In this document: piece by piece, positions 1 to 61,232 of the stretch | How the letters are laid out: every line of letters starts with the position of its first letter | How positions within the stretch are numbered: position 1 is the stretch's first letter | Assembly: GCA_029941315.1 (NCBI GenBank) | Contig: JAPYQE010000007.1 | Span: forward strand, 1 to 61,232 | Reading direction: 5' to 3' | Length of the DNA stretch: 61,232 bases | DNA from: Candidatus Latescibacterota bacterium | Lineage (GTDB): Bacteria; Latescibacterota; UBA2968; UBA8231 | Notes under the pieces: generated by a model | Told to the model about the DNA's origin: nothing | Database searches by the model: none | What the model saw: only the letters and a program-made list of their open reading frames with translations | Made by a program: the position numbers and the translations under genes

Positions 1-1016
1 AGGGCGACTCGGGCAATCGCGTCTTCGGCCCGAGCCACAATCCTTGGCAACACGGTCGCACTTCAGGCGGCTCCAGCGGGGGCGCGGCAGCCGCTGTGGC
101 CGCCGGCCTGGGTCCGTTGTCCCAAGGTACTGACGGCGCCGGCTCAATCCGCATTCCCGCCTGCTTCTGCGGCGTCTACGGCCTGAAACCTTCGTTCGGG
201 CTGGTCCCGCAATACCCCACCAGCCTCGTCGAACCCTTCTCGCACGCCGGCCCGATCACCCGCACTGTCGGCGACGCCGCGCTGATGCTCAATGTTATCC
301 GAGGCGCGGACCCGCGCGACAAGCTCTCCTGGCCGGACCAGACCGACTATATAGTCGCAATGCAAGGAGGGATCAAAGGATTGCGCGTGGCCTTCTCGCC
401 CGATTTGGGCTATGCCGCCGTCGACCCGGAAGTCCGCGCCATCACCACCAAGGCCGCGCACCGCTTCACCGAATTGGGCTGCGATGTCGAAGAAATTCAC
501 CCCGGTCTGCCTGACCCTTGGGACTTAGTCGACAAAATCTGGTCTTCGGCCTTTGCCGGAGCTCATCTCAAAGATTTCGCCAAAGTCCGCGACCAACTCG
601 ACCTCGGTCTCGTCGCCGTAATCGAAGCCGGACAGCAAGTCTCCGCTGCCGAGCTTTCGCGGGCCCATCAAATCCGCAACGAATACTATCAGCGTTGGCG
701 CATCTTTATGCAGGACTACGACCTCTTCCTCTCGCCTACGCTGCCCGTCACCGCCTTTATCGCCGGCGACCACCACCCCGGTTCGATCAACGGCCAGCAA
801 AGCACCTATCTCGGCTGGACCGCTTTCACCTACCCTTTCAATACCACCGGCCAACCCGCCGCCACCCTGCCCTGCGGTTTCGCCGCCAATGGCCTACCTG
901 TCGGCCTGCAAGTCGTTGGACGCCACCGCGGCGACGCAACAGTCTTACGGGCGAGCGCAGCGTTTGAGGCGCTCGCGCCTTGGGCCGATCAACAACCTGA
1001 TTTGGGCAAAGATTGA
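1..1016 (+). CDS. amidase-signature family amidase, 5'-truncated by the window edge
   Basis: Frame 3 is open from the window edge. Translation upstream of the listed ORF gives ..TSGGSSGGAAAAVAAG.., then GTDGAGSIRIPA, the Gly/Ser-rich amidase signature. Stop at 1014-1016. Confidence 0.85.
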   Translation, partial: GDSGNRVFGPSHNPWQHGRTSGGSSGGAAAAVAAGLGPLSQGTDGAGSIRIPACFCGVYGLKPSFGLVPQYPTSLVEPFSHAGPITRTVGDAALMLNVIRGADPRDKLSWPDQTDYIVAMQGGIKGLRVAFSPDLGYAAVDPEVRAITTKAAHRFTELGCDVEEIHPGLPDPWDLVDKIWSSAFAGAHLKDFAKVRDQLDLGLVAVIEAGQQVSAAELSRAHQIRNEYYQRWRIFMQDYDLFLSPTLPVTAFIAGDHHPGSINGQQSTYLGWTAFTYPFNTTGQPAATLPCGFAANGLPVGLQVVGRHRGDATVLRASAAFEALAPWADQQPDLGKD

Positions 1017-1569
1017 GTCCGACTCAACCGGCCGCAGCCAATTGACGCAATAGCACTCCTCGACAAACTGCTCGACGACCTTGTCCACCCGCGCCGTCAC
1101 CACATCCACCCACGCCGCACCCATAACCACGCCGATATCCCGCGCCCGCCAAACACTCACCATTTGCGCCTGCCGCTTCAGCACCGTCAACACCCACAGA
1201 TCCGCCTCGACCCAATAGGTGGAAACACCTTCCGCCTACCGGCACCGCGTTGATCTCAACAACCAGCATCGACGCCCCCCGCCCGTAGGAGTAACTACCC
1301 TCCACCACAACACCCTGCCGCAAGATCTCTGCTTCGATCCACGCGGCTAGCACATGCCGATCCAGCCCCAAGATCCGGGGGTTGGGCGAAGTGAGCAGGG
1401 TCAAATAGAGGGTGTCGATATCGCGGATAAATTCGGCGCCAGCACAACTCCGAGGCTCTCCGCGGCAATGCAACGGCAAACTCGTCGTCGGATCGGGCTG
1501 GGTTTGCCCGGCGGCAAGTTGGACTGAGAAAACTAGGGCGGCAAGCTACAACACGGCCCAACGCACAGA

Positions 1570-2931
1570 TCAGTCCGTGTAGAAAAAACCGTAGAGGATC
1601 ATCATCTCGTCTTCGCTCAAAAAGCCGAAGTTGAGTTCGCGGTCGGTCCAGTTGTCGTAGGTCGCCTCGACCTTAAAACCCTGCCCCGGCTCGACAACCA
1701 ACGGCGGGTCTAGCTCGAGAATCGGCGGGTGCTCCCAGTCATAGGCGATATAGACCACTTCGCCGTCGCGGTCGCCGCCCATCAACTCGACGCGGAACTC
1801 CGTCATATGCTCGTGCGCGTGCGACACCAGCTGAATGATGTGCATTCGTTCGGGGAAGCGATACTGCTCAAAGAGCGTCGTCACCTTGCCAGCCGGCAGC
1901 GCGATATCGAAGTTGCTCAAACCGAAAATCTTGGCCTCGTGTTGCACCTCGTCCGGATCGGCGTAGTGCAGATTGATATAGGCCTCACCCACCGTGGGCT
2001 CGTCGGTGCGGTTGATATAGTGCGAGTTGAGGTCGAAGCGCATGCCCTTGGGCAATCGCATCGCCACGCCGAGCGGGAAATTAAAGTCGAAAAAAGGCCA
2101 TTGGCTGCCGACGATGGGCTGGTGAAAAAGCATTGTGCGTACCGTGTCGAAAACATATACGCCCTGCTCGTCACGCAAGTCGCGGATCTCATTGGGCGCC
2201 GGCATCCGCTCGGCAGGCGTCTCGTCTTGGAAAGAATACAACAGGAAATGATGCGAGCCGGATTGCATCGAAATTTCGAAGCGCTCGACGAAGAGTTCCT
2301 CGTCGTTGTCGAGCGCTACCATCGAGAAAAGCTCGCGCTCGAAATTGGGCTGCACGTCAAAGGGACCCAAGTGAAACTGGATCCCGTTCTCCGGCTTGGG
2401 CAACGGCTTGAATTCCGGCCGTTGGTAGTGACTCTCGTCCGCCAACAACGCCGGATCCGCTACCGTACCGGTCTCCGGCGCCCCCGCTTCGATCCAGGCG
2501 CGCAAAAAAGCCAGCTCGCCATTGCTCAGCGGCTGCCCGCCCAAAGGCATCAGCGCCCCGTAATAGGCGTGGTCGCCGAAAAAGTGTTCTTGGTCCGGGG
2601 CGTTGACCTTTTCCCAGAGATAGCTTCTGAGCAACCCAGGCAACCCTTGGCCCTGATCGCTGACCCGCATCAACCCCTCGGCTTTTGCCGCCTCATTAGC
2701 CGGAGCCTGCCCGACGAGTTGGCTGTAGGCCACATCCGCAGTCAGCACTAGCGCCGACTGCTCGGCGAATGAGGTCCCCGTCGTATGGCAGCCGACGCAG
2801 CGTGCAGCAAAAATATCTTCCTGAATAATGCCCCAGGTAGACCGCGACTCGGTCTTGACAAGCACCGGGCGGTCTTCACCACAACTCACCAGCAACAACA
2901 CCAACGCCAAAAGCAGAAAATCACGCGTCAT
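1570..2931 (-). CDS. lipoprotein with an N-terminal haem-c (CxxCH) domain fused to a PHM/DBH-like copper monooxygenase-like domain
   Basis: Start moved to Met29 of the listed ORF (ATG at 2931, ATGA overlap with the upstream stop). Lipobox LLLVSC. CVGCH haem-binding motif. His/Met pattern GSHHFLL .. NSHYIN .. SHAHEH .. EDEMM resembles the CuH/CuM ligand spacing. Paralog of 9944-11632. Confidence 0.7.
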   Translation of the reverse strand: MTRDFLLLALVLLLVSCGEDRPVLVKTESRSTWGIIQEDIFAARCVGCHTTGTSFAEQSALVLTADVAYSQLVGQAPANEAAKAEGLMRVSDQGQGLPGLLRSYLWEKVNAPDQEHFFGDHAYYGALMPLGGQPLSNGELAFLRAWIEAGAPETGTVADPALLADESHYQRPEFKPLPKPENGIQFHLGPFDVQPNFERELFSMVALDNDEELFVERFEISMQSGSHHFLLYSFQDETPAERMPAPNEIRDLRDEQGVYVFDTVRTMLFHQPIVGSQWPFFDFNFPLGVAMRLPKGMRFDLNSHYINRTDEPTVGEAYINLHYADPDEVQHEAKIFGLSNFDIALPAGKVTTLFEQYRFPERMHIIQLVSHAHEHMTEFRVELMGGDRDGEVVYIAYDWEHPPILELDPPLVVEPGQGFKVEATYDNWTDRELNFGFLSEDEMMILYGFFYTD

Positions 2932-3626
2932 TGGCAAGCCGCAGTAAATTCCGCTGATGTCGAAGTATACCCGACGACGTGCTCGAAGTTGCGCAACATC
3001 ACCGTACGCAACCAACCGCCCTCGGGCAGACGCTCGTCAACGGTGTCGGGATATTCGGAAGAATGCGTGCAATCGCGCAGCATAATCGCCCGGTAGTTAT
3101 GCTCCACCGCGCCATTTAAGGTCTGGTAGAGGCAAGAGCGCTGGCTAAAACCCACGGCGACGATATTCTTGATATCATAGCAGCGCAGATGATAATCGAC
3201 ATGCGTCTCGTGGAATCCCGACCACTCGCGTTTGGGGAAGTCGGGCTCGTGCGGCAGCGGTGCAATCGAGGGCGAATAATTGGGTACGGCCGGCGTGCGC
3301 GCAGGCGGTGAGCGATCGGCCTCGCCCTCATTGCCCCAACGCGTACCGTGGATCTCGCGCTTGATGCTGCCGGGCTCGTCAGATAACGAGAAGTCGTTGT
3401 GGATATAAACCACCTGCATGCCAACAGCCCGTGCCGCCGCTAGCGCCGGGGCGATGCCCTCTTCGACATAGACATTGCCCTGGCCGCAATCGCTATCCAC
3501 GACCATAAAAACCGTCCGCGCCAACTCGAGTTCCAATTCGGCGTAACAATGACCGTCTTCCCTCCGCACAACCTTATCATTGCCCGCCCCGCCCCACCAA
3601 CGCACCGGCACTTTTAGATTCGCCAT
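2928..3626 (-). CDS. isochorismatase-family (cysteine hydrolase) protein
   Basis: 232-aa ORF. FMVVDSDCG .. VVYIHND .. VAVGFSQRSCLYQTLNGAVEHNYRAIMLRDCT matches the isochorismatase-like fold pattern, with the Cys before the helix. The stop overlaps the downstream start. Confidence 0.65.
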   Translation of the reverse strand: MANLKVPVRWWGGAGNDKVVRREDGHCYAELELELARTVFMVVDSDCGQGNVYVEEGIAPALAAARAVGMQVVYIHNDFSLSDEPGSIKREIHGTRWGNEGEADRSPPARTPAVPNYSPSIAPLPHEPDFPKREWSGFHETHVDYHLRCYDIKNIVAVGFSQRSCLYQTLNGAVEHNYRAIMLRDCTHSSEYPDTVDERLPEGGWLRTVMLRNFEHVVGYTSTSAEFTAACQ

Positions 3627-3632
3627 AATCGT

Positions 3633-3749
3633 TCAGACGCTATAAAATTGCATCTGCTCCTTCTTGTCGCCTGTTTCGCAGTCGGCATCGATCTCGGCCA
3701 TGATACTCTCACATTCCTCAGTGCTCGCGGCGGTTCCCTCGGCACTCAT
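3633..3749 (-). CDS. 38-aa acidic Cys-containing small ORF (MSAEGTAASTEECESIMAEIDADCETGDKKEQMQFYSV), not in the ORF track
   Basis: ATG at 3749 overlaps the TGA of the 81-aa ORF (ATGA). The stop lies 6 nt before the isochorismatase-family ATG. Third-codon positions are GC-rich, as in neighbouring genes. No homology recognised. Confidence 0.35.
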   Translation of the reverse strand: MSAEGTAASTEECESIMAEIDADCETGDKKEQMQFYSV

Positions 3750-3991
3750 AGTGGGATAGAGCTCGGCATGCGCTGTCCGAGGAAGTGACTGACCTTCTGG
3801 CGACCGTTCTTGCTGTCATGCATCGAAGCCTTCACCTTGGCCAGGCGTGAAAAGTTTTGCTCCATAACCCGGAAAAACTGATTATTGGTAATCTGTATAT
3901 CACCCTTCTGCCAATGGCGGTCGATGCGCTTCCACAATTCCAAACGCAATTTGCTCGGCCAATGATTGATATAATTATGTGTTTGGCTCAT
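3746..3991 (-). CDS. hypothetical basic 81-aa protein
   Basis: ORF begins 15 nt after the xth stop and is translationally coupled to the next small ORF. No motif recognised. Confidence 0.45.
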   Translation of the reverse strand: MSQTHNYINHWPSKLRLELWKRIDRHWQKGDIQITNNQFFRVMEQNFSRLAKVKASMHDSKNGRQKVSHFLGQRMPSSIPL

Positions 3992-4006
3992 AACAGGTCT
4001 TGACGT

Positions 4007-4765
4007 TTAACGAAGCTCCAACCCCACCGGACAATGGTCCGATCCGAGCACCTCAGGCAAATGATAGGCCGAAGCGATATCTGCGCAGGGTGTAGCGAAA
4101 AAATAATCGATCCGCCAACCGACATTGCGCCCGCGCGCACCGCCGATATTGGACCACCAGGTATAGTGATCTTCTTCCCCGGGATGCGCGGCACGAAAAG
4201 TATCAATATACCCCGCCGCCGCCAACTCATCCATCCAAGCCCGTTCGATCGGTAAAAAACCCGTGGTCTTGCGATTTTGCTTAGGGCGTTTGAGATCGAT
4301 CTCGTGGTGGGCGGTGTTGAAATCGCCGCAGAGCAGCAAGCTTTCACCCGCCGCCCGTCGAGCTTCGCAATGTGCGAGAAAAGCGGCGCAATACTCCATC
4401 TTATAGGGCACGCGCGCATGATCGCGCTGGCCATTCGGGAAATAGGCATTAACCACTGTGAAGTCTTTAAAGCGCAGCGTTAACGTGCGCCCCTCTCGGT
4501 CGAACCGCTCTGCGCCCAACCCCGCGATTACTTCTTCTGGTTTGTGACGTGTGTAAATGCACACCCCGCTATAACCCTTCTTCTCGCCGCACACCCAAAA
4601 ACCCTCATACCCCGGCGGCGCAATCTGTTCTGGCTCCAACTGCTCGGGCCAGGCGCGCGTCTCCTGTATGCAGAGCACATCGGGTTTTGCCGCGTCAAAC
4701 CAGTCGAGAAAGCCTTTGCGCCAGACTGCGCGAATCCCGTTGACGTTCCAGGAAACGAGCTTCAA
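4007..4765 (-). CDS. xth: exodeoxyribonuclease III
   Basis: MKLVSWNVNGIRA, LCIQETR, GDFNTAHHEIDL and GSDHCPV are the classic ExoIII/AP-endonuclease motifs. Confidence 0.92.
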   Translation of the reverse strand: MKLVSWNVNGIRAVWRKGFLDWFDAAKPDVLCIQETRAWPEQLEPEQIAPPGYEGFWVCGEKKGYSGVCIYTRHKPEEVIAGLGAERFDREGRTLTLRFKDFTVVNAYFPNGQRDHARVPYKMEYCAAFLAHCEARRAAGESLLLCGDFNTAHHEIDLKRPKQNRKTTGFLPIERAWMDELAAAGYIDTFRAAHPGEEDHYTWWSNIGGARGRNVGWRIDYFFATPCADIASAYHLPEVLGSDHCPVGLELR

Positions 4766-5613
4766 GCGCCGGCCTGGTCGAGCAAGCGACCCAGGTTTTC
4801 ACCCAGGATCAACTGCTTGTGCTCATCGGGCACGAAGGTGCAATGCGTGCGAAAAGCTTCGAGCGCGTGTTGATAGGTCATATTAAAACGCACTACCGGA
4901 TAGTCCGACCCCCAACACAGTCGCTCGGCGCCAAAGTTTTCGTAGAGCTTACGCACCACATAGTGCGTATCTGAATAGGGATAAGCCCACGACACATGCG
5001 AGGCGTAGTGAAAACCCGAGAGCTTGATATAAATATTAGGCACCTCGGCCGAGCGCAGAATTTCGTTGAGATTTTCGTGCGGTGCTTCTTCGCGCGCATT
5101 TGCCCCGGCCATATGGTGGCAGAGGAAGGTCACCGACGGAAAGCGCCGCGCCAACTCACGCAATGCCGGTTGCCATTGCGGCGAGATTGCCAAGCTGGCG
5201 ATCAGCTTCTTTTTAGCCGTCACCTCGAAAAATTTCAGCCCCTCTTCTGAAGCAAACCACTCGGTATCGCTCTTTACATAATGCGTATAGCCTTTGAGCT
5301 GATACTTTTCCGCCGCCGCGCTCAAACGCTCGGCCGCACCCGGCGTATGGTATTCGTCCGACCACGAGCAATCGACATCGGCAAATTGCACCAGCCGATC
5401 CGGATAAGCCTTAATGCGGTCGGCAACATAGTCATTATTGTGCGGATTGTGTTCTATACGGGCGCAGACCAGCACGGCTTTGTCGACGCCATTGCGGTCC
5501 ATCTCCCACAGCAGTTGCTCGACCTTGCTGCGGCTCTCGTGATCGGGCACCGGCGGTTCGTAAGGCCAATACTGCCAAGCATGGGTATGCGAGTCTATTA
5601 TAGTCATGAACAC
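4762..5613 (-). CDS. amidohydrolase-2 family metal-dependent hydrolase (TIM barrel)
   Basis: N-terminal IIDSHTHAW metal-binding motif; 283 aa; ATGA overlap with xth. Confidence 0.75.
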   Translation of the reverse strand: MFMTIIDSHTHAWQYWPYEPPVPDHESRSKVEQLLWEMDRNGVDKAVLVCARIEHNPHNNDYVADRIKAYPDRLVQFADVDCSWSDEYHTPGAAERLSAAAEKYQLKGYTHYVKSDTEWFASEEGLKFFEVTAKKKLIASLAISPQWQPALRELARRFPSVTFLCHHMAGANAREEAPHENLNEILRSAEVPNIYIKLSGFHYASHVSWAYPYSDTHYVVRKLYENFGAERLCWGSDYPVVRFNMTYQHALEAFRTHCTFVPDEHKQLILGENLGRLLDQAGA

Positions 5614-6131
5614 AATATATATAAGAAGAGGTGATCCTAGACAAGTATTAGTGTGTATTTTTCCATGATTACGCTATGAACACCTAAGCTCTTATTGCTA
5701 TACTATTGGCACACCCGAGCAAATGTTTGCATATTCATATTTTGTTATTTTTAAATCACTTATGGAACAATTAAATTAATTTTCCACTCTATTGTCGATG
5801 ATAAAAACTATTCGCTCTTTCTCTGCGAGTCGGCGATCTTGGGCCTGCCGCGCAAGCCCGGCGACGGCCGGATTCGCACCATCGAGGTCGAAGTGCCGGG
5901 CACGGGTTCACCGTAATTTTGCCTCGCCGTCGATACTAGCTTTATAAGAATTGTATAATAGAAAACGACATGGCACCTAGCGCGACTACGGGCAGACCAG
6001 ATAGCTAATTATTAAATACATAGCATTTTAGGTGGTTTTTTAGACTGCGCGATTTCTAACTATAAGACGATAAATGTCGCGATTTCCCGCGCCCCTTGCC
6101 TAAATGCGCTCACCTTGTTTTCTTGGAACCC
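5614..6131. other. AT-rich divergent intergenic region containing a roughly 100-nt GC-rich, coding-like insert (about 5820-5915)
   Basis: Composition drops sharply relative to the flanks (runs such as ttttgttatttttaaatcac and aattaaattaatttt). It separates two divergent operons. The insert reads ..LGLPRKPGDGRIRTIEVEVPGTGSP* with no start codon. Confidence 0.5.
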
Positions 6132-6974
6132 ATGCTCAAACATACTTTTTGCCATATCCCAGGTTTTGGCGCCGGAACCGAACGCTCGCTCTGGCAAGCC
6201 GGCTTGCACAGGTGGGAAGATATCTTCAACCAGCCGAACTTACCGCTCAGCTCCAAAAAAGAAGCGACGCTGCACAGCCATATACGCGAGTCGATCGCGC
6301 AATTACAGGCGGGCAACGGCGATTATTTTTATGGCCTGCTGCCCTCTGACCAACAGTGGCGGCTCTTTCCCGCCTTCCGCGACCAGGTGGCCTACTTCGA
6401 TATCGAAACCACCGGCCTCGGCGATCCGTCGGACTATATCACCACCATCGTACTCTACGACGGTCGCCAGGTGCGCTCGTATGTTTCGGGCCAGAACCTC
6501 GGCGACTTCGCCCGCGACATCGCCGACTACCGGCTGCTCGTCTCTTACAATGGCAAGACCTTCGACGCCCCCTTCGTGCGCCGCTGTCTCGGCGCGCCCC
6601 TCGACCAGCCGCATATCGACCTGCGCTACGTGCTCGGCAGCCTCGGCTATCGCGGCGGGCTCAAAGGCTGCGAGCAACAATTGGGCATTCCGCGGCAAGG
6701 TCTAGAAGACATCGACGGCTCCTTTGCCATATTGCTTTGGCACGATTATCAGCGCGGCAACGCAAAAGCCCTCGACACTTTGTTGGCCTACAACGCGCTC
6801 GACGTGATTAATCTCGAGATCCTGATGGTGCTGGCCTATAACGCCAAGCTTGCGAAAACTCCCCTCGGCCTAGAGCATCACTTGCCGCTGCCGACCTCGC
6901 CGTCACTGCCCTTTACCGCCGACCAGGATACCATCCAACGGCTTCGGTCCCAGCACGGTTGGTCGTCTTACTGA
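6132..6974 (+). CDS. RNase H-like 3'-5' exonuclease domain protein (YprB/PolB-exo-like)
   Basis: Start moved to ATG at 6132. YFDIETTGL (Exo I DxE), LVSYNGKTFDAPFV (Exo II) and AYNALDVINLE (Exo III-like). Confidence 0.75.
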   Translation: MLKHTFCHIPGFGAGTERSLWQAGLHRWEDIFNQPNLPLSSKKEATLHSHIRESIAQLQAGNGDYFYGLLPSDQQWRLFPAFRDQVAYFDIETTGLGDPSDYITTIVLYDGRQVRSYVSGQNLGDFARDIADYRLLVSYNGKTFDAPFVRRCLGAPLDQPHIDLRYVLGSLGYRGGLKGCEQQLGIPRQGLEDIDGSFAILLWHDYQRGNAKALDTLLAYNALDVINLEILMVLAYNAKLAKTPLGLEHHLPLPTSPSLPFTADQDTIQRLRSQHGWSSY

Positions 6975-6982
6975 TAAAGCAC

Positions 6983-7018
6983 AAAAAAGCGCGTAGCTAC
7001 CGATTGGTTGCTACGCGC
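6983..7018 (-). terminator. intrinsic terminator of the Spy/CpxP-like gene
   Basis: GCGCGTAGC..GCTACGCGC forms a 9-bp perfect stem (with an inner ACC/GGT extension). An A6 run precedes it on the + strand, which is a U-tract on the minus strand. It lies between convergent genes. Confidence 0.6.
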
Positions 7019-7042
7019 CACTAGTTAAAGCGGATCGAACGT

Positions 7043-7687
7043 TTACCACATTGAACGACGATGTTTCTGCTTGCCGCCGTAAAACGCATCGTCCTTAAGC
7101 TCCTCCAATTTTGCGCGCTGCTCTTTCTTCAGCAGCTTCTCCAACGCCTCACGGTGCTTCTTCTGCAACTTGCCCACCTCTTCGCGATGCGCCTTGCGCA
7201 GGTCTTTGAGTTCATGCTTCTGCTCGTCGGTCAAATTCAGTTTTGCGAACGCTCTCATCCCACCGTGTCCACGCATCCCACCGTGTCCACGCATCCCACC
7301 GTGTCCACGCATCCCACCGTGTCCACGCATCCCGCCGTGTCCACGCATGTTTCTGCCGCGGAAACCTTCGCCAAACTCCGCCCGCATCACCTGCATCTTC
7401 TCCATCTGCTCCGCGTTCAAAATCTTGCCCAGTGCCGTGCGGTGTTCTTCGTGCAAAGCTTCCATTGCCTCAGGGCCTTCGCTCCGAATCTCTTTGATCT
7501 CTTGCCGATGTTCTTTGTGCAAATCCTTGAGCTGTTCCTGCTGCTCTTGCGTCAGATCCAACCCCTGCATCATCCCCCGCATCCCATGCCCTGAACGCAT
7601 CCGCTCTCCGCGATGCGCCACCGCCGCGCTAACCAACACGCCCAGTGCCAATACGACACCTGCCAATACAAACCATTTCTTTTTCAT
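7043..7687 (-). CDS. periplasmic Spy/CpxP/ZraP-like protein with a (MRGHGG)5 repeat
   Basis: Signal peptide MKKKWFVLAGVVLALGVLVSAAVA. Two LTxxQ motifs (DLTQEQQEQL, NLTDEQKHEL). Central His/Gly/Met repeat. Confidence 0.75.
   Translation of the reverse strand: MKKKWFVLAGVVLALGVLVSAAVAHRGERMRSGHGMRGMMQGLDLTQEQQEQLKDLHKEHRQEIKEIRSEGPEAMEALHEEHRTALGKILNAEQMEKMQVMRAEFGEGFRGRNMRGHGGMRGHGGMRGHGGMRGHGGMRGHGGMRAFAKLNLTDEQKHELKDLRKAHREEVGKLQKKHREALEKLLKKEQRAKLEELKDDAFYGGKQKHRRSMW
7256..7348 (-). repeat. 18-bp tandem repeat, 5 copies plus a partial copy, encoding MRGHGG units
   Basis: The unit catcccaccgtgtccacg occurs 4 times exactly and once with a single substitution (cccGccg). The repeat is in-frame within CDS 7043-7687. 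Confidence 0.95.
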
Positions 7688-7791
7688 TTTCTCATCTCCT
7701 TGGGTTTCATTGTTAAGAGATGGCCATCTCTCTTACATACGCCACATTAGACAAACGATCGTTTCCATCCATTTCCATTTTTAAAAAAAAA

Positions 7792-8190
7792 TCACTTCCC
7801 TCGCGTCGGTGTGCGCGGCCTCTCATCCCGACGCTCCATCAACTCGCCAAACCGCCGTTGCCGTCGTTCGACGCGACGAAACTGCTCTTCCGACAAAATC
7901 GGCCGCAGCTCCACCAACACCGCATCCATATGTGTCTTCAACGCCTCCCGATGCGCTATGTCGATATCCCGTAGCTTATCCTGATAGCGCATGAGAATTT
8001 CCCGCAGCGCTATCTGTTGCGCCTCGTCCTGCGGTTTAATCATCCGCTCCATCCTGCGGCTAAAATGCCGTGGATGCGGAATGTGCCGCATTCGATCACG
8101 CACGAACCAACCGAAGAGCAGCGCACCAAGCAACGCGCCAATCAATAGGGTACTACCGAGAATCAACCCACTTTTTGTTTTTGCTTGCAT
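7792..8190 (-). CDS. membrane-anchored periplasmic Spy/CpxP-like (heavy-metal-sensor-like) protein
   Basis: Start moved to the internal Met (MQAKTKSGLILGSTLLIGALLGALLFGWF, one TM helix). The rest is helical and charged, with LSEEQFRRV. Third gene of the sigma operon. Confidence 0.55.
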   Translation of the reverse strand: MQAKTKSGLILGSTLLIGALLGALLFGWFVRDRMRHIPHPRHFSRRMERMIKPQDEAQQIALREILMRYQDKLRDIDIAHREALKTHMDAVLVELRPILSEEQFRRVERRQRRFGELMERRDERPRTPTRGK

Positions 8191-8198
8191 CGCCCGCC

Positions 8199-8609
8199 TC
8201 ACATATCCATGACGTAGGCAGCTTCGGCCGTAGCCGGCACCGCGACAAAGACCGCTTCCAAAAACGAGGCCTCTTCTCCTACCAGTTCGCGTTCGTTCCA
8301 ATTACTCAACGCCAGAAAGACCGCCAAGACCAACGCCAGCGACGCCAGCGGGCGGAAAAGCCACATCAGCGCGTCGGCCAAGCCCTCCTCGCCAGCCCCT
8401 TCGATCCGCCGCGTGACCCGGGCAGCGAAGAAAGGGCGAAACGATTCGGCACGATTCTCGTGTAACAGACCCTCGAGCATCTGCAAGGATGCCCACTCGG
8501 CGCGCAATACGGGATCATCCGCCAAGGCCCGTTCGAAGGCCTCCCGTTGCTCAACGGACATTTCGTCCGCCAAGGCCCGCATCATCTCAATTCGATCGCT
8601 TTCATTCAT
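8199..8609 (-). CDS. putative membrane-anchored anti-sigma factor
   Basis: ATGA overlap with the ECF sigma stop. Cytoplasmic helical N-terminus plus one TM helix (LASLALVLAVFLAL). Assigned from position and architecture only. Confidence 0.5.
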   Translation of the reverse strand: MNESDRIEMMRALADEMSVEQREAFERALADDPVLRAEWASLQMLEGLLHENRAESFRPFFAARVTRRIEGAGEEGLADALMWLFRPLASLALVLAVFLALSNWNERELVGEEASFLEAVFVAVPATAEAAYVMDM

Positions 8610-9181
8610 AATAGGTCCACCTCGTTTTTGAGGATGGTCGCCAGTTGTTTCATACCGCGCGAAAGCCGGGAGAGCACCGTGCCCTCCGCAATCTCTAACA
8701 GTGCGGCCGTCTCTTTAGTCGAATAACCGTCGAGCATGCGCAACACCACCACCGCCCTAAAATCAGGTTTGAGCCGGGCCAGCGCCGCGTGCACCGCCGC
8801 GCTGCGTGCCTCCTCCACCTGTTCGTCTCGACCGTCAACACTCGATTCAGGCGGGGCTTTTTCCTCGTCGTCCCGGCTCCAAAATCGCCAGCGTTGTTTT
8901 TGTCGACGCTTAATCGCGTTGAGAGAGAGGTTCATCGCGATACGCGTCAGATACGTACCCAGCGCTGCATCGCCACGAAACTTGGCCAGCGCTCTGTAAA
9001 AGCGCACAAAAGTCTCCTGACCCACATCATCGGCCTCATCGCCCAGTCCCAACATACCCACAACAGTCGCAGCGACCTGGGGCTCGTAGCGTTCGACTAG
9101 GACGCGAAACGCCGTCTCGTCTCCTGCGCGCGCCCGGTCGATAAGCGCTGTATCTGTCGACTCTCGTTCCGACATAACCAT
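8606..9181 (-). CDS. ECF-type RNA polymerase sigma-70 family factor
   Basis: Region 2 (RAGDETAFRVLVERYEPQV .. DVGQETFVRFY) and region 4 HTH (YSTKETAALLEIAEGTVLSRLSRGMKQL). Confidence 0.9.
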   Translation of the reverse strand: MVMSERESTDTALIDRARAGDETAFRVLVERYEPQVAATVVGMLGLGDEADDVGQETFVRFYRALAKFRGDAALGTYLTRIAMNLSLNAIKRRQKQRWRFWSRDDEEKAPPESSVDGRDEQVEEARSAAVHAALARLKPDFRAVVVLRMLDGYSTKETAALLEIAEGTVLSRLSRGMKQLATILKNEVDLL

Positions 9182-9218
9182 TAGACAATGTACACAACTT
9201 ATTTATTCCATAAATAAC

Positions 9219-9247
9219 AAAAAAACCTGTAGACGGGTATCTACAGG
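9219..9247 (-). terminator. terminator-like hairpin plus U7 tract in the 5' leader of the ECF sigma operon
   Basis: The minus strand reads CCTGTAGA-TACCCG-TCTACAGG followed by TTTTTTT, about 38 nt upstream of the sigma start codon. Confidence 0.45.
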
Positions 9248-9392
9248 CCATTCTATCATCAATTGACGCGAAGCATTGATTTTAACGCGGCATTCACCAT
9301 TAACAAATGATCACAAAGAATATCTCTCAACAGTCCACCAGCATCCAGGACCACCCCTTGCACCCATCCCCCACAATATCTATCCTTCTCCC

Positions 9393-9947
9393 ATGCACAA
9401 AATCATCCCAATCATCCTGCTCCTCGCCCTACTCAGCTGCCGCGCCGACCGTCCTAAAGCCCTCGATTTAGACGGCTACCCCGTCGACCCTTTCACAAGC
9501 GACGCCCAGGCTACGGTCTTGCTCTTCGTACAGACCGATTGCCCGATCTCCAACCGCTACGCGCCGACCATCGCCGCGCTGCACGAACGCTTCGCGCCGC
9601 AAGGTGCCGAGTTCTGGCTGGTCTACCCAGATCCCAACGAAACTCCCGCCGTCATCCGCCATCACCGCGAAGAATACGGCCTGCCGGGCCAAGTTGCACG
9701 CGACACGCAACACGTGCTCGCCCGCCGCGTGGGGGCGAGCATCACCCCAGAAACCGTGGTCCTCGGCCCGCACGGCAATGTCCTGTACCGCGGCCGTATC
9801 GACGACCGCTACACCGCCCTCGACAAGGCGCGTCCGCAAGCCAGCAAACAAGATCTCGCCGACGCACTCACCGCTGCACTTGCCGGCCAAAGCCCGGACC
9901 CCAGCGTCACTCGAGCGATCGGCTGTTTTATCTCCGACTTGCAATGA
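9393..9947 (+). CDS. thioredoxin-fold (redoxin/TlpA-like) lipoprotein with a single Cys (CPIS) at the CxxC position
   Basis: Start moved to ATG at 9393 (MHKIIPIILLLALLSC lipobox). VLLFVQTDCPISNRYAP sits at the active-site position. The stop overlaps the next start (ATGA at 9944-9947). Confidence 0.65.
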   Translation: MHKIIPIILLLALLSCRADRPKALDLDGYPVDPFTSDAQATVLLFVQTDCPISNRYAPTIAALHERFAPQGAEFWLVYPDPNETPAVIRHHREEYGLPGQVARDTQHVLARRVGASITPETVVLGPHGNVLYRGRIDDRYTALDKARPQASKQDLADALTAALAGQSPDPSVTRAIGCFISDLQ

Positions 9948-11632
9948 AGAAAATTGCCGTCCGCCCGTTCCTAGCCCTTATTGCCGTCTGCTTCGGCTGC
10001 AACGCGGACGAGCGCCGAGAGCAGACGACCTTCAATCGCGATATCGCCCCCATAGTTTTCGAGCACTGCGCCGCTTGTCACCGCCCAGAAGGCTCGGCGC
10101 CTTTCAACCTGCTCGACTATGCCGATGTTATCGCCCGCGCCGAGCAAATCGCCTTCGTCACGCAGTCCCGCTATATGCCACCGTGGAAACCCAAACGCGG
10201 CTACGGCCACTTCGTCGGCGAGCGCGGATTGACCGATGAACAAATCAAGACGATCCAACGCTGGATCGACGAAGGCGAGCAAGAAGGCGCGGCAGCCGAC
10301 CTGCCGCCGCGACCGCAATGGGAAAGCGATTGGGAGCTCGGCCCACCCGACCTCGTCGCACCGATGCCCGTCGCCTATACCTTGAACGCGGACGGGCCGG
10401 ATGTCTTCCGCAATTTCGTAATTCCACTGCCCGTCGACGAAACGCGCTATATCAAGGCGGTCGAATTCAAACCCGAAAACGCCCGCATCGTGCACCACGC
10501 CACCATGATGGTCGACCGATCCGGCGCGGCCAGGCGCAAAGACGAACTCGACGACGAACCGGGTTTCGAGGGTATGAGCTTCGGTGAAGCCCAGGACGCC
10601 GACGGGCACTTTCTCGGTTGGACCCAGGGCAAAACCCCCTATGCCGGCAGCGACAGCCTAGCCTGGCGTTTGGAGCCGGACACCGACTTACTACTGCAAC
10701 TGCACATGCTGCCCACAGGCAAAGCCGAAGCCATCAAATCTCGCGTCGGGCTATTCTTCGCCGACGGCCCACCGAAACGGCGACCGGCCATGCTGCGCCT
10801 GGGACGCAAGGATATCGACATTCCGGCCGGCGCGAGCGATTACCGCATCCGCGACACCTACAAACTGCCCGTCGATGTCGAAGTGCTGACCATCTACCCA
10901 CACGCCCACTACCTCGGCGCGGAGACCAAGGCCTACGCCGAACTGCCCGACGGCCGCGAACAAGGGTTGATCTGGATTGAGGATTGGGATTTCAACTGGC
11001 AGGACGATTACCGCTTCCAGGAACCCGTCTTTCTGCCCGCCGGCACTACGCTGGTCATGGAATACAGCTACGACAACTCCGCGAAAAACGCCCGCAACCC
11101 ACACGACCCGCCACTGCGGGTGCGCTACGGGTTGCACTCGGCCGACGAGATGGGCGATCTGACCCTCCAGGTTCTACCTCGACGGGCCGCAGACCTGCCC
11201 CAGCTCAAACGGGACTTCTATCGCAAATGGATGTTACAGGAAATCGACGGCTATAAGATGTTGATCGCTGCCGACCCGGCCGACTGGGACACGCACCACA
11301 CGCTGGCGATGTTCTATTTGGGGTCGAACCAGCCTGCGCTGGCGTTCACAGAATTCGAATTGGCGCTCGAACACAACCCCGATTATGTCGAGGCGCGGGT
11401 CAACTACGGCATCGCGCTGGCGCAGGACAAAAAATTGGAGCGCGCCGTCAACCACCTCAAAGAAGCCCTGCGGCGTCAACCCGGTTTTGTGCAAGCCCAT
11501 TTCAATTTGGGCATTGCCTTGCACATGTTAGGGCGAAGCGAAGAAGCGCAACCACACCTCGATGAAGTCATCCGCCAACGGCCGGCGATGGCCGAGGGCA
11601 TCGAACGGCGATTGCAGCAGTTGCGTCGCTGA
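9944..11632 (+). CDS. secreted haem-c (CxxCH) / PHM-like copper monooxygenase-like / TPR fusion protein
   Basis: Start moved to MKKIAVRPFLALIAVCFGC. FEHCAACHRPEG..RYMPPWKP haem domain. IVHHATMMV .. QLHMLP .. YPHAHYLG .. SADEMGDL ligand-like pattern. Three C-terminal TPR-like repeats (..HNPDYVEARVNYGIALAQ..). Confidence 0.72.
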   Translation: MKKIAVRPFLALIAVCFGCNADERREQTTFNRDIAPIVFEHCAACHRPEGSAPFNLLDYADVIARAEQIAFVTQSRYMPPWKPKRGYGHFVGERGLTDEQIKTIQRWIDEGEQEGAAADLPPRPQWESDWELGPPDLVAPMPVAYTLNADGPDVFRNFVIPLPVDETRYIKAVEFKPENARIVHHATMMVDRSGAARRKDELDDEPGFEGMSFGEAQDADGHFLGWTQGKTPYAGSDSLAWRLEPDTDLLLQLHMLPTGKAEAIKSRVGLFFADGPPKRRPAMLRLGRKDIDIPAGASDYRIRDTYKLPVDVEVLTIYPHAHYLGAETKAYAELPDGREQGLIWIEDWDFNWQDDYRFQEPVFLPAGTTLVMEYSYDNSAKNARNPHDPPLRVRYGLHSADEMGDLTLQVLPRRAADLPQLKRDFYRKWMLQEIDGYKMLIAADPADWDTHHTLAMFYLGSNQPALAFTEFELALEHNPDYVEARVNYGIALAQDKKLERAVNHLKEALRRQPGFVQAHFNLGIALHMLGRSEEAQPHLDEVIRQRPAMAEGIERRLQQLRR

Positions 11633-11639
11633 GTGTCCT

Positions 11640-12539
11640 TCAGCTCCAGCCTATCGACGACGATACCCCCAGGATAAACTGCTGTCCAGCGGGATAATTG
11701 CGACCATTGAGCGAGATGCGCAGCGCGGCCTCTACCGCCGTGCGCTCATCTATGGCATAGAGCAAAACCGGCATCAGGAAGGCGATGCGCTTGATCTGCG
11801 AACGGTTGACGATCGAGCCGAACTCAATTGACGGATCGCTGCGCAGCAACTCGTATTTACCCATCAGCATCAGCTTGCGCGTGATATTGTAACCCAACTC
11901 GGCGTTGAGAAACCACTCGTCGCCCGGGTCGCGGTCGATCTCGTCGTTTTTTGTGCGCACCCGATAACCGACGTCTACATTGGCATAGAGCGGCAGCGGC
12001 CAAAAAGAGCGCCCCAACTGCGCGACGAAATCATAATCCCACTGTCCTTCGCCCACCGGGATCAGCCCGTCTTCGTTCTTAAATTCGCCGGTGGGCATTT
12101 TGACGCCAGTTTTAAGCGAAAAGAGAACGGGCTTGTCGACCAGGCGAAATTTGGCAAAAAGACGCATATCGCTCAGGCCCGCGTCCGCAACCGGGTCGCT
12201 GCGCGTCTCGTCGGCGAACGACTGGTCGAAATAGGGAATCTGCACCGCGACGTCAAAGCGGTCGCTCACCCCGTAAAAGCCTTCGGCGAACAACGCCTTA
12301 GATTCGTATTGGCCGTTGAAATTGTAATGGGCGCGCTGCCCCGTCGACACTACCTGGCCATCGATAAACTGTGGGCTGGCCACATACCACTCGTTGGTGG
12401 TCTGTTGGAAATAAGTCACCTTGCCCCACAATTTCTTCTGCGGCAGTGTCCAAGCCCCGGCACCCACCTCAACGACCAAGCACAACAACGCGCAACCCGC
12501 CAGCAAACTGCATTTCGCCATAACCGCACTCCTTCGCAT
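11640..12539 (-). CDS. putative outer-membrane beta-barrel protein (MetA-pathway/transporter-like)
   Basis: Signal peptide MRRSAVMAKCSLLAGCALLCLVV. Alternating hydrophobic strands with frequent aromatic girdle residues. The start choice (12539 or 12521) is uncertain. Confidence 0.5.
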   Translation of the reverse strand: MRRSAVMAKCSLLAGCALLCLVVEVGAGAWTLPQKKLWGKVTYFQQTTNEWYVASPQFIDGQVVSTGQRAHYNFNGQYESKALFAEGFYGVSDRFDVAVQIPYFDQSFADETRSDPVADAGLSDMRLFAKFRLVDKPVLFSLKTGVKMPTGEFKNEDGLIPVGEGQWDYDFVAQLGRSFWPLPLYANVDVGYRVRTKNDEIDRDPGDEWFLNAELGYNITRKLMLMGKYELLRSDPSIEFGSIVNRSQIKRIAFLMPVLLYAIDERTAVEAALRISLNGRNYPAGQQFILGVSSSIGWS

Positions 12540-12685
12540 TAAATTATCCGCTTTCTTAGATGAGCGCGGGCCCACACAGGTTTCGCCGTACCTGTGCTTG
12601 TCGCGATTGTATCGCCGCCGCATGGAGAGTATGTTATAAGACGGCCATACCCGCCGCCCATGATCACACCCGAAAGACCAACCCT

Positions 12686-13159
12686 ATGGTTATACAGGCT
12701 AAAGACATCATGCATACCGACGTCGAATGCGTCCGCACTGGAATGTCGGTCGGTCAATTGGCGGAATTCCTCCAGGACCGAGGTATCCGCGGCACCCCGG
12801 TCCTAAACACCGCAGGCCAGTTGGTGGGCGTAGTATCGGTCTCCGACATCGTCTTCAGTAGCAACACCTTCGGCGAAAACGATGTTTTGCTCGAATCGGA
12901 TTTCCAATCGACGGCCGAAAGCAACAAAGCACATGACTGGTCCAAATTCGACGCCGGCGACATCAATGATATACCGGTTGAAGAAATTATGTCCACCCTG
13001 CTCGTCAGCGCCGCGCCCGACGCGTCACTGGCCGAGTTGGCCGGCTTGATGCACGAGCGCCATATCCATCGGATCGTGATCGTCGAAGACGAAAAGCTCG
13101 CCGGTATCGTCACGACCTCGGATATTCTCAAGGCCGTCAAAGATGGCAAAGTCTCCTAA
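12686..13159 (+). CDS. CBS-domain pair protein
   Basis: Start moved to ATG at 12686. Two CBS-like units (DIMHTDVECV..GTPVLN..GQLVGVVSVSDI and EIMSTLLVSA..HRIVIVEDEKLAGIVTTSDILK). Confidence 0.8.
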   Translation: MVIQAKDIMHTDVECVRTGMSVGQLAEFLQDRGIRGTPVLNTAGQLVGVVSVSDIVFSSNTFGENDVLLESDFQSTAESNKAHDWSKFDAGDINDIPVEEIMSTLLVSAAPDASLAELAGLMHERHIHRIVIVEDEKLAGIVTTSDILKAVKDGKVS

Positions 13160-13207
13160 ACGCCGTGCCGCTACTGCGTTCGACTAATTTAGCCTACTTT
13201 TAATCCT

Positions 13208-14491
13208 GTGCGCATACTAACCCTGGGACTCAACCACCATACCGCGCCGGTCGAGATCCGCGAAAGGCTGGCCTTCCCCGAAGACGATCAGCCTTCGGCT
13301 CTCGCCCGCCTGATCCACGACTACGGACTGAGCGAAGCGGCCATCCTCTCGACCTGCAACCGCTCCGAGCTCTATCTCGCCGCCGACGGCGACGGCGGTC
13401 TCGACCAGGCCCGTCGTTTTCTTTTTGAAACCCAGGGCATCGACGTGCAGACCCTCGAATCCCACTTCTACCAGCTCAGCGACTCGGAGGCCGCCATTCA
13501 CCTCTTCCGCGTCGCCAGCGGCGTCGATTCGCTGGTCATCGGCGAGTCGCAGATCCTTTCCCAGGTGCGCCAGTCACTGGAGACGGCGCAGCAGAACGGC
13601 TCGGCGCGCTTGCTGCTCAACGAGCTCTTCCAACGCTCGCTACGCGTTGGCAAACGCGCGCGCGCCGAAACCGACATCGGCCGTGGCCGTCTCTCGATCA
13701 GCACCGCCGCCGTCGAGTTGGCCAGCCAAGTCTTCGAAAATTTGGCGCGCTGCCGTGCGCTACTCGTCGGTGCCGGCGAAATGGGCGAACTCACGGCCCA
13801 ATATCTAGTCGATGCGGGCGTCGAACGCCTGCTCGTCAGCAACCGCACACTCGCGCGCGCACAAGAGTTGGCCCGGCGCTTCGGCGGCGAGGCCGTCCCC
13901 TTCGAGACCTTGTCAGAGCATCTCGCCGGTTCCGATATCGTCATATCCTCAACCGCCGCCACCGACTATGTCATCGGCCCCAATGACCTGCGCCCCGCGA
14001 TGCGCGAACGCCGCGGCCGTCCTCTTTTCCTTATTGATATCGCCGTGCCGCGCGATATCGACCCCGCCGTGCGCGATATCGACAATATCTTCCTATTCGA
14101 CATCGACGACCTCGAACAAGTCATCGCCGCCAACCGCCAGGAGCGCGAGGGCGAGATCTGCCGAGTACAGGACATCATCGACGACGAACTCAAGCAGTTC
14201 CTGCATTGGTTCAACGCCCTAGGCACCGGCCCGTTGATCCGCGACTTGCGCCAGCGCGCCGCTGACCTACAGCAACAGGAACTCGCCCGTTGGACCGCCA
14301 AACTCGGCACGCTCTCCGCCGACAACCGGAAGCTGGTCGAGAGCGTCCTGCGCGGCTACGCCAACAAACTCCTGCACGAACCCCTGGTACAGATCCGCGA
14401 ATTCGCCAACGACGATGACGGCTATCTGCGCCTCGACACCGTGCGTCAGCTCTTCAACCTCGACGACAAGCCCGGGGAGGAAGAATCTTGA
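13208..14491 (+). CDS. hemA: glutamyl-tRNA reductase
   Basis: GTG start. LGLNHHTAPVEIRE, STCNRSELY (catalytic Cys) and the LLVGAGEMGE NADPH-binding motif. Confidence 0.93.
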   Translation: MRILTLGLNHHTAPVEIRERLAFPEDDQPSALARLIHDYGLSEAAILSTCNRSELYLAADGDGGLDQARRFLFETQGIDVQTLESHFYQLSDSEAAIHLFRVASGVDSLVIGESQILSQVRQSLETAQQNGSARLLLNELFQRSLRVGKRARAETDIGRGRLSISTAAVELASQVFENLARCRALLVGAGEMGELTAQYLVDAGVERLLVSNRTLARAQELARRFGGEAVPFETLSEHLAGSDIVISSTAATDYVIGPNDLRPAMRERRGRPLFLIDIAVPRDIDPAVRDIDNIFLFDIDDLEQVIAANRQEREGEICRVQDIIDDELKQFLHWFNALGTGPLIRDLRQRAADLQQQELARWTAKLGTLSADNRKLVESVLRGYANKLLHEPLVQIREFANDDDGYLRLDTVRQLFNLDDKPGEEES

Positions 14492-15339
14492 CCACCGCCT
14501 GCACCGTTACGCTCGGTATCGCCCTGGCGCTCTACCTCGCCGCCGCCCTGCTCTTCCAAGGGCAATTCCTGCTGCGCAAAAATGGCTGGGACGCACTCGG
14601 CCGCAAGAGTCTCGGCGTCGGGCTGGCCGTACACCTGATCGGCATGATTCTGCACTTGGGGCTCTCGCACCAGCCATTGCTCTCCAATATGCTGGTGGTT
14701 ATCTCCTGGTTGGTGATCGTCCTGGTAATCACCAGCCTGCTCGGCGAGCGCTACGCCCGCGTGCGCCATCTCGGGCTATTGTCCGCGCCGTTGGCCTTTC
14801 TCGGCCTGCTCTATCCGCTGCTTATGCCCATCCGCTTCGAAAAGGCCGAATCGATTCTGGTTCAGTATCCTTTTCTTGGCGTGCACGTGGTACTGACCGC
14901 ACTCGGCCATATCGGCTTCGCACTCTCCTTCTGCGCAGCGATCGCCTACCTGATCCAACACCAAGCACTAAAAAAAGGCCGACTCAACCGCTACCTGCCA
15001 CCCCTCGATACCGCCGCTGAAGGCACCTTCCGATTCGCCGGCGGAGGTTTTTCGCTCTTTACATTAGGTCTGGGAATGGGCGTGATCTGGCTCTTCGGCG
15101 CGCCGGGCGAACACCTCGCCGGAGAGGACATCAAAATCTGGTTGGCTATGCCGACCTGGCTAGTCTTCGCAGTGTATCTCTATTTACGCGGAATTAGCCA
15201 ACGGCACGGACGCCGTCTCAAATGGCTGGTGGTCGCAGGTTTCTTGCTCGGGCTGATCAACCTGGTCGGAGTACGCCACGACTTCGATGAAGAGGTGGGC
15301 TCGGCACAGCCTGTGGCAATAACGGATGAACTCGCCTAA
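14488..15339 (+). CDS. cytochrome c assembly family membrane protein (CcsA/HemX/YpjD-like)
   Basis: TTG start overlapping the hemA stop (TTGA). Polytopic membrane protein. The hemA-hemX-type gene order is well known. Confidence 0.75.
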   Translation: MTTACTVTLGIALALYLAAALLFQGQFLLRKNGWDALGRKSLGVGLAVHLIGMILHLGLSHQPLLSNMLVVISWLVIVLVITSLLGERYARVRHLGLLSAPLAFLGLLYPLLMPIRFEKAESILVQYPFLGVHVVLTALGHIGFALSFCAAIAYLIQHQALKKGRLNRYLPPLDTAAEGTFRFAGGGFSLFTLGLGMGVIWLFGAPGEHLAGEDIKIWLAMPTWLVFAVYLYLRGISQRHGRRLKWLVVAGFLLGLINLVGVRHDFDEEVGSAQPVAITDELA

Positions 15340-16559
15340 AACCCCAATTCACAAGACAACAACGGCGTCTCCATCTCCCCAGCCGTTAACCCCCCGTGGT
15401 TACCGTAGAATTTGTTTTCGTAATTGCCACCGCCCCACCACCACACACACTCTCCAGCATAGGGTAAAATCACCAAATCTCCTGCCCGTGCGATAAACTT
15501 CTCCGACACCGGTCCCAGCCCGAAATACCCTTCCGCCACCATCTCCGCCACTTTCCTGACCTCGGCGCGACCGGCCAGCCGCTCAGTAAAAAAAGCCTGC
15601 GCCTCGTCGAGCAGCCCCTCTTCGATATAGAGGAACATATCGCGCGGCGATCCGGCCGGTACCAGCAATGCACCTCGTTTGTTACGGCGCAACAAACGCT
15701 CGCATCCGGCGAACTCCGCATGCTCGTCGAGATAGATCGTCGTCTTGGGGTCCGTAGCCGTCATACCGTGGTCGGCAGTCACCAGCATTAGCGTATCGTC
15801 GTGTTTACCTGCAACCTGTTGCAGAAACAAACGATCCATAGTGGTTAAAAAAGCGTCGATCTCGGCATCGCACTGCGGCGAATCCGGGCCAAAATCATGA
15901 CCGGTCCCATCGATACCGTCAAAGTAAAGAAAGAAATAGGCCGGACCGCCAACCGCGTCGAGCGCGAGCCGCAAACTGGTTAGCGCCGCGGATAACGTGC
16001 GATAAAGATGCTGGTGTGCGCCGCGGAAGGTCCACTGCGAATAGGGGGACTTGAAATGCTCGGCGGGTTGGAAGATATGCGAGGCCACGCCGGCGGCGGC
16101 CAGTTGCTGGTAGATAGTCCCCGGCGGCAAAAGCTTCTCTGGTGGGACCTCTAACGAACCCCGCTCCCCCGAATCGCCCAACGCCCACAACAGGGGTTTG
16201 ATGATCTCATCGACCTCGGGTTCGTAGTACTGCCATTCGAAAACTCCGCTTTGCGCCGGCGGCAGCCCCGTCTGGATGCAGGTCACGTGCGCGGCAGTCG
16301 TCGAGGGAAATTGCGCAGTGATCTGCCGTGCGCTACCGCATTCGTCGATGTGGCGCAGGAAGGGATAACGCTCGCGGCGCGATTCGAAAAAGCGCCAAGC
16401 GAAAGCGTCGATAAAAAACAACACGACCTTCTCGTAGCGCCCTTCGATCAAACCGGTTTGACCCTGCCCAGTCAACAGCCGGCGGATCGTCTGCGGCAGA
16501 TCGGCGAAACAGCCCTCGCCATAACGCGGGCGCACAAAATCCGCAGGATTGGTCCGCAC
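15336..16559 (-). CDS. alkaline-phosphatase-superfamily protein (type I phosphodiesterase/nucleotide pyrophosphatase-like)
   Basis: FFIDAFAW, FPSTTAAHVT (nucleophile Thr region), DGTGHDFGP, VTADHGM and GNHGGLTAGEM. GTG start 1 nt after the stop of the receiver remnant. Confidence 0.75.
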   Translation of the reverse strand: MRTNPADFVRPRYGEGCFADLPQTIRRLLTGQGQTGLIEGRYEKVVLFFIDAFAWRFFESRRERYPFLRHIDECGSARQITAQFPSTTAAHVTCIQTGLPPAQSGVFEWQYYEPEVDEIIKPLLWALGDSGERGSLEVPPEKLLPPGTIYQQLAAAGVASHIFQPAEHFKSPYSQWTFRGAHQHLYRTLSAALTSLRLALDAVGGPAYFFLYFDGIDGTGHDFGPDSPQCDAEIDAFLTTMDRLFLQQVAGKHDDTLMLVTADHGMTATDPKTTIYLDEHAEFAGCERLLRRNKRGALLVPAGSPRDMFLYIEEGLLDEAQAFFTERLAGRAEVRKVAEMVAEGYFGLGPVSEKFIARAGDLVILPYAGECVWWWGGGNYENKFYGNHGGLTAGEMETPLLSCELGF

Positions 16560-16560
16560 G

Positions 16561-16937
16561 TTATGCTTTGCTCGGGGCAGCGCCTAGGTATTTGCCGAGG
16601 CGCTGCTTTAGCTCGGCCACCCGGATCGGCTTGCGCTCATAGTCGATAACCTGTAATCCCCAAGCTCGCTGCACCGAGTCGAGGTCTGAGTAAGCTGTCA
16701 CCAAAATCACGGGGATATTGTGCGTCTGCTCGTGCAGTTGCCGCAACACCTCTATCCCACCCAGTGGCCGGACCGAGACCTTTTCCATCACCTCAACGCC
16801 ATTTTCCGCCTCAACGGCGACATACCCCAAACCTCGCACACCTTGCGTACCGATGCGCGCAGCATCTCCAAGTCGTCAACGACGAGGACCTGTTTGCCCG
16901 TCGACGCATCGCCCATCGCGTCTTTTATATTTCTCAT
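16561..16937 (-). pseudogene. single-domain response-regulator receiver, frameshifted and lacking the phospho-acceptor segment
   Basis: ATG at 16937 gives MRNIKDAMGDASTGKQVLVVDDLEMLRASVRKV.., which stops at 16788. The rest (RGLGYVAVEAENG..PVILVTAY..KPIRVAEL) is in another frame from 16839. Between MEKV and GGIEVLRQL the expected DLVLLDxxMP strand is absent. Confidence 0.65.
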
Positions 16938-17019
16938 TTTAGGCCAGTTCCTTGTTGTAGCGTACTTAAAAAAGCACGAAATACACTATTTGGAGATAAG
17001 AGTGAGAAAATTCTATACG

Positions 17020-18894
17020 TCAGTGCACCACATTGACCACGCCTGTGCGGCATTCGGTCTCATTGTCGGCGGCGACCTGCACCTGATAGAGATATAGCCC
17101 CGGCCCGACCAAAGCGCCATAGTCGTCGCGCCCATCCCAGACTCGGGCAAAGCGCCCGCTCCGATCCTCACCGGCATATCCGCGGCGCACCAAGCGCCCG
17201 CCAAGGTCGTAGATCTCAAAGAACACAGGGGCCGGCTGCGTCAGTTTGAGCAGGCTATAGGCGACCTCGAACACGTCGTTTACTCCGTCGCCATTGGGCG
17301 TAAGCACCTGCCTCGCCGGCACCACATCGTTAAGTAAAGGCGCGTTCGGCGCAGAAAGGCGCACTGTCAGCCCCGAACTCGGCAGCTGCAGGTCCACATC
17401 CGCTTCCTGCGCATATTGGAATACCGTATCGGACTCGGCAGCTTCCGCCGTCGAACGCCGCTCCGCCGTGCGCACTTCAAAACGAGTGCCATCGACAAAG
17501 ACCTTAGCGCGAAAAAATACCTGCAAAAAGCTACCATCGGCAATCACCCGCTTCCACAAATTCACCTCGAAACCGCGCCCAGATTCCACCCGCACGGTAT
17601 GCAACACCAGTTCGTCGTCAACTTTGACGCTGTCGACACCGGCGACCTCGGCCAAGGTCAGCACTTCGACGAAGCGGTAACCAGTGTCCGAACGACCTTC
17701 GAGGCGGCGGGTCTGCATGCTCATCGCAAATTCTGTCTCGGCGCCCGCGTCAACGACATTCGGACTGATCTCGGCGCGCATCTGCCCCGAAGACGGTGGC
17801 GAGAAATATTCAAAAACCAGCTGTTCGAGCTTGACGCCGGGTTGCAGAAAACGCACCTGGAACTGCAAATAGCTGTTCGGGCTCGGCGAGCGCACCACGT
17901 TGCCGTCAACCGTCTCCCAACCACTCCAGTTGGGATTCGATTTGACCGGCCCCTGTGCGATGCCCGGAAAATCGTCGGCGTATTCCCATACCGCCCGGTT
18001 GACCTGTAACTCCTGCGGTCCTTGCGTGATAAAATAAATCAACGGATCCTCGTCAGGGCCGGTACGAGTCTGCAGCACGATCGGTAACTCTTCGATCGGC
18101 AAACCGCCCTCGTGGCGGACCCGCCCCCATACCGGCGTGCCGGTCCCAGCCAAAAGCGGCACAGAGCGATAGAAACCAGGCGGCGCGGTACCGTCGGTAT
18201 AGAGTTCCAGTTCCGCCAATTCCCAAGGCGCGTCGCCTATGGGTTGGAAACGCACGTAGCGAGCCTGGCGTTCACCGCTCACCTGCAGCACCCCCGGCCA
18301 TTCGACCACCGCACGAATATTGGGTCGGGTGATACCGAAAAATAGATAGCGCCGAAAGGAAACGTCGTTGGTGGTCAACAACCGCATCAGCGTCACCACC
18401 GGGCGCAGGCGGTCGCCCAAACCCAAATCGAAAGTCTGCGGAAAAGAGCCCACGTGTTCGGCGTCGAGCCGCGGCGAGAGTCGTGTGCGTTCGATACTAT
18501 AGGCCCCGCCGAGATCGATATAGATCGACGTCTGACGATCTAGCCCAAAGTCATCCGGATTAAAGGCCGTCGACAGGTCGCCGTCGCCGATAAACTTCAC
18601 CGCGGTGACTTCGTCGAGGAACACCGGCGTAAGTATCGCCTCGCCGAAGGGGTTGAAGCTTGGCTGTTGAGCCGAAAGCAGAATACTTCCGCCGCGCCCC
18701 GTGACATTCGCCATCAAGTTCTCCCTCGGCTCCACCCGCCAGGTCCAGACCGAGTCAGGCGACGAAATAACAAAGGCCAGCGAGTCCTGCACATCGATCC
18801 AGGAGAGCGCGTCGCGGCCCACCTTGAGTTCCAGTTGCGCCGCGGCCGGTGCGGTGCATAGCGCAAAAGCCAATAGGCAGAGGTGAATCCGCAT
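17020..18894 (-). CDS. A3: secreted protein with a discoidin-like motif and a C-terminal TPNGDGVND (T9SS type-B / FlgD-Ig-like) domain; function unknown
   Basis: Signal peptide MRIHLCLLAFALCTAPAAAQ. GDGDLSTAFNP..SIYIDLGGAYSIERTRLSPR. C-terminus LTPNGDGVNDVFEV..IYDLGGRLV..WDGRDDYGALVGPGLYLY. Paralog of A1 and A2. Confidence 0.85.
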   Translation of the reverse strand: MRIHLCLLAFALCTAPAAAQLELKVGRDALSWIDVQDSLAFVISSPDSVWTWRVEPRENLMANVTGRGGSILLSAQQPSFNPFGEAILTPVFLDEVTAVKFIGDGDLSTAFNPDDFGLDRQTSIYIDLGGAYSIERTRLSPRLDAEHVGSFPQTFDLGLGDRLRPVVTLMRLLTTNDVSFRRYLFFGITRPNIRAVVEWPGVLQVSGERQARYVRFQPIGDAPWELAELELYTDGTAPPGFYRSVPLLAGTGTPVWGRVRHEGGLPIEELPIVLQTRTGPDEDPLIYFITQGPQELQVNRAVWEYADDFPGIAQGPVKSNPNWSGWETVDGNVVRSPSPNSYLQFQVRFLQPGVKLEQLVFEYFSPPSSGQMRAEISPNVVDAGAETEFAMSMQTRRLEGRSDTGYRFVEVLTLAEVAGVDSVKVDDELVLHTVRVESGRGFEVNLWKRVIADGSFLQVFFRAKVFVDGTRFEVRTAERRSTAEAAESDTVFQYAQEADVDLQLPSSGLTVRLSAPNAPLLNDVVPARQVLTPNGDGVNDVFEVAYSLLKLTQPAPVFFEIYDLGGRLVRRGYAGEDRSGRFARVWDGRDDYGALVGPGLYLYQVQVAADNETECRTGVVNVVH

Positions 18895-20438
18895 CAGAAG
18901 GTGACCCTCGGAATGTTGCCCTTCGCTATTTCTTCGATCAACGCGAGACTATCCTCGCTGAGCGGGTTATTGCGCAGATCGACCGAGAGCAGCTTTTCTA
19001 GCGTCATAAGCACCGAAATATCCGCCACTTCGTTGCCGCGCAAACGCAGACGCCGCAACTCGGGCAGAGCCGCTAAGGGCAAGAGGTCTACCACGAAATT
19101 ATTCTCGAAAAACAAGGACCCCAGCAAAGCCTTACCGGCGAGTGGGCCGATATCGACAACCAGGTTCGCATTGAAGTCCAGGTTTTCTAGATTGCGTAGA
19201 CCCTGCAAGGGCGCGATATCCACGACCGAGTTTTGCGCGAACTCCAACCATTCCAACGCGCGCAAGCTCGACAGGGGCGAGAGATCGACGACCCGATTAA
19301 ATGAGAGGTGCAACATCGTGAGTCGGCGCAAACTGCGCAGTGGCGAAAGGTCATCGATCCAGTTGCTTTCCAGATAGAGTTTCTCCAGCCGACCTAGGCC
19401 TCGCAACGGCGAGATATCCTGGATCACATTGGATTCGAGGCGCAATTCGATCAGGTTCGTCAGACCGGCCAGCGACGAGACATCCACTATATCGTTGTTG
19501 TTAAGATTGAGTTTCTGTAGACTCGTCAGGCTCGCCAAGGAGGTGATATTTTCAAGACTTGCCGTCGTCAGGTCCAATGTATGCAGCTTCTGCAGACTCG
19601 CTAGCGGCAAGAGGCTTTGCAACTCGCCTTCGCGGGTCGAGCCGTTGAAGCGCAGCACTTCCAGATTAACCAACTGCTCGATGCCGTCCAGCGATTTTAC
19701 GGAGCTGTTCAGGCTCATGCTGGTGATCCCGCGCAGGTCCAAGACCGTCAAATTTTCGGTCCGCTTACGCGCCACCGAGCGCACTGAGCGTTCCAACTGC
19801 GCGTCCTGAAAAGTGATTGTCGGCTGGAAGAAGGTCACCAGCAATACCCGCTCGCGCAGCGTCTCCACCTGGTCCAAATCGAGCGGGTTGCCCGAAAGCT
19901 CGACGCTTTGCAAGCGCCTGAGTCGCAATAGCACCGCGATATCGCGAACTTGGTTATCGTCAAGGTTGAGCAGACTCAACAGCGTCAACCGCGCCAGTGG
20001 CTGCAAATCCGCGACCTGATTGCCGTCGAGGTTGAGCGAGTTCAACAACAATAAGTCCGCCAGCGGCGCGATATCCTCGACCGCGTTATTCGACAGATCG
20101 AGCACCTGCAGCCGCCGCAAACCCTCAAGCGGCGCGATATCCCCCACCGCGTTATCCCCCAATAACAGCATTTCCAAGCCGCGCAGTTGTTCGACCCCCT
20201 GCACATCCACAATATCATAACCGCCCGCGTCAAGCTTCTGTAACCCGGCCAACGCCGCCGCCGTCAATGCCCCCTCAGGCTGCGCCAACGCCTGCCGAAC
20301 TGCCCGCTCAAAACCCGCATCGGCAAAAGTATCGTGGGCAAAGACCACTTCGTTATCTGTGCCGACCGACTGTAGCGGCGGGCGTTCGTCGCCGCAGCCC
20401 AAACACCACAGCAATAGCAAGCACAGCAAATATTTCAT
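18894..20438 (-). CDS. leucine-rich-repeat (internalin-like 22-residue LRR) lipoprotein
   Basis: Lipobox LLLWCLGCG. Two blocks of LxxLxxLxLxxNxIxDIxPL repeats (for example LQVLDLSNNAVEDIAPLADL and LEKLYLESNWIDDLSPLRSL). Stop/start overlaps on both sides. Confidence 0.88.
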   Translation of the reverse strand: MKYLLCLLLLWCLGCGDERPPLQSVGTDNEVVFAHDTFADAGFERAVRQALAQPEGALTAAALAGLQKLDAGGYDIVDVQGVEQLRGLEMLLLGDNAVGDIAPLEGLRRLQVLDLSNNAVEDIAPLADLLLLNSLNLDGNQVADLQPLARLTLLSLLNLDDNQVRDIAVLLRLRRLQSVELSGNPLDLDQVETLRERVLLVTFFQPTITFQDAQLERSVRSVARKRTENLTVLDLRGITSMSLNSSVKSLDGIEQLVNLEVLRFNGSTREGELQSLLPLASLQKLHTLDLTTASLENITSLASLTSLQKLNLNNNDIVDVSSLAGLTNLIELRLESNVIQDISPLRGLGRLEKLYLESNWIDDLSPLRSLRRLTMLHLSFNRVVDLSPLSSLRALEWLEFAQNSVVDIAPLQGLRNLENLDFNANLVVDIGPLAGKALLGSLFFENNFVVDLLPLAALPELRRLRLRGNEVADISVLMTLEKLLSVDLRNNPLSEDSLALIEEIAKGNIPRVTF

Positions 20439-23161
20439 TGCTCGACCCCTGCGTAGACCGTGAGGAACCCCCGCGTCCGAGTGCGCGTTCCTTCGACTTC
20501 CTGATACCGCCGCGTAATGTCAAAGCCCAATACCGTCGTTAGTTTATAACCCTGGTAATCGGATATATTGGTCAGCTGGGCGACCGTCGTCGTCTCCCAA
20601 AAGCTGTCCTCCCCACCCGGCGGCGGCGGGTCGCGCAATTGGCGAAAATCGTGGTATTCGACCCCGGCTTCGAGATAACTACTGAGCATCACGGGAAAGC
20701 GCGCAACAACCAACAGAATCTGGCTAAGTTCTTTGCGTTCGGGCTGATTGAGTAATACCGGCGCCTCGCGGCGGAACTCGCTCTTCCACGCCGGGCTCAA
20801 ACTCAGCTTGCCCAACTGCAAGCGATACTCGGCCTTGTTAATCATGCCGAGAAAAGACCCCTCCTCGCGCTGGCCACGCAATTGTAATTCAATAAGATCG
20901 TCGCGCTGGTGGTAGAGCTGCCACTTGAGCATGTTGTTGAACTTGAACCCGGGCCAGCGGTCGAAGTCGAAACCCAGCCATGTCGTATTGAGCAACGTGT
21001 TCTGCGCCGGCAAGATATCTGGGGTCGGCACCAATTCGCCCTGCGAGTTGGGCCGTTGCGTCCACTGCACCAGATGGTCGAAGATATCGTCCTCAACGCT
21101 GCGCAGATCCTGGAAGACACGCGCCCGGCCCCAACCGGTAAAATAATGATCCCCCGCCACCATTAGATAATCGGCGTGCGCGCTGCGGCTGTCCGCACGC
21201 TGATCCATCCTCTGACGACCCGCCGCGACCCGCAGATCGGGGTGCAAAAAGACGCCGGCGTAAAGATTGTATCCCTTGCGATCGCGCTTGTAAGGATAGT
21301 CGGCCTCTTCGTCGTTTTCGAAACGGTCGATCCATCCATTGTGGTTCTGGTCGATGCCATAGAGGAACTCGGGCCGGTCGGTGTAATAGCGCAGAAAGGG
21401 CTCTTCGTAATCGGGCACTCGGTTGGGGCTTGAGTTGGTATCGTTTTGGTTGAAGTCGGAGATCAGGTCGTTGTTCTCGTCCCAGCCGGGGAAAATCGCG
21501 CGGTCCCTTGGCGAGCCTTGCCGAGCCCAGTCGGGGAAGCGGTCCTGGTCGTCGTTGTCGTCGACGAACTCGTAAAAACGCAACGGGCTGCCGTAGTCGA
21601 CAATGCCGTTGCGGTCGACTACTTGGAAACCAGTCTGGTAGTTGGGATCAAAATCAAAAGCTTCCAGCAGCGTGAAATAGGGGTAGTCGGTCTTCGACAC
21701 GTTCAGCATCCAGGCCTGCGACTCCTCGCTGGCCACATGGTGCTTTTCCAGGTTGGGGTTGGGATACTGTTTGTATTGCTGGTTAATGTCGACTTCGAGA
21801 TAGGCGTTAAACCCTTCAAGATCGCTCACCTCCACCGTGAAACCAGCGATCTGGTTGGCGGTGGGCAAACCATAATCGAGCGCCAATACGCGCTGATTCG
21901 ACGAATCCTTGACATTGCCCGGCGCCCTGGCCACCGGCACCGGCACGACCCGTTCCTGAAAATCGGTCTGCCGATCCGAGGCCATCTCAACTAGGTAGTC
22001 GTTGGCCACTACCAACTCAACTTGCACCCGCTCTATTTCGCTGGGGTCCGGCCCCGTATAGGAACGGTCCTGGAAATCATAGCGCAGATGGATCTCCTCG
22101 CGACCGTCCGCTGCCAAAAAACCGCGGCGCTGAAAACCGCCTTCAACCAGCGGCCGAAAACCGATCTCCGAGCCGCGTATACGCTTGCCTTCTAGGTCCC
22201 AGATTACAATATCCTGCGCGAAGAGTGCACCGCCGGCCTCGCCGTCTTCAGGGCTATCGTCCTTGATCACGACTTCGACGAAGCTGACATTGGTCAGATT
22301 CTGTATGCCGGTGAGATTGCCCTTGAGGATATTGCCATTAAAGAGCTCGGTTTGCGTTTGCGCGTGGTGGGCGTTGAGATAGGTGCCGCCGACCTTGACG
22401 AAGTCGCCAACCTGCACTTCTAAACGACTACCCACCAAACTCGTATTATTCGTCTTCTCCGAAGTTCCTGTCGAAGAGCCCGTCTCATCGACAAGGCCGT
22501 TGAGCCTGGACAACAATACCGTCAGCGCGTATTTATCGGCGAGAAAATCCCACTGGATGCCGTTGAAACGCGGCTTGGAAAAAGTCATCGGCGTCAGCGT
22601 CGTACGGATCTGACTGCCGATGGTGATCGCGTAATGATACTGGCCTTTGTGGTCGGAAGTGATGACCAATTGGTTAAACCACCCGGCAAAGCGCCCGTTC
22701 TGGGCCAGCGTCGAACCGAAGGGCTGCGGATTCTGTTGCCGCCAGTCGAAGATCAGCCAGCCGCGCGTCAGGTAGTTGCCGTATACATCATATATATAGC
22801 TGCCTTCGAGCGAGGTCGAGACATAGCGCTGGTAGAAGTTGCGCGCATAATTAGAGTACTCCCATTGTTTCCACTGGTATTCGGAGTAGAGCTCCTGCGG
22901 GATATACCACTTGCGCACCGCCGGGTCCAACGCGTCGAAGAGCACGCCGGGGCCACGCGGCTCAAAAGATACCTTGCCACCGCGTTTGACGGTACCTAAC
23001 CGGGAGCCATAGTCCTGAGCAGCGAGGAGTCCGGGTTGCAGGAGCAGATATAGGTTTAGCAGTAATAGGGTCGTGAGGAATGAAATATTCCGGATTATCC
23101 AGCCTCTGCTCTGCTCAAGGCCATGTTGTTTTATTTCGCTCAAAGCATACCTAAATCTCAA
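20435..23161 (-). CDS. B2: 908-aa secreted protein of unrecognised family (outer-membrane beta-barrel-like by inference)
   Basis: Hydrophobic signal segment ISFLTTLLLLNLYLLLQPGLLAAQ. Clear paralog of B1 (for example PDYEEPFLRYYTDRPEFLYGIDQNHNGWIDRFENDEEADYPYKRD). Beta-strand-like alternating pattern in the C-terminal third. Confidence 0.85.
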   Translation of the reverse strand: MRFRYALSEIKQHGLEQSRGWIIRNISFLTTLLLLNLYLLLQPGLLAAQDYGSRLGTVKRGGKVSFEPRGPGVLFDALDPAVRKWYIPQELYSEYQWKQWEYSNYARNFYQRYVSTSLEGSYIYDVYGNYLTRGWLIFDWRQQNPQPFGSTLAQNGRFAGWFNQLVITSDHKGQYHYAITIGSQIRTTLTPMTFSKPRFNGIQWDFLADKYALTVLLSRLNGLVDETGSSTGTSEKTNNTSLVGSRLEVQVGDFVKVGGTYLNAHHAQTQTELFNGNILKGNLTGIQNLTNVSFVEVVIKDDSPEDGEAGGALFAQDIVIWDLEGKRIRGSEIGFRPLVEGGFQRRGFLAADGREEIHLRYDFQDRSYTGPDPSEIERVQVELVVANDYLVEMASDRQTDFQERVVPVPVARAPGNVKDSSNQRVLALDYGLPTANQIAGFTVEVSDLEGFNAYLEVDINQQYKQYPNPNLEKHHVASEESQAWMLNVSKTDYPYFTLLEAFDFDPNYQTGFQVVDRNGIVDYGSPLRFYEFVDDNDDQDRFPDWARQGSPRDRAIFPGWDENNDLISDFNQNDTNSSPNRVPDYEEPFLRYYTDRPEFLYGIDQNHNGWIDRFENDEEADYPYKRDRKGYNLYAGVFLHPDLRVAAGRQRMDQRADSRSAHADYLMVAGDHYFTGWGRARVFQDLRSVEDDIFDHLVQWTQRPNSQGELVPTPDILPAQNTLLNTTWLGFDFDRWPGFKFNNMLKWQLYHQRDDLIELQLRGQREEGSFLGMINKAEYRLQLGKLSLSPAWKSEFRREAPVLLNQPERKELSQILLVVARFPVMLSSYLEAGVEYHDFRQLRDPPPPGGEDSFWETTTVAQLTNISDYQGYKLTTVLGFDITRRYQEVEGTRTRTRGFLTVYAGVEQ

Positions 23162-23219
23162 ATCACCTATTTAATAAGTCACAAAAAAATTACAAACCAT
23201 TCTTCACCAGCTCTACCAG

Positions 23220-25115
23220 CTAGTACGCCACCGCCACCGTACCCGTATGCACCTCCTCAAACGCGTTCGCCTGCACCCGCAACACCCAAAAATAACTCCC
23301 CGGCAACACCATCTCGCCGCCCTCCAGCCGCCCATTCCACAACACCTCGACCGGCCCGATCCCCCGCTCCTCAGCCAATACCACGTGTACCAACCGGCCC
23401 GCCAGGTCGAAAAGCTCTAAACGCACCGGCGCCGACCGCGTCAGCTGTAATACGTTGAAGAACAGATCGAATGCGTCATTCACCCCATCGCCATTCGGCG
23501 TAAACACCGACGACTTGACCACAATCTCGCCGACCAGCTTGCCGATCTGCGGCTTGGGTATAGCTACCGATAAGTTCGACAACTCGGCAAAATCTCCGGG
23601 ACCGAAGTCGGTCGCCTCACCCGGTTCTAAACGCTGCGGTACCGCACCCGAACCACTGTGATAGGCCCGTCCCGAAAATGTCGTGCCGAAGCGGAAAATC
23701 GGCAGATCAAAAGTCAATTCAAGCACCGCCTCGTCGTGCCGGACTAGGGGGAAACTGATACCGAAGCCGTCGTCATGAATAAAGTCGACCGAGAAATCGA
23801 TCGGCTCCGCGTCGAGCACCACTTCCCGCACAGCCGAGATCGGCACGTTGGTGTCGATCTCAAGACGGTCGAAACCTCGAATCTCGCCCTCAGATCGCAG
23901 ACGCACCGCGTAGCGGAAAGTCGCCGCATCCTCTGCCTTGGCCAGCCGCGGAAAAACCTCGGCGCGCAGCGAATCGGCGATCGGCGGCTGCAAATAATCG
24001 AAGCGCAACTCGTCTACTTGCCGCGCCTCGAAGAGCCCACCTTCAAATTCGAAGCGAAACTGTATATAGCGGCGTGGCGTCGGCGCCCGTACCAACTCGT
24101 CCGAGTGCACTACGAACCACGGGCTCCAATAAATCGTATCATCGCGTACGCCGCCACGCTCGCCCGGCAACAGCGCATCGGTATAGCGCTCGCGCGAGAC
24201 TTCCACAATCTCGAAAAGCCCCTCACCGAGCGAAATCTTCTCCAAATAAACCAGCGGCGTCGGATCACTTCCGGTCCTGACCCTGACTTCCAATTGCGAA
24301 AAGTCCGGATGGCCGACGAGATCCTCGACCCAGTCGACAAAACCGATTGTGGCCCGGTCGCCGAGATCAATGGTATTAGATAAATACAGGCTCTCTTGCA
24401 GAAAACCAGTACCGTATACCTCGATCTCGTCGATCTCGAAGGGCACGTCGGCCAGCGACTTGATCTTGACGAAGCGCGCGTACTGGACCGGCACCTCCAC
24501 ATCGACCACCGGCTCCTCATTTTGTACATTGCGCTGGATCAATACATCGGGCTGACCGGATGCGAATTCGTTCAGCCACAGCTCGTAACCGCGCAAAAAA
24601 TCGTTATGAAAAGGGGTCGAGGGCATTTCTACTACCGTATTGCGCGGATAGAATAGCACTCTTTGCACACCTACTGGTACCATGAAATCGAGAATGACCC
24701 AAATACCGCGCGTCGCGACCCGCGGCTCGAAAACCGTCGGCTTGCGCTCGAAGGCCACCTCGTGGTCGCCGTTGACCGTGCCCTCGAGTTGCAATTCGTG
24801 GCCGCGCCCAGCATTCGGCGCCTTGATCGAACCAAAATCGAGGACCCGCGCAGCGATATTCTCACCTTCGTCAAAACGCAGCGGCCCGATCCACCCCGGC
24901 CGACCAGCAAAGTCAATGGTTACCCCCGGCGTATTCGTCAGCTCGACCTGGCCCAATGTCGAGTTGAGCACGATCTCCGGTTTGCCGCCGTCACCGCCGG
25001 CTTGCCAGGAAGAGGTGCCCCGGTCGCCGAGCACATAGGTCTCGGCCGGTTGCGCATACAACCCCGTCGCCCACAGCAATATCGCGGCCCACAGCCTATA
25101 TCTCATTGGCCTCAT
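23220..25115 (-). CDS. A2: secreted protein with a discoidin-like motif and a C-terminal TPNGDGVND domain; function unknown
   Basis: Start moved to ATG at 25115 (ATGA overlap with the B1 stop). Signal peptide MRPMRYRLWAAILLWATGLYAQ. VNGDHEVAFE..IWVILDFMVPVGVQRVLFYPR. C-terminus FTPNGDGVNDAFDL..LFDLAGRLV..WNGRLEGGEMVLPGSYFW. Confidence 0.85.
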   Translation of the reverse strand: MRPMRYRLWAAILLWATGLYAQPAETYVLGDRGTSSWQAGGDGGKPEIVLNSTLGQVELTNTPGVTIDFAGRPGWIGPLRFDEGENIAARVLDFGSIKAPNAGRGHELQLEGTVNGDHEVAFERKPTVFEPRVATRGIWVILDFMVPVGVQRVLFYPRNTVVEMPSTPFHNDFLRGYELWLNEFASGQPDVLIQRNVQNEEPVVDVEVPVQYARFVKIKSLADVPFEIDEIEVYGTGFLQESLYLSNTIDLGDRATIGFVDWVEDLVGHPDFSQLEVRVRTGSDPTPLVYLEKISLGEGLFEIVEVSRERYTDALLPGERGGVRDDTIYWSPWFVVHSDELVRAPTPRRYIQFRFEFEGGLFEARQVDELRFDYLQPPIADSLRAEVFPRLAKAEDAATFRYAVRLRSEGEIRGFDRLEIDTNVPISAVREVVLDAEPIDFSVDFIHDDGFGISFPLVRHDEAVLELTFDLPIFRFGTTFSGRAYHSGSGAVPQRLEPGEATDFGPGDFAELSNLSVAIPKPQIGKLVGEIVVKSSVFTPNGDGVNDAFDLFFNVLQLTRSAPVRLELFDLAGRLVHVVLAEERGIGPVEVLWNGRLEGGEMVLPGSYFWVLRVQANAFEEVHTGTVAVAY

Positions 25116-27856
25116 TGGCTCAATCCCGCGTAAAGCGTCATAAAAACCAAACTCGACTCCTGTGCAGGGCGCCCTTCGAAACGTCGCTGTTGGAACTGCA
25201 CGCCGGTCGTCGTCACCAACTGATACCCCTGGTAGGCCGTGCGGTTGAGCAATTGCGCGACAGCCGTCCAATTAAAAAAATCGGCATCTACCTCTTCCCG
25301 CATCCCGTCTAAGAGCCAGAGCTTGCCCGCCTCGACGCCCACCTGCAGTTCGGTATTGAAAAGCTGACGGCCATAACGCGGATAATAGCTGACACCCACC
25401 GATTCGGCGAAGAGCGGTTGCGTCCACATTAAAAAGAAAATCTCTTCCACGCTGGTAGACGCCGGCAGGCGCGTGCTGAAAGGCCGTTCCTTGCGAAATT
25501 CGCTTTTGAAGCGCGGCTCCAATACGCCCAACCCCACCGGAATGCTCCACTCCGCTTTATTAATCACACCGAGAAAACCGCTCAATTTGCGCCCTTCCCG
25601 CAACGACACCTCATCCTCCGGATCCTGTTGTTCTACGATATCCCATTTGACCCGGTGCAATAACCGCACCTGCGCCCCCAACTGTTGGTCCAGATCAATA
25701 TACAGCGCGTTTTTCCAGGCGTTCAGCCCCGGCAGAAAATCGACCCGATCGAGCATGCGGCCCGGCCCGCCGATGGGCTGAAACCACTGGCGTAGGTCGT
25801 CGGGAATATTGTCGCGGACCCGACCGCCAAAATCGAAAATCCTCAACCGGCTGCCGCCCTTAAAACGATGGCTCCAAGCCCCCAAACCATACCAGAACCG
25901 GGTCTCGCCGTCGCCGACCACCAATCGCATATTCTGGCGCCCTACGCTCAACTCGAGGTCGGGCAATACCTCGACCTTGAGATAGGCGTTATAACCGCGG
26001 TGATCGCGTTTGTAGGGATAGTCCGGCTCAAGGTCGTTTTCGAAACGGTCTATAATGTCATTGTGGTTCATATCGAGGCCGAAGAGGAACTCGGGCCGAT
26101 CCGAGCGATAGCGCAGGAAGGGCTCTTCGTAATCGGGGAAGACATTCTGGTTCTGGTTATTGTCGTTGATAAAGTCGCCGTTTTCGTCCAAGCCCGGCCA
26201 GGCGACCTCGCGCTGACTCGAAAGGATGCTCGCCGATGACACCGTCGCCGACTCGGTAATCCCGCCCCAGCGTACGAAAAATGGCCGTTCCCATTCGGTC
26301 AACCCGTTGAGGTCGTCGTCGTCATCGACAAATTCGTAGACCTGGGGTATCTGGCTCTTAAATTTGATCCGGCCCGTACGGTCGGTGAGCCAGTAGCGGG
26401 TGCTGTAGTCGTCCTCGATTGAAAAACCCTCGCCGAAGAACATCCAGGGACCGAAGCGATAGGAACCATTGAGATAACCGGCGTGCGCGTTTTCGGCGAT
26501 CTCGTGGTGCACTGAAATATTGGGGTTGGGATAGCGCGAATAGCGACGATTAAGCACCAATTCGCCCATTAGCGAAAGCCCTTTCCAATCGCTCAAATTC
26601 CAATCAACGCCGTACAGTTCGCTGGCCGTCGGCAAACCATAATCAAGTCGTAGAACCTGCGTGTTGCTATTGTCCTGCACATTGCCCGCGGCCCGCGCGA
26701 CCGGCAAAAAAACAACCTCGGCATTACGCCGTTGGCCGTCGGTCTGCAAATCCGTCGCTATTTCAACCCTGTAATCATTGGCCAGCGACAGCTCGACCTG
26801 CACGCTCTGCAAATCTTCCGTCTGCACATCCTCAAAGTCGAGGCTGCCTAGATCAAATTCCAATAGGATACTTTCTTCGTCACGAGCAAATAGCCGCCCG
26901 CCTTGCAATACCCCACCCTCGCGCAAGGGCAAAAAGTCGATGTCGCGCCCCCGCAATTGGCGGCCACTGGTATCCGTCATCACGATATCAAAACCCGCCA
27001 GCGCCGCCCCCACCCCACCACGGCCCGGCGAATCGTCCCTGATCCGGACCCACAACTTGTCCAATGGCTGGTTCTCCAACGAAGTCAAAATGCCGCGCAG
27101 CGGGTTACCTTCGCCGAACTCGACTTGGGTTAGCACATTGTGCGCGTTGACATAGGTCAGCCCGAAGCTTGCTCCCGGCCCCGCCTGAAATTCGAGGTGG
27201 CTACCCATGACCGTTGTCGAATTGGTTTGCGCCTCGGCGTCGGGGTTACTCGGTCGCGACAAGAGCAGACTGGCCTGATACTGCTCGGCCGCGTAATCCA
27301 GGCGCACGCCATTGAAGCGCGGCTTATTGAAGGTCAGCGGGGTAAAACGGGTGAAGATCTCGTCGCCGATCATCAGCCGGTACGAGGCCCCGCCGCGCTG
27401 GTCCGAAGCGATGACCAGACGGTTAAAAAAATCGCGGTAGGCCGGACGCTGATTCGCCATCAGGTCCATCGAAGAAAGACCACCGCCGCGCTTGTCGATA
27501 AAGCTGCCCCTGGAGCCGACCTGCTCCTGGCTCCAGTTGTAAACCAACCAGCCCCGGCCCAAAGACTTGCCAAAGTTGTCAAAGCTCTCGTCGCCTTCGA
27601 GGATCAGACTGATATAACGCCGATAGGAGTCGCGGGCGAAATTGCTGCCGCGCGCGTACCAGGGCGACATATAGGTCTCAGGCTGATAGCGCGGCTCGTA
27701 CCATTTGTGTATCGCCGGCGAGACATAGGACATCTCGAAGCTCTCGGTATGCGCACCGCGCTGCGCGACGCCCCAGTGCAACGGATCAGATACTTGCGCG
27801 CCGGCCAGAGCCACCCACAACAGGCATAAACTTATGATCGTCGTATGGCGCATCAA
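25112..27856 (-). CDS. B1: 914-aa secreted protein of unrecognised family (outer-membrane beta-barrel-like by inference)
   Basis: Signal peptide MMRHTTIISLCLLWVALAGAQ. Paralog of B2 along its full length. Asp/Asn-rich block GLDENGDFINDNNQNQN..DMNHNDIIDRFENDLEPDYPYKRD. ATGA overlaps at both ends. Confidence 0.85.
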   Translation of the reverse strand: MMRHTTIISLCLLWVALAGAQVSDPLHWGVAQRGAHTESFEMSYVSPAIHKWYEPRYQPETYMSPWYARGSNFARDSYRRYISLILEGDESFDNFGKSLGRGWLVYNWSQEQVGSRGSFIDKRGGGLSSMDLMANQRPAYRDFFNRLVIASDQRGGASYRLMIGDEIFTRFTPLTFNKPRFNGVRLDYAAEQYQASLLLSRPSNPDAEAQTNSTTVMGSHLEFQAGPGASFGLTYVNAHNVLTQVEFGEGNPLRGILTSLENQPLDKLWVRIRDDSPGRGGVGAALAGFDIVMTDTSGRQLRGRDIDFLPLREGGVLQGGRLFARDEESILLEFDLGSLDFEDVQTEDLQSVQVELSLANDYRVEIATDLQTDGQRRNAEVVFLPVARAAGNVQDNSNTQVLRLDYGLPTASELYGVDWNLSDWKGLSLMGELVLNRRYSRYPNPNISVHHEIAENAHAGYLNGSYRFGPWMFFGEGFSIEDDYSTRYWLTDRTGRIKFKSQIPQVYEFVDDDDDLNGLTEWERPFFVRWGGITESATVSSASILSSQREVAWPGLDENGDFINDNNQNQNVFPDYEEPFLRYRSDRPEFLFGLDMNHNDIIDRFENDLEPDYPYKRDHRGYNAYLKVEVLPDLELSVGRQNMRLVVGDGETRFWYGLGAWSHRFKGGSRLRIFDFGGRVRDNIPDDLRQWFQPIGGPGRMLDRVDFLPGLNAWKNALYIDLDQQLGAQVRLLHRVKWDIVEQQDPEDEVSLREGRKLSGFLGVINKAEWSIPVGLGVLEPRFKSEFRKERPFSTRLPASTSVEEIFFLMWTQPLFAESVGVSYYPRYGRQLFNTELQVGVEAGKLWLLDGMREEVDADFFNWTAVAQLLNRTAYQGYQLVTTTGVQFQQRRFEGRPAQESSLVFMTLYAGLSQ

Positions 27857-30378
27857 TAGACCACGTGCACCAGTCTGGAAGCGTAGACTCCAGCCACATC
27901 ACTATCGGCAGCGAAACCAACGCGCGCCATGTAAATGCCCGGCGGCACAATCTCGCCGACCTCGTCGCGCCCGTCCCATGCGACTCGACGCTCGCCACTA
28001 GGGTGCGCGGCATCGATCGACAAATCGCGCAACTGCCGCCCCGCCAGATCGTAAATTTCCACCCGCAGTTGCTTCTCGCCTTCAAGGTGAAAAATCGACA
28101 AGGTTATGTCCGTAATATCATTGACGCCATCGCCATTGGGTGTAAACGCGCGCGGCACCACCTGCACATTTTCCAATAGCCGCGTCCGCTCCAGGTCCGA
28201 CACTACTACCAGCGACTGACTCGATACCAGGGCGCTGGCATCACCATCGCTGACCACCTGCACTCGTCCCGGCCTGCTCGCCCGTTCCAACTCGGCGGTA
28301 AAGGTCGTGCTCTGTAAAAATACCTTGGTGCGGAATTTGATCTCGTAGATCGGATTGCCACGCAGCACCGGTGCGGGAAAAAACAGTTCGACCTCGCCCT
28401 CCGCCCCCGGTTCCAATAGTAATTCGCCCGGCCACAAATCCTGGCCAGAGCCGATGCGCAACGCCGTATCCCCACCCGATCGCACCGAGAGCAACTCAAT
28501 CGGCGCCGCCGAAGAAGAGCGCAGGCGCAAACGGTCGAAGCCCGGATTGCCCGCCGCGAATTCGGGCTGCAAATAAAGCGTAAAGTCCTGCTCAACCCCC
28601 GGTTCGATCTGCCATACCGGCCAAATCTCGCCGACCACCTTGTCGACCAAAGGCGGCTCGAAACGCAAGCGTAGATCGCGGATCTTGGCCGCCCTGAGCG
28701 GCTCGCGCGACAAAAGCCGCACCTGTACTTGCACAAAGGCGCGTGGACTCGGCGATTTGAAGGCGAGGCCCGAGGCCTCGTAGACCTCACTCCAACTGCT
28801 CCAATGCGGGCCAGCAACTTTTTCGATCACGACAGCCGGACGCCTATTTTCTGGGAGCAGGTCCCACAGGCTCTTGGCGATCTCACGACCGGTCACCGCA
28901 AAATAATGCGGTATCTCGATAATCTCTTCGCCGCTGCGGGTGCGAACCTCGACCTGGGTGCCTGGCGGCTCTTCCCCCTCCCACTCCACCACGGAAAACA
29001 ACCGCGGTCTATCCAGCGGGATAAAGGGCGAGGTCATTTCCACCTCGGAGACAAAACCCTCGCCATAGGCCTGGATCTCGCTGATAAAACCGTCGACCGA
29101 TTCGTTGGGATTAAATTCGAGGTGGCGCATTTCGATAAAGCGCACTTCCTGCAGCGGAAAGGTCTCTTCGAGATGCTGGTGGCCGCTGAGGTTGCGTTTT
29201 TCGTCGAAACTGTTCCAGATCCGTTCCCCATTAGGACTCAACGCCCCATTCGAAACCCGCAACTGATAAGCCAGCGGCGGCATCTCATTGGCCGGCGCGA
29301 GCAGTTTGATGCGGTCGAGCCAGTATTTGGCGCCCAAGTCGATCTTCAGTTGCCGCTCGTCGGTCACCGGATCGTAGATCGGCACGTCAAAGCTCGAAGA
29401 ATAGAGTCCGTCGGAAAAAATCTTGCGGAAGAGAAATTCAAAACCGCCTTCGTCGGCTCCGCGTTCGACCTCGCTCTGGGTCAGCTTCACCACATTCTGG
29501 CCAAGAGCAAAAACCTCGACCTCGGCCAAGCGGGGACGCTCGTGACGATAATAGCGCACCGGTCCGTGCTCGTCCTCCGGCAAGTCGAAATAATCACGCT
29601 CGGAAATAAGGATCTCGCGCCCGCCCACCGTCACACGAAAATAATCGACGGCGCCCCGGTCGTCTTCGGCCAAGATCTCATAGGTCTCGGCATTCACTTC
29701 CTGCGCTCTGGGCCCGTCGGTATCGAGCACGTCGAGCCGCAAAAACTGAATAATCTCGCCTTCGATGCCGTCGGTGACCTGGCGGTTGGGTTTGATGTCG
29801 AAAATATATTCGCGTTGGTTTTTATTGGGTTTGGTCTCCAAACCAATGCGAAAGAAGCGCCGGCGCTGATCGCGCCCCTGCCCGAAACGCAGCCCATCCG
29901 AGGCCATCAAACGAAACTTCAAAAAGGGATCGCCCTGTCCCTCATCGACAAAGCGCAGCACTACTCTGCGGGCGATTACCGCCCGCCCCAAATCAATCTC
30001 CAGAAACCACTGGTCCACCGGCGAGCTACGCAAAGGCTCCCAATAGGTGCTGGGATTGCGATCCAAAATAGCCGCCGCCTGGTCCCGGCTGGTGCCTACC
30101 TCACTAATACCGCCCTGCAGAGTGTCTTGCGACACGAAGGGGTTTACGTAGATAAAGTCGACCGCGTTTTGCGCCACCTCGATATCGCTGCGCAGAAAAC
30201 GCGGTTCGACGGTGCCGTCTTCGCGTACGATCTGCACCCCGGTGGGCGCATCCCAGGCCTGCCAGTGCACCGGTTCGTTGATGCGCACTTGGTTAAAAAG
30301 TAGGCGGTAGCCTTCGCTTTCCTGGGCGAAAAGCGGATGGGCCAGAAAGAACAGTAGAATAGGTAGTATTATGCGCAC
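27853..30378 (-). CDS. A1: 841-aa secreted protein with discoidin-like motifs and a C-terminal TPNGDGVND domain; function unknown
   Basis: GTG start. Signal peptide MRIILPILLFFLAHPLFAQ. LDRNPSTYWEP..WFLEIDLGRAVIARRVVLRF and KIDLGAKYWLDRIKLLAP. C-terminus FTPNGDGVNDITDI..IYDLAGRQL..WDGRDEVGEIVPPGIYM. Confidence 0.85.
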   Translation of the reverse strand: MRIILPILLFFLAHPLFAQESEGYRLLFNQVRINEPVHWQAWDAPTGVQIVREDGTVEPRFLRSDIEVAQNAVDFIYVNPFVSQDTLQGGISEVGTSRDQAAAILDRNPSTYWEPLRSSPVDQWFLEIDLGRAVIARRVVLRFVDEGQGDPFLKFRLMASDGLRFGQGRDQRRRFFRIGLETKPNKNQREYIFDIKPNRQVTDGIEGEIIQFLRLDVLDTDGPRAQEVNAETYEILAEDDRGAVDYFRVTVGGREILISERDYFDLPEDEHGPVRYYRHERPRLAEVEVFALGQNVVKLTQSEVERGADEGGFEFLFRKIFSDGLYSSSFDVPIYDPVTDERQLKIDLGAKYWLDRIKLLAPANEMPPLAYQLRVSNGALSPNGERIWNSFDEKRNLSGHQHLEETFPLQEVRFIEMRHLEFNPNESVDGFISEIQAYGEGFVSEVEMTSPFIPLDRPRLFSVVEWEGEEPPGTQVEVRTRSGEEIIEIPHYFAVTGREIAKSLWDLLPENRRPAVVIEKVAGPHWSSWSEVYEASGLAFKSPSPRAFVQVQVRLLSREPLRAAKIRDLRLRFEPPLVDKVVGEIWPVWQIEPGVEQDFTLYLQPEFAAGNPGFDRLRLRSSSAAPIELLSVRSGGDTALRIGSGQDLWPGELLLEPGAEGEVELFFPAPVLRGNPIYEIKFRTKVFLQSTTFTAELERASRPGRVQVVSDGDASALVSSQSLVVVSDLERTRLLENVQVVPRAFTPNGDGVNDITDITLSIFHLEGEKQLRVEIYDLAGRQLRDLSIDAAHPSGERRVAWDGRDEVGEIVPPGIYMARVGFAADSDVAGVYASRLVHVVY

Positions 30379-30674
30379 TGGACTAGCAAGATTTTTACCG
30401 AGAAATGGGGGTATGCAATTGAGTTAGTGTACGCACTGTAAGTTACGAAATTTCCAGCTAAAAGTGACCCATGACACGAGCGCGAATCTCGTGCTAACCC
30501 GTCACAAGATATCACCGGAAGGTAGCGGCTGCTTGATAAAGACGTATCAATTAGGTAGACCGCTATAAAAACGACGATTGCTAGCATAGGGACAAGGGTG
30601 GATGGTGCCGATTCACATTGAATAGTTTACAATACATGCTGCCGCAAAGCGCATAATAAGATATCGGACATCCG

Positions 30675-31883
30675 TCATCTGGTCGTTTCTTCCCGCAAGA
30701 TATCGAGATAGCGCTCACCATAACCCTCGTATTCTAGTCCCTCGCTATACGCTCCGTCGCGACCATCGAGGCTCGTTGGCGCCGCCTCGACCACCGGTTC
30801 GATCTGGGTGTCCTCGTGCCACTCGTTCCACGAAGTAACCAGCAGCATATGTCCGGTAGCCGGTTCCGTGTAGGACGCCGCCTGCTGCAACATAGCGCGA
30901 AAGAGGCTGCCGGGTTCACTCGTCTTGGTCAGCTTGCGAGACACCGCCGGGTGCCCATCGCGCACACCTTTGTCGTTGAAACCCGGTGTGGCGGCGGGAA
31001 CAAACGCCGCACCCGCTGCATTCGCCAACTTCTGCCATTTGCTCTGCGCCGCATAATAAGCATCAACTTTCTGCTGCCCGGCGTAGCCCTGCGCGCCCAT
31101 ACTACCATATACATCGTAATTCGTCACGCCGTCGAGCAGTCCGAGGGCGGACGAATTTGTCGGTTGTCCGAATACCTGGTCGCCGACGATATAAATGTCG
31201 TGGCCCGCATCCGTTGCCGCATTGCGCATTCGCGCTACCACCTCGTCGAGCACACCATTGCGCGACAGCACGCGCGTTAGATAGACAAATAACACGGGGC
31301 GACCGTCGATGCGCAGATAGTTTGCATGATCGAAATAATTGGCCGCCATATGGGCGATATCCGCGGAGACATTGGACATATCCTCGAACTCGGGAATACG
31401 CCCGGAGGTCTCGTAGAATAACGCCACTTGCATATCCCCCAGTTCCTCATGCGGCAAAATGCGCTGCAATAACGTAGTATCCTCGCGGCGACCCGGCCCC
31501 CACCAACTAGCGACCCACAGCGACACATTGGCGGCGCGACTCCACTGCAAATGCTGGGCGATGACCTCTGGGGCGCGGTCGTCATACTCGCCAAGGCTGG
31601 GTGGCTGCGGCGGTTGCAAATGCTCGCGCATATAGCGACCACCATGAAAATCACCTGCATACCACGGGTAATAATAAACGCCGACCGTATAGGCCGAGTC
31701 CAAAGCTGGGTCTTCGGAATCGATCATCTCCTGCCCTTTTGTAGAATTTGTCGTCCCTTGCCCTGTGCAGGCACTCGCCAAGGCAAGAAAAAAGCTACAG
31801 GCGCAAACGAGCAACAAGGCCCGTTGAGATGGGTCAGATATGCTATACTGAGACGTTTTTGCAAGCTTTGCCGAGTTGTTCAA
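30675..31883 (-). CDS. GH99-like glycoside hydrolase lipoprotein
   Basis: Lipobox FLALASAC. GVYYYPWY..LGEYDDRAPEVIAQHLQWSRAANVSLWVASWWGPG matches the GH99-type N-terminal pattern as I recall it. Not verified by search. Confidence 0.5.
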   Translation of the reverse strand: MNNSAKLAKTSQYSISDPSQRALLLVCACSFFLALASACTGQGTTNSTKGQEMIDSEDPALDSAYTVGVYYYPWYAGDFHGGRYMREHLQPPQPPSLGEYDDRAPEVIAQHLQWSRAANVSLWVASWWGPGRREDTTLLQRILPHEELGDMQVALFYETSGRIPEFEDMSNVSADIAHMAANYFDHANYLRIDGRPVLFVYLTRVLSRNGVLDEVVARMRNAATDAGHDIYIVGDQVFGQPTNSSALGLLDGVTNYDVYGSMGAQGYAGQQKVDAYYAAQSKWQKLANAAGAAFVPAATPGFNDKGVRDGHPAVSRKLTKTSEPGSLFRAMLQQAASYTEPATGHMLLVTSWNEWHEDTQIEPVVEAAPTSLDGRDGAYSEGLEYEGYGERYLDILREETTR

Positions 31884-31992
31884 TTTAGTCCTTTTAGTCC
31901 TTTATGGCGCTGTAGTAGCACTCTTTTTTTATGTTGAGACCAGTCTGGCCCAAAATGCAACACCTCATTTACCCTCTCAATAAAACTCGCTT

Positions 31993-33423
31993 TCAAATGC
32001 CGCCAATGCGGCGCGGACCCCGATCCATGGCTATCACAGAGGTGTCAAAACTGCGTTTGATAAGATCGGCGCGGATATTGGCAAAGGCCGGATTCTCCCA
32101 CTGATTGTCAAATTCGTCGGGATCCTCCTGCAAGTCGTAGAGTTCGCCGTAGTCGCGACCGTGGTAGACGACGAGTTTGTAGCGCCGATCGCGGTACATC
32201 GTGGCGAGCGTGCCATCGCGGGCCTTTAGTGCATCGTAATACTCACAGCGCACGAAGTCCCGGTGATGCTCCGGCGAAACCTCCCCGGTCAGTATCGGTG
32301 CCAGTGATTTTCCGGTCATATTCTCGGGGATCTCCTGCCCACACAACTGCAACAGCGTCGGCGCCTTGTCGCTCAACTCCACCAACGCATCCGAGCGCTG
32401 TCCCGCCTCAATATGACCGGGCCAGGAGAAAATTAGCGGCACTCGCACAAGCCCTTCGTAGAAACGACAGCCCTTCTGTAGCAAACCGTGATCACCCAGC
32501 GTCTCGCCGTGGTCAGAGGTAAAGACGACGATTGTATTGTCGCGTTGCCCGCTCTCTTCCAAAGCCTGTAGGATTCGCCCCAACTGGTCGTCGACCAGTT
32601 TGATCATCGCATAGTAGACCGATTTTAGCAGGCGGGCGTCACTCGGTTTCCAGGGCGCGTCTTTCTCCGCGGAGTAATAGTCATTCTTCCAGGTCAACTC
32701 CTCCGGGTAGCACCCCTTTGATTGAAAGTCGGCAAAGGACAGCCGCTCCTGTTCGGCAAGGTCAGACTCGCGAAATAATGGTCCTGGCATGTCGGCCGGG
32801 TCAAACAGATCGCGGTACTCGCGCGGTGCATTGAACGGCGGGTGCGGATCGTAGATATTGACACTGGCCAGCCATGGGGTATCGCGCTTTTGTGCCATAA
32901 ATTCGATGGTCTTGTCGGCACACCACGTCGTCTGGTGATACTCGGTGGGCACACCGTCCGGGTCGGGCACTAGGTCGCCGAGGATCTTGCCCTTTTCACG
33001 CACCCAGTCAGCATAACCATGGCCCACGGGCCAGTCGTCGCGCGGCGCGTGGCTATACTCCCAATAGCGGTAGCCGTCGGCGGCGCGTGGCTCGATGCCC
33101 TGCGAAGCGCTGGCCAGATGCAACTTGCCGATCAAACCGCAGTCGTAACCCGCATCGGCGAATGTGCGCGTCACCAGCTTTGGTCGCTGCGGAAAGTATT
33201 CGAGACCATTGCCGTTAACATGCACCGCGCTGGCATACATACCGGTGAGGAAACTGGCGCGGCTCGGCGTGCAAATCGGGCTCTGACAATAGGCGTGGGT
33301 GAAGGTCGTACCCGAGGCGACCAAGCTATCGATATTGGGTGTCGACACATGTTCGTTTCCCAGAGCGGCGATCGTATCGTAGCGCTGCTGGTCGGTGCAA
33401 ATCCAGAGAATATTTGGCGTCAT
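31993..33423 (-). CDS. arylsulfatase-family sulfatase, no signal peptide
   Basis: ILWICTDQQRYD, CTPSRASFLTG (CxPxR formylglycine motif), GKLH and TSDHGE. Confidence 0.9.
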   Translation of the reverse strand: MTPNILWICTDQQRYDTIAALGNEHVSTPNIDSLVASGTTFTHAYCQSPICTPSRASFLTGMYASAVHVNGNGLEYFPQRPKLVTRTFADAGYDCGLIGKLHLASASQGIEPRAADGYRYWEYSHAPRDDWPVGHGYADWVREKGKILGDLVPDPDGVPTEYHQTTWCADKTIEFMAQKRDTPWLASVNIYDPHPPFNAPREYRDLFDPADMPGPLFRESDLAEQERLSFADFQSKGCYPEELTWKNDYYSAEKDAPWKPSDARLLKSVYYAMIKLVDDQLGRILQALEESGQRDNTIVVFTSDHGETLGDHGLLQKGCRFYEGLVRVPLIFSWPGHIEAGQRSDALVELSDKAPTLLQLCGQEIPENMTGKSLAPILTGEVSPEHHRDFVRCEYYDALKARDGTLATMYRDRRYKLVVYHGRDYGELYDLQEDPDEFDNQWENPAFANIRADLIKRSFDTSVIAMDRGPRRIGGI

Positions 33424-33496
33424 ATATAGGGCCTCGTTATCATCGATGAAATAAATTGCGTGGGGTCCAATAGGGAAGGAATGTTCTCCGTTCGAC

Positions 33497-34504
33497 CTAT
33501 GGATAAACCTTCAATGCCTCGTCGTTGAAGTCAATGATCTCATCTTGCAAACCGTCGACCACCTTGTTGCACCAATCCGCATCGCTGAGCAACGGGCGAC
33601 CGATGGCGACTAGGTCGAATTCGCCGCGGTCAAAACGCCGCATCAATTCTTGTTTGCTTTGCGGTCCGTCGCCAAAGAACTCACCGGTCACCAGCCCCAC
33701 ATTGCCCACGGTGATCGTCGGCAGATCGGCGATCTTTTTGCTCCAGCCGGCTAGATTGAGATCGGAACCATCAAACTCGGGCAGCCAGAAGCGCCGCGTG
33801 CTGGCGTGAAGAAAGTCGATGCCGGCGTCTTTTAAGGCGAGCAGCGTCTTTTCCAGTTCTTGTGGTGTCGCGAACTGCTTGGCCTCGAAGTCGCGCACGG
33901 TCCACTGAGAAAAGCGAATGCCCAGCGGGTAAACAGGGCCGACTTGGCGGCGAATTTCGCGCACGAGATCGCAGACGAACGCGAGTTGCCCGGCGCGCAA
34001 GAAACTGTCGATCAAATAGCCGTGCGCGCCGTGCAGTTCGATGCCATCAAAGCCGATTTTCTGCGCGGATACCGCACCGGCAACAAAGGCATTGAATAGC
34101 TCCTGCAGGGCTTTACCCTCAGCTTGTACGACAACCTCCCGACCTTCTTCGACCACCGACCGGGCCGCGATCCCGGGTCGGTTTATCGGGCCTTGGTGCC
34201 ATAGCTGCACAAAAGTCTTGCTACCGGTTGGCTCAATTTTGGCGAGCACGGCCTGCCAGGCTGCTGCGGTATCTTCGGCAATGCGGGGGATCTGGTCCGA
34301 GTTGGCCGCCAAGCGGTGTTCGACCACCGTGCCCTCCGTTATAAGTAGGCCAACACCTCCGGCGGCCCGGCGGTGATAGTATTCCGCGACAATGCTCGTC
34401 GGCACGCCGCCAGGCGATTGTTTACGCGTCATCGGTGCCATGACAAAGCGATTGCGCAAGTCTAGGTCTTTGATTTTGTAGGGTTGAGATAGGGCTGTTA
34501 TCAT
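33497..34504 (-). CDS. NADH:flavin oxidoreductase (Old Yellow Enzyme family)
   Basis: Start moved to ATG at 34504. RFVMAPMTR and IELHGAHGYLIDSFL. Confidence 0.85.
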   Translation of the reverse strand: MITALSQPYKIKDLDLRNRFVMAPMTRKQSPGGVPTSIVAEYYHRRAAGGVGLLITEGTVVEHRLAANSDQIPRIAEDTAAAWQAVLAKIEPTGSKTFVQLWHQGPINRPGIAARSVVEEGREVVVQAEGKALQELFNAFVAGAVSAQKIGFDGIELHGAHGYLIDSFLRAGQLAFVCDLVREIRRQVGPVYPLGIRFSQWTVRDFEAKQFATPQELEKTLLALKDAGIDFLHASTRRFWLPEFDGSDLNLAGWSKKIADLPTITVGNVGLVTGEFFGDGPQSKQELMRRFDRGEFDLVAIGRPLLSDADWCNKVVDGLQDEIIDFNDEALKVYP

Positions 34505-34614
34505 ATGGTCTTTTTTATCATTCGGTTCCGACACTCCATAACAAAGCATATTTGATCAATCAAAATGCGCATACCTACGTGGCTAATGCGCACATGATCT
34601 GCGCGCTATTTTTC

Positions 34615-35715
34615 TTAGTATGTCGTTTGCGGTTGCGGCCAGCGATACTGCGGCACCCACGGCAACTCATAGCCAAGACGGTGGGCCGCGCGTTGCCACC
34701 AACGCGGATCGGCCAGTGCCGCGCGGGCAATAAATACGCCATCGGCCTGTCCTGTGCGCAGAATATGCTCGGCCTGCAAGGCATCTGTTATCGCTCCAAC
34801 AGTTCCCACGGGGATATCCGCCTCCGCTCTTATACGGGCGGCAAAGGAAGTCTGATACCCAGGGCCAGACGAAATATTAGGATTGGGCACATTGCCGCCA
34901 GCTGAGACGTCGATAAGATCCACACCGCGCTCTTTGGCCAGTTTGGCAAAGTGTACGGAGCGCTGCAAATCGCCTGCGATATCGTCCCAGTCAGTAGCTG
35001 AGATGCGCACGACGAGCGGCATGGCATCGGGTATTTTGGCGCGAATAGCGTCGATGATCGCCAGCGGCAGTTTTAAACGCTTATCGTCCGTGCCCCCCCA
35101 TTCGTCGTTGCGCTGATTGACCAATGGACTGCGAAACGAGTCGACAAGATAACCGTGCGCGCCATGCAGCTCTATCAAATCAAACCCAGCAGCGACGGCG
35201 CGCGCTGCGGCCTCTGCAAAGTCTTCGATGACAGCGTGAATTTGTTCGACGGTCATCGCGAGAGGCGCTGAATAGTGCCCGAAGGCCACATCTGTAGGGG
35301 CCAAAGTCTGCCAACCACCCTCCGATGTTGGTACCGTGCCGTCCGGTCCCGTAGTCGGTGGATAAGTGGCGCCCTTGCGGCCGGCGTGGCCAATTTGAAC
35401 GCCGATTTTGGCATCGTGGCTATGCTCGTGCACAAAGTGTGTGATCCGTTGCCATGCTTCTACTTGCGCATCGTTCCACAATCCAGTATCCCGAGGCGAA
35501 ATGCGCCCCTCCGGGTTCACCGCTGTCGATTCGGCTATAATGAGCGCCGCGCCGCCCGTGGCGAAAGACCCCAAATGGACTAAATGCCAATCATTTGGAA
35601 CACCGGGCGCATGCACCGGATCGCAAGAGTACTGGCACATGGGCGAAACCCAGCCGCGATGAGGCAGGTTTACCGAGCGCAAAGCCAATGGCTCGAAAAG
35701 CGTTGAAGTATTCAT
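34615..35715 (-). CDS. NADH:flavin oxidoreductase (Old Yellow Enzyme family, NamA/YqjM-like)
   Basis: VSPMCQYS, QIGHAGRK, IELHGAHGYLVDSF. Tandem paralog of 33497-34504. Confidence 0.88.
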   Translation of the reverse strand: MNTSTLFEPLALRSVNLPHRGWVSPMCQYSCDPVHAPGVPNDWHLVHLGSFATGGAALIIAESTAVNPEGRISPRDTGLWNDAQVEAWQRITHFVHEHSHDAKIGVQIGHAGRKGATYPPTTGPDGTVPTSEGGWQTLAPTDVAFGHYSAPLAMTVEQIHAVIEDFAEAAARAVAAGFDLIELHGAHGYLVDSFRSPLVNQRNDEWGGTDDKRLKLPLAIIDAIRAKIPDAMPLVVRISATDWDDIAGDLQRSVHFAKLAKERGVDLIDVSAGGNVPNPNISSGPGYQTSFAARIRAEADIPVGTVGAITDALQAEHILRTGQADGVFIARAALADPRWWQRAAHRLGYELPWVPQYRWPQPQTTY

Positions 35716-35752
35716 TTAAAATATCCCTTAGAAAAAAGTAAGATTTACCTTT

Positions 35753-35767
35753 GCAGATGGCATCTGC
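35753..35767. promoter_or_regulatory. perfect 7-1-7 palindrome GCAGATG-G-CATCTGC (candidate operator) upstream of the OYE gene
   Basis: Read directly from the sequence. It lies about 40 nt upstream of the start codon at 35715 and is followed by a second CATCTG. Confidence 0.35.
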
Positions 35768-36366
35768 CATCTGATGTGCATCAACCTTACCCTCGAACGG
35801 GGCTACATCGAGCAAATGGTGGAACTGCACAAGCGTGCACAAAAAACGCAGTATCGCTTAATAGCAAGCGTTTTTACAGCCTGTTCTTGCGCAGATATAT
35901 GTGTTGCTGATAAAAAAGGATCGCTGCGCAGATCTAAAACTAGCGATATCGCATCAAGGAGGAACAGCGAACAAAGGGGCTGATCGGTGCGAGCTTTCGA
36001 CCTAATAACAATGCGTTATAGTGAATAATAATAATGCCATTTTGCAGAATTTTGTCAAATAACAAAGCAAGTCAGGATCACGCACATTTTCACACGCAGT
36101 CGCATCAGGCAACGATCCCTTCTCTGCCGCCGCGACTACGGTCTGCAGCTATAAAACTGGCGAATCCCACCAACGTGCTAGGAATGTCCTCAGCACAAAT
36201 CGAAAAGCGAATCGCCGCTTCAATCGCCGTCGGATATAAGAGATGATAGGTATTATAGATAAGGATGCGTCTTCCCGACCGCCTCGATCAGCGCCTCCGT
36301 ATCACCGAAGCCGCTGATCCCCCAGCACCTCGTCTTGCCCACTTGCATCGCCCGCAGCAAATTGCC

Positions 36367-38475
36367 CTAATGCAATAACATCATCGGCCGCTGCAGCGTG
36401 CTGTAGTCGGTAGCCAACTCGTATATATAGGTACCCGCACTAGCCGGTTGATTCTCATGGTCCGTGCCGTCCCAGATTACCTCTCGCGCACCCGCCGCCT
36501 GCGACGCATCGACCAAGGTCTTGATATGCTGCCCTAAACTATTATATACCTTGAGCCGCACGTTCGTCGGTGCCGCCAGCGCATAACCGATCGTCGTCGA
36601 AGGGTTAAAGGGATTGGGGTAGTTTTGCTGTAGATTGAAACGGTCGGGCTGGTCTTGGGATGCTCTAATACTCGTAGCCGCAAGTTGTATGGTAATCGTC
36701 TTGGATCCAGGCGTTAAAACAAAGCTCGCAGTAAAAGTCTCACCGCCACTGCGCACCCTGGCCTCGTAGTCGCCGTAGAACCCCCGATCGCTGAATTGCC
36801 CGCTGGCATCGGTCTGCCCCTTTGCGCTCGTCCACCATTCCCGGAAAACCAGGTCCTTGTAAATCTGCGCATGCGGCCTCGGCGTCCAATCAGCCGTATA
36901 TAGCGCGGCGGCCGGCCGCCAATGCGCTTTCTCCCAAAAACCCCAGAATTGCAGACCAGTGACGGCGGGATGGCTGAAGATCGCCGTCATAAAATCGCGC
37001 GTATAATCGTTGAGTAACTCCTGGTCGGCGCTATTGATATCAAATTCGGTGATCTTGATATCGAGACCGAAACGTGCAAAGCGATCGAGCACGCTGAGCA
37101 CCTTAGACGGAGCCGTCACGCTCTCACCAAAATGGCCCTGCATGCCGATCCCCGTAATCGGTGCGCCCTGGTCCAGCAAATACTGAATCGTCTTTTCATA
37201 GTGGTTTTGGTGCGCAATATCCTGGCCGCCATTGCTGAGGATGCTAAAGTCATTGATAAAAAGCGGTGCCGTCGGTAAGTTGCGGCGCGCCGCGGCAAAC
37301 CAATCGACCATCACCTCCTCGCCGCTCAGATCCATCACATCGTGGTTATGATAGGGCTCATTGATTACATCCCACTCCTGTACCAGATCGCGCATCTGTT
37401 GGGTTATTTCATCGATATGCGCGATAATCAGCGGTGGGATAAGTGTCGCCGCATCAGAATTCCCCTCTAAATCCTTGAGACTTTGTGGCAAATTGGACCA
37501 ACCGGGCCAGACGAGCACATGGCCGCGCCGGTGTAAACCATGGGCCTTGAGCCATTCGAAACCGGACAGCGCCTTTTCGCGACTGAAGTTGCTGCCCCAA
37601 TCACCGTCCCAGGGCGGCCACTTCAGCGCGTTCTCGTTAGAAGCGGCGTTGAAGAGCTCTTTGACCTTCTCGCGATATACCACATCTTCGGCCGCAGCGC
37701 TGCTAAGGCGCCGAATCTGTAACGCAGAGCCAAAGAGAAAGGCGTGGCGCCGCATCTCGACTTCGACTTCTGCGTTGGCCAAGGGCTGCCCGTTCGGGCC
37801 GAGTATGGCTAAAGTGAAATCGCCTTGGCGGTGTTGCCGAATACGATCCGCAGCCGCACTGCGCCATGTCGCGTCAGGCTCGCGACCGGCATAGGTCGGT
37901 TTTACTGCCGGCAAGTCGTCGACCTGCAATTGCGTCCCGTAATGCAGCACCGCAAAACCGGCAAGCTCAATGGTCTGGCGTCGGCTGCCAACGCCAAAGT
38001 TGATCGCGGCCTGCCCGGTGGCGTAGTCGTCGATAAATTCAAAGGGGAAAAAGAACTCGCGCCATTCGGCCCCAACACTAACCCCGCGATGCAGCGACTT
38101 GTCCCAATCCGGTGCGCCCTTCTGCGCGTACACCGTAAAAAAAACCTCGCCGGTCTCATCGCTCGATTCGGTTCCGCGGGCCCAGAAATGGATCAGCGCG
38201 ACATCGCCCCTCGCCACGGGTGCAATCGTGGTGTTGCCGATTTCGACGCTCCAGGTATCCCCGGCCTCATGCAGGATCTCGACGCGCAGCGCCCGGTTGA
38301 AATCCGCGTGTTCGACATCGACGATCTGGCTGCGAGCCTCGCTGCCAGAAATTGGCCTGCGGGCGGTCGTAAGAAAATCATCCGGCGTCAACGGCGTACC
38401 CCCGGCGGGGATTTGTGCTTGTGCGGTATGCAAAGTACACAAAATGAAAACGGCAGGGGCTATATATTTTATCAC
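36367..38475 (-). CDS. GH10 endo-beta-1,4-xylanase with an N-terminal CBM-like domain and a T9SS type-A C-terminal sorting domain
   Basis: NENALKW, GHVLVWPGW, WDVINEP (acid/base Glu) and ITEFDI (nucleophile Glu). C-terminus LQQNYPNPFNPSTTIGY..VYNSLGQHIKTL..WDGTD..AGTYIY. Start placed at GTG 38475 (MIKYIAPAVFILCTLHTAQAQ signal peptide); this choice is uncertain. Confidence 0.88.
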   Translation of the reverse strand: MIKYIAPAVFILCTLHTAQAQIPAGGTPLTPDDFLTTARRPISGSEARSQIVDVEHADFNRALRVEILHEAGDTWSVEIGNTTIAPVARGDVALIHFWARGTESSDETGEVFFTVYAQKGAPDWDKSLHRGVSVGAEWREFFFPFEFIDDYATGQAAINFGVGSRRQTIELAGFAVLHYGTQLQVDDLPAVKPTYAGREPDATWRSAAADRIRQHRQGDFTLAILGPNGQPLANAEVEVEMRRHAFLFGSALQIRRLSSAAAEDVVYREKVKELFNAASNENALKWPPWDGDWGSNFSREKALSGFEWLKAHGLHRRGHVLVWPGWSNLPQSLKDLEGNSDAATLIPPLIIAHIDEITQQMRDLVQEWDVINEPYHNHDVMDLSGEEVMVDWFAAARRNLPTAPLFINDFSILSNGGQDIAHQNHYEKTIQYLLDQGAPITGIGMQGHFGESVTAPSKVLSVLDRFARFGLDIKITEFDINSADQELLNDYTRDFMTAIFSHPAVTGLQFWGFWEKAHWRPAAALYTADWTPRPHAQIYKDLVFREWWTSAKGQTDASGQFSDRGFYGDYEARVRSGGETFTASFVLTPGSKTITIQLAATSIRASQDQPDRFNLQQNYPNPFNPSTTIGYALAAPTNVRLKVYNSLGQHIKTLVDASQAAGAREVIWDGTDHENQPASAGTYIYELATDYSTLQRPMMLLH

Positions 38476-38482
38476 AGTGATA

Positions 38483-40693
38483 TTACTTGATCGATAGAGA
38501 AAATGGCAGATGCTCCGGCGCGCACGGATTATCCGCTGGCTGATCCGCCATCGCAAAGCGCAATATACAACCACCCGCCAAGACTTGGTGCGCGATATCG
38601 GCCGCAGGATGCGCGGCACCATCGACCTCTACCTCTTGCACATAAATATTTTCCGCGTCATTGCTCGGTGCTTCGATAATCAGCTCTTTGCCATTCGGCA
38701 GATGCACCGTGGCTTTTTTGAACAACGGGCTACCTAATACATAGGACGGATGCCCCGGACAGAATGGATAAAAACCCAATGCCGAAAAAATATACCACGA
38801 GGCCATTTCACCATTGTCCTCGTCGCCGCTGAAACCCTGGGGCGAATAGAGTTCGTTGAGCACGCGTCGCACGCAATATTGCGTGCGATGGGCCGCCCCG
38901 GCAAACGCGTATAAATAGAGCACGTGGTGTACTGGCTGGTTTGAATGCGCGTACTGGCCGAAGTCAACGGCGGCCATTTCGGTCATTTCGTGTATCTCGA
39001 AATTATAGGAGCCCACTTCAAAACGCGGCGGCAACGCCAGCATCTTATCCAGCTTGTCGATCGTCGCCTGTGGCCCGCCCAATAGCTCGATCAAACCAGC
39101 CGCGTCGTGCGGCACCGCCCAAGTACATTGCCAGGCCGAACCTTCGATATAGGCGCCACCCCAGCGAAATTCATCGAAGGGTGTCTCCCAGGACCCGTCG
39201 CGCAGACGCCCCTGCATAAAACCCGTCGCCTTATTAAACGTGTTGCGATAATAAAAGGCGCGTTCGCTATATTGCCGATAATCATCCTCGCGACCGAGCG
39301 CCTTGGCCACCTGTGCGACACAGAAATCATTATACGCGAAATCTTGCGTGCGCGAAGCCGCGTGCTCAACCTCGTCGTGCGGCACCCAACCCAGATTGGC
39401 AAAGGCCGCGATGCCGCGGCGGCCGTAGTTCCCGGCCTCGTCGCCTATTTCATTGGCATTTTTCAGCATTGCCGCGTACGCCGTCTCCAGATCAAAACCC
39501 GTAACGCCACGCACACAGGCATCGGCCACCACCGCGTCCAAATGCGTGCCGATCATGCAGGCGCGATAACCGGGGCTAGTCCATTTGGGAAACCAGCCGC
39601 CTTCGCGATAAGCCTGTACCCAGCCTTCGACAACCTCAGCCAAGCGATCTGGATCGAGCAACGCCAACAAAGGATAGACCGTGCGATGGGTATCCCAGAA
39701 ACCATTGTCGGCGTAGAGCACACCAGGGTGCAACTCGCCGTCGTAAGGACTATAGTGGTAAGACTCGCCCGATTCGTCGTATTCGTACCAGACGCGGGGA
39801 AAAAGATGCGCTCGATACAAACACGAATAGAAGGTTTCGAGCTGCACTTGGCTGGCTCCTTCAATCTCGATGCGCTTGAGAACCGCGTTCCAGACATCCT
39901 CCGACTCGCCGAGCACCTCGTCAAAAATGCGGTCGCCGACCTCGCGCTGCAGATTGCGTTGCGCCTGCTCGACACTGATAAAGGAGGTCGCGATGCGTAC
40001 GGTAATCGGTCCACTATGTTGCGCAAATTCGAGAAAAGCCCCCAACTTATCGCCCATGCGCCGCGTTTCGCCTTCCCACACTTCACCGCCCTTGAAGAAT
40101 CCGCCGTCTTTGACGGGTGAATCCGCCTCTATATAAAAGTACAGCGCATAGTTATCGGGTACCCCACCGCTATTGGCTCTGGTGAAACCGCTCAGCGTCC
40201 CTTGCGCCTCGTCAAATACGAACTCGCACTGACCGTCAAAGAGATCGATGATCAAGCGCGCCGGCTCGCCCTCGGGAAAATTCAAACGCATCAGGGCACA
40301 ACGCTCCGTCGGCGTGATTTCCACGCTCGTGCGATAGCGTCCCAAAAAGGTGCGAAAATAATGCGGGCCCAACGTCGTATCCTCAGCGCGAAAGACGGAC
40401 GAACGTTGTGCCCCTTGCAAGAAACGACGACCGCTTTGCGGACAGAGCAGGAAATGCCCGTAATCGCCGATCCACGGACTCGGCTGGTGCGTGGCACGGA
40501 TGCCCTGTAATTGGCGCGCGGTGGGTTGATAAAAACGCGGGCTGTCTTCGGTCTGCGGCGCCCAGTGCGTCATCGCGAAGGGGCGCGCGACCAGCGGCAG
40601 AGTGTTTCCTTGTGAAAAGGTATGCACAGAATTGCTACCCTGAGCGGGGTTCACATAGTCGAGCAGATTGCGCAGTTTTTGTTTTTTCGACAT
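38483..40693 (-). CDS. GH92-family alpha-mannosidase, no signal peptide
   Basis: GNTLPLVARPFAMTHWAPQT, DNGFWDTHRTVYPLLALL and GGWFPKWTSPGYRACMIGTH. Start moved to MSKKQKL. Confidence 0.85.
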   Translation of the reverse strand: MSKKQKLRNLLDYVNPAQGSNSVHTFSQGNTLPLVARPFAMTHWAPQTEDSPRFYQPTARQLQGIRATHQPSPWIGDYGHFLLCPQSGRRFLQGAQRSSVFRAEDTTLGPHYFRTFLGRYRTSVEITPTERCALMRLNFPEGEPARLIIDLFDGQCEFVFDEAQGTLSGFTRANSGGVPDNYALYFYIEADSPVKDGGFFKGGEVWEGETRRMGDKLGAFLEFAQHSGPITVRIATSFISVEQAQRNLQREVGDRIFDEVLGESEDVWNAVLKRIEIEGASQVQLETFYSCLYRAHLFPRVWYEYDESGESYHYSPYDGELHPGVLYADNGFWDTHRTVYPLLALLDPDRLAEVVEGWVQAYREGGWFPKWTSPGYRACMIGTHLDAVVADACVRGVTGFDLETAYAAMLKNANEIGDEAGNYGRRGIAAFANLGWVPHDEVEHAASRTQDFAYNDFCVAQVAKALGREDDYRQYSERAFYYRNTFNKATGFMQGRLRDGSWETPFDEFRWGGAYIEGSAWQCTWAVPHDAAGLIELLGGPQATIDKLDKMLALPPRFEVGSYNFEIHEMTEMAAVDFGQYAHSNQPVHHVLYLYAFAGAAHRTQYCVRRVLNELYSPQGFSGDEDNGEMASWYIFSALGFYPFCPGHPSYVLGSPLFKKATVHLPNGKELIIEAPSNDAENIYVQEVEVDGAAHPAADIAHQVLAGGCILRFAMADQPADNPCAPEHLPFSLSIK

Positions 40694-40890
40694 ATAAATA
40701 ATCCAATAAAAAGCGGCGGCCATCAGACCTTCGGCTCGCCGACATAGGCTAAAGAACTTCTAAAAATACACCTTCTTATTCCATTCTACCAGCTCGTCGT
40801 TTCTCTGGATAAAACTACGGCTTAAACATCCGACAAACCCGCTAGCCACCCTTGTTGCTTGCTCCACCCATCCCCCCGTTGCATCACCAA

Positions 40891-41163
40891 CTAAATAAAT
40901 GGCGCCTTAGCCTCAACATAATATTGTCGGCACTCCCGGTACTCCTCGGCCTTCGACAGATCGTCCCACAGCTGCTTGCCACGCAAATATTTCTCTTGCG
41001 CCGGGCTGGTCCCCATCTTAAAGGTCCCCGGCTCAATCCACACGAATTGCAAGCCAATATCGCGTAGGCGCAGCGAATCTTCTTCTCGCGCATTTTTTTC
41101 GCCGTTGGCGCAACCGCACCAGGTACAAAACAGTATCAGATAGCCCATTGTCCGATAGCTCAT
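40891..41163 (-). CDS. small lipoprotein whose N-terminus resembles the start of an FGE-sulfatase (SUMF1) domain; possibly a truncated remnant
   Basis: Lipobox-like LILFCTWCGC. FVWIEPGTFKMGTS resembles the first strand of formylglycine-generating-enzyme domains. The ORF ends after 90 aa and the remainder is unrelated. Confidence 0.3.
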   Translation of the reverse strand: MSYRTMGYLILFCTWCGCANGEKNAREEDSLRLRDIGLQFVWIEPGTFKMGTSPAQEKYLRGKQLWDDLSKAEEYRECRQYYVEAKAPFI

Positions 41164-41274
41164 CTTTGCCCTTTATCCCGTTCGCGACAAGAGCCCTTGT
41201 ATCGTCGTCGTTCCAGCTTATCTTTTGTCAGCTATAAACCATTTGAGAATTAAGCTAACCCAATAGAAGCCGCC

Positions 41275-42507
41275 ATGACACCCGATCAGATGCTGACACC
41301 CGAAGAAGCCCGGTCCATCATACTTGAACACATCCAGATCCTCGGCCCCGAACGCGTCTCGCTGCTCGATGCCGATGGTCGCGTGCTAGCCGGCGATATC
41401 CTCGCCCAACGCGACAACCCGCCCTACGACAACTCGGCGATGGACGGCTACGCGGTGCGTCACCAGGACGTGGCCCAGGCCAGCGCCGACGCACCCGTAG
41501 CCCTGGCAGTCGTCGAAGACATCCCCGCCGGCACCGTACCGCAAAAGCAAGTCGGCCCGGGGCAAAGCAGCCGCATTATGACCGGTGCCCCGGTACCCGC
41601 CGGCGCCGATACCATCGTGCCCGTCGAAGACACCCGCGGCGAGGGCGAAAGTATAGAGGTCCTTGAAGTCGAGGAGCCCGGTGAACACATCCGCCACGCC
41701 GGCGAGGATATGCGCGCTGGCCAGCCGATCCTCACCACCGGCACCGAATGCGGCCCCGGCGAACTGGCCGTGCTCGCCGCCGTGCAGCAGAGCTTCGTCT
41801 CGGTCTACCGCCGGCCCCGCATCGCCATTCTCTCCACCGGCGATGAACTCGTCGAAATCGAAGAGACGCCCGGCGAGGGCCAGATCGTCAACAGCAACAC
41901 CACAGCCCTGGCCGCCTTTTGCCACGCGCACGGCGCCGAACCTATCATGTTGCCCATCGCCCGAGATGACGAGGCCGTGATCCGCGCCACCATTATATCC
42001 GCGCTCAAAGCCGATTTCGCTGTCTCGTCGGGCGGCGTCTCGGTCGGCAAATACGACTTCGTCAAAAAGGTCCTCGACGACCTCGGCGCGGAAACCATCT
42101 TCTGGCGGGTGGCGATGAAACCGGGCAAACCGCTGGTTTTCTGCACCGTCGACGGCATTCCTTATTTTGGCCTGCCGGGCAACCCAGTCTCCAGCATGAT
42201 ATCCTTCCTACAATTCGTGCGCCCGGCCATCCGCAAAGCTTCCGGTTATCGCGAAGCCGACTGGCCCCTACCCGAGGCCCGCGCGCAGATCGAACACCCA
42301 GTAGACAATGACGGCGGCCGCCGCCAGTATATGCGCGCCACCCTCAATTATCGCGACGGCCTGCTATTCGCCCGCACCGCCAAGAGCCAGGGCTCGCACA
42401 TGATCAGTTCGATGATCGGCGCCAATGGTTTCGTCGTACTCGAACCCAAGCAACAGGCCGCCGCCGGCGACACCGTCACCGTGCAAATCGTCGGCCCCAT
42501 CTTCTAA
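41275..42507 (+). CDS. moeA: molybdopterin molybdotransferase
   Basis: PPYDNSAMDGYAV, SGGVSVGKYDFV and GLPGNPVSS. Confidence 0.9.
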   Translation: MTPDQMLTPEEARSIILEHIQILGPERVSLLDADGRVLAGDILAQRDNPPYDNSAMDGYAVRHQDVAQASADAPVALAVVEDIPAGTVPQKQVGPGQSSRIMTGAPVPAGADTIVPVEDTRGEGESIEVLEVEEPGEHIRHAGEDMRAGQPILTTGTECGPGELAVLAAVQQSFVSVYRRPRIAILSTGDELVEIEETPGEGQIVNSNTTALAAFCHAHGAEPIMLPIARDDEAVIRATIISALKADFAVSSGGVSVGKYDFVKKVLDDLGAETIFWRVAMKPGKPLVFCTVDGIPYFGLPGNPVSSMISFLQFVRPAIRKASGYREADWPLPEARAQIEHPVDNDGGRRQYMRATLNYRDGLLFARTAKSQGSHMISSMIGANGFVVLEPKQQAAAGDTVTVQIVGPIF

Positions 42508-42520
42508 ACGGGGAAAATAA

Positions 42521-43531
42521 TTGAACCGCCCACCCGCCGAATCCAAACTCGTCCCGGTCGCGCAACTACGCTCCTTCGCCGCCGCTTGCCTCAAAGCCGC
42601 CGGCCTGCGCTCCGAGCACGCCGATCAGCTAGCCGAGCTCTTATCTAATTCCGACCTGCGCGGCGTGCGCTCGCACGGCACCCGCGCCATCGCCGGCTAT
42701 TGCACCCGCCTCCGCGACGGCGGCAATAACCCCAACCCAGAGCTGCAAATCCTGCAAGATACACCCACTACCGTGCTCGTCGACGGCGACGGCGGGCTGG
42801 GCTACGCACCGATGATGCAGGCCACCGAAATGGCCATCGCTAAGGCCAAGGAGCACAAAGTGGCCCTTGGCGCTGCCTGCCACCACGGTCACTACGGCTC
42901 GGCCGGTCACTATGTGCGCCGCGCGATGGAAGAAGGTTGCACCGCCTTCTCGGTCCAGGGCGCACACTCCACCAGATTCGGCGAAGGCGGCGGCAACAAA
43001 GGCCAGCAATCCGCCTATTGGGGCAACCCCCCGATCTCCTTCGGTTTTCCCGCCGAAGAAGAACCGCCGCTGATCCTCGACGCGGCGACCTGTATCATGG
43101 CCGACTACCACCGCGGCCCCGAATACGACGCGCTACAAGAGCTCATCCCACCCGCCTTCTTCAAATCGATGGGCTATACCGGTTCGGCCCTGGCTCTGGG
43201 TGGCGCCTTTGTCGGCCAAAACAGCGACCGGGCCCGTGCAATCGCCGAACAGTGGCCACGCGCCAACAATGGCGGTCTAATTATCGTAATGGACATCGGC
43301 GCCTTCGCCCCACCCGAGGCCTTCCGCGAAGGCATCGACAACCTGGTGCGCGGCGTCCGCGAAACGATGGAACCCGTAAAAGGCTACCAAGAGGCCACAC
43401 TGCCCGGCACAATCGAAGACCGCAATTCAAAAGAATACACACAAACTGGCGTCCCGATGGCCCGCGAAGATCTCGAGAGACTCACCGCCTGCGGCCATGA
43501 GTTCGGTATTACAGCGGAGTGGGAACAATGA
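42521..43531 (+). CDS. Ldh_2-family (malate/L-lactate/sulfolactate-type) dehydrogenase
   Basis: TTG start. LRGVRSHGTRAIAGY..GGLGYAP..HHGHYGSAGHY fits the pattern of the Ldh_2 family. Confidence 0.7.
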   Translation: MNRPPAESKLVPVAQLRSFAAACLKAAGLRSEHADQLAELLSNSDLRGVRSHGTRAIAGYCTRLRDGGNNPNPELQILQDTPTTVLVDGDGGLGYAPMMQATEMAIAKAKEHKVALGAACHHGHYGSAGHYVRRAMEEGCTAFSVQGAHSTRFGEGGGNKGQQSAYWGNPPISFGFPAEEEPPLILDAATCIMADYHRGPEYDALQELIPPAFFKSMGYTGSALALGGAFVGQNSDRARAIAEQWPRANNGGLIIVMDIGAFAPPEAFREGIDNLVRGVRETMEPVKGYQEATLPGTIEDRNSKEYTQTGVPMAREDLERLTACGHEFGITAEWEQ

Positions 43532-44196
43532 TCGACCCCGTGCAACGCTTAGTCTTCCGCGGCCAAATCCATCCGGGTCGCGAGGAAACCTTACAGGCCG
43601 CCCTGCCCAACTTGCAAACCATCCTGGCCCAACGCGTCGCAGCCGACGATATCCTCACGCTGAGCCTTTTCATGTGGCACCAGCATATTTTCCTCTACTA
43701 CGAGTGCCCCGGCGACCCTATCGCGCCAATTGACCTGGTCGGCGATATCGATTCCACCCTGGCCCTATCCACCTCGCGCGTTTGGGCACCAATGATGGAT
43801 ATCTTCCACTTCAACCGCCCACAAAGTCTCGAACACTGGCGCCGCGACACGCCCCCTGAGGCCTGCACTGCGCGCGTGGTCTACCTGCGGCCCGAAATGG
43901 TCAGCAGCTACATCTTTTTACACTATCAAATGCAAGAAGAAACACCGGGTGCCGGCGATAAATACGGCCAGATTTCGCTACACGAGAACCTGCTATTCTT
44001 TTATATGGAGCAACCGGCGACGAATGAAGCCGCCCAGCACGAGGGCCAACTCAAGACTACGCATACGCCGCCGAACTGGCACGAGGTGATGTTTCCACAT
44101 TTTCAGCCTTGGGATGATTTAGAGGAAAAAGGGGCATGGAAGTTGGCGGAAGGAAGTCAGTTGTGGCGGCCGATTGAGTTGCTTTGTAGCGTTTGA
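43528..44196 (+). CDS. hypothetical protein; two halves weakly resemble rhamnose-mutarotase/EthD-like alpha+beta barrels
   Basis: ATG at 43528 overlaps the upstream stop (ATGA). The internal duplication impression (..LSLFMWHQHIFLYYE.. / ..ISLHENLLFFYME..) is weak evidence only. Confidence 0.4.
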   Translation: MIDPVQRLVFRGQIHPGREETLQAALPNLQTILAQRVAADDILTLSLFMWHQHIFLYYECPGDPIAPIDLVGDIDSTLALSTSRVWAPMMDIFHFNRPQSLEHWRRDTPPEACTARVVYLRPEMVSSYIFLHYQMQEETPGAGDKYGQISLHENLLFFYMEQPATNEAAQHEGQLKTTHTPPNWHEVMFPHFQPWDDLEEKGAWKLAEGSQLWRPIELLCSV

Positions 44197-44219
44197 AAAC
44201 GGTAATGCGGGCAGCAGAC

Positions 44220-44353
44220 GGACCGTTGCGGGAGATTCCCCTTCGCTCATTCTCGCCTCACTTCCTGTGAGGCTCCGAGGGCTATCCTCAGATTTCACTT
44301 CCTGTGAAATCTGGGACAGCAAGCCGCTCAGGGGGAATCCCCCGCAACGGTCC
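44220..44353. repeat. copy 1 of a two-copy structured inverted-repeat element (candidate ncRNA or miniature element)
   Basis: A 22-bp closing inverted repeat with one mismatch encloses three hairpins: GCCTCAC-TTCCT-GTGAGGC, GAGG-GCTAT-CCTC and AGATTTCAC-TTCCT-GTGAAATCT. The core is homologous to the reverse complement of 51957-52047. Confidence 0.8.
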
Positions 44354-44768
44354 TCGGTCGTTTGAGTAATAATCGGTAAATTACCCTACGACATTCGAGA
44401 AAAGAAAAATTGAAACCCCAACTAATTTGGTTAATCCATAATTTTGCAGAAAAGAGAAGGACTCAGTTAGGTAATATTTATAAGCGATAGATTACCTTGA
44501 ATGTTCTTACCCTCCGCCGGAGCGGAGGCTCGGGGGTCTACCGTAGGGCAAAGCCTCCCAAAGGCCATCGGTTGAATTTTATCGCCCCGCTCCCGCTGCC
44601 CGTTAAGGTGGCTCTGCCACACCACCTAAGCGACCCTCCGCAAGCCTATAGGGCCGCCTTAGCTTTGCCCGAAGGCAGAGCCCTGAGCCGCAGCGTGAGA
44701 CGCACTCCGATATATGCACACAAAGGAAAAACACACACCTTAACCACCTCACAACAAAGGAGCTCACC

Positions 44769-45566
44769 ATGAGCCTATTTTCACTCGCAGGAAAAGTAGC
44801 CCTCGTCACCGGCGCCGGTCGCGGCATAGGCCGCGGCGTCGCCGAAGGCATGGGCGCCGCAGGAGCTACCGTCGTCTGTTCCGCCCGCACCCGCAGCCAA
44901 CTCGACGAAGCCGTCACCGCCATCGAAGCCGCCGGCGGCAAAGCCATAGCGCTCGAAATGGATATGTCAGACCTCGCGGCGATGGACGCCGGCATTGCCT
45001 CTATCACCGAGCAATGCGGACCGATCGACATCCTCTTCAACAACGCCGGCATGAACATCCGCCAGCCCATCGTCGAAGTCACCGAAGAAAATTACGACCA
45101 GATCATGTCGGTCAACCTCAAAGGGCTTTATTTTCTTAGCCAAAAAGTCGGCCAACAGATGATCGACCGCGGCGAGGGCGGCAAGATCATCAATATCGGC
45201 TCGTTGACTACCGGCTACGCCCTAGCCAAGGTTTCGGTCTACACCGCCACCAAGGGCGCCGTCGGCCAACTCACCAAAGGCCAAGCCGTCGAATTCGGCC
45301 CGCACAATATCCAGGTCAACGCTATTTGCCCCGGATTCATCCTCACTTCGTTAACCGAAAAAATGTGGGCCGACGCGAATATGCGCACCTGGGGCGAACA
45401 GCGCGTAGCGCTCAATCGCCTGGGCACGCCTGAGGATCTGGTCGGCACCGCCGTCTACCTCGCCGCGTCCGCCTCCGACTACGTCAGCGGGCAATGCATT
45501 TATGTCGACGGCGGTTTTATGGCCGGCGACGATTGGCCCTTGCCGCCGGTGGCTGCCAGCAAATAA
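44769..45566 (+). CDS. SDR-family oxidoreductase (KduD/gluconate-5-dehydrogenase-like)
   Basis: AGGAG Shine-Dalgarno 7 nt upstream. LVTGAGRGIGRG, NNAG and YTATKGAV. Confidence 0.88.
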   Translation: MSLFSLAGKVALVTGAGRGIGRGVAEGMGAAGATVVCSARTRSQLDEAVTAIEAAGGKAIALEMDMSDLAAMDAGIASITEQCGPIDILFNNAGMNIRQPIVEVTEENYDQIMSVNLKGLYFLSQKVGQQMIDRGEGGKIINIGSLTTGYALAKVSVYTATKGAVGQLTKGQAVEFGPHNIQVNAICPGFILTSLTEKMWADANMRTWGEQRVALNRLGTPEDLVGTAVYLAASASDYVSGQCIYVDGGFMAGDDWPLPPVAASK

Positions 45567-45593
45567 CCACCCGAGCTATCTCGTTAACAAGAC

Positions 45594-45630
45594 AAAGGTC
45601 CGGTCAATATTGGCCGGACCTTTGTTGTTG
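45594..45630 (+). terminator. intrinsic terminator after the SDR gene
   Basis: AAAGGTCCGGTCA-ATAT-TGGCCGGACCTTT forms a stem of about 13 bp including one G-T, followed by GTTGTTG. Confidence 0.6.
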
Positions 45631-45693
45631 TCGGTAGCACGAGCCGACCTAGGTCACCAGCAGGATTTTGCCCTTTATGTAAGGAGTTCCACC

Positions 45694-46275
45694 ATCAAGA
45701 AAGTCACCCTCATCAAACAACGCCGGCTGCTGGACGCCTTTTTTAAAGTCGACGAAGCCGTGCTGCGCCACGAACGCTTCGACGGCTCGTTGAGCCCCGA
45801 GTTAAACCGCCTCTGCTTGGAACGGGGGGACGGCGTCACCGCGCTGCTCTACCAACCGCAAAGCGACAGTCTGGTGCTGGTGCGCCAGTTCCGCTACCCG
45901 GCCTGGGTGCGGCAGGGGCCAGGCTGGATACTCGAAACCGTCGCCGGCATGCTCGACAAGGCCGAAGCCCCGCAAGAGACGATGCGCCGCGAGATTCTCG
46001 AAGAAACAGGATACCAAGTCTGCAACCTGCAACACGTCTCCACTTTTTATCTTACCCCGGGCGGCTCTTCCGAGCGCATATTTCTCTACTATGGCGAAGT
46101 TGCAGTGGACGAGCGCCGCGAACCAGGCGGCGGGTTAGCAGACGAGAACGAGGATATCGAGGTCATCGAAATCGCCGTCGATGACGCCTTTGCCGCCGTC
46201 GACCAGGGCGAAATTGTCGACGCCAAGACCCTAATCGCCCTGATGTGGTTCAGAAACCGTCGGCTGCAGACTTGA
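45694..46275 (+). CDS. NUDIX hydrolase (ADP-ribose/NDP-sugar pyrophosphatase-like); start codon uncertain
   Basis: Nudix box GMLDKAEAPQETMRREILEETGY. The upstream in-frame ATG (45502) lies inside the SDR gene and before the terminator. The only start-like codon with a good Shine-Dalgarno (AAGGAG, 7-nt spacer) is ATC at 45694. Confidence 0.7.
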   Translation: MKKVTLIKQRRLLDAFFKVDEAVLRHERFDGSLSPELNRLCLERGDGVTALLYQPQSDSLVLVRQFRYPAWVRQGPGWILETVAGMLDKAEAPQETMRREILEETGYQVCNLQHVSTFYLTPGGSSERIFLYYGEVAVDERREPGGGLADENEDIEVIEIAVDDAFAAVDQGEIVDAKTLIALMWFRNRRLQT

Positions 46276-46349
46276 AAGCCGGGCGGCTTTGCAATATTAT
46301 TCATAACGCCAAAGAACATATCCCCACCTATTAGCCAGGAGTTATCGGC

Positions 46350-48317
<1,968 letters not shown>

Positions 48318-48337
48318 CATCGCCTTACCAAGTAGTT

Positions 48338-48380
48338 GGGCCGGCGGGAAGCATTCTATCCCGCCGACCCTTTTTCTTTT
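48338..48380 (+). terminator. intrinsic terminator after acs
   Basis: GGGCCGGCGGGA-loop-TCCCGCCGACCC followed by TTTTTCTTTT. The next gene's Shine-Dalgarno (GGAG) follows immediately. Confidence 0.65.
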
Positions 48381-48388
48381 GGAGACCT

Positions 48389-50347
48389 ATGAACATTCGC
48401 TTTGACTCCACATTGACCCGCGATCTCGCACACGCCACCAGCCGCGAATGGCTCGAAAGCAATGGCCTCGGCGGCTGGTCCTCCTCGACAATCAGCGGCG
48501 CCCATACCCGGCGCTACCACGGCCTGTTGGTCGTCGCCACACATCCGCCGGTCGGCCGAGTCGTGCTGCTCTCGCACCTCGACGAAACACTGGTTTTCGA
48601 CCATAATCGCCTCGAATTGGGCTGCGGTATCTTCCCCGGCGCCGTGCACCCGCAAGGACACCAATCGCTGCATTCCTTCGCGCTCAGCCCCGTGCCGACC
48701 TGGACCTACGCCAACAGCGATTTCACCTTGCACAAACGCCTGGCGATGCTCGACGGCGAGCACACCGTCGTCGTCTGCTACGAACTCGAACGCGCCCCCG
48801 GCCCGATGTACCTCGAACTGCGCCCCTTCTTTGCCGGTCGCGACTACCACTACCTGATGCAAGCCAACGACGGCGTCGCACAAACCGCCGACTTCGCCGC
48901 CGAGACGCTATCCTACCGCCCCTATCCCGACCAGCCCACTGCCCATATCAACGCCGCCGCTGCAAACTGGCAAGCCGCACCCGACTGGCACTACAATTTC
49001 CAGTACCCGCGCGAAGAAGAACGTGGGCTCGACACCAGCGAGGACCTCTTCGCCCCGGGCCATTTGAGCATCCGACTCGAACCCGGCAGCACCTTGGGGG
49101 TCGCTATCTCTATCGCACCTTGCGACCGCGACCCCGTTGCACTGCTCGAAGCCGAGATCACCCGCCGACAAAACATCTCCCGGCCTGCCGCAATCGCCGC
49201 CGATCCACTGCTGAGCCAATTGGCCATCGCCGCCGATCAGTTCCTCGTCCGCCGCGACGGCAACCTGCACACCATCCTCGCCGGCTACCACTGGTTCACC
49301 GACTGGGGCCGCGACACCATGATCGCCCTGCCCGGCATCTGCCTGGCCACCGGGCGCTACGCCGAAGCCAAGAATATCTTCCGCGCCTTCGCCGCCCATA
49401 TCAGCGAAGGCATGATCCCCAACCGCTTTCCCGACGTCGGCGAAGAGCCCGAATACAATACCGTCGACGCGACATTGTGGTTTTTCACCGCGCTCTACAA
49501 ATACCTGCAACAGACCCGCGATTACGCCTTTGCCCGCGAACTGTGGCCGGCTTTGCAAGATATCGTCGCCTGGCACCAGCGCGGCACTCGTTATCAAATC
49601 AAAGTAGATACAGACGGCCTGCTCAGCGCCGGCGAAGAGGGCGTGCAACTGACCTGGATGGACGCCAAAGTCGGCGACTGGGTCGTGACACCGCGCATCG
49701 GCAAACCCGTCGAGATCAACGCGCTCTGGTATAACGCGTTGAAAATAATGGGCCATTTGGCTACAGAATTCGCCGAAGAAACCGACTACGACACAAAAGC
49801 CGAGCGCGTGCACCACGCATTCAACCAGCAATTCTGGAACGAAGAATCCGGCTGCCTCTACGACCTCGTCACCCCCCAAGGCCCCGACCCCGCAATCCGC
49901 CCCAACCAACTCTTCGCCCTCTCACTGCCCTTTCCCCTGATCGAAGGAGAACGGGCGCGGCGCATGATAGCCGTCGCCGACGAGCACCTGCTCACCCCCC
50001 GCGGCCTGCGTAGCCTTTCACCGCAAGATCCCGCCTACCGCTCCCATTATCACGGCGACCCTTGGTCCCGCGACGGCGCCTACCACCAAGGCATCGTCTG
50101 GGGCTGGCTGATCGGTCCATTTATCACCGCGCTGTGCCGCGTGCACGGCGACGAGGGCCGCCAACGCGGTCGAGCTATTATCGAAGGCTTTGCGGACCAT
50201 TTACAGGAGGCGGGCTTGGGCTCGGTCTCCGAAATATTCGACGCCGAACCGCCTTTCGCCCCGCGCGGTTGCGTCGCGCAAGCCTGGAGCGTGGCCGAGT
50301 TATTGCGCGCGGGCGTCGAAGATGTGTTGGGGGAAAGCTCGCAATAA
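48389..50347 (+). CDS. amylo-alpha-1,6-glucosidase family glycogen-debranching enzyme (GDE_C type)
   Basis: TRRYHGLLV, GYHWFTDWGRDTMIALPG, LTWMDAKVGDWVVTPRIGKPVEINALWYNAL and AYHQGIVWGWLIGPF. Confidence 0.88.
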   Translation: MNIRFDSTLTRDLAHATSREWLESNGLGGWSSSTISGAHTRRYHGLLVVATHPPVGRVVLLSHLDETLVFDHNRLELGCGIFPGAVHPQGHQSLHSFALSPVPTWTYANSDFTLHKRLAMLDGEHTVVVCYELERAPGPMYLELRPFFAGRDYHYLMQANDGVAQTADFAAETLSYRPYPDQPTAHINAAAANWQAAPDWHYNFQYPREEERGLDTSEDLFAPGHLSIRLEPGSTLGVAISIAPCDRDPVALLEAEITRRQNISRPAAIAADPLLSQLAIAADQFLVRRDGNLHTILAGYHWFTDWGRDTMIALPGICLATGRYAEAKNIFRAFAAHISEGMIPNRFPDVGEEPEYNTVDATLWFFTALYKYLQQTRDYAFARELWPALQDIVAWHQRGTRYQIKVDTDGLLSAGEEGVQLTWMDAKVGDWVVTPRIGKPVEINALWYNALKIMGHLATEFAEETDYDTKAERVHHAFNQQFWNEESGCLYDLVTPQGPDPAIRPNQLFALSLPFPLIEGERARRMIAVADEHLLTPRGLRSLSPQDPAYRSHYHGDPWSRDGAYHQGIVWGWLIGPFITALCRVHGDEGRQRGRAIIEGFADHLQEAGLGSVSEIFDAEPPFAPRGCVAQAWSVAELLRAGVEDVLGESSQ

Positions 50348-50585
50348 AACCACAATGTCTACGATCAGCGGTCTTAAGTAGAGATAAGGGGGCGTTGCGC
50401 TTCGAGGGAAGCGGCGGAAAAGAGGATCAGTGCATAACAAAGGCGCGCGAGTCCCATGGAAAAACTCATAGTGTAAATATTCGGGGTATCGTATTTACAT
50501 CGTCAGTGGCATAAAGTGCATCATCATTACAGTTGTTTTTTCGAACGGGATTGCCTCGCGTTTTTCCAGCGCATGCGCAAAAGAA

Positions 50586-50786
50586 TTACGCGGCCGCTTC
50601 ATCCTGAAAAATGTCCTCTATCGACATGTTAAATAAGCGGGCCGCCTTAAACGCCAGCGGCAAACTTGGATCGAATTTCCCCTTTTCAATGGCATTGATG
50701 GTCTGCCGCGAAACCTCCAGGGCCGCGGCTAAATCCGCTTGCGTCCAATCCCGTTCCGCGCGCAACACCTTTAGGCGATTCTTCAT
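50586..50786 (-). CDS. XRE-family HTH transcriptional regulator (YozG-like, 66 aa)
   Basis: LKVLRAERDWTQADLAAALEVSRQTINAIEKGKFDPSLPLAFKAARLF. Confidence 0.9.
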   Translation of the reverse strand: MKNRLKVLRAERDWTQADLAAALEVSRQTINAIEKGKFDPSLPLAFKAARLFNMSIEDIFQDEAAA

Positions 50787-51205
50787 CGGTAGCGCCTGTT
50801 GCCGATAACCGTCCCAGCGAGATAGGTAAGGCCCATCAGCAGGATGAGATGTGATATCTCCGCGTCAGCGGCCATGAGATTGCTCTGATCCAGCAGCGAA
50901 TAGCTAAGACCGCAGACAAACCCGACCCCCAGTGATAACGCCATGGCCTCCAATTGGATCTTTTGCTGCATTTCATCCAAGCTTTGCAAGTGGTGTTTAT
51001 TCGCCAAAATGGTCGCCAAACCGATGGCCAAATTAATGAAAATTGCGCTCGCTGTTAATAGTGTATTATCATGCCATATGAATTGCGGGCCAAAACTCGC
51101 CAACGCCGTGGTCACAAGCCAAGCACCCGTGCAATAGCCGAGGCGAAGGGTATTCCTATTCACACGAGCGGCCCAATCGCCGGATTCTTTTACTTTTTCT
51201 TCCAT
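50783..51205 (-). CDS. small polytopic membrane protein co-transcribed with the XRE regulator (DUF2178-like arrangement)
   Basis: ATGA overlap with the regulator gene. Three or four hydrophobic helices. Confidence 0.6.
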   Translation of the reverse strand: MEEKVKESGDWAARVNRNTLRLGYCTGAWLVTTALASFGPQFIWHDNTLLTASAIFINLAIGLATILANKHHLQSLDEMQQKIQLEAMALSLGVGFVCGLSYSLLDQSNLMAADAEISHLILLMGLTYLAGTVIGNRRYR

Positions 51206-51358
51206 TAGTCTATCGTCCTTGTCATAATGTAAAGTATAGTTTACAAAAAGACTAAAATAAGCGACTTTCGCTTCATCCTAAGGCCATAGCTTGGCGGGAG
51301 GTCTACCATCCTTTAAATTGGCCTTGCGAACAGCTATCTTGCCAACATCCCTTCCGAT

Positions 51359-51907
51359 ATGGGCACGCCCATGACCGCCAAAGCTTCCGTCTTCATCGCC
51401 ACCAGCCTCGACGGTTTTATCGCCCGCCCAAACGGCGACCTCGACTGGCTGGACCAAGCCAATACCACGGTCACCGAAGGCGAGGATTGCGGCTACACAG
51501 CTTTTATGGACACCGTCGACATCCTAATAATGGGCCGCAACACCTATGAAAAAGTCCTCACCTTCGGCCCCTGGCCCTACGAAAAACCCGTCATCGTACT
51601 CAGCCGCAACCCCATCGATATCCCCACCGAACTGACCACCGTCACACACTCTTCCAAAACACCGCAAGCCCTGCATACCAGACTCTCCGCTGAAGGAGCC
51701 AAACGCCTCTATATCGACGGCGGGATCACTATCCAACGCTTCCTCGCCTCAGGTCTGATCACCGACCTAACCATCACCCTCATACCCGTAATCCTTGGCG
51801 AAGGCATCCCCCTTTTCAGCCCCCAACAACAAGACATTTCTCTGACCCACACCGAAACCATATCTTATCCCTTCGGTTTTGTGCAACTCAAATACAAGAC
51901 CTTATAA
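51359..51907 (+). CDS. dihydrofolate-reductase-like (RibD C-terminal domain) family protein
   Basis: VFIATSLDGFIARPNGDLDWL, ILIMGRNTYE and LYIDGG. Confidence 0.8.
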   Translation: MGTPMTAKASVFIATSLDGFIARPNGDLDWLDQANTTVTEGEDCGYTAFMDTVDILIMGRNTYEKVLTFGPWPYEKPVIVLSRNPIDIPTELTTVTHSSKTPQALHTRLSAEGAKRLYIDGGITIQRFLASGLITDLTITLIPVILGEGIPLFSPQQQDISLTHTETISYPFGFVQLKYKTL

Positions 51908-51935
51908 ACCTTCTTTTTATAGCGAATACACCGGA

Positions 51936-52068
51936 GGTCAGATCGAGGAATTTTACTGAGCGGCTTTGCTGTCCCCTGGAGCCACAGGATGTGGCGTAGG
52001 GGGATAGCCCTCGGAAGGCCACAGGAAGTGGCCTGAGAATGAGCGAAGTAAAATCCCTCGATCTGACC
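51936..52068. repeat. copy 2, inverted orientation, of the structured inverted-repeat element
   Basis: A 21-bp closing inverted repeat with one mismatch. Hairpins GCCAC-AGGAT-GTGGC, GGGG-ATAGC-CCTC and GGCCAC-AGGAA-GTGGCC. Conserved flanks CTGAGCGGCTTTGCTGTCCCC and GAGAATGAGCGAA. Confidence 0.8.
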
Positions 52069-52086
52069 GTCCCACACGGAGCACCC

Positions 52087-53448
52087 ATGCAAAAACCCAA
52101 TATCATCCTAATCAACTGCGACGACCTAGGCTACGGCGACCTAGCCTGCTACGGTTCCCCCGTCAATAAAACCCCCGCCCTCGACCGCATGGCCAAAGAA
52201 GGCATCCGCTTCACCGATTTCTACATGGCCTCCCCCGTCTGCTCGCCGTCTAGAGGCGCGATGCTCACCGGCTGTTACCCGCCGCGCATCGGCTTCGGCT
52301 CCTTCGACGGCAAATGGGTGCTCTTCCCCGGCATGCCCATCGGCCTCAACCCCAGCGAGACCACCACCGCGACCTTGCTCAAAGAAGCCGGTTACGCCAC
52401 CAAGATCGTCGGCAAATGGCACTGCGGCGACCAACCCGAATTCCTGCCGACACGCCACGGTTTCGATTCCTACTACGGCATCCCCTACTCCAACGACATG
52501 GGTCGGCAAAAGGAAGACGACGTCTACCCGCCGTTGCCGCTTTTGCGCGACGAAGAAGTGATACAGGCCCAGCCCGATCAACGCGGCATCACCGAGCGCT
52601 ATGTCGAAGAATCCGTGCGCTTTATCCGCGAAAACAAAGAAAAACCCTTCTTCCTCTACTTCGCCCATATGCACGTGCACCTGCCGCATTATCCGCCCGC
52701 GCGCTTCGTCGCCGAATCGGAAAACGGCGTCTACGGGGCGGCGGTCGCCGCCATCGACTGGGCCGCCGACGTGCTCTTCGACGAATTGCAAAGCCTCGGC
52801 CTAGACGACAACACCCTAGTCATCTTCACCAGCGACAACGGCTCCCGTGCACGCGACGAAGGCGGCAGCAACGCCCCATTGCGCAGTACCAAGGGCACTA
52901 CCTGGGAAGGCGGCCAACGCGTGCCCTGCATCATGCGTTGGCCCGGCGTGATCCCCGCCGGCACCGAGTGCAACGAGCTCGCGCTGTCGATGGACCTGCA
53001 TCCCACCCTGGCCGCTATCACCGGCGCTACCTTGCCCTCCGACCGCACCATCGACGGCAAGGACATTCGCCCGCTCATGCAGGCCGAAAAAGACGCAGAA
53101 AGCCCGCACGAGTCCTTTTTCTATTATAAACGCAATAGCATCGAAGCCGTGCGCAGCGGCCAATGGAAGTTGCATATCCGCAAGGACGACGAAGAGATAC
53201 AGCAGCTCTACAACCTCGAAAGCGACATCGGCGAAACCGAAAACCTCTACGAGCAGCACCCCGAAATCGTCGCCGATCTGCAAATAAAAATCGACGCCTG
53301 CCGCCGCGAACTCGGCGATGACGCCACGGGAATTTCTGGCGCGAACGTCCGCCCCATCGGCCGCGTCGAAAACCCCGACACCCTGACCCACTACGACCCC
53401 GAGCATCCTTATATGATCGCCCTCTACGATCTCAAGGAACGCGGTTAA
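52087..53448 (+). CDS. arylsulfatase-family sulfatase, no signal peptide
   Basis: Start moved to MQKPNIILINCDDLGYGD. CSPSRGAMLTG, GKWHCG and TSDNG. The upstream part of the listed ORF lies inside repeat copy 2. Confidence 0.9.
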   Translation: MQKPNIILINCDDLGYGDLACYGSPVNKTPALDRMAKEGIRFTDFYMASPVCSPSRGAMLTGCYPPRIGFGSFDGKWVLFPGMPIGLNPSETTTATLLKEAGYATKIVGKWHCGDQPEFLPTRHGFDSYYGIPYSNDMGRQKEDDVYPPLPLLRDEEVIQAQPDQRGITERYVEESVRFIRENKEKPFFLYFAHMHVHLPHYPPARFVAESENGVYGAAVAAIDWAADVLFDELQSLGLDDNTLVIFTSDNGSRARDEGGSNAPLRSTKGTTWEGGQRVPCIMRWPGVIPAGTECNELALSMDLHPTLAAITGATLPSDRTIDGKDIRPLMQAEKDAESPHESFFYYKRNSIEAVRSGQWKLHIRKDDEEIQQLYNLESDIGETENLYEQHPEIVADLQIKIDACRRELGDDATGISGANVRPIGRVENPDTLTHYDPEHPYMIALYDLKERG

Positions 53449-53460
53449 GGAGAGCCTACC

Positions 53461-54957
53461 ATGTACAAGATCCTCATCGCCGAATGCAAACAAGAAATCT
53501 CCACCTTCAACCCCGTCGAGACCCATTACGAAGACTTCACCATCATCCGCGGCAAAAAACTCTTCGCCGCCAACCGCGGCATCGAGTCGGAGATCGGCGG
53601 CGCCCTGGAAGTCTGCGACAAGCGCGAAGATGTCGAACTCGTGCCGCTGTGGAGTGGCACGGCCAATTCCTCCGGATCGCTAGTGCAAACCGCCTTCGAC
53701 CGCCTGGCGCAAGAATTTACCAAGATCCTAACAGCCAACAAAGACGGCGCCGACGCCTTCTACTTCGTCCTGCACGGCGCGATGGGCTGCACCGAAGAGC
53801 TCGACCCGGAGGGTTATCTGCTACAAGAGGCGCGCAAAATCCTCGGAGCCGATATTCCCATCATGATCTCACAAGATCTGCACGGCATCCTCACCGAGCG
53901 CATGCTTGAAAACTGCGACGCGCTGACAATCTACCACACCTACCCGCACGTCGATCTGTTTTCCACCGGCGAACGCGCGACGCGCCTGCTGCTGCGCCTA
54001 CTCGACGAAGGCCTCAAACCGACTATCGCCCGGGTCGTCGTGCCGACGCTCGTGCGCGGCGACGAGCTCAAGACTGCAACTGGCGTCTACGGCGAATCGA
54101 TCCGCCGCGCGCAGGAACTCGAAGCAAGCGGCCAGGCGCTGACGGCGGGCATGATGATCGGCAACCCCTTCACCGACGTGCCCGAGCTCTGCTCACAGGC
54201 CATCGTCGTCACCGACAACGACCCCGAGGCCGCACAACGCGCCGCGCTGGAGATAGCCGAGGACTTCTGGCCGAAACGAGCTAAGATGCAAGCACCCCTA
54301 GTCTCGATAGGGGAAGCCATCGCCGACGCCAACAAACTGACCGGCACCGCCATCTTCGCTGATGCCGCCGACGCCACCAGTTCGGGGGCCTCCGGCGACA
54401 GCAACGCCCTGCTCGCAGCCCTCGTCGACGCCGACTACACCGGCACGGCGCTTTTGCCGCTCGTCGACGCGCCGGCGGTGCAATGTGCCAAAGCAATCGG
54501 CCTGGGCCAAAGCACCACCTTCTCGCTCGGCGGTACTTGTGATCCGCGTTTCAAACCCATTGAGCTCGAAGCCACCGTGACCATGCTGGCCACCGGCCCC
54601 TACTTCTTCGAATCCTGGGGCAACGAGCAGGACGCTGGTGACACTGCCGTGTTGCAAGCCGAAAATTTCACTATCATCGTCACGACGCTGCCGGTCTACC
54701 TCTTCGACCGCTCACTCTTTTTAGCGCATGGCCGCGACCCGGAAAACTTCGACCTGGTCGTCGTCAAATCGCCGCACTGCCAGGATCGTTTCTTCACCGA
54801 ATGGGCGGAAGAAAACTTCAATATCGATGCGCCCGGATCGACCAGCGCCAATCTCAAAAGCCTGGGCCATACCATTTGCCAACGACCGATGTATCCGCTC
54901 GACGAGGATGCCGCATTCGAGCCTGTAGCACAGATTTTTTCGCGCGACAAAGCTTAA
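53461..54957 (+). CDS. M81-family metallopeptidase (MlrC-like)
   Basis: N-terminus MYKILIAECKQEISTFNPV, about 500 aa, with the overall MlrC N- and C-domain layout as recalled. Confidence 0.65.
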   Translation: MYKILIAECKQEISTFNPVETHYEDFTIIRGKKLFAANRGIESEIGGALEVCDKREDVELVPLWSGTANSSGSLVQTAFDRLAQEFTKILTANKDGADAFYFVLHGAMGCTEELDPEGYLLQEARKILGADIPIMISQDLHGILTERMLENCDALTIYHTYPHVDLFSTGERATRLLLRLLDEGLKPTIARVVVPTLVRGDELKTATGVYGESIRRAQELEASGQALTAGMMIGNPFTDVPELCSQAIVVTDNDPEAAQRAALEIAEDFWPKRAKMQAPLVSIGEAIADANKLTGTAIFADAADATSSGASGDSNALLAALVDADYTGTALLPLVDAPAVQCAKAIGLGQSTTFSLGGTCDPRFKPIELEATVTMLATGPYFFESWGNEQDAGDTAVLQAENFTIIVTTLPVYLFDRSLFLAHGRDPENFDLVVVKSPHCQDRFFTEWAEENFNIDAPGSTSANLKSLGHTICQRPMYPLDEDAAFEPVAQIFSRDKA

Positions 54958-54983
54958 GTAACCCGCTGCGCCCTTGCTCGGTT

Positions 54984-55475
54984 ATGGACGAAACGCTCAT
55001 CATCCACGATGCCACACCGCACGACGCACCGGTCATTGCCCGCATCGACGCCGATTCGTGGAACGCCGGTTTCGGCGACCTGATGCCCGTGCGGCCGTTG
55101 AACTTTGACCGCGTCGAATGCTGGCGTTTGGATCTTGACGCGCCATTGCCACACCGCTGGTGGGTCGCCGAGTTAGGGGGAATCGTCGTCGGTTTCGCCG
55201 GCATCGGCCCCAGTCGGGCCCCTATCGACCCCGAACTCGGCGAACTCGACACCATAGCGATCGACCCGGCCCACTGGCGCCAAGGCGTCGGACGCACACT
55301 TATGGCGGTGGCCGTCGAACAGCTCAAAGCCGACGGCTACCGCGCCGCGATCCTATGGACTTTAGAACATTACCCGCAGGGCCAGCGCTTTTATGAAGCC
55401 CTGGGTTGGCGGCGTGACGGGGGCACGAGGCGCAAGGGCCGCCAGATACGCTACCGGCGCTCGTTCGCAGACTGA
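54984..55475 (+). CDS. GNAT-family N-acetyltransferase
   Basis: Start moved to MDETLIIHDA. The acetyl-CoA motif IAIDPAHWRQGVGRTLM. Confidence 0.8.
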   Translation: MDETLIIHDATPHDAPVIARIDADSWNAGFGDLMPVRPLNFDRVECWRLDLDAPLPHRWWVAELGGIVVGFAGIGPSRAPIDPELGELDTIAIDPAHWRQGVGRTLMAVAVEQLKADGYRAAILWTLEHYPQGQRFYEALGWRRDGGTRRKGRQIRYRRSFAD

Positions 55476-55912
55476 CGCGCCGCTACCGTAAAACACGGCC
55501 AAACGCCATCTGCCAGCCTCGGTCACGTCTTCGCTTTGCACTCTTTTTACTTTTTCCTTGCCAGAGAACACCTTTGACTTTTAGTGTGCCATTAGCGCTC
55601 TAAAGAGAGCCGCCGGTCCGCGATAAGGGTCAGATTTATATATTTACTAGCCATCACACCTTCTTTCTGCCCGTACTGGCGGACAACCGGCGCCAACGTA
55701 CAGAGGGCTCTAGCCACTAAATATTCCGACGCAACCCCCCATCCCGAGTGCAAGGTCGAAGCTCTCGTCGATTATGTGCAAACCGGAAGCGACAAACTCA
55801 ACGAGGACCAGTTGCAGCGCTTCAGGGAAATCGTCATTGCCGAGATCGCCGAACACGGTTTCTTGCACATCGCGAAACCGGGCGGGCTTTTCACAGCGAA
55901 TCAATAGCCCTC

Positions 55913-56420
55913 GTGAACCGCATCCTCCTAATCGGTCCCAGTGGCGCCAGCAAATTGCATTTTTTGTGCCAACTCGGCGCGGCGCTCGAGCTACCGGTAA
56001 TCCACCTCGACTAATACTACTTCGTCCCGGTGAGGGTATAACCTGACCGGGACGAGTGGGGCCAAAAACAGCAGTAATTGCTCGCACAAGACCGCTGGGT
56101 AATGGGCGGCTACCGCCGCCGCACGCTGGAGCTGCGTTTACAGCGTACGGATACGGTGTCTTTCCTCGACTTCGCCTTACCACTTGTCTAATGGGCATCT
56201 TCGGGCGCCGATTAGAAATCGCTTCCGATCCTCGCCTTGACCTCGGCGAAGGCAGTCCCGAGCAGGTGAGATGGGGACTGCTCGCCGTACTCTATTAGTA
56301 TTTTCGCTGTTATCATCCGCAGTAGCTCAGGCGATATGCGATGCAGAAACGACAAAGCAGGTCTTCATCCTGCACTCGCGTGCTGAAATGGGCAAATACT
56401 TATCCCCCACCGACAAATAG
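55913..56420 (+). pseudogene. decayed P-loop kinase gene (topology-modulation/adenylate-kinase-like) with multiple in-frame stops and a frameshift
   Basis: The single-frame translation reads VNRILLIGPSGASKLHFLCQLGAALELPVIHLD*YYFVPVRV*PDRDEWGQKQQ*LLAQDRWVMGGYRRRTLELRLQRTDTVSFLDFALPLV*WASSGAD*KS.. It is collinear with intact family members, has a degenerate Walker A motif, and a later segment (EGSPEQVRWGLL) is in another frame. Confidence 0.7.
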
Positions 56421-56541
56421 GATCGGCTGGAGTCTTTCTTTGCCGATAAATAATCAGGTTTGTACATTTCCGCAGCCTATTGATGGCGCCTGGCCGATAC
56501 GGTAGTTTAGGCCGCGTACTCAAACTAGAGACCAATAGCTA

Positions 56542-56736
56542 ATGTGCATCGCCCTATTCTCCGACATCCACGGCAATATCCAAACCCTCGATGCCGTGCT
56601 CGCCGAAACCGCAGCCGATCTGTTTTTCGGCGGCGACCACCATCTGACCCTCGGCATCGATATCGGTGGCCGCCGTGTCGACACCCCGGCACCGCCGACG
56701 TCAGCAGGTTTCTGCGCGGCCAACACCAGGGGATGA
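56542..56736 (+). pseudogene. N-terminal fragment of a metallophosphoesterase
   Basis: MCIALFSDIHGNIQTLDAVLAE..DLFFGGD carries the first two phosphoesterase motifs. The sequence is then unrelated and stops after 64 aa. Confidence 0.5.
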
Positions 56737-56804
56737 GAAAAGAAGGCCTGCTCACCGCCCGACAGATACTAAAGACCGAAAGAGCAAAGGAGAGTTAAAA
56801 GACT

Positions 56805-57674
56805 ATGACCACGACCAGCACTGAAGGCGCCCCCCTGATCTACCGCAAAGATCTGGGGAAAACGCTAGCAGAATCCACATGGAATATCCCCAACACCAAT
56901 GCCGATGGCCTGCCCGCCATAGCGCCGAGCGAGGAGCAAAAATACCTCTTCGACAACCAGGGCTGGATAATCATTCCCGGCGTCTTGGACGCGGACGACA
57001 CGGCTGAGATGCGCGAATTCTGTTACCGTCTTAAGCAGGAGCCCAATTCAATCCCCGCCATCGACCGCTCACCCATCGGCGGTCCTTTGCAAAAACTCTG
57101 TGACCATCCGTTGATCTTGGGCTTTATGAATGAATTCGTATCGCATCCGCCCTACGCGAGTCCTGAGTGTTATGGCTTCCGCATGGAATCGACCCATCTC
57201 GATATCCGCGACAAAGGAGCCGGCGGCTTCGGCCCCCACAATGGCAGTGGCATGATGCGTCTGCCGGGCGATACACACCTCTACAATTGCTATCCGGGCA
57301 AGGCGCACAGCGGTCTGACCTGCATCGTCTGGGAGTTGAATCCGGTCGAGGTCGGCGACGGCGGTACGCTCTTTGTCAGCGGCAGCCACAAATCTACCTT
57401 TAGCGCACCCGCCTCGCTACAACAACCCGACTCGCCGCTCTGGCAAACCTACGCCTGCCCTGCAGGCTCGCTATTGATCTTTTCCGAGGCCACCACCCAC
57501 TCCGGCACGCCGTGGACCAACCAAAGCCGCGAGCGAGTGCCGATCTTCAGCCGTTACAATAGCATCTGCAGTAAGTGGCACCGGTGGGAACCGCACCCCG
57601 AGCTTCTGGCCTCGATGCCGCCAAAACGCCAGACCCTGTTCCGGCCGGTTTATTGCGAAGGCAATGTGATATAA
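56805..57674 (+). CDS. phytanoyl-CoA dioxygenase (PhyH) family Fe(II)/2-oxoglutarate oxygenase
   Basis: AAGGAGAG Shine-Dalgarno. YLFDNQGWIIIPGVL, GPHNG and GGTLFVSGSHK. Family assigned from recalled pattern. Confidence 0.6.
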   Translation: MTTTSTEGAPLIYRKDLGKTLAESTWNIPNTNADGLPAIAPSEEQKYLFDNQGWIIIPGVLDADDTAEMREFCYRLKQEPNSIPAIDRSPIGGPLQKLCDHPLILGFMNEFVSHPPYASPECYGFRMESTHLDIRDKGAGGFGPHNGSGMMRLPGDTHLYNCYPGKAHSGLTCIVWELNPVEVGDGGTLFVSGSHKSTFSAPASLQQPDSPLWQTYACPAGSLLIFSEATTHSGTPWTNQSRERVPIFSRYNSICSKWHRWEPHPELLASMPPKRQTLFRPVYCEGNVI

Positions 57675-57727
57675 GAGCGAGCATCCATATTCGTACAATC
57701 CGCATACAACATTTACTGGAGAAAAAA

Positions 57728-58804
57728 ATGACCACCTACAAAGTCGCCATCATCGGCCTCGGCCGCATGGGCAGCACCATAGATGACGAAGGACATTTCG
57801 AGGTCCCCTATTCGGTCGCCGCCGCCACCAAAGCCAGCACGCGCCTTGAACTGGTCGCCGGAGCCGATCTGCAAAGCGAAAAACGCGACGCCTTTTCCGA
57901 GCGCTGGGGCGTCGCCGCCTACGAGGACTTCCGCGAAATGATCACCGCGACAAAACCCGACCTCGTCGCCGTCTGTACCGCCGCCTGCCTACCCAAACCT
58001 GCCAACAAAGCTCCCGACGCGAGTTTTCGCGGCGACTCGCACGCCGACTTGGCCGTCGCCGTAGCCGATCTGGGCGTGCCAATGCTTTTTGTCGAAAAGG
58101 CCATGGCCAGCTCAATGGAACGCGCCGACGAAATTCGCGACGCCGTCAAACGCAACAATACGAATTTCAACACCGGCGTCCTGCGCCGCTTCGACAATCG
58201 CTACACACCCGTCAAAGAAGCCATTGCACAAGGCCAAATCGGCGAGGTCAAAACGGCGATCCACTACGCCGGCTCCAGCCTGATGCACGGGCATATCCAT
58301 TCGATCGACACACTCTCCCACCTAATCGGCGACCCCACCATCGAAGCCGTGCGCGGCGAGCTTTTGCCACGCGACTTCAAAATCGAGGGCAACCACATCC
58401 CCGCCGATCCGCTCGCCACCTACCAGTTGCGCTTCGCCAATGGCGTCCAAGCCTGGACCATCCCGGGAGGTTACTGGGAATTCGAAATTATCGGCAGCGA
58501 GGGCTCGATTCGATCGTTCGACAACGGGGCCAGGGTCTCGTTGCGCCAACCCGGCACTAAAGAAGGGCGGCGCCAGCTGTGGGAGGAAGTCTCCTGCGAC
58601 GCCGTCGTGCCCGAAAGCACGACTATGAGCTGCCTCGAAGATCTAGTCGCCGCGCACGAAGAAGGGCGGCCGACACTCGGCCATATCGACGTCACGCACC
58701 ATATAACTGAAGCTACCATCGCCGTCGCCGAGAGCCACCGCCGAGGCGGCGCCTGGGTCGAGTTGCCGCTCACAACACGCGACCTCTACATCTTCCACGT
58801 CTAG
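57728..58804 (+). CDS. Gfo/Idh/MocA-family oxidoreductase
   Basis: Start moved to MTTYKVAIIGLGRMGS (Rossmann GxGxxG), with EKAMA in the family's conserved EKP position. Confidence 0.8.
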   Translation: MTTYKVAIIGLGRMGSTIDDEGHFEVPYSVAAATKASTRLELVAGADLQSEKRDAFSERWGVAAYEDFREMITATKPDLVAVCTAACLPKPANKAPDASFRGDSHADLAVAVADLGVPMLFVEKAMASSMERADEIRDAVKRNNTNFNTGVLRRFDNRYTPVKEAIAQGQIGEVKTAIHYAGSSLMHGHIHSIDTLSHLIGDPTIEAVRGELLPRDFKIEGNHIPADPLATYQLRFANGVQAWTIPGGYWEFEIIGSEGSIRSFDNGARVSLRQPGTKEGRRQLWEEVSCDAVVPESTTMSCLEDLVAAHEEGRPTLGHIDVTHHITEATIAVAESHRRGGAWVELPLTTRDLYIFHV

Positions 58805-58809
58805 CCAAT

Positions 58810-60189
58810 ATGGGCCGCCCGAATGTCATCGTCTGTCTCTGCGACCAGTTGCGCGCCTACGAAGTAGGTTGTTATGGCAACGACACCATCCGCACGCCGC
58901 ATATCGACCGGCTCGCCAAAGAAGGCGTGCGTTTCGATCTAGCCGTCAGTAATAACCCCATCTGCATGCCCGCGCGCTCGGCCCTGTTGACGGGCCAGTA
59001 CAGCCGCACCTGCATGGGAATGCTCAACAACTTCACCGAAGGCGGCGACAAGCCCTTCAACATATCCGAATACCCAGCCGACAATCGCGACTGGCTGCGC
59101 GACACCACCCTGCCCGAAGCTTTCAAAACTCAGGGTTACGAAACCGCGCTCTTCGGTAAGTGGCACGTGCAACCCGCACCCAACCTGGTCGGCTTCGACT
59201 ACGCGCTCTTTCCGCGTGTGCACCATCGCCACACCGGGCAGACTTTTGTCGAAAACACCGGGCAGGGCGATATCGTCGACGGTTTCAGCATCGACTTTGA
59301 GGCCGAACGTGTAAACGAATACCTCGCACAGGACCGCGAAGATCCCTTCTTCATGTATTACAATATCTCGCCGCCGCACATGCCGCTTGCCGACGCGCCG
59401 GAAAAATACCTAGAGATGTACGATCCTGACGAAGTCCCCCTGCGCCCCAACACCCTCGTCGACGGCCAGCTCGCCTACGACGAAAATTGGTTTAAAATCT
59501 ATTTATGGGATTTCCTCTATTATCAGGAGCACTTGCCGCATGCCGAAAAACTGCCCGATGGTTTCGACCTCCGGCACCTGACCGCCCTCTACTACGGCCT
59601 CACCACCTGGGTCGACGACACCGTCGGCCGCCTGATGGCCAACCTCGAAGCGCACGGGCTCGCCGAGGATACAATCGTCGTCTTCGCCTCCGACCATGGC
59701 GACAACCTCGGTTCACACCACGCCTTCAACAAGGGCCTGCTCATCGAAGAGTCGATCCGCGTGCCGCTGATTTTCTGGGGCGGCCTCGAGCCCCAGGCCA
59801 ATACCGCCCAAGTCGCGCAGCTCATCGACATTATGCCGACGCTTTTAGAGCAGTGCGGCGCCGAAGTGCCCGACACCGTGCAAGGCCGCGCGCTCGGCCC
59901 CATCTTGCGTGGCGAACGCGAAACGCTGGACAAAAACGGCGCCTTTATCGAGACCTCGCAAGGCGCCATCGGCCTACGGACTCCGGACCACCTCTACGGT
60001 ATGCAATTAGAAAAAGACCTGCGCACGATAAGCGACGACGGGAAGTGTCTATACGATCTTAATGCGGACCCTTATGAACTACATAATTTGATGGGTTCTG
60101 CTGATTCAGGTTTGGAATCGGAATTGCGGCAGAGATTGCAGACATGGAATGCACAGACGCCTTGGCTTGGGGATCAAAACGCCGGTTAA
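58810..60189 (+). CDS. sulfatase-family protein, no signal peptide
   Basis: VIVCLCDQLRAY, CMPARSALLTG (CxPxR), GKWHV and ASDHGD. Confidence 0.88.
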   Translation: MGRPNVIVCLCDQLRAYEVGCYGNDTIRTPHIDRLAKEGVRFDLAVSNNPICMPARSALLTGQYSRTCMGMLNNFTEGGDKPFNISEYPADNRDWLRDTTLPEAFKTQGYETALFGKWHVQPAPNLVGFDYALFPRVHHRHTGQTFVENTGQGDIVDGFSIDFEAERVNEYLAQDREDPFFMYYNISPPHMPLADAPEKYLEMYDPDEVPLRPNTLVDGQLAYDENWFKIYLWDFLYYQEHLPHAEKLPDGFDLRHLTALYYGLTTWVDDTVGRLMANLEAHGLAEDTIVVFASDHGDNLGSHHAFNKGLLIEESIRVPLIFWGGLEPQANTAQVAQLIDIMPTLLEQCGAEVPDTVQGRALGPILRGERETLDKNGAFIETSQGAIGLRTPDHLYGMQLEKDLRTISDDGKCLYDLNADPYELHNLMGSADSGLESELRQRLQTWNAQTPWLGDQNAG

Positions 60190-60389
60190 AGGGACTCGCG
60201 ATTCGCGCTAGCTGGCAACGTGCAGGATCAGGTATCTCTACGTCAAATAACCACCATAGCCCGTGCGAACACAGGAGTCTATTCTTCACCCGCTCCGAGT
60301 CTTGAGCGAATCGGCCATTCGACATATATTGGCACCCCGCGTTCACATCAAAAAAATTATGTTCACTCATTTCATATAACGAGATTGCC

Positions 60390-61232
60390 GTGAAAATTAC
60401 AGATATACAGGTCATTCCTTTTACAATACGCCGTCGCCCCTTCCGCAACGGCGAGCTATTAGCCGAAACCACCATAACGCAAACGCTGACCAAAATTCTC
60501 ACCGACGAAGGCGCCGAGGGATATTATTTCGGCGGCTCCGGCCACGGCGACATGGACGGCATGTCACCAGAACAGGCCGCCGTGCTTACCGGTCGCCTAA
60601 AGAACCTCGTGCTCGGCCAAGACCCTTTTGACCGCGAGAAGTTTTGGCACTGGATGTGGACGGCACACCGGATTCCCGAAAATCTCATGAGCGTGCTCGA
60701 TATGGCACTCTGGGACCTACAGGCCCGACTCTTCAACCTACCACTATATAAACTTTTGGGCGGCTGCCGCGACAAAGTCAAAGCCTACGCCAGCACCTAT
60801 CCCAATATGGGCAGTCCGCAGGACTACGCCGATCACGCCAAAGCCTGCCAGCGAGAAGGCTATACTCACTACAAAATACATCCTTATTATTTTTGGGATC
60901 CACAGACGGGGCAACCCGATCGGGGCCGCCCTTCGCATATCAAACAAGATATTGAGGTCTGCCGTTTAGTTCGCGACGCCGTCGGCCCCGATATGGTGCT
61001 CAGCTACGATCCTTGGGGCACGTACCGCACCTACGAGGAGGCCTATAAAGTCGGTCGCATCTTAGAAGAGCTCGACTTCTACTGGTACGAACACCCCATG
61101 CCCGAATACCGCGTGGCCCCCTACGAAAAACTCTGCCGCGAATTGTCCATCCCAATCCTGTCACCGGAAATTGTCGAGGGCAGCATTTACTCGCGCGCCG
61201 ACTGGATTCTCCGCGGTGCTTCGGATATGACC
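60390..61232 (+). CDS. enolase-superfamily (mandelate racemase/muconate lactonizing enzyme-like) protein, 3'-truncated by the window edge; absent from the ORF track
   Basis: GTG at 60390 opens a stop-free frame of 281 codons to the window end. MKITDIQVIPF.. and MALWDLQARLFNLPLYKLLGG are the typical MR/MLE N-terminal domain motifs. Confidence 0.8.
   Translation, partial: MKITDIQVIPFTIRRRPFRNGELLAETTITQTLTKILTDEGAEGYYFGGSGHGDMDGMSPEQAAVLTGRLKNLVLGQDPFDREKFWHWMWTAHRIPENLMSVLDMALWDLQARLFNLPLYKLLGGCRDKVKAYASTYPNMGSPQDYADHAKACQREGYTHYKIHPYYFWDPQTGQPDRGRPSHIKQDIEVCRLVRDAVGPDMVLSYDPWGTYRTYEEAYKVGRILEELDFYWYEHPMPEYRVAPYEKLCRELSIPILSPEIVEGSIYSRADWILRGASDMT

Follow-up and report, generated by a model that had tools for sequence, protein, structure and literature searches.

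Gene layout of the operon

The stretch of DNA analysed here (the window) is 61,232 nucleotides long and comes from Candidatus Latescibacterota. ORF calls place six co-directional open reading frames at 17020-30378, all on the minus strand and joined by overlaps of 1-4 nt with a single 58-nt gap. In order of transcription they are A1 (27853-30378, GTG start, 841 aa), B1 (25112-27856, 914 aa), A2 (23220-25115, 631 aa from an ATG), B2 (20435-23161, TTG start, 908 aa), a leucine-rich repeat (LRR) lipoprotein (18894-20438, 514 aa) and A3 (17020-18894, 624 aa). The AT-rich gap, at 23162-23219, lies between A2 and B2 and is the only intergenic one. When the junctions were read directly, ATGA overlaps were found at B1/A2 and at B2/LRR, and TGATG at LRR/A3, indicating translational coupling. 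At A1/B1 (27853-27856) the sequence reads TTGA when B1 begins with the TTG, or TGATG when the ATG at 27853 is taken as its start. The preliminary description of the operon had given the same layout, sizes and lone gap, and needs correction at A1/B1, which it had listed as a further ATGA.

Two start codons require comment. The longest A2 frame has 683 aa from a TTG at 25271, and the 631-aa ATG was preferred because it yields a signal peptide and fits homologues of 625-640 aa. The B2 start is uncertain: from the TTG at 23161 about 20 residues precede the signal peptide, and the orthologues have 864-882 aa. Judged by eye, five of the six products have hydrophobic N-terminal leaders ending in A|Q (FA|Q in A1) and the LRR protein has a conserved cysteine lipobox (LGC), so that all six are predicted to carry the Sec-type or lipoprotein leaders ascribed to them earlier. 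The analysis supports a conserved set of exported proteins whose genes appear to be co-transcribed.

Domains of the A proteins and the predicted B barrels

The three A proteins resemble one another far beyond chance in BLASTP (A2 and A3, 31% identity, E 1e-42; A1 and A3, 28%, E 2e-27; A1 and A2, 26%, E 6e-25), as do B1 and B2 (38% identity over 909 aa), and the two sets are paralogues, as had been proposed. The suggestion that none of the six belongs to a recognisable family holds for B1 and B2, and fails for A1-A3 and for the LRR protein, which by its internalin-like repeats (Pfam LRR_4, 159.9 bits) is an ordinary LRR_4 protein; an LRR gene stands at the matching position in 14 loci. A1, a member of the long "b" subfamily (n = 72), has two discoidin-like domains (F5_F8_type_C, 29.9 bits against a cut-off of 28.2, aa 97-161; F5_F8_type_C_2, aa 340-413), followed by Ig-like and sorting domains. 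Its C-terminal domain (CTD; 27856-28158, minus strand, aa 741-841), which contains the motif FTPNGDGVND, scores 25.9 bits with CHU_C, just under the cut-off, and 25.4 with FlgD_ig, both at aa 741-822. The short A proteins exceed the cut-off of 27, A2 with CHU_C at 35.3 bits (CTD at 23223-23510, minus strand, aa 536-631, the best-conserved part of the A2 family) and A3 with CHU_C at 33.8 and FlgD_ig at 32.8 bits (CTD from Pfam at 17023-17313, minus strand, aa 528-624). FTPNGDGxND and WDGR...PG.Y motifs are visible in the A CTDs. With the NCBIfam model of the type B CTD, TIGR04131, no A protein reaches the cut-off of 35 (16.9-23.6 bits). In a PDB search the A2 CTD matched the FlgD Ig-like domain 3osv_A (E 2.7e-7), and the AF2 model of A2 (pLDDT 88; 421 homologues), with a CBM32-like N-terminal domain followed by beta-sandwich domains, matched galactose oxidase, the CBM32 structure 4zz5_A (TMt 0.74) and the C-terminal region of PorU in Foldseek. 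[quoted passage not shown] All 310 B1 homologues are annotated as hypothetical. The AF2 model of B1 (pLDDT 74, pTM 0.74) has about 26-28 long antiparallel strands, and the matches listed by Foldseek are nearly all barrels of the outer membrane, led at probability 1.0 by SlpA (8ae1), MtrB (6r2q_B), FimD and LptD (E 1e-9 to 1e-6); SprA is not among the top ones. These four share with B the fold class and strand number (24-30), but at TM-scores of 0.18-0.29 and 6-8% identity, and B lacks SLH, haem-partner, LptE and usher-plug features. TM-scores of 0.15-0.3 over the B1 matches are low and indicate generic large barrels. On this evidence B1 and B2 are very large outer-membrane beta-barrels of an undescribed family, and the earlier view of B as a protein of the outer membrane lacking characterised relatives withstood the profile, PDB and AF2/Foldseek searches: it fits neither SusC, other TonB-dependent transporters, Omp85, LptD nor SprA.

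B1 and B2 each contain an inserted beta-sandwich domain and an acidic loop region that is invariant and EF-hand-like. In B1 the beta-sandwich domain lies at 26753-27058 (minus strand, aa 267-368, from the DSSP string; pLDDT 88-95), and counting strands from the C-terminus would place it outside the cell. The acidic region at 26003-26344 (minus strand, aa 505-618, EFVDDDDD ... DMNHNDIIDRFENDLEPDYPYKRD) is EF-hand-like and presumably binds Ca2+; it has low pLDDT and is by invariant alignment columns the most invariant stretch of the B family, whose acidic motifs doubled as family-wide search patterns. The N-terminal segment at aa ~40-90 is also strongly conserved, and AF2 cannot place it.

The Foldseek matches listed for B include the FimD/PapC ushers and the PgaA and PelB barrels, which raises the possibility that B polymerises Ig-like A proteins into a surface fibre, with a PPIase lipoprotein as chaperone, or together with a TPR protein exports exopolysaccharide in the manner of AlgK/AlgE or BcsC. 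A PPIase lipoprotein does adjoin many clusters, and synthase-dependent exporters consist of a TPR protein plus a barrel. The TM-scores, at 0.14-0.22, are low, however, A carries a type IX-like CTD and not donor-strand features, and no usher, pilin, glycosyltransferase or synthase family occurs in any cluster examined, so we regard such a platform as very improbable.

Conservation and the motor-linked core operon

All loci counted here come from metagenome-assembled genomes (MAGs). The expected conservation of A-B adjacency was borne out, 149 of the 160 B-bearing loci having a same-strand A gene no more than 5 kb away, and the order A1-B1-A2-B2(-LRR-A3) was found again in at least 17 independent MAGs. 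Recurrent gene contents are abaBB (11 loci), bBaBa (8) and aBab (6), where b denotes the long A subfamily; a typical Latescibacterota cluster combines one long and two short A genes with one or two B genes. MAGs with members of the family carry the labels Latescibacterota, Ignavibacteriota, Kryptoniota, KSB1/Zhuqueibacterota, Zixibacteria and Marinimicrobia, and the B families of Latescibacterota and Ignavibacteria type match at a profile-profile probability of 100% (E 7.5e-94). Satellite copies are numerous in Latescibacterota; OZ244561.1 alone has at least 13 genes for B and 21 for A.

A glycan role had been suggested from the glycoside hydrolase and sulfatase genes around the operon. This argument fails because these neighbours are not conserved: at the orthologous locus in L003, L004 and L007 their place is taken by fumarase and MoeA, and neither enzyme class is among the top 25 flanking families in 122 flanking proteins sampled at 84 loci, where TPR proteins (16), FG-GAP (7) and ABC permeases (5) recur. 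The GH10 of the window has a type A sorting domain (TIGR04183, 24.1 against a curated cut-off of 23) and is a candidate type IX cargo in its Latescibacterota host.

In the other labelled phyla and in some Latescibacterota, the context is a core operon of A, a PorV-like barrel, B, a TPR protein of ~1,050-1,080 aa, TolQ and TolR homologues and two DUF4159 genes, which also holds C1 (a CBM9-like protein) and a small lipoprotein. The small barrel, of PorV/PorQ/PorP type, matches NF033709 (E 7e-22) and the PorP family TIGR03519 (E 1.4e-12), and its best PDB match is F. johnsoniae PorV (6h3i_F). The TPR protein matches PorW/SprE at E 1e-32, under the cut-off and among other families, such TPR matches being promiscuous. 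Window-type clusters pass straight into the core operon in L016/L165, L203 and L180; in L017, L018 and L028, within the available sequence, opening core genes alone (C1, C5 or the PorV-like barrel) follow B2. No PorV-like, TPR or TolQR gene lies within the window, so that coupling to a core in its organism rests on other genomes. The preliminary description contained no link to the PorV-like barrel, the giant TPR protein or the TolQ/TolR motor.

The gene order of the core invites comparison with type IX secretion: B could be the translocon of a dedicated secretion system in which the PorV-like barrel would be the shuttle, A the CTD cargo and the giant TPR protein a scaffold in the periplasm akin to PorW/SprE, with TolQ/TolR replacing PorL/PorM as motor. 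The PDB and TPR matches above agree with these roles, and the modelled B barrel would be wide enough for folded domains. Nevertheless, B showed no sequence likeness to SprA in the PDB search, SprA is missing from the top Foldseek matches, and with SprA reported in FCB phyla except Chlorobiota a second translocon would not be needed there (PMC12611786). Satellite clusters, including that of the window, lack shuttle and motor, and several B paralogues per cluster would be unusual for a translocon. We consider this unlikely.

Similarly unlikely in our judgement is energised uptake by a functional analogue of SusC/SusD, in which the TolQ/TolR-type motor, acting via the TPR and DUF4159 proteins, would drive import through B as an outer-membrane channel, and the A proteins and LRR lipoprotein its surface ligand-capture subunits. 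Like SusC/SusD utilisomes, the system has a large barrel with carbohydrate-binding-type surface partners (CBM32-like and discoidin heads on A, CBM9-like C1), side-by-side genes, many paralogous loci and a presumed tie to a proton channel of the inner membrane. Genetic linkage of B with MotA/TolQ/ExbB and ExbD/TolR homologues is seen in MAGs labelled as at least six phyla; the conserved N-terminal segment of B could be a motor-contact box; and satellite clusters repeatedly have ABC permeases, solute-binding proteins and DUF6785 membrane proteins close by. If this were true, the paralogous A/B clusters would be specificity variants. Unlike SusC, however, B has no Plug or TonB-dependent receptor domain, its Foldseek likeness to TonB-dependent transporters (TM ~0.19) is generic, its partners are CTD proteins and not SusD lipoproteins, CAZyme neighbours do not recur, and the core operon showed no recognisable TonB homologue.

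A proposed outer-membrane module

The explanation we favour, to which we give a little less than even odds, is that these six genes supply the outer-membrane module of a motor-linked envelope system of the FCB superphylum, conserved and as yet uncharacterised, in which CTD-anchored surface proteins sit on cognate giant barrels. After Sec export, B would be inserted into the outer membrane, calcium stabilising its acidic loops, and the A proteins would traverse that membrane by way of the CTD, most likely through the type IX pathway of the organism. They would be retained at the surface and not released, because the CTD would dock non-covalently on its barrel, by analogy with SprB-SprF, PG1035-PorP, PorU-PorV and PorZ-PorQ. 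The product would be a heteromeric complex of A1-B1, A2-B2, A3 and the LRR lipoprotein, whose discoidin and LRR heads may contact an external ligand, either a glycan or a surface.

Neighbouring genes for a CTD protein and its cognate barrel have precedent in the type B systems SprB-SprF and PG1035/PorA-PorP (PMC9143113, PMC12618676), with which the A/B system shares the Sec signal, the C-terminal CHU_C/TIGR04131-like domain with FTPNGDGxND, a cargo gene adjoining a barrel gene, many paralogous pairs per genome and, in the core of related genomes, the PorP/PorV/PorQ-like barrel. Differences are the size of B (~900 aa and ~26-28 strands versus ~300 aa for PorP/SprF), its lack of detectable relation to PorP/PorV (no TIGR03519 or PF11751 match; hhalign probability 0.3%), three A genes to two B genes, and the link to TolQ/TolR instead of PorL/PorM. 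The PorU-PorV and PorZ-PorQ attachment complexes similarly hold CTD-bearing surface proteins on barrels, but these are FadL-like, which B is not, and A has neither the PorU peptidase nor the PorZ beta-propeller domain. Three A per one or two B fit strict pairwise docking poorly, and the PorV/Q/P-like barrel of the core could be the real CTD anchor, in which case B would have no role assigned to it.

The module probably works with a separately encoded core operon, which would couple it to the proton-motive force. In Myxococcus, the Agl-Glt machine for gliding and the Nfs machine for the spore coat likewise have a motor of TolQ/TolR type together with large TPR proteins, multiple barrels in the outer membrane and an adhesin at the surface, and one motor is common to paralogous outer-membrane modules. 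The likeness considered here is one of architecture, these machines belong to other phyla, and Glt is not known to have a type IX-style CTD or a PorV-like barrel. The output of the function inferred here could be adhesion, motility or uptake. A and B are found together in no fewer than six related phyla, in many cases next to a motor of Tol/Exb type, and so seem to belong to a cell-envelope machine that is as yet unstudied.

Operon layout and the A and LRR proteins

The six co-directional ORFs of the preliminary description are all present on the minus strand, namely A1 (27853-30378), B1 (25112-27856), A2 (23220-25115), B2 (20435-23161), the LRR protein gene (18894-20438) and A3 (17020-18894), and they are tightly coupled in translation. 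When the junctions were read directly, ATGA was observed at B1/A2 and B2/LRR and TGATG at LRR/A3, as had been described, but the A1/B1 junction is TTGA/TGATG and not the ATGA given for it. The single gap, of 58 nt, is located at 23162-23219. For A2, an alternative TTG start lies 52 codons further 5′; the ATG start is preferred because it yields a signal peptide and the length of the homologues (625-640 aa). The start codon of B2 is uncertain.

Every product had been said to carry a signal peptide or a lipobox, and inspection by eye agreed with this: hydrophobic leaders with an A-Q end were seen in A1 (30319-30378), B1 (27794-27856), A2 (25050-25115), B2 (~23020-23161) and A3 (18835-18894), and a lipobox cysteine in the LRR protein. 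These five leaders, of the signal-peptidase-I type, all leave glutamine as the N-terminal residue. Conservation of this glutamine is at least 90% in the two family alignments, and homologues from Ignavibacteria and Zixibacteria have it too. The 'Q-rule' of pyroglutamate N-termini has been described as Bacteroidetes-specific (PMC5837995).

The proposed paralogy was borne out by BLASTP, with 38% identity between B1 and B2 over the full length and 31%, 28% and 26% for A2/A3, A1/A3 and A1/A2, respectively, the likeness among the A proteins spanning the final ~420 residues. Scanning of 16400-31000 for sigma-70 promoters and intrinsic terminators gave counts equal to those of shuffled sequence, and a tRNA scan of the whole window found none. 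A 524-aa ORF antisense to A1 (28729-30303, plus strand) and several other long antisense ORFs in the window are unsupported; the former was taken as a high-GC artefact and rejected as a gene, such ORFs being typical at 58% GC.

The A and LRR proteins were previously considered to belong to no recognisable family, and this view has to be given up. The C-terminal domain of A1-A3 (hereafter CTD) scores as CHU_C, the ~85-aa type B sorting domain of type IX secretion, and as FlgD_ig, and the motifs FTPNGDGVND and WDGR...PG.Y are visible in the sequences. Against Pfam CHU_C (PF13585, cut-off 27), A2 (35.3) and A3 (33.8) score above the threshold and A1 (25.9) below it; against NCBIfam TIGR04131 (cut-off 35), the three proteins give scores of 22.9, 23.6 and 16.9, all below. 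A1 has F5/8 type C (discoidin) domains (Pfam 29.9, cut-off 28.2), for which A3 reaches only E 0.06. The AlphaFold2 model of A2 is confident (pLDDT 88) and beta throughout, running from a CBM32-like head through Ig/Fn3-like spacers to a PorU/FlgD-like tail, and Foldseek aligned it with the CBM32 structure 4zz5_A (TMt 0.74, rmsd 3.2). Lectin-like domains of the F5/8 type C/CBM32 class are thus present in the A proteins, in A1 by Pfam and in A2 by fold. The fifth product scores 159.9 bits against LRR_4 (cut-off 27), far above the threshold, and is therefore an LRR protein, predicted to be a lipoprotein; identity as a class 1 internalin was rejected, the score being 209.8 bits against equivalog cut-offs of 1050-1700.

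The B proteins as outer-membrane barrels

The AlphaFold2 model of B1 (pLDDT 74, pTM 0.74) is a very large antiparallel barrel with strands at pLDDT 85-95, whose number, ~26-28, is taken from the DSSP string only. An inserted beta-sandwich (aa 267-368) is confidently modelled, and an acidic region with EF-hand-like loops (aa 505-618) is poorly modelled and almost invariant. Foldseek gave 71 PDB matches at E ≤ 1e-3, and nearly all of the 50 best listed were outer-membrane barrels, which places B1 in the outer-membrane beta-barrel fold class. The matches to SlpA, MtrB, FimD and LptD had TM-scores of 0.15-0.3 and 6-8% identity.

Described families were compared with B one by one. Neither B1 nor B2 had a Pfam or NCBIfam match at E ≤ 1, and a search of PDB sequences, SprA entries included, with the B family profile gave no match at E ≤ 1. 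PorP/SprF and PorV/PorQ, which are FadL-like barrels of ~300-400 aa, were rejected on the length of B (~910 aa) and on the lack of any match to PF11751, TIGR03519 or NF033709 at E ≤ 1. An origin of B by duplication (14+14 strands) was examined by hhalign of the B profile with the PorV-like profile, which showed the two to be unrelated (probability 0.3%). The BamG/BamH pair of the Bacteroidota BAM complex, also a barrel with a surface protein, consists of a 14-strand FadL-like barrel and a lipoprotein, and was likewise dismissed.

For SusC and the TonB-dependent transporters, no match was obtained to PF07715, PF00593 or CarboxypepD_reg, and the Foldseek alignments to BtuB and BauA had TM-scores of ~0.19. 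An energised uptake system analogous to SusCD, in whose favour the TolQ/TolR genes described below could be read, is for these reasons unlikely. Omp85 proteins (BamA/TamA), LptD and ushers gave no sequence match in Pfam, NCBIfam or the PDB, with Foldseek TM-scores of 0.16-0.22; even with FimD among the structural matches, we regard an usher or exopolysaccharide exporter as very improbable. The 36-strand SprA/Sov had no match in PDB sequences or in the NCBIfam SprA model and was absent from the top 50 Foldseek matches. SprA has been reported in FCB phyla except Chlorobiota, in a sample that lay outside Latescibacterota (PMC12611786). These results make a dedicated type IX-like translocon unlikely.

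Since no family or PDB sequence match was found and the Foldseek likeness is weak, B is best described as an outer-membrane barrel of no described family. The earlier statement that B cannot be placed in any characterised system stands on the same empty profile searches (Pfam, NCBIfam, PDB) and low-TM fold likeness, and a match to SusC/TonB-dependent transporters, Omp85, LptD or SprA that would speak against it was looked for and not obtained.

Conservation of the A-B module and its surroundings

The homologues of B1 and A2 are all annotated as "hypothetical", and their named sources are Latescibacterota MAGs or MAGs labelled Gemmatimonadetes. The best genomic match, at 80% identity, is the locus L005 on the Latescibacterota chromosome OZ244561.1. 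Scanning by pattern plus tblastn, limited to a single genome for each species, located 170 B loci when a first profile was used and 405 when a more distant second profile was used, and an exhaustive profile search gave 910 B clusters at 50% identity. Not one of the more than 230 fetched loci came from an isolate, a count from a pattern-based scan that cannot prove the absence of a cultured host. B is also found in MAGs labelled Ignavibacteriota, Kryptoniota, KSB1/Zhuqueibacterota, Zixibacteria and Marinimicrobia, and the Latescibacterota and Ignavibacteria-type B profiles match each other with an hhalign probability of 100% (E 7.5e-94). Latescibacterota-typical A/B loci also occur in many MAGs labelled Gemmatimonadetes/ota, Planctomycetota, Chloroflexota, Chitinophagaceae, Cytophagia and Lentisphaeria (L006, L010, L011, L013, L016, L017, L019, L020, L180 and others). 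These labels are probably taxonomic errors, so phylum counts based on titles need care.

Conserved adjacency of A and B, the loss of which would argue against a module, was confirmed with HMM-labelled ORFs of the retrieved loci: 149 of the 160 have a same-strand A gene no more than 5 kb from B, and nine of the 11 others are contig ends, gene-calling artefacts or an insertion. At least 17 MAGs have the genes in the order A1-B1-A2-B2-LRR-A3 or A3-A1-B1-A2-B2. The A proteins of Latescibacterota form a short (~660 aa; A2, A3) and a long (~855 aa; A1) subfamily, and complete clusters usually combine a long A gene and two short ones with one or two B genes. With a and b for short and long A, the gene contents include abaBB (11 loci), bBaBa (8) and aBab (6). 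This recurrent composition points to a heteromeric complex. The single 7.3-Mb chromosome OZ244561.1 encodes at least 13 B and at least 21 A genes at seven loci.

Glycan capture had been suggested from the sulfatase, GH10, GH92 and GH99-like genes nearby. The block concerned (GH99, sulfatase, two OYE, GH10 and GH92; 30675-40723) lies upstream of the operon, between it and the MoeA/acetyl-CoA synthetase side. In the orthologous loci L003, L004 and L007, fumarase takes the place of the glycoside hydrolases, and the outer flanks are shared (acetyl-CoA synthetase, MoeA and OYE upstream, phosphodiesterase downstream); the block is a variable island beside a conserved operon. Among 122 flanking proteins sampled from 84 loci, the recurrent families were TPR (16), FG-GAP/ASPIC (7) and ABC permeases (5), and CAZymes were not among them. 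A PUL-like glycan system was therefore rejected as a conserved property, and the suggestion should be dropped.

Three sulfatase genes are dispersed across the window (31993-33423, 52039-53448 and 58810-60189), which also encodes GH92, a glycogen-debranching enzyme and an M81 peptidase, and this set is general polymer-degrading content rather than a link specific to the locus. The GH10 xylanase-like protein (36367-38622, minus strand) ends in a T9SS type A domain (TIGR04183, 24.1 bits, cut-off 23; FlgD_ig, 36.6 bits), which is indirect evidence that the organism may use a type IX-like sorting pathway. A 697-aa TPR protein is encoded at 9539-11632 (plus strand), ~5 kb downstream of A3; among the unlabelled neighbours of A/B clusters elsewhere, TPR proteins are the commonest (16/122). 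Recurrent accessories of the satellite clusters L021-L084 are a ~567-aa PPIase (Rotamase_2) lipoprotein, a DUF6785/DUF6784 multi-pass membrane protein, FG-GAP/ASPIC proteins and parts of ABC sugar transporters.

The TolQR/TPR core cluster and a possible surface machine

Outside Latescibacterota, B is part of a nearly invariant cluster comprising an A-like CTD protein, a ~310-aa barrel, B, a ~1,045-aa TPR protein, homologues of MotA/TolQ/ExbB and of ExbD/TolR, and two DUF4159 membrane proteins. The ~310-aa barrel matches NF033709 (E 7e-22) and TIGR03519 (E 1.4e-12), both below cut-off, its best PDB match is PorV of F. johnsoniae, and NF053685 (BamG) gave only 22.9 bits; on sequence it belongs to the PorV/PorQ/PorP group. 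In an Ignavibacteria locus (L102:13503-15979), the genes after the core cluster encode a GHL10 protein, whose T9SS type A CTD is clear (44.4 bits), and a DUF5683 protein.

A highly conserved core operon was seen at 45 Latescibacterota loci. In the range L165-L209, for example at L188:7249-15790, it encodes a secreted CBM9-like protein (C1; C-terminus SWGRIK), a ~250-aa lipoprotein (C5), a PorV/Q/P-like barrel, a TPR protein of 1,081 aa, TolQ (217 aa), TolR (135 aa) and DUF4159 (453 aa). For the TPR protein, identity is 73-75% across most retrieved genomes. Usually a ~884-aa A-like gene is located upstream in divergent orientation. In L016/L165, L203 and L180, the core operon comes directly after a window-type A/B cluster and is encoded on the same strand, and in L017, L018 and L028 the retrieved sequence 3′ of B2 reaches only as far as the first core genes (C1, C5 or the PorV-like barrel); this barrel lies downstream of B2, within three genes, in L016/L165, L203, L180 and L018. 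On OZ244561.1, the closest relative of the window, the A/B cluster (L005) and the core operon (L188) are megabases apart. No core gene was found among the scanned window ORFs, and no PorP/SprF, PorV or PorQ match in the operon proteins (Pfam, NCBIfam) or the 29 largest neighbouring window ORFs (Pfam). Against PDB sequences, the C1 profile had only a weak CBM9 match (E 0.003), the C5 profile found nothing and the DUF4159 profile matched only an uncharacterised structure; the literature search on DUF4159 returned the Pfam paper only.

We propose that the A proteins would reach the surface by means of their CTD, would be held there by docking on barrels, and that the A/B module would be functionally coupled to the TolQR/TPR core. 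Taken jointly, these steps have in our judgement slightly less than an even chance of being correct. With the GH10 protein, the organism would have at least one type A CTD cargo. Docking is suggested by precedent, since type B CTD proteins bind adjacent PorP/SprF-like barrels and PorU and PorZ attach to PorV and PorQ (PMC9143113, PMC12618676). Type IX secretion already offers examples of a CTD protein paired with a neighbouring barrel, and A and B resemble it in this respect; the difference lies in B, which matched none of the described families compared. It may be that the A proteins are anchored on the PorV-like barrel instead, and the role of B would then be open.

More tentatively, A and B could be the outer-membrane end of an undescribed pmf-driven, envelope-spanning machine. 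It would be an ancestral trait of much of the FCB superphylum outside Bacteroidota and either a sister of the type IX/gliding apparatus or analogous to it, and in Latescibacterota it would have multiplied to give at least a dozen surface modules that can replace one another. It would be built from a stator of the TolQ/TolR type, a scaffold formed by the ~1,050-aa TPR protein, membrane proteins with DUF4159, the PorV-like barrel, the giant barrel B and the surface protein with its CTD. Searching the literature found no system with this combination of CTD protein, PorV-like barrel, giant barrel, giant TPR protein, TolQR and DUF4159, nor any paper on type IX secretion in Latescibacteria, and to our knowledge no known system has this gene set. 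The novelty originally claimed for the operon holds for B and for the whole system and not for the A and LRR proteins.

We consider the finding genuine and out of the ordinary. The B family is large, spans at least six phyla by MAG label and has no Pfam model, name or structure. Among predicted outer-membrane barrels B ranks with the largest; its partners are nearly always type IX-style CTD proteins, and a link to a Tol/Exb-type motor is seen repeatedly. Uncultured FCB bacteria are important polymer degraders in sediments and oceans. If the link to the motor is functional, it would show how such bacteria, including Latescibacterota, Ignavibacteriota and Marinimicrobia, build and power their cell surface, and would bear on the origin of type IX secretion and the gliding apparatus. 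In practice, hundreds of "hypothetical" genes per Latescibacterota genome set could be annotated as one system.

Follow-up and report, generated by a model that had tools for sequence, protein, structure and literature searches.

Paralogous predicted outer-membrane beta-barrels encoded beside lectin-like CTD proteins in Latescibacterota

The window analysed here is the whole stretch of 61,232 nucleotides of contig JAPYQE010000007.1, from assembly GCA_029941315.1 of a Candidatus Latescibacterota bacterium. On its minus strand, two large genes, B1 and B2, each lie downstream of a gene for a secreted protein of another type, A1 and A2, and the genes for an LRR protein and a third A-type protein follow B2. 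The features of this region, together with a GH10 gene located upstream on the same strand, are the following:

27853..30378, minus strand: A1, secreted, 841 aa, with an F5/8 type C (discoidin) domain and, at the C-terminus, a CHU_C/FlgD_ig-like domain; upstream partner of B1
25112..27856, minus strand: B1, 914 aa, a predicted outer-membrane beta-barrel of ~26 strands (AF2, Foldseek)
23220..25115, minus strand: A2, a 631-aa lectin-like surface protein with discoidin/CBM32-like and Ig-like domains and a CHU_C CTD; upstream partner of B2
20435..23161, minus strand: B2, 908 aa from the TTG at 23161, barrel paralog of B1
18894..20438, minus strand: LRR protein, 514 aa, with internalin-like repeats (LRR_4 E = 7.7e-48)
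17020..18894, minus strand: A3, a third A-type protein of 624 aa with a CHU_C/FlgD_ig C-terminal domain
36367..38622, minus strand: GH10, a xylanase-like enzyme whose CTD is of T9SS type A (NYPNPFNPST...), with no B gene adjoining

The A1 stop and the B1 start overlap as TGATG, the B1 stop and the A2 start as ATGA, the B2 stop and the LRR start also as ATGA, and the LRR stop and A3 as TGATG. By contrast, the A2 stop is separated from B2 by 58 nt if the latter starts at the TTG at 23161, or by 76 nt if it does so at the TTG at 23143, and therefore B2 is not coupled by overlap. Thus, the translational coupling of each B gene to its upstream A gene that the original prediction had put forward holds for B1 and fails for B2. 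A scan for promoters and terminators between positions 16400 and 31000 found sites no commoner than in shuffled sequence. Loci L001-L017 keep the A1-B1-A2-B2 core, and the LRR and A3 genes lie in them either after B2 or before A1; the LRR gene follows B2 in L001-L009 and in L021. The signal peptide of the LRR protein has a Cys close to its cleavage site.

B1 and B2 had been described as paralogs over their full length, each with a signal peptide, and both statements were borne out. The coordinates of the two open reading frames are right, all four peptides quoted from them were found, and BLASTP aligned the proteins over ~909 positions with 38% identity and 53% positives (538 bits, E = 0). Public gene calls place the start of B1 at the ATG at 27853 (913 aa) and that of B2 at the TTG at 23143 (902 aa), and a protein identical to B1 occurs in NCBI MAG assemblies. 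Signal-peptide-like N-termini were read by eye in both proteins: that of B1 is MMRHTTIISLCLLWVALAGAQ followed by VSD, with a helix at residues 2-19 in the AF2 model, and in B2 the N-terminal hydrophobic stretch ends in LLAAQ. The two ends of B1 map as follows:

27794..27856, minus strand: B1 signal peptide, residues 1-21, ending in ...ALAGAQ, as read from the sequence
25115..25162, minus strand: last strand of B1 with the variant beta-signal QESSLVFMTLYAGLSQ, which aligns with the ...VVAGF/Y/W ends of distant homologs

The C-termini agree with what had been noticed, as the proteins end in ..YAGLSQ (B1) and ..YAGVEQ (B2) and lack a C-terminal aromatic residue. At the aligned terminal position, an F, Y or W that closes a canonical, alternating-hydrophobic beta-signal was found in 18 of the 52 divergent members examined, and the AG[L/V]+2 ending of B1 and B2 looks like a derived form of the canonical ...VVAGF/Y/W signal of the family. 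Because the aromatic signal is kept in distant members, the reading of B as an outer-membrane protein is, if anything, strengthened rather than weakened.

A model of B1 built with AF2 from an alignment of 53 sequences is all-beta (pLDDT 72.6, pTM 0.71), with ~26 antiparallel strands of 12-19 residues each as assigned by DSSP, 2-residue turns that are all on one side, and no long helices; residues 1-145 and an acidic insert were modelled with low quality. When this model was compared to the PDB with Foldseek, the best 50 matches listed were outer-membrane barrels without exception, headed by SlpA (8ae1_A, E 3.9e-10) and MtrB (6r2q_B, 2e-9) and followed by the FimD usher, LptD, OccK porins and TonB-dependent transporters, with low TM-scores of 0.2-0.3 (~0.27 for SlpA). 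Strand amphipathicity is modestly over that of shuffled controls (1.60 vs 1.17 ± 0.17, z ~2.5). Structure prediction and fold search therefore back the outer-membrane barrel that the original prediction had proposed, and the prediction gave a barrel instead of a soluble fold. These results support B1 and B2 as outer-membrane beta-barrels with a modelled number of ~26 strands.

At the level of sequence families, B1 and B2 gave zero matches in Pfam and NCBIfam, and searches of the PDB sequences, with a single sequence or with a profile, gave nothing beyond noise (oxalate decarboxylase, Dam1 and MPEG1; E > 0.05), in such a way that SlpA was not recovered even by the profile. No Pfam match to Plug (PF07715), TonB_dep_Rec, POTRA, usher, LptD or SLH was detected in B1, B2 or 50 divergent homologs, with a threshold of E <= 0.1 for Plug and TonB_dep_Rec, and no TonB box was found in B1 or B2. 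The lack of plug, POTRA and TonB-box features noticed at the outset is thus confirmed by the Pfam and NCBIfam scans of both proteins, and extends to the homologs scanned with Pfam. On the absence of Pfam and NCBIfam matches, we reject the readings of B as a TonB-dependent transporter, an usher, LptD, an Omp85/POTRA protein or PorP/SprF, and we reject a porin-cytochrome (MtrAB-like) system on the absence of CxxCH from every protein of the operon.

The Pfam scans of the divergent members yielded nothing other than weak matches to SlpA_C (PF21620), found below the cut-off in 11 of 52 (best 30.2 bits vs 35) and not in B1 or B2 themselves. All of these weak matches cover one set of four strands, which corresponds to profile positions 232-330 of 656 and to B1 residues ~400-490. 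Clear homology to an outer-membrane family of assigned function was not found, and what emerged was a local, sub-threshold likeness to the SlpA barrel. SlpA likewise contains inserts stabilised by metal and probably anchors an S-layer (PMC9388160), and it is both the best Foldseek match and the sole Pfam family with recurrent weak matches. B could then be a SlpA-type structural scaffold that organises the envelope, or anchors a surface layer of A proteins, rather than handling individual A proteins. We regard this as very improbable, since B has neither an SLH domain nor a coiled-coil stalk, SlpA is missed by the profile search of PDB sequences, and the presence in one genome of at least 10 divergent B paralogs with their own A partners is a misfit with a single abundant structural protein.

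The barrel of B1 is interrupted by two large inserts, the second of which contains two acidic loops:

26636..27130, minus strand: B1 insert 1, residues 243-407, a beta-sandwich-like domain between barrel strands
26003..26416, minus strand: B1 insert 2, residues 481-618, rich in Asp, Asn and Glu and poorly modelled
26153..26188, minus strand: first Ca-binding-like loop of B1, DENGDFINDNNQ, residues 557-568
26039..26074, minus strand: EF-hand-like 12-residue loop of B1, DMNHNDIIDRFE, residues 595-606

Insert 1 was modelled with a pLDDT of ~85-94 and with short strands at 267-368, and carries the motifs DDSP and ANDYR, with conserved columns at D274-P277 and D361/Y362. In the membrane topology that we infer for B this insert would be extracellular, as suggested by the parity of the 2-residue turns in the model. 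D, N and E account for 30% of insert 2, vs 18% across the entire B1, and most of the family-invariant residues sit in this insert: D557, D561 and D565 in the first loop are invariant or nearly so, and D595, N599 and D603 in the second are invariant. A D.[DN].[DN]...[DNST]..[ED] loop (DxNxNGxIDxxE) was detected in 50 of the 52 divergent members, whose shared identity is just 22-40%, and the B2 counterparts of both loops are DENNDLISDFNQ and DQNHNGWIDRFE. Judging from these alignments, the acidic insert with its EF-hand-like loops is the best-conserved feature of the family, and the loops would be expected to bind Ca2+.

Regarding the A proteins, Pfam detected F5_F8_type_C in A1 (29.9 bits, cut-off 28.2) along with CHU_C marginally short of its cut-off (25.9 bits vs 27), CHU_C in A2 (35.1 bits, cut-off 27), and both CHU_C (33.8 bits) and FlgD_ig (32.8 bits) in A3, each passing a cut-off of 27. 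The NCBIfam model TIGR04131 scored 17-23 bits on the CTDs of A proteins, under its cut-off of 35, and the name given by NCBI to A homologs is [quoted passage not shown]. The AF2 model of A2 (pLDDT 86.6) was matched by Foldseek to CBM32 modules, F-type lectins and PorU. On the basis of these profiles, the A proteins are best described as discoidin/CBM32-like lectins with a T9SS type-B-like CTD (CHU_C). The GH10 enzyme (Glyco_hydro_10 E = 5e-44) ends in a different CTD, with 36.6 bits for FlgD_ig and 24.1 bits for TIGR04183 Por_Secre_tail (cut-off 23). Because this type A CTD protein is encoded in the same window without an adjacent B gene, B genes appear to accompany type-B-like cargo specifically. 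Neither the window nor the inspected neighbourhoods showed any T9SS core gene; the CTD-bearing cargo and the membership in the FCB superphylum lead us to expect the core components (SprA/Sov, GldKLMN/PorKLMN) in the genomes that carry B.

Genes for GH99-like, sulfatase, GH10 and GH92 proteins lie upstream on the same strand in the window. Such neighbours, the CBM32-like and F-lectin-like domains of the A proteins, and a PUL-like expansion into many paralogous pairs would fit B as a channel for the uptake of glycans or nutrients, a TonB-independent analogue of SusC/SusD in which A captures a polysaccharide and B passes the oligosaccharides; moreover, relatives of the SlpA barrel class, OmpM among them, can serve as channels for uptake (PMC10628300). 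We consider such a channel quite unlikely, given that B has no Plug domain or TonB box, that the CAZyme neighbours are not kept at other loci, and that the operon has no linked inner-membrane transporter or regulator. In addition, the most conserved residues belong to acidic loops and not to a channel constriction, and the CTD of A suggests display, not a lipoprotein lid. The other loci checked likewise give no support to the operon as a piece of a conserved, PUL-like CAZyme cluster.

B belongs to a previously undescribed family of Latescibacterota and allied MAGs, which has no Pfam or NCBIfam model. When its phylogenetic distribution was checked, ~900 clusters were found, confined to Latescibacterota-type MAGs, and the literature gave nothing relevant connecting Latescibacteria with T9SS, CHU_C or outer-membrane barrels. 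The adjacency to A-type genes was analysed in 80 genome loci, accepting as a pair an A-type CTD gene on the same strand that ends <=400 nt upstream of B. Such a gene lies directly upstream of 85 of the 100 evaluable B genes. In eight of the 15 remaining cases the B gene is the second one of a B-B tandem, with an A gene ahead of the tandem itself, and one distant family member, P0170 (L081), is without an upstream A gene. There are also A genes without a barrel of their own, A3 and several in other loci.

A pairing of this kind could indicate that B is a dedicated translocation pore, through the lumen of which A crosses the outer membrane independently of T9SS, as an usher-like or two-partner-like pair. 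With ~26 strands, the barrel is sufficiently wide for a folded domain to pass or be held inside, and its structural neighbours MtrB, LptD and the FimD usher enclose partner proteins; the order of A and then B in overlapping genes, the existence of a separate barrel for each cargo, with many such paralogous pairs in a genome, and the lack of T9SS core genes in the window and the inspected neighbourhoods point in the same direction. We nevertheless find this pore unlikely, as neither a source of energy nor a domain for periplasmic docking is apparent in B (POTRA, the terminal domains of ushers, N or C, and a TonB box are all missing), A genes without their own barrel exist, and the enzyme of the same organism that has a type A CTD and lacks a nearby B implies a general CTD-dependent route.

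The reading that we prefer, to which we give slightly less than an even chance, is that B serves the A protein encoded upstream as its cognate partner in the outer membrane, analogous in role to PorP/SprF, unrelated to it in sequence and with about twice as many strands. In its support, cargo proteins with a type B CTD bind the cognate PorP/SprF barrel encoded beside them and depend on it (PMC9143113, PMC12618676); in Bacteroidota, each such cargo requires this barrel in order to be delivered and anchored at the surface. Against it, B has no sequence similarity to PorP/SprF, and ~26 strands vs 14. According to this cognate-partner proposal, B would be exported through Sec and inserted by BAM to give a barrel of ~26 strands carrying two large inserts, the beta-sandwich and the acidic EF-hand-like Ca2+ module. 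A1 would pair with B1 and A2 with B2, each B receiving its own A protein and keeping it on the cell surface, possibly via the Ca2+-stabilised insert, in such a way that a glycan- or particle-binding module would be displayed, and A3 and the LRR protein would perhaps be extra cargo or accessories. A and B would then be in physical contact, with B as either anchor or shuttle.

Known barrels of 24-30 strands usually enclose a partner or a plug, as in LptD-LptE, MtrB-MtrA and FimD, and therefore a role as translocon or sheath fits as well as that of an anchor. More speculatively, and with considerable doubt, the A-B modules may constitute a Latescibacterota-specific device for display or secretion, in which a Ca2+-dependent barrel of ~26 strands has the role of the 14-stranded PorP/SprF, either taken over or independently evolved. 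It could perhaps even work as a translocon sufficient by itself for lectin-like adhesins, and this cargo would then dock on the EF-hand/dockerin-like insert.

Latescibacterota are widespread, uncultured bacteria that degrade algal and particulate organic matter. The B family is a strong candidate for the outer-membrane component of the machinery with which they attach to substrates, because it is multi-copy, has no Pfam or NCBIfam model and is paired in 85 of 100 cases with a lectin-like CTD protein. If the pairing works as that of type B CTDs with PorP/SprF, the principle of cargo-specific partners of T9SS would reach beyond Bacteroidota with a very different barrel, and a class of ~26 strands bearing Ca2+ loops would join the few giant single-chain barrels.

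B was compared with several known systems. In PorP/SprF from the T9SS of Bacteroidota (cargo e.g. SprB, PG1035), the barrel gene also adjoins that of a cargo with a CHU_C/type-B-like CTD, the B gene being downstream of its cargo, and there are likewise several cognate cargo-barrel pairs per genome, with type A CTD cargo unpaired. However, PorP/SprF proteins are FadL-like barrels of 14 strands and ~300-350 aa, vs ~26 strands and ~910 aa in B, without sequence likeness, and B differs further in its two large inserts, including the Ca-binding-like loops, and in its phylum, Latescibacterota. SlpA from Deinococcus-Thermus (PDB 8ae1, 7zgx, 8agd) shares with B the very large single-chain barrel and the inserts with metal motifs, whereas it has an SLH domain, a coiled-coil stalk and 28-30 strands, and B differs also in its multiple copies and its pairing with lectin-like genes. 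MtrB (26 strands, a sheath for MtrA), LptD (26, with LptE as plug) and FimD (24) resemble B in size class, in fold (Foldseek E 2e-9 to 1e-6) and in the adjacency of the partner gene, and differ from it in that the partners of B have no CxxCH and B itself has no OstA/LptD_N jellyroll, usher plug or usher N- and C-terminal domains. Finally, SusC/SusD and A-B both combine an outer-membrane barrel with a glycan-binding surface protein, show paralog expansion and have CAZyme genes nearby, in the case of A-B in the window, with a linkage that is not conserved; unlike A-B, SusC/SusD have Plug, TonB box and TonB_dep_Rec, and SusD is a lipoprotein where A is a CTD protein.

B1 and B2, two predicted outer-membrane barrel proteins, are encoded among six consecutive minus-strand ORFs of the window, together with three lectin-like secreted proteins carrying a CHU_C-like C-terminal domain (A1, A2 and A3) and an LRR protein:

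27853-30378, minus strand: A1, 841 aa
25112-27856, minus strand: B1, 914 aa
23220-25115, minus strand: A2, 631 aa
20435-23161, minus strand: B2, 908 aa
18894-20438, minus strand: LRR protein, 514 aa
17020-18894, minus strand: A3, 624 aa

The genes overlap by TGATG at the A1/B1 and LRR/A3 junctions and by ATGA at the B1/A2 and B2/LRR ones, and a spacer of 58-76 nt separates A2 from B2, so that the translational coupling of each B gene to its upstream A gene, as proposed in the original prediction, holds for B1 only. The public annotation of three identical MAG contigs, one of them from GCA_029935955.1, starts B1 at the ATG at 27853 (913 aa) and B2 at its second in-frame TTG, at 23143 (902 aa). 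The LRR protein is internalin-like, with nine LRR_4 stretches, and the end of its signal peptide (...LLLWCLGCGDE) suggests a possible lipoprotein; its gene, located between B2 and A3, is kept after B2 in loci L001-L009 and L021. A 524-aa ORF antisense inside A1 (28729-30303, plus strand) is most likely a spurious product of the GC-rich opposite strand.

B1 and B2 are full-length paralogs, as had been claimed, aligning end to end with 38% identity (538 bits, E = 0), and all the peptides originally quoted for them were found in the ORFs. At E <= 0.1, neither protein matched a Pfam or NCBIfam model, and PDB sequences gave no significant match. A word-indexed search returned 310 homologs, and the family profile detected 909 clusters at E <= 1e-3 among 1.84 billion cluster representatives, mostly of 850-1050 aa. 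All the existing source names were "hypothetical protein", and the source titles corresponded to Latescibacterota, "Gemmatimonadetes"-labelled, Handelsmanbacteria and one Planctomycetota-labelled MAG. Scanning a single genome for each species gave at least 154 encoding stretches, with 80 loci retained, almost all from Latescibacterota-type MAGs and with many copies per genome; one 7.3 Mb chromosome (OZ244561.1) holds eight of the 80 loci and at least 10 B genes.

The barrel reading was supported by structure prediction. An AlphaFold2 model of B1 from a 53-sequence alignment (mean pLDDT 72.6, pTM 0.71) is almost wholly beta, with around 26 antiparallel strands of 12-19 residues each, and all 50 of the top matches listed by Foldseek against the PDB were outer-membrane barrels. 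These included SlpA from D. radiodurans (30 strands, E 3.9e-10), MtrB (26 strands, E 2e-9), the FimD usher and LptD (both with E about 1e-6) and, more weakly, OccK porins and TonB-dependent transporters; the TM-scores were just 0.2-0.3, as expected because the compared barrels differ in strand number. The mean hydrophobicity alternation along the predicted strands, 1.60 versus 1.17 ± 0.17 in shuffled profiles, gives weak support. The size class of B matches that of the partner-enclosing barrels MtrB, LptD and FimD, as would suit a dedicated translocon for A, a role that we consider unlikely.

The reported lack of plug, TonB and POTRA features was also found here, with the Plug, TonB_dep_Rec and POTRA families unmatched in B1, B2 and 50 divergent relatives; the usher, OstA/LptD and SLH families gave no match in the same proteins. 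That B forms an uptake channel independent of TonB, with A as its binding protein, seems quite improbable. The C-terminal aromatic residue is indeed missing in B1 and B2, but across the family the C-terminus speaks for an outer-membrane protein and not against it: 18 of the 52 divergent members aligned terminate in F, Y or W, with motifs such as FFVEVVAGF, IIAGW or LLGY that read as the canonical BAM beta-signal. At the aligned position, the B1/B2 clade has AG[L/V] and then one or two additional residues. B very probably represents a new family of outer-membrane barrels.

The one recurrent Pfam signal was a weak one to SlpA_C (PF21620), detected in 11 of the 52 divergent members (best E = 2e-7, 30.2 bits for a cut-off of 35), always over profile positions ~232-330 and on the same four strands (B1 residues ~400-490). 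SlpA was not recovered in searches of PDB sequences with the B profile. The barrel core is possibly a distant relative of the SlpA class and not a member of it: the SlpA/OmpM connectors are defined by an SLH domain and a coiled coil (PMC9388160), whereas B has neither, and an SlpA-like structural scaffold is a very unlikely role for it.

In B1, all the two-residue turns (876-877, 775-776, 632-633, 469-470, 425-426, 227-228 and 191-192) fall on one side, counting from the C-terminus. The short-turn side of outer-membrane proteins is usually the periplasmic one, and therefore both large inserts of the model, as read from its DSSP string, would be extracellular. The first of them, insert 1 (residues 243-407), forms a beta-sandwich-like domain that was modelled with confidence. 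Insert 2 (residues 481-618), with 30% Asp/Asn/Glu, is poorly modelled and contains most of the family-invariant residues. It also carries an EF-hand-like 12-residue loop (DMNHNDIIDRFE in B1, DQNHNGWIDRFE in B2) whose pattern, D.[DN].[DN]...[DNST]..[ED], recurs in 50 of 52 members with an overall identity of just 22-40%. Another similar loop lies ~38 residues upstream. This conservation leads to a strong prediction of Ca2+ binding, based on the motif; the Pfam EF-hand, dockerin and TSP3 models gave no match to B. Residues 21-145 are conserved in sequence and unmodelled, and may interact with a partner or be positioned in the lumen.

As to whether B homologs always sit beside A-type genes, most of them do: among the 100 B genes whose upstream sequence was long enough, 85 have an A-type gene that ends no more than 400 nt before them on the same strand. 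Of the remaining 15, eight are second barrels in B-B tandems that themselves follow an A gene. One distant member, P0170, has no A gene upstream. L001-L017 keep the A1-B1-A2-B2 core, their LRR and A3 genes lying after B2 in some loci and before A1 in others, while orders such as A-A-A-B and A-B-B occur in more distant loci. B1-like barrels come after A1-like genes and B2-like barrels after A2-like ones, so that the upstream A gene is the conserved partner. A-B-B tandems in paralogous loci (L048, L056, L063, L066, L069, L072, L074, L080) and loci with three A genes before one B (e.g., L053, L057, L076) imply that the A:B stoichiometry differs among modules.

Downstream of P0170 (L081, 10001-12970), which gave the best SlpA_C match, come genes for a DUF6785/DUF6784 protein and a FlgD_ig/Por_Secre_tail protein, with integrase and transposase genes beyond them. 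Directly upstream of the operon in the window, 30675-40723 (minus strand) encodes a GH99-like protein, a sulfatase, two putative Old-Yellow-Enzyme-like ORFs, a GH10 and a GH92, with further sulfatases at 52039-53448 and 58810-60189; this CAZyme linkage is not kept elsewhere (L082, L083). A small outer-membrane protein of the MetA-pathway phenol degradation-like family (PF13557; 11640-12623, minus strand), its adjoining TPR protein (9539-11632) and an ECF sigma factor (8606-9181) appear unconnected with the module.

[quoted passage not shown] Most A2 homologs carry precomputed PF13585 annotations, and some are named [quoted passage not shown] by NCBI. Beta-sandwich domains follow one another along the A2 model (pLDDT 86.6), which is best matched by the discoidin/CBM32 module of galactose oxidase, chitosan-binding CBM32 modules (target TM 0.75), fucose-binding F-type lectin modules and PorU. 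In A1, Pfam finds an F5/8 type C domain. This makes the A proteins secreted surface proteins with several domains and a lectin-like character. The GH10 xylanase-like enzyme (36367-38622, minus strand) ends in NYPNPFNPST..., a canonical type A CTD (TIGR04183, 24.1 bits for a cut-off of 23), so the organism has cargo of both types; having no adjoining B gene, this enzyme supports that B barrels accompany type-B-like cargo. No T9SS core gene was seen in the window.

By analogy with PorP/SprF, B could be the cognate partner of its own A, a reading that we favor tentatively, at a little under even chances. Both proteins would be exported by Sec and B inserted by BAM, to act as outer-membrane receptor and anchor, or shuttle, for A, perhaps contacted through the extracellular insert stabilised by the predicted Ca2+, and the outcome would be a surface-displayed lectin for attachment to glycans or particles.

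In Bacteroidota, PorV serves type A cargo, and every type B cargo needs a cognate PorP/SprF-like barrel, which it binds, which anchors it and which is usually encoded by the adjacent gene (PMC9143113, PMC12618676). The A-B modules resemble this system in that the cargo gene lies beside one for a barrel and each genome has many cognate pairs, but B is unrelated in sequence to PorP/SprF and has roughly twice the strand number. Inserts are also found in D. radiodurans SlpA, where metal sites stabilise them (PMC9388160). No description of the family was found in Pfam, NCBIfam, PDB or the searchable literature. The giant outer-membrane barrel fold class and the genetic logic of a CTD cargo with its adjacent cognate barrel are already known, and what appears new is the combination of this barrel family, its conserved Ca-loop insert, its expansion in Latescibacterota and its pairing with lectin-like type-B-CTD proteins.

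Follow-up and report, generated by a model that had tools for sequence, protein, structure and literature searches.

How might a bacterium outside the Bacteroidota handle proteins that end in a tail resembling a type IX sorting signal, when the gene behind them encodes a barrel far larger than the familiar partner? The workings of type IX secretion (T9SS) and of its sorting tails are known almost wholly from Bacteroidota. There, the partner bound by type B cargo is a barrel whose gene comes directly after that of the cargo (PMC9143113; PMC12618676), and the recognition of type B tails is still being resolved (PMC12618676). The locus described here lies in a 61-kb window, the whole stretch of Latescibacterota DNA that was analysed. 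An earlier note on it proposed that the A proteins are cargo, each followed by the gene for a dedicated outer-membrane partner, B. Genetics and predicted fold support this pairing, membership of B in the PorP family is refuted, and the mechanism set out below is one that we infer.

A six-gene operon on the minus strand

All six cassette genes are on the minus strand, in the order A1-B1-A2-B2-LRR-A3. The positions in the earlier note are right. Translating the quoted ranges on the plus strand gives nonsense, and this reading was rejected; every peptide string that the note quoted is found in the minus-strand open reading frames (ORFs).

The first gene, A1 (27853–30378), encodes 841 aa with a Sec signal, a chain of β-sandwiches and a C-terminal domain (ORF, Pfam, AF2 and Foldseek). 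The start of B1 (25112–27856; 914 aa) overlaps the A1 stop codon (TGATG). The A2 ATG at 25115 in turn overlaps the B1 stop codon (ATGA), which makes it a more likely start than the TTG at 25271 in the ORF list. A2 (23220–25115) is an A1 paralog of 631 aa, again with a Sec signal and a C-terminal domain. It is followed by B2 (20435–23161), a B1 paralog of ~880–908 aa whose start position is uncertain. The LRR gene (18894–20438) shares 4 nt with the end of B2 and 1 nt with the beginning of A3. Its product, of 514 aa with internalin-like repeats (Pfam LRR_4, E 8e-48), is possibly a lipoprotein. The third A paralog, A3 (17020–18894), specifies a protein 624 aa long that likewise has a Sec signal and a C-terminal domain. 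With their stop and start codons overlapping, the six genes are one tight operon. The expectation that every A has a B next to it is borne out for A1 and A2 only; A3 comes after the LRR gene, with no B gene 3′ of it.

A scan of the operon for promoters and terminators gave nothing over shuffled expectation. A plus-strand ORF at 28729–30303 (524 aa) was rejected as a gene because it sits antisense inside the well-supported A1. Sulfatase and glycoside hydrolase genes are numerous in the window, and the cassette has a GH99-like gene directly upstream.

A type-B-like tail ends each A protein

A tail of ~100 aa closes A1, A2 and A3, and TPNGDGVND is invariant among them, as the earlier note had observed. 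In A1 (27853–28152) this motif is followed by a FlgD-Ig-like β-sandwich that ends in ...HVVY. The A2 and A3 tails lie at 23220–23513 and 17020–17310. The three do align with one another, at 36–40% identity, but the likeness is wider than the tail: the proteins are paralogous across ~430 aa (E 6e-25 and 2e-27). A family HMM built from 217 related tails recovers all three at E 1e-31 to 1e-36 (A1, 2e-31; A2, 1e-31; A3, 9e-36) and, run on a six-frame translation, finds no other full tail domain in the window. The match is therefore far beyond chance.

Across 86 related loci, the tail is present on 226/226 A-like proteins and on no B protein. Almost all tail hits (224/227) fall at the extreme C-terminus, which bears out the reading as a C-terminal sorting-type domain and not an internal Ig domain. 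The A proteins thus combine the extreme C-terminal location, the Sec signal and the FTPNGDGxND motif of type B cargo.

Family assignment depends on the model used. The cut-offs are 35 bits for TIGR04131 (type B), 27 (GA) for both CHU_C (PF13585) and FlgD_ig, and 23 for TIGR04183 (type A). The CHU_C gathering threshold is passed by A2 (35.3), A3 (33.8) and the A1 tail alone (31.2; 25.9 in the full protein). FlgD_ig gives 29.2 bits for the A1 tail alone and 32.8 for A3. TIGR04131 scores on the isolated tails are 27.7 (A1), 28.8 (A2) and 21.8 (A3), all below 35, and full-length scores are lower. As a positive control, a bona fide Bacteroidota type B tail from Fulvitalea scores 64.3 bits with this model. 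The control was found by a plasmid search with the A2 tail, which gave this one Bacteroidota type B tail, with no PorP gene next to it. From one end to the other, the A tails can be aligned with this C-terminal domain (CTD), TPNGDGVND being invariant. The type A threshold is missed (TIGR04183: A1, 17.4; A3, 16.2; A2, no match).

Among 142 family tails, CHU_C matches 142, FlgD_ig 140 and TIGR04131 132 (E<0.01). CHU_C cross-matches type-A-like tails in FCB metagenome assemblies (MAGs), so a hit to it is not diagnostic by itself. The β-sandwich that makes up the body of the tail has matches to FlgD_ig and to the PorU and PorZ CTDs, and a weak one to TIGR04183. In contrast to type A tails, the A tails carry TPNGDGxND in place of NYPNPFN, score higher with the type B model and occur in the window only on A1–A3. 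Taken by sequence, the tail reads as a diverged homolog of the Bacteroidota type B sorting domain, within the CHU_C/type B/FlgD-Ig superfamily. The type B assignment made earlier thus holds by CHU_C score and end-to-end alignment, but not by the TIGR04131 cut-off.

The rest of A1 consists of tandem discoidin/CBM32-like domains followed by Ig/MG-like domains. Its Pfam matches are F5_F8_type_C (29.9 bits), CHU_C and FlgD_ig; its AF2 model has a pLDDT of 86.9, and Foldseek matches include neuropilin b1b2, the ZmpB CBM32 and PorU. The discoidin/CBM32-type modules suggest a binding role for A1–A3, such as adhesion or putative glycan binding. A orthologs are unusually conserved across the lineage (50–60% identity). 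Sec-type signal peptides without a lipobox were read from the sequences of A1–A3 and B1–B2. The A proteins thereby share the bipartite layout of T9SS cargo, a Sec signal plus a C-terminal domain (PMC12618676).

B is a predicted giant outer-membrane barrel

B1 and B2 share 38% identity from end to end. Neither matches any Pfam or NCBIfam model, PorP/SprF included (E≤0.1). PorP/SprF proteins are small barrels of ~300–350 aa. B shares with them its position 3′ of a CTD gene, but neither sequence nor small size: at 908–914 aa it is as unlike SprF as the earlier note had supposed. Where type B cargo would have a PorP/SprF gene directly downstream, A1 and A2 have B instead.

The B1 AF2 model (pTM 0.71) is a predicted outer-membrane β-barrel of ~26–28 strands, and we extend this prediction to the B family. 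All the top Foldseek matches are outer-membrane barrels (probability ~1.0), though TM-scores are low; SlpA is the top match, with MtrB, LptD and FimD among the others. SprA exceeds 2000 aa. The SprA entry 8gl8_A (2290 aa) comes only at rank 29 (TMt 0.11), and no NCBIfam match supports a SprA/Sov identity. Nor does a Pfam or NCBIfam match support a SusC-like or TonB-dependent transporter. Altogether, PorP/SprF, SprA, LptD, usher, Omp85 and TonB-dependent transporter were rejected as identities of B, since no Pfam/NCBIfam model of any of these families matched. No sequence relative was found in the PDB for the B profile, the B insert or the B N-terminal region.

Three regions of B1 stand out. 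Residues 22–145 (27422–27793), before the barrel, form a W/Y-rich conserved region with many invariant residues among 40 homologs. AF2 models it at low pLDDT with one helix, and it is presumed to be periplasmic. Residues 267–370 (26747–27058) are an inserted β-sandwich after about the sixth strand (DSSP; pLDDT ~90). In the model this insert takes a plug-like position, as in ushers, where the plug occupies the β6–β7 loop (PMC4356140). Residues 513–613 (26018–26320) are an acidic loop with invariant D/N motifs (EFVDDDDD, PDYEEPFL and DMNHNxxIDRFEND). This loop is poorly modelled; it is probably calcium-binding, the motifs looking EF-hand-like by eye. The barrel then continues to the C-terminus, without C-terminal domains.

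No exact match to B1 was found in public assemblies, probably owing to start-codon choice. The family counts 914 representatives at the 50%-identity level, 0 of them with a function name.

The cassette is multi-copy and lineage-restricted

The cassette is conserved, multi-copy and confined to Latescibacterota-type MAGs. OZ244561.1, OZ220690.1 and OZ242361.1 are examples of complete Latescibacterota chromosomes with the cassette, and one chromosome has 8 cassette loci. In related loci a B gene directly follows an A gene in 85/110 cases (77%), and gene order is kept down to ~50% identity. Only 45% of A genes have a B gene after them, and the typical A:B ratio is 3:2 or 3:1. The proposed linkage of A and B is therefore tight and conserved, with its stop/start overlaps, but it is not a one-to-one pairing.

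A and B divergence are correlated (r = 0.70–0.82). A partial Mantel test with B gives 0.14 for the tail and 0.61 for the rest of A, with no tail-specific signal. LRR genes recur as well (25 ORFs across related loci). Sister cassettes repeatedly carry PPIase, TPR, PMT_2 glycosyltransferase fusion, DUF6785 membrane protein and FG-GAP genes. The SurA-like double-PPIase genes are found in many of them; the window cassette has no chaperone gene. In the homologous loci examined, neighbouring carbohydrate-active enzyme (CAZyme) genes are not a conserved feature. Near some cassettes there are a fused sigma-70 protein and TonB-dependent receptors.

Type IX secretion in the host

None of the T9SS core genes (gldK/L/M/N, sprA/sov, porU and porV) was found in the 61-kb window or among the related-locus neighbours examined. 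A PorP homolog was likewise absent from the window, from every locus examined and from the recurrent neighbours tested. A neighbouring GH10 ends in a type A tail with NYPNPFN (TIGR04183, 24.1 bits for the full protein and 28.9 for the tail alone, above 23). Tails related to it carry the name 'T9SS type A sorting domain' in MAGs of the FCB group. This tail hints at a T9SS in the host. A search with the same tail returned only short cargo tails and no PorU-like sortase. [quoted passage not shown] A full-text literature search found nothing on T9SS in Latescibacteria or Latescibacterota, and the 2015 Latescibacteria genome paper makes no mention of it. Dependence of the A proteins on a T9SS is presumptive.

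Comparison with known systems

SprB–SprF of Flavobacterium johnsoniae and PG1035–PorP–PorE of Porphyromonas gingivalis likewise combine a Sec signal with a CTD bearing (F)TPNGDGxND. An outer-membrane β-barrel gene stands immediately downstream of such type B cargo, as B stands after A (PMC12618676; PMC9143113). Some type B substrates are orphans without their own partner gene and may rely on a shared one; some A genes are likewise alone (PMC12618676; PMC9143113). In contrast to these systems, the A tails score below the TIGR04131 cut-off, the host is a member of the Latescibacterota and not of the Bacteroidota, and cassettes hold 2–4 cargo genes with 1–2 barrels; a T9SS requirement is here putative. 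Unlike the PorP/SprF barrel, to which it has no sequence relation, B has ~910 aa, ~26–28 strands, a plug-like insert and an acidic loop.

The ushers PapC and FimD resemble the A/B pair in having a large barrel, an Ig-like domain after β6, an N-terminal domain and Ig-fold substrates (PMC4356140). For B the resemblance is confined to the insert position and the N-terminal region. B has no sequence homology to ushers, no C-terminal usher domains and no PapD-type chaperone gene, and the strand count differs; the A proteins are large and multi-domain, unlike pilins. LptD–LptE, MtrB–MtrA and Deinococcus SlpA are the best fold matches, with a similar barrel size (26–30 strands). TM-scores to them are 0.16–0.37, there is no sequence similarity, and B lacks an LptD/OstA domain, an SLH domain and a cytochrome partner.

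Discussion

What would the cassette do? We take as starting points the homology of the tail and its strict C-terminal position, the predicted B fold, the translational coupling of the genes, and the conserved synteny, lineage restriction and copy number of the cassette. The best explanation, to which we give roughly an even chance, is that the A proteins and B, a dedicated giant-barrel partner, form a complex at the cell surface, most likely a T9SS-coupled one. A1, A2 and A3 would reach the periplasm via Sec. The C-terminal domain would then carry them across the outer membrane and keep them there. B1 and B2 would take over the A proteins and retain them on the cell surface, the hand-over most likely occurring during or after passage through a T9SS-like translocon. 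B would in this way do the job of the PorP/SprF shuttle while being unrelated to it. For the LRR protein, the probable role is that of an accessory subunit. The scheme presumes that A and B touch physically and that the tail has a role in this contact. Each paralogous cassette in a genome would display its own set of A proteins, and the repetition of the cassette many times per genome suggests an undescribed mode of surface display. Several results count against this explanation: the A:B ratio is not 1:1, the Mantel signal is not tail-specific and the tails score under the type B cut-off. Some threefold larger than PorP/SprF, and with its plug-like insert and conserved N-terminal region, B also looks over-built for a mere anchor. 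The absence of T9SS core genes from the window and the loci examined counts against T9SS coupling.

B could instead be a plug-gated translocation pore in its own right, usher-like or two-partner-like, that exports A and retains it via the Ig-like tail without a T9SS. Such a pore would receive its substrates from the SurA-like chaperones of the many sister cassettes. Each cassette has its own B, double-PPIase genes of this type recur, and no T9SS or PorP gene is present in any locus examined. The ~26–28 strands fit such a pore, as do the fold matches to MtrB, LptD and FimD, which house or pass a protein partner, and the well-modelled β-sandwich at the usher-plug position with an N-terminal region before it (PMC4356140). 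We nevertheless consider it unlikely. B matches no Pfam Usher or TpsB/POTRA model, its TM-scores to ushers are just 0.2–0.36, and a location of its insert in the lumen is only putative. The window cassette lacks a chaperone gene; the tail shares homology with T9SS signals, and type A tails are in use in the genome as well. An equally improbable, bolder proposal makes B a new class of plug-gated translocon-anchor that uses the type-B-like tail as an address, giving self-contained display without a canonical T9SS. If true, B may be a cousin or precursor of the type IX CTD/shuttle step.

There are two further readings. One, which we regard as quite unlikely, takes the cassette for a SusC/SusD-like uptake locus. 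B would import glycans or polymers and A would bind glycans at the surface, the tail serving only for T9SS export and surface attachment of A. The discoidin/CBM32-type modules of A speak for it, along with the many paralogous cassettes per genome, which recall polysaccharide utilization loci. So do the sulfatases and glycoside hydrolases of the window, the GH99-like gene directly upstream, and the fused sigma-70 protein and TonB-dependent receptors near some cassettes. But B matches neither a Plug nor a TonB-dependent receptor model, the recurrent genes of sister cassettes are of envelope-biogenesis types and not CAZymes, and CAZyme adjacency is not kept in the homologous loci examined; the 50–60% identity of A orthologs also speaks against uptake. 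In the other reading, which seems to us very unlikely, A and B are co-inherited envelope parts with no cargo–partner link: B might be a structural barrel, or one that anchors an S-layer like SlpA, its top fold match, and the A proteins independent coat proteins. The body of A explains co-divergence with B as well as the tail does, and the A:B ratio varies. This reading sits poorly with the stop/start overlaps, the near-universal A-then-B order and a tail that all A proteins carry and that is otherwise missing from the window; SLH and other wall-binding domains are also lacking in B.

At the least, two unannotated protein families and the cassette that joins them are now defined; present annotation calls its genes 'hypothetical' or 'FlgD Ig-like domain containing protein'. 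In a sister phylum of the Bacteroidota, a type-B-like tail is tied to a wholly different and much larger barrel family, in many copies per genome. If B is the partner of the A proteins, unrelated barrels can recognize this tail, a point with consequences for the evolution of the CTD/shuttle step. The surface biology of abundant, uncultured polysaccharide degraders of marine waters and sediments would also become more accessible.

Operon structure of the cassette

The A and B genes lie on the minus strand. On the plus strand the coordinates quoted in the earlier note translate to nonsense, and all of its quoted peptide strings were found in minus-strand open reading frames (ORFs), confirming its observation. 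The ORF list gives A1 (30378..27853, 841 aa), B1 (27856..25112, 914 aa), A2 (25115..23220, 631 aa, start revised), B2 (23161..20435, about 908 aa, its start, at 23161 or slightly later, being uncertain), an LRR protein (20438..18894, 514 aa) and A3 (18894..17020, 624 aa). The A1 stop overlaps the B1 start (TGATG), and the B1 stop overlaps the ATG of A2 at 25115 (ATGA). The mechanically called A2 start, TTG 25271, gives a ~160-nt overlap with B1. Because of the ATGA overlap, and because a normal signal peptide comes right after it, ATG 25115 is the likelier start. The B2 and LRR genes overlap by 4 nt, the LRR gene and A3 by 1 nt, and ~300 nt directly ahead of A1 are non-coding. These six genes, A1-B1-A2-B2-LRR-A3, are one operon. 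Scans of it for consensus promoters and terminators added nothing. A 524-aa plus-strand ORF (28729-30303) runs antisense within A1. It was rejected as a gene: the minus-strand A1 gene has hundreds of homologs, so this ORF is almost certainly a by-product of A1 composition.

The A proteins and their C-terminal tails

The A proteins begin with Sec signal peptides and end in tails that are 36-40% identical pairwise, with TPNGDGVND invariant. A hidden Markov model (HMM) made from 217 tails of related proteins finds the full domain within the window in A1, A2 and A3 only (E 1e-31 to 1e-36). In GH10, a neighboring xylanase-type protein (36367..38622, minus strand, 751 aa), the HMM matches the Ig body alone (model positions 26-85).

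We scored the tails against CHU_C and FlgD_ig (GA 27 bits each), TIGR04131 (type B, cut-off 35 bits) and TIGR04183 (type A, 23 bits), the two TIGR models being run on tails alone. The A1 tail scores 25.9 bits for CHU_C in the full protein and 31.2 alone, 25.4 and 29.2 for FlgD_ig, 27.7 for TIGR04131 and 17.4 for TIGR04183. The corresponding values are 35.3, 18.3, 28.8 and no hit for A2, and 33.8, 32.8, 21.8 and 16.2 for A3. As a positive control, the C-terminus of a Cytophagales protein (Fulvitalea axinellae plasmid pFA2) scores 64.3 for TIGR04131 and 13.3 for TIGR04183; it can be aligned with the A tails across the entire domain. Among 142 family tails, CHU_C matches 142, FlgD_ig 140, TIGR04131 132, the CTD region of the PorU model 131 and TIGR04183 91. 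Among solved structures, FlgD Ig domains come nearest to the tail profile (E 3e-10), followed by the Fn3-like domains of C5a peptidases, which bear PNGDG, and then by the CTDs of PorU (E 3e-4), PorZ and gingipain.

In these lineages Pfam CHU_C cross-matches type-A-like tails too and does not discriminate by itself; the class therefore rests on the TPNGDGxND motif and on type B scores exceeding type A scores. Judged by sequence, the A tail belongs to the T9SS-CTD/FlgD-Ig superfamily, in a diverged, type-B-like form. The earlier note's claim of a type-B-like tail thus holds on motif, relative scores and full-length alignment with the control. By model cut-off the outcome is mixed: all three tails reach the CHU_C GA (A1 only when scanned alone), but all three fall below that of TIGR04131. 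The tails are not merely internal Ig-like domains, lying at the extreme C-terminus in 224 of 227 hits from 86 related loci. Each finishes with a strand of alternating hydrophobic residues whose last residue is Tyr or His (…VHVVY, …VAVAY, …VNVVH), and the Tyr is at least 90% conserved across the 142 tails.

Paralogy among A1, A2 and A3 extends beyond the tail, across ~430 residues. An AlphaFold2 model of A (40 homologs) is all-β and confident (pLDDT 86.9). In Foldseek it matches neuropilin b1b2 (TM up to 0.47) and the ZmpB CBM32 pair, both of them tandem discoidin/CBM32 modules, as well as macroglobulin/Ig-type domains and PorU. Pfam F5/8 type C is detected in A1. The A proteins have no lipobox, so if surface-located they would arrive and stay there by a route other than lipidation.

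B is a predicted giant outer-membrane barrel

B1 and B2 share 38% identity from one end to the other. At E<=0.1 neither is matched by any Pfam or NCBIfam model, no homolog among the 120 listed carries a precomputed Pfam domain or function name, and the B profile matches nothing in the PDB by sequence. The AlphaFold2 model of B1 (pTM 0.71) has ~26-28 long antiparallel strands reaching the C-terminus. It includes a conserved yet poorly modeled N-terminal region (residues 22-145), a well-modeled β-sandwich inserted after about the sixth strand (267-370) and a disordered acidic loop rich in invariant D/N residues (513-613), one stretch of which looks EF-hand-like by eye. The invariant acidic motifs at B1 residues 505-620 resemble calcium-binding loops by the look of the sequence. 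Unlike typical outer-membrane barrels, the B proteins do not end in an aromatic residue (...YAGLSQ, ...YAGVEQ).

All significant Foldseek matches are outer-membrane barrels (SlpA, MtrB, LptD, FimD usher, Occ porins), all at low TM-scores (0.16-0.37), with SprA ranking only 29th. On the modeled fold, B forms a new giant-barrel family of the outer membrane. Its identification as PorP/SprF, SprA, LptD, an usher or a TonB-dependent protein was excluded on the missing family matches and the SprA rank. In the strand order of the B1 model, the insert falls at the same place as the usher plug, which lies in the β6-β7 loop (PMC4356140); we take this as a lead.

The A/B pairing recurs in related genomes

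An exhaustive profile search returned 914 representatives at the 50%-identity level, out of 1.84 billion, and a scan of species-representative genomes gave 154 relatives. The 80 of these listed are nearly all Latescibacterota MAGs; the other labels are Gemmatimonadota (most), Handelsmanbacteria, Planctomycetota and uncultured bacterium. MAGs with near-identical cassettes (L008, L012, L013, L033, L036) are recorded as Gemmatimonadota, Planctomycetota, Handelsmanbacteria or 'uncultured bacterium', and the lineage seems to be labeled inconsistently in public records. One 7.3-Mb chromosome (OZ244561.1) has at least 8 separate loci among the 80 listed. The order A1-B1-A2-B2-(X)-A3 recurs on contigs whose B is just ~50-55% identical.

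At each of the 86 loci in our census, one or two B genes accompany several A-like genes, most commonly in A:B ratios of 3:2, 3:1 and 2:1. The tail is present on 226/226 A-like proteins and never on B. B directly follows an A gene in 85 of 110 cases and another B in 12 more; only 85/190 A genes have a B directly after them.

Recurrent accessory genes at these loci encode SurA-like double-PPIase proteins, TPR proteins (including PMT_2 glycosyltransferase and spermine-synthase-like/MFS fusions), a DUF6785/DUF6784 membrane protein, FG-GAP/ASPIC proteins, tandem CBM9-like proteins (~315 aa) and small lipoproteins. Examples lie at L060 12680-14959, L052 14925-18095, L065 1569-3533, L026 5853-7592 and L003 1378-5521. 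No CAZyme and no recognizable T9SS or PorP component was found among them. They may point to glycosylation and envelope assembly in association with the A/B core. The window itself has no PMT_2-TPR, spermine-synthase-like/MFS/TPR, DUF6785+DUF6784, SurA-like, FG-GAP/ASPIC or CBM9-like genes.

Signs of a T9SS and genomic surroundings

No core T9SS genes were found in the 61-kb window. The GH10 tail, with its NYPNPFN motif, passes TIGR04183 (28.9 bits alone, 24.1 in the full protein); it scores 36.6 for FlgD_ig and has no hit to CHU_C or TIGR04131. The genome therefore uses two tail classes side by side, type-B-like on the A proteins and type A on GH10. In the locus of the closest relative, the same type A tail sits on a WD40 protein, and MAGs from several FCB phyla contain homologs of the GH10 tail (one 92% identical) under the name "T9SS type A sorting domain-containing protein". 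Together, the GH10 tail and its FCB homologs lend indirect support to a T9SS in the host. In the same direction, one paper suggests that T9SS occurs in other FCB phyla (PMC11285876), and Latescibacteria belong to the FCB superphylum (PMC4454575). Counting against a T9SS here, a 2025 paper still terms the system exclusive to Bacteroidota (PMC12618676).

By eye, Gln directly follows an AxA-like cleavage site in six signal-peptidase-I-type proteins, all on the minus strand: A1 (start 30378, …FA↓QESE), A2 (25115, …YA↓QPAE), A3 (18894, …AAA↓QLEL), B1 (27856, …AGA↓QVSD), B2 (23161, …LAA↓QDYG) and GH10 (38622, …AQA↓Q). This resembles the 'Q-rule', in six cases only; that rule is described as Bacteroidetes-specific and not common to the entire FCB group (PMC5837995).

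Polysaccharide-degradation genes are abundant around the cassette (30675-33423, 38483-40723, 48389-50347, 52039-53448, 58810-60189). A GH99-like gene sits immediately upstream of A1, and the others encode GH92, a glycogen-debranching-type enzyme and three sulfatases. A pair of Old Yellow Enzyme-type oxidoreductases is encoded at 33497-35715. A small envelope-stress-like cluster on the minus strand (7043-9181) encodes an ECF sigma factor (8606-9181), a Metal_resist-domain protein (7792-8301) and a CpxP/Spy-like periplasmic protein (7043-7687).

A model for the cassette

The type B cargo of Bacteroidota binds a cognate barrel of the PorP/SprF kind, usually encoded directly downstream; the cargo requires this barrel both to be secreted and to be anchored at, or targeted to, the surface (PMC9143113; PMC12618676). 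The cassette has the same genetic logic and a homologous tail, but its barrel is unrelated and about three times larger. Of the earlier reading, the logic of cargo plus dedicated barrel stands on the cassette genetics. Membership of B in PorP/SprF is refuted by the lack of any model match. We give roughly an even chance to B being a dedicated outer-membrane partner that would take up and hold the A proteins by their tail, the hand-over most likely occurring downstream of a T9SS-like translocon. A and B co-diverge strongly (r = 0.70-0.82). Since a partial Mantel test gave a partial r of 0.14 for the tail versus 0.61 for the A body, with no extra tail-specific signal, the tail as the contact point with B is something we infer.

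The main rival makes B itself a plug-gated translocon. The size and fold neighbors of B, its usher-like insert and N-terminal region, and the SurA-like chaperones encoded in sister cassettes all speak for this, and we consider it unlikely. A SusCD-like uptake role would suit the discoidin modules of A and the multi-copy pattern, but B has no Plug domain and the accessory genes are not CAZymes; we regard this role as quite improbable. Because their genes are translationally coupled and B strictly comes after A, it is hard to see A and B as co-inherited with no functional link, and this reading seems very unlikely. The system rests on two unannotated, lineage-specific protein families, A and B.

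Follow-up and report, generated by a model that had tools for sequence, protein, structure and literature searches.

What kind of element stands, in opposite orientations, at two intergenic sites of the 61,232-nt window (the whole stretch of DNA analysed here), and is it maintained as an RNA fold or as a structure in DNA? A sequence-only reading of the window had described two copies with a shared core and with stems that differ between the copies while remaining paired. It had taken these compensatory changes as a sign of selection on structure, either as RNA or as a DNA cruciform, had recognised no known RNA family, and had proposed a search for further copies together with a scan against Rfam. 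The analysis reported here places both copies in an undescribed family of structured intergenic elements of about 135 nt from uncultured marine bacteria, confined to a clade whose bins are labelled Gemmatimonadota or Latescibacterota. The family is new, but its general kind is known, namely a conserved structured intergenic element or candidate noncoding RNA.

Structure of the two copies in the window

Copy 1 occupies positions 44220–44353 of the forward strand and copy 2 positions 51936–52068 of the reverse strand. The reverse complement of 51936–52068 aligns to 44220–44353, with the strings CTTCGCTCATTCTC, TCCGAGGGCTATCC, and GGGACAGCAA(A)GCCGCTCAG identical in both copies, and the helices lying between these core strings differ in sequence from one copy to the other with their pairing kept. 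The cores are near-identical and form the same three-way junction, in which a closing helix, P1 (22–26 bp), carries two hairpins, P2 and P3 (Table 1). Exact matches to the three core motifs occur in the 61-kb window only at the two copy sites. An inverted-repeat search recovered for each copy arms of 22 nt, 95% complementary and 89–90 nt apart, the strongest inverted repeats of the window being the two copies and one unrelated neighbouring element. The predicted folding energies, −85.6 kcal/mol for copy 1 and −79.9 kcal/mol for copy 2, were reached by none of 200 shuffles in either case (z-scores in Table 1), and the reverse strands of both copies fold equally well or slightly better.

Table 1. 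Position and composition of the two copies and their parts; sequences are written on the strand given, with hairpin loops in square brackets.
Feature	Position	Strand	Sequence and remarks	Basis
Copy 1, whole	44217..44355	+		sequence; fold, z −9.4; covariance model R1, 152.5 bits, E 2e-35
Copy 1, P1 5' arm	44220..44243	+	GGACCGTTGCGGG-A-GATTCCCCTT; A.C mismatch at 44233	fold, inverted-repeat search
Copy 1, 5' junction strand	44244..44250	+	CGCTCAT	sequence comparison
Copy 1, P2	44251..44280	+	TCTC-GCCTCAC-[TTCCT]-GTGAGGC-TCC-GAGG; 3-nt bulge, NTCCT loop	fold, covariation
Copy 1, P3 (subtype A)	44281..44320	+	GCT-A-TCC-T-CAGATTTCAC-[TTCCT]-GTGAAATCTG-GGA-C-AGC; conserved basal A.C juxtaposition	fold, covariation
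Copy 1, 3' junction strand	44321..44329	+	AAGCCGCTC	fold, sequence comparison
Copy 1, P1 3' arm	44330..44353	+	AGGGGGAATC-C-CCCGCAACGGTCC	fold, inverted-repeat search
Copy 2, whole	51933..52071	−		sequence; fold, z −8.4; covariance model, 143.2 bits; ORFs
Copy 2, P1 5' arm	52047..52068	−	GGTCAGATCGAGG-G-ATTTTACT; one G.T	fold, inverted-repeat search
Copy 2, P2	52009..52038	−	TCTC-AGGCCAC-[TTCCT]-GTGGCCT-TCC-GAGG	fold
Copy 2, P3 (subtype B)	51968..52008	−	GCT-A-TCCCC / CTAC / GCCAC-[ATCCT]-GTGGC / TCCA / GGGGA-C-AGC; internal loop	fold
Copy 2, P1 3' arm	51936..51957	−	AGTAAAATTCCTCGATCTGACC	fold, inverted-repeat search

The loops of P2 and P3 read NTCCT on the forward strand of the element. P3 occurs in two subtypes, of which A is an unbroken 10-bp stem (CAGATTTCAC) and B, which contains an internal loop, has the form CCCC / CTAC / GCCAC; both are represented in the window, A by copy 1 and B by copy 2. 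At the base of P1, copy 1 carries the conserved 5' GA, bulged C, GG and, on the 3' side, CC-TC. The 5' junction strand, CGCTCAT, is near-invariant in canonical copies and substituted in the variants L015 and L007/L020, and its CGCTC(A) motif recurs in the 3' junction strand of copy 1.

Alignment and folding thus confirm the two copies, their shared core, and their differing but paired stems as first described, and amend three details. Of the two conserved loops that had been named, TTCCT is a loop, whereas GCTAT belongs to the 5' strand of the P3 base, where GCU-A-UCC pairs with GGA-C-AGC. The closing stems do differ in sequence and remain paired; they are, however, diverged homologues with a semi-conserved inner part and not unrelated sequences. 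The single mismatch located 8–9 nt from the inner end of the stem is present in both window copies, but its position is not fixed across the family.

Search for further copies and distribution of the family

A pattern scan of 185,579 species genomes returned five loci in three MAGs, labelled ‘Gemmatimonadetes bacterium’ RS822 and SI037_bin186 and ‘Latescibacterota’ XB_MAG105, and a scan of JGI metagenomes yielded 16 additional real loci and one chance match within glyA. Orthologous loci in related populations were reached by walking out from neighbouring proteins. The family comprises about 15 independent loci and their orthologues, all in MAGs or metagenomes labelled Gemmatimonadetes or Latescibacteria, with at least two to three copies per sampled genome. 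A covariance model, R1, was built on 12 copies; members score 46–155 bits, and the model detected no extra copies, either in the window or among the 62 loci retrieved. Five contigs end within the element (L012, L033, L049, L063, and L064), the behaviour of a repeat at which assembly is interrupted.

When both strands of the whole window were searched with Rfam 15 (4,227 covariance models), no match reached the gathering threshold. At E ≤ 10 the only matches around copy 1 were spurious microRNA families of the mir-42 and mir-296 type, lying on the bare long stem and scoring 26 bits against a gathering score of 70. No match was found by blastn among plasmids and phages, and a full-text search of the literature found no description of the family. 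A viral origin was also considered and rejected, the pattern matches in viral contigs being chance occurrences that the covariance model rejected.

Conservation, covariation, and variants

Covariation was evaluated on an 18-sequence model alignment with 35 modelled pairs, using shuffles and slid partners as controls. Paired cells amount to 91.5%, as against 74.6% after shuffling and 36–48% when partners are slid by 1–3 columns, and the covariation score is 0.432 as against 0.158 in shuffles. Changes on both sides were recorded in 23 of the 35 pairs, and none of 500 shuffles equalled the observed values. Compensatory change is heavy in all three helices. Six of the seven apical pairs of P2 covary, its stems reading GCCTCAC, AGGCCAC, GCCGCAC, GGAACAC, GTGGCAC, GGATCAC, and GCCGACC, each with its own complement. 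These figures support the earlier proposal that the structure is under selection, the covariation being kept in the copies added by the search, and the Rfam scan bears out the view that no known RNA family is involved.

Conservation of sequence is concentrated elsewhere: near-invariant are the junction strands, the TCC bulge, the P3 base, and the TCCT of both loops. P1 consists of 20–23 bp and a conserved foot of 2–3 bp (GA, bulged C or T, GG ... CC-TC). Its outer half is variable and its inner half semi-conserved, reading CGAGGGTAT.CCC / GGG.ATACCCTCG in many copies, where CGAGGGTAT.CCC is similar to the core segment CCGAGGGCTATCC. Variant forms include an additional hairpin in the 5' junction (L014, L015, L062), replacement of P2 by a stem capped with C(UUCG)G on the forward strand in otherwise intact elements (L007/L020), deletion of P3 (L032/L033), and decay of P1 (L019, L021).

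Several further interpretations of the sequence were tried and rejected. Switching of P1 with an alternative helix formed by its 3' arm and the core CCGAGGGCUAUCC gave z-scores of −2.3 to −4.5 in about half of the copies only; that helix is not significant in either copy of the window, P1 is by far the stronger helix in every case, and switching was dropped as a general mechanism. A conserved peptide was rejected on the indels between P3 subtypes, which are not multiples of three, and at copy 2 it is by position only that the ATG in GAGAATGAGCG shares the sulfatase reading frame. Resemblances to hammerhead, K-turn, boxA, and dif sequences, inspected by eye, were not sustained.

Genomic context

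Every copy is intergenic, and both orientations relative to genes occur. Gene orientation was taken from Pfam-verified neighbours, a longest-ORF census having been discarded as unreliable because the C-rich strand is free of stop codons. The 20 neighbouring ORFs verified in this way encode cupin, ornithine cyclodeaminase, GltX, amidohydrolase, SDR, and GFO/IDH/MocA proteins, as well as sulfatase, DEAD helicase, GDSL lipase, solute-binding protein, sulfotransferase, and M81 peptidase. The neighbours are metabolic genes unrelated to one another, and the search for a common partner gene among them returned unrelated functions. No transposase, recombinase, integrase, or reverse transcriptase gene adjoins any copy.

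At about half of the loci the element lies between divergent genes. Where the neighbours are co-directional, it starts 17–30 nt past the upstream stop codon and ends 19–55 nt before the next start; the distance past the upstream stop is 24 nt at copy 1, 29 nt at copy 2, 30 nt at L020, and 17 nt at L010. Copy 2 is situated between the stop codon of a DHFR-like gene (51907) and the ATG of a sulfatase gene (52087), 19 nt before the latter, both genes being on the + strand; like L020, it lies between co-directional genes. Copy 1 and L020 run in the direction of their co-directional neighbours, copy 2 against it.

No convincing sigma-70-like promoter or intrinsic terminator was predicted at either window copy. 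By eye, the upstream flanks contain a weak TA-rich motif with no consistent −35 box, and in most loci a ‘GCTA(A/G/T)’ or ‘GGTAAT’ motif stands 9–21 nt before P1. At L010/L017/L022, a UUCG hairpin followed by a T-run is found shortly past the element in the forward direction.

The context was also compared with that of a riboswitch or cis-acting leader, a candidate that was rejected: the downstream genes (cupin, ornithine cyclodeaminase, GltX, amidohydrolase, SDR, GFO/IDH/MocA) are unrelated, neither copy 2 nor L015 precedes a gene in its own orientation, no terminator was found at the window copies, and a P1 of 22–26 bp leaves no room for ligand-dependent switching.

Retention, loss, and concerted evolution

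Comparison of orthologous loci reveals both retention and absence. At the cupin locus, the element is present in L001 and L011, whose proteins are 70% identical, and in L062–L064 (82%), with P1 arms that are recognisably homologous and a spacer to the start codon that is unalignable; a cupin relative at 66% identity has a 128-nt intergenic region and no element. At the locus of copy 1, the element is carried by relatives with at least 82% identity in the rhamnose-mutarotase-like protein; in those at 64% identity it is absent and a 573-nt unrelated spacer is found, and those at 50% identity have 70 nt only. Sulfatase orthologues with 74–81% identity occur in other contexts, without the element. 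The relatives between which presence and absence vary include L037–L040 and L065. Between the window and L031, the junction motifs are kept; in the P1 arms about 10 of 22 positions have changed, with pairing intact.

The core follows a different course. In the population of sample ERZ24794640, all three known copies (L031, L049, and L062, on contigs similar in coverage) share a derived, internally compensated P3 base, GGGGCGGTCT ... GGGACCGCAA, in place of GGGCTATCC ... GGGACAGCAA, and their P1 arms resemble those of positional orthologues. The orthologous copies L001 and L011 differ in P3 subtype, P2 is remodelled between the window and L031/L049, and both copies of the window lineage segregate for one and the same A/T polymorphism in a loop. 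L017 contains an exact inversion of the P2 loop, and tandem duplications lie immediately 3' of the element in L031 and L062. As judged from these sequence comparisons, P1 is inherited with its locus, and the core is exchanged among the paralogues of one genome by DNA-level recombination. Because the core is the same across genomes, which within-genome conversion does not explain, the pattern also points to purifying selection on the element.

Template switching or gene conversion in DNA palindromes can also restore pairing. Given that the loop inversion in L017 and the homogenised cores represent exchange at the DNA level, covariation alone is no proof of selection on an RNA.

Strand preference

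In the 18-sequence alignment, the forward strand has 36 G.U cells, 15 of them from one invariant U.G, and 17 A.C cells, which equal G.U on the reverse strand, plus one invariant A.C in the P3 base outside the model; other mismatches number 34. The A.C of the P3 base is replaced by A-U in L002 and by G-C in L031. Folding energies summed over 12 copies are −913 kcal/mol for the forward and −945 kcal/mol for the reverse strand, and RNAalifold gave −20.4 forward as against −24.5 reverse. Strand assignment by wobble counts and folding energy was therefore abandoned, neither showing asymmetry. Since G.U and A.C counts are of similar size, neither strand displays the surplus of G.U that selection on an RNA helix alone should leave, and the alternative between an RNA and a DNA cruciform put forward in the sequence-only reading still stands.

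Orientation relative to strand composition gave a new observation. With orthologous sets counted once there are 13 independent loci, and at 12 of them the + sense of the element is found on the DNA strand that is G-rich (two-sided binomial p ≈ 0.003). The G-rich strand corresponds to the forward sense over ±5 kb in nine of ten long loci, regardless of verified gene direction, and the forward sense is also G-rich in the flanks of all four short contigs. The sole exception to the rule is copy 1, as the + strand of the window is C-rich throughout (skew about −0.1); the 150 nt on each side of this copy are locally G-rich. At most loci the nearest 150-nt flanks are more C-poor than the background. 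This polarity fits either forward transcription co-directional with replication or action as single-stranded DNA on the lagging-strand template, and it argues against the reverse strand as the functional RNA.

Comparison with known systems

Intergenic repeats such as ERIC and REP come nearest to the family in the way they behave. It shares no sequence with them and reverses their pattern, a conserved non-palindromic core being enclosed by a drifting stem. ERIC (IRU) elements of enterobacteria and vibrios are imperfect palindromes of about 127 bp with orientation-dependent effects on mRNA stability. The likeness extends to size, to a strictly intergenic position within transcription units in either orientation and in few to many copies, to conservation beyond the flanks, and to compensated stems with insertion variants at fixed internal sites. 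ERIC is, however, one long imperfect hairpin. The family has no sequence similarity to ERIC and forms a three-way junction in which the two hairpins are direct repeats, the non-palindromic core is invariant, and the closing stem diverges; we know of no report of strand-composition polarity or within-genome homogenisation for ERIC.

REP, BIME, and REPIN sequences resemble the family in being intergenic, structured, presumably co-transcribed, persistent at orthologous sites, and subject to concerted evolution, and for REP it is an established model that an HUH enzyme recognises the folded single strand. REPs, however, are hairpins of 20–40 nt that share a 5' GTAG, occur in tens to hundreds of copies, and are linked to a RAYT gene, traits not seen at the loci examined here. 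REPINs keep the stem and vary the loop, whereas the family does the opposite. When membership was tested, no GTAG rule was found and copy number was low.

P1 also recalls RNase III signals, such as T7 R sites and rRNA processing stems, which are duplexes of about two turns, often with one internal defect, whose stems are free to covary and which flank or separate functional RNAs. T7 sites are nevertheless simple hairpins with an internal loop, and rRNA stems enclose RNAs of kilobase size and not a 90-nt core. Similarly, attC sites are imperfect inverted repeats of 60–140 nt in which structure prevails over sequence, with extrahelical bases and possibly a branched apex, and they act as folded single strands with replication polarity. 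The family differs from them in the absence of R''/R' boxes (RYYYAAC ... GTTRRRY), cassette arrays, and a shared orientation, in its conserved interior and variable stem, and in having syntenic housekeeping or metabolic genes as neighbours. An integron attC identity was rejected on the P1 foot, GA-C-GG ... CC-TC, and on the arrangement of the window copies, which are inverted, 7.6 kb apart, and flank syntenic metabolic genes.

Three other candidates were discarded. As regards a MITE, outer P1 is the least conserved part of the element, there are no flanking direct repeats, and orthologues pair through changes in both arms. For a retron msr-msd, no neighbouring gene has an RT domain. For a bacterial Y RNA, there was no match to Rfam Y_RNA or YrlA, and no copy has a TROVE/rsr gene beside it.

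Candidate modes of action

The reading that we favour, tentatively, is a co-transcribed structural module, placed in UTRs or between cistrons and acting through its RNA fold, with P1 as a duplex of RNase III length. The element would be transcribed within the UTRs or intercistronic spacers of neighbouring genes and would act through that fold, the two-turn P1 being comparable in length to the duplexes on which RNase III-type enzymes and exonuclease barriers rely. In this way it may define where mRNAs end, or allow the flanking cistrons to differ in stability, and the conserved junction and loops could serve as contact sites for a putative partner. RNase III cleavage of P1 would be an analogy from length alone. 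The fold, the covariation, the constant length of P1, the position in transcription units, and the retention under selection, all documented above, speak for such a module, and the optional extra hairpins and the C(UUCG)G-capped P2 are typical of RNA families; the UUCG hairpin and T-run past L010/L017/L022 also count in its favour. Against it stand the failure to find a convincing promoter or intrinsic terminator at either window copy, the lack of a clear G.U excess or of a strand favoured by energy, the occurrence of both orientations relative to co-directional neighbours, and the invariant junction and loop sequence, which a mere stable-hairpin role leaves unexplained.

A free-standing small RNA on the forward strand is possible, if unlikely. 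Here a two-hairpin core of about 90 nt would be freed from a long processing stem and act in trans, for example by pairing of the UCCU loops and the CUCAUUCUC strand with Shine-Dalgarno regions, or by protein binding. The forward sense lies on the G-rich, leading-type strand at nearly all loci, as for highly expressed stable RNA genes, and the G/T enrichment and C depletion of that strand are stronger still in the adjoining 150 nt, in keeping with heavy transcription in the forward direction. The motif preceding P1 in most loci and the invariance of the loops in UCCU agree with this interpretation, as does the concerted evolution of several paralogues, resembling that of multi-copy RNA genes. 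The transcription signals agree less well: a consistent −35 box and a terminator are missing, and P1 of copy 2 is so close to the sulfatase start codon (19 nt) that a forward promoter would have to sit within the sulfatase coding region. Neither does the forward strand carry an excess of G.U, and the inverted P2 loop of L017 and the UUCG P2 loop of L007/L020 occur in elements that are otherwise intact.

Equally doubtful is a folded single-stranded DNA element on the lagging-strand-exposed strand, its T-shaped hairpin serving a strand-specific enzyme, for example an HUH/Y1-type transposase or recombinase. It would be a repeat that is, or once was, mobile, in the manner of IS200/IS605-derived elements or of REP with RAYT. 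The long stem topped by two small hairpins is reminiscent of parvovirus ITRs, and IS200/IS605 elements, the insertion polarity of which is tied to the lagging-strand template, likewise have two similar direct hairpins on one strand; of the traits that bear on an IS200/IS605-derived element (PATE), the family shows two direct-orientation hairpins and a strand polarity. P2 and P3 resemble each other and point the same way (CAC-NTCCT-GTG), as do the hairpins at the left and right ends of IS200/IS605. Element orientation tracks strand composition and not gene direction, with verified neighbours on both strands, though this rule derives from 13 loci and copy 1 is an exception to it. Mismatch types are symmetric, and the loop inversion in L017, the swap of P3 subtype between L001 and L011, and the derived P3 base of L031/L049/L062 are events at the DNA level. 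Variable presence among relatives, contig breaks within the element, and the tandem duplications just 3' of it also agree with this reading. Unlike ITRs and IS200/IS605 elements, however, the family has no Rep or TnpA gene beside its copies, no terminal location, and no known cleavage motif, and it is found in few chromosomal copies conserved at orthologous sites. Genes for transposase, recombinase, and reverse transcriptase are absent beside every copy, target-site duplications and a clean insertion boundary are lacking, and searches of viral contigs, plasmids, and phages found no relatives. At neighbour identities of 70–82%, orthologous copies persist and their stems stay compensated, whereas dead insertions would be expected to decay. 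The window also holds no family of ‘empty’ P1-like palindromes, hence no sign of insertion into pre-existing ones.

A more speculative and rather less probable version is that the element is a chromosomal signal acting as folded single-stranded DNA. The T-shaped three-way hairpin would form on the single-stranded strand of the fork, be read by a strand-specific enzyme, be kept on the G-rich strand for that reason, and be homogenised among copies.

It is improbable that the functional RNA is the reverse strand, with two AGGA(U/A)-loop hairpins (CAC-AGGAU-GUG) about 37 nt apart and two further GGA motifs resembling CsrA/RsmA-type sites in 5' leaders, for example that of the sulfatase gene. CAGGAUG and CAGGAAG are CsrB repeat motifs, and the two AGGA-loop hairpins of the reverse strand match the CAGGA(U/A)G of CsrB/RsmZ; the loops are AGGAA, AGGAU, or AGGAUU in nearly all copies, and the unpaired regions are purine-rich on this strand. 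In reverse sense, copy 2 is followed by a co-directional start after 19 nt and L005 after 32 nt, but at copy 1 and L020 the reverse strand is antisense to both neighbours, and at 12 of 13 loci its transcription would run head-on to replication. The A.C of the P3 base becomes a mid-helix G.U here, alternating with A-U (L002) and G-C (L031), and reverse folds are slightly more stable, but the invariant forward U.G becomes an A.C (pair 42/123). Unlike CsrB/RsmZ, the family offers only two loop sites, inside a closed three-way junction with a long stem, in an orientation that disfavours the reverse strand, and the GGA hairpins are more than 60 nt from the Shine-Dalgarno sequence and do not overlap it. 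No csrA gene was found in the 440 kb searched, an uninformative negative.

Highly improbable, finally, is a neutral intergenic repeat without function, its pairing kept by template-switch correction of palindromes and its core by gene conversion: the loop inversion and concerted evolution show such DNA processes at work, mismatch types are symmetric, and decayed copies exist (L032/L033 with P3 deleted, L019 and L021 with P1 degenerate), but about 30 junction and loop positions are invariant at 70% flanking-protein identity where adjacent spacers are unalignable, within-genome conversion cannot hold the same sequence across separate lineages, and P1 arms 90 nt apart are far for simple template-switch correction.

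Significance

The family adds an uncatalogued, well-supported structured element to a poorly known marine lineage, with covariation sufficient to seed a family of the Rfam type. Its combination of features is unusual: an invariant core within a freely covarying two-turn stem, a concerted core as opposed to a locus-inherited stem, and an orientation that tracks strand composition. This makes it a good test case for distinguishing RNA-level from DNA-level selection on structure. Should the single-stranded DNA signal prove true, the element would be a bacterial counterpart of structured sites of the parvoviral ITR and attC type, one without a tie to any known mobile element. An RNA module would imply a processing or binding factor new to science, and a DNA-level signal would represent a new kind of chromosomal site.

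Sequences neighbouring the structured element

Tandem duplication was observed beside the element at two loci. The AT-rich stretch lying directly 3' of copy 1 of the three-way-junction element (window 44360-44500) was expanded at the same locus of a related population (L031, 3350-3620), the expansion consisting of tandem units of about 45 nt each (ACTCAAGCTGATTGAATTA...). At one of the cupin loci (L062, 2806-3000), the 3' flank of the element, together with the last 5 nt of its closing helix P1 (GGACCTCGGCGATCGC...), formed a tandem triplication, and the TATATGTAGGTGAGGTAAT unit was also repeated. Element-adjacent sequence seems prone to tandem duplication.

Other inverted repeats in the window
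Feature	Window position	Strand	Description
Long-stem element	44522-44694	+	Inverted arms; unrelated to copy 1
Near-perfect palindrome	45591-45626		GACAAAGGTCCGGTCAATATTGGCCGGACCTTTGTT, 36 nt, in the spacer that separates the SDR stop (45566) from the NUDIX gene
Imperfect palindrome	56022-56055		TCGTCCCGGTGAGGGTA / TAACCTGACCGGGACGA

The long-stem element follows copy 1 at a distance of 170 nt and precedes the start of the SDR gene (44769) by about 75 nt; it comprises imperfect inverted arms of 33 nt, 79% complementary, with 107 nt between them. It was kept in L031 and in a further related locus (L032), with compensatory changes, and a relative with 64% protein identity (L034) carried a positional counterpart whose arms differ, being 26 nt long, 92% complementary and separated by 184 nt. 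A comparison with Rfam gave no match, and the fold z was only -2.1; the element could be a leader RNA for the SDR operon. The window contains no simple long hairpin other than the near-perfect palindrome, which may represent a terminator-like hairpin and shares GGTCCGG with P1 of another cupin-locus copy (L001). The inner end of the imperfect palindrome (GGTGAGGGTA) is similar to the inner, semi-conserved portion of P1 (CGAGGGTAT).

Sulfatase start codon and strand composition

Within the junction of copy 2, an ATG at 52039 on the + strand (GAGAATGAGCG) opens an ORF in frame with the sulfatase gene, lengthening it by 16 codons (52039-52089). The true start is likely to be 52087, which is preceded by GGAG, because the sulfatase homologues are 452-453 aa long. 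Extensions of this kind may also be present in some database entries that are 463-474 aa long.

GC skew was strong and independent of gene direction, both across the whole window and in loci L001-L020. The + strand of the window was C-rich throughout (skew about -0.1), also where genes lie on the - strand, with values as low as -0.45 in 200-nt windows (e.g., 51600-51800); related loci showed +0.1 to +0.2 over 10 kb. Long spurious ORFs occur on the C-rich strand, so that gene calling by ORF length is misled.

Synteny and distribution of the organism

The gene order MoeA, Ldh_2, rhamnose-mutarotase-like, SDR, NUDIX, acetyl-CoA synthetase and glycogen-debranching-like (window 41275-50347) was kept in relatives (L023-L040) with protein identities as low as 50%. 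At least eight assemblies, obtained from different samples, contain this region of the window in near-identical form (99.7-99.8%), a hydrothermal-vent metagenome (GBIDBA) among them; the source organism is therefore widespread.
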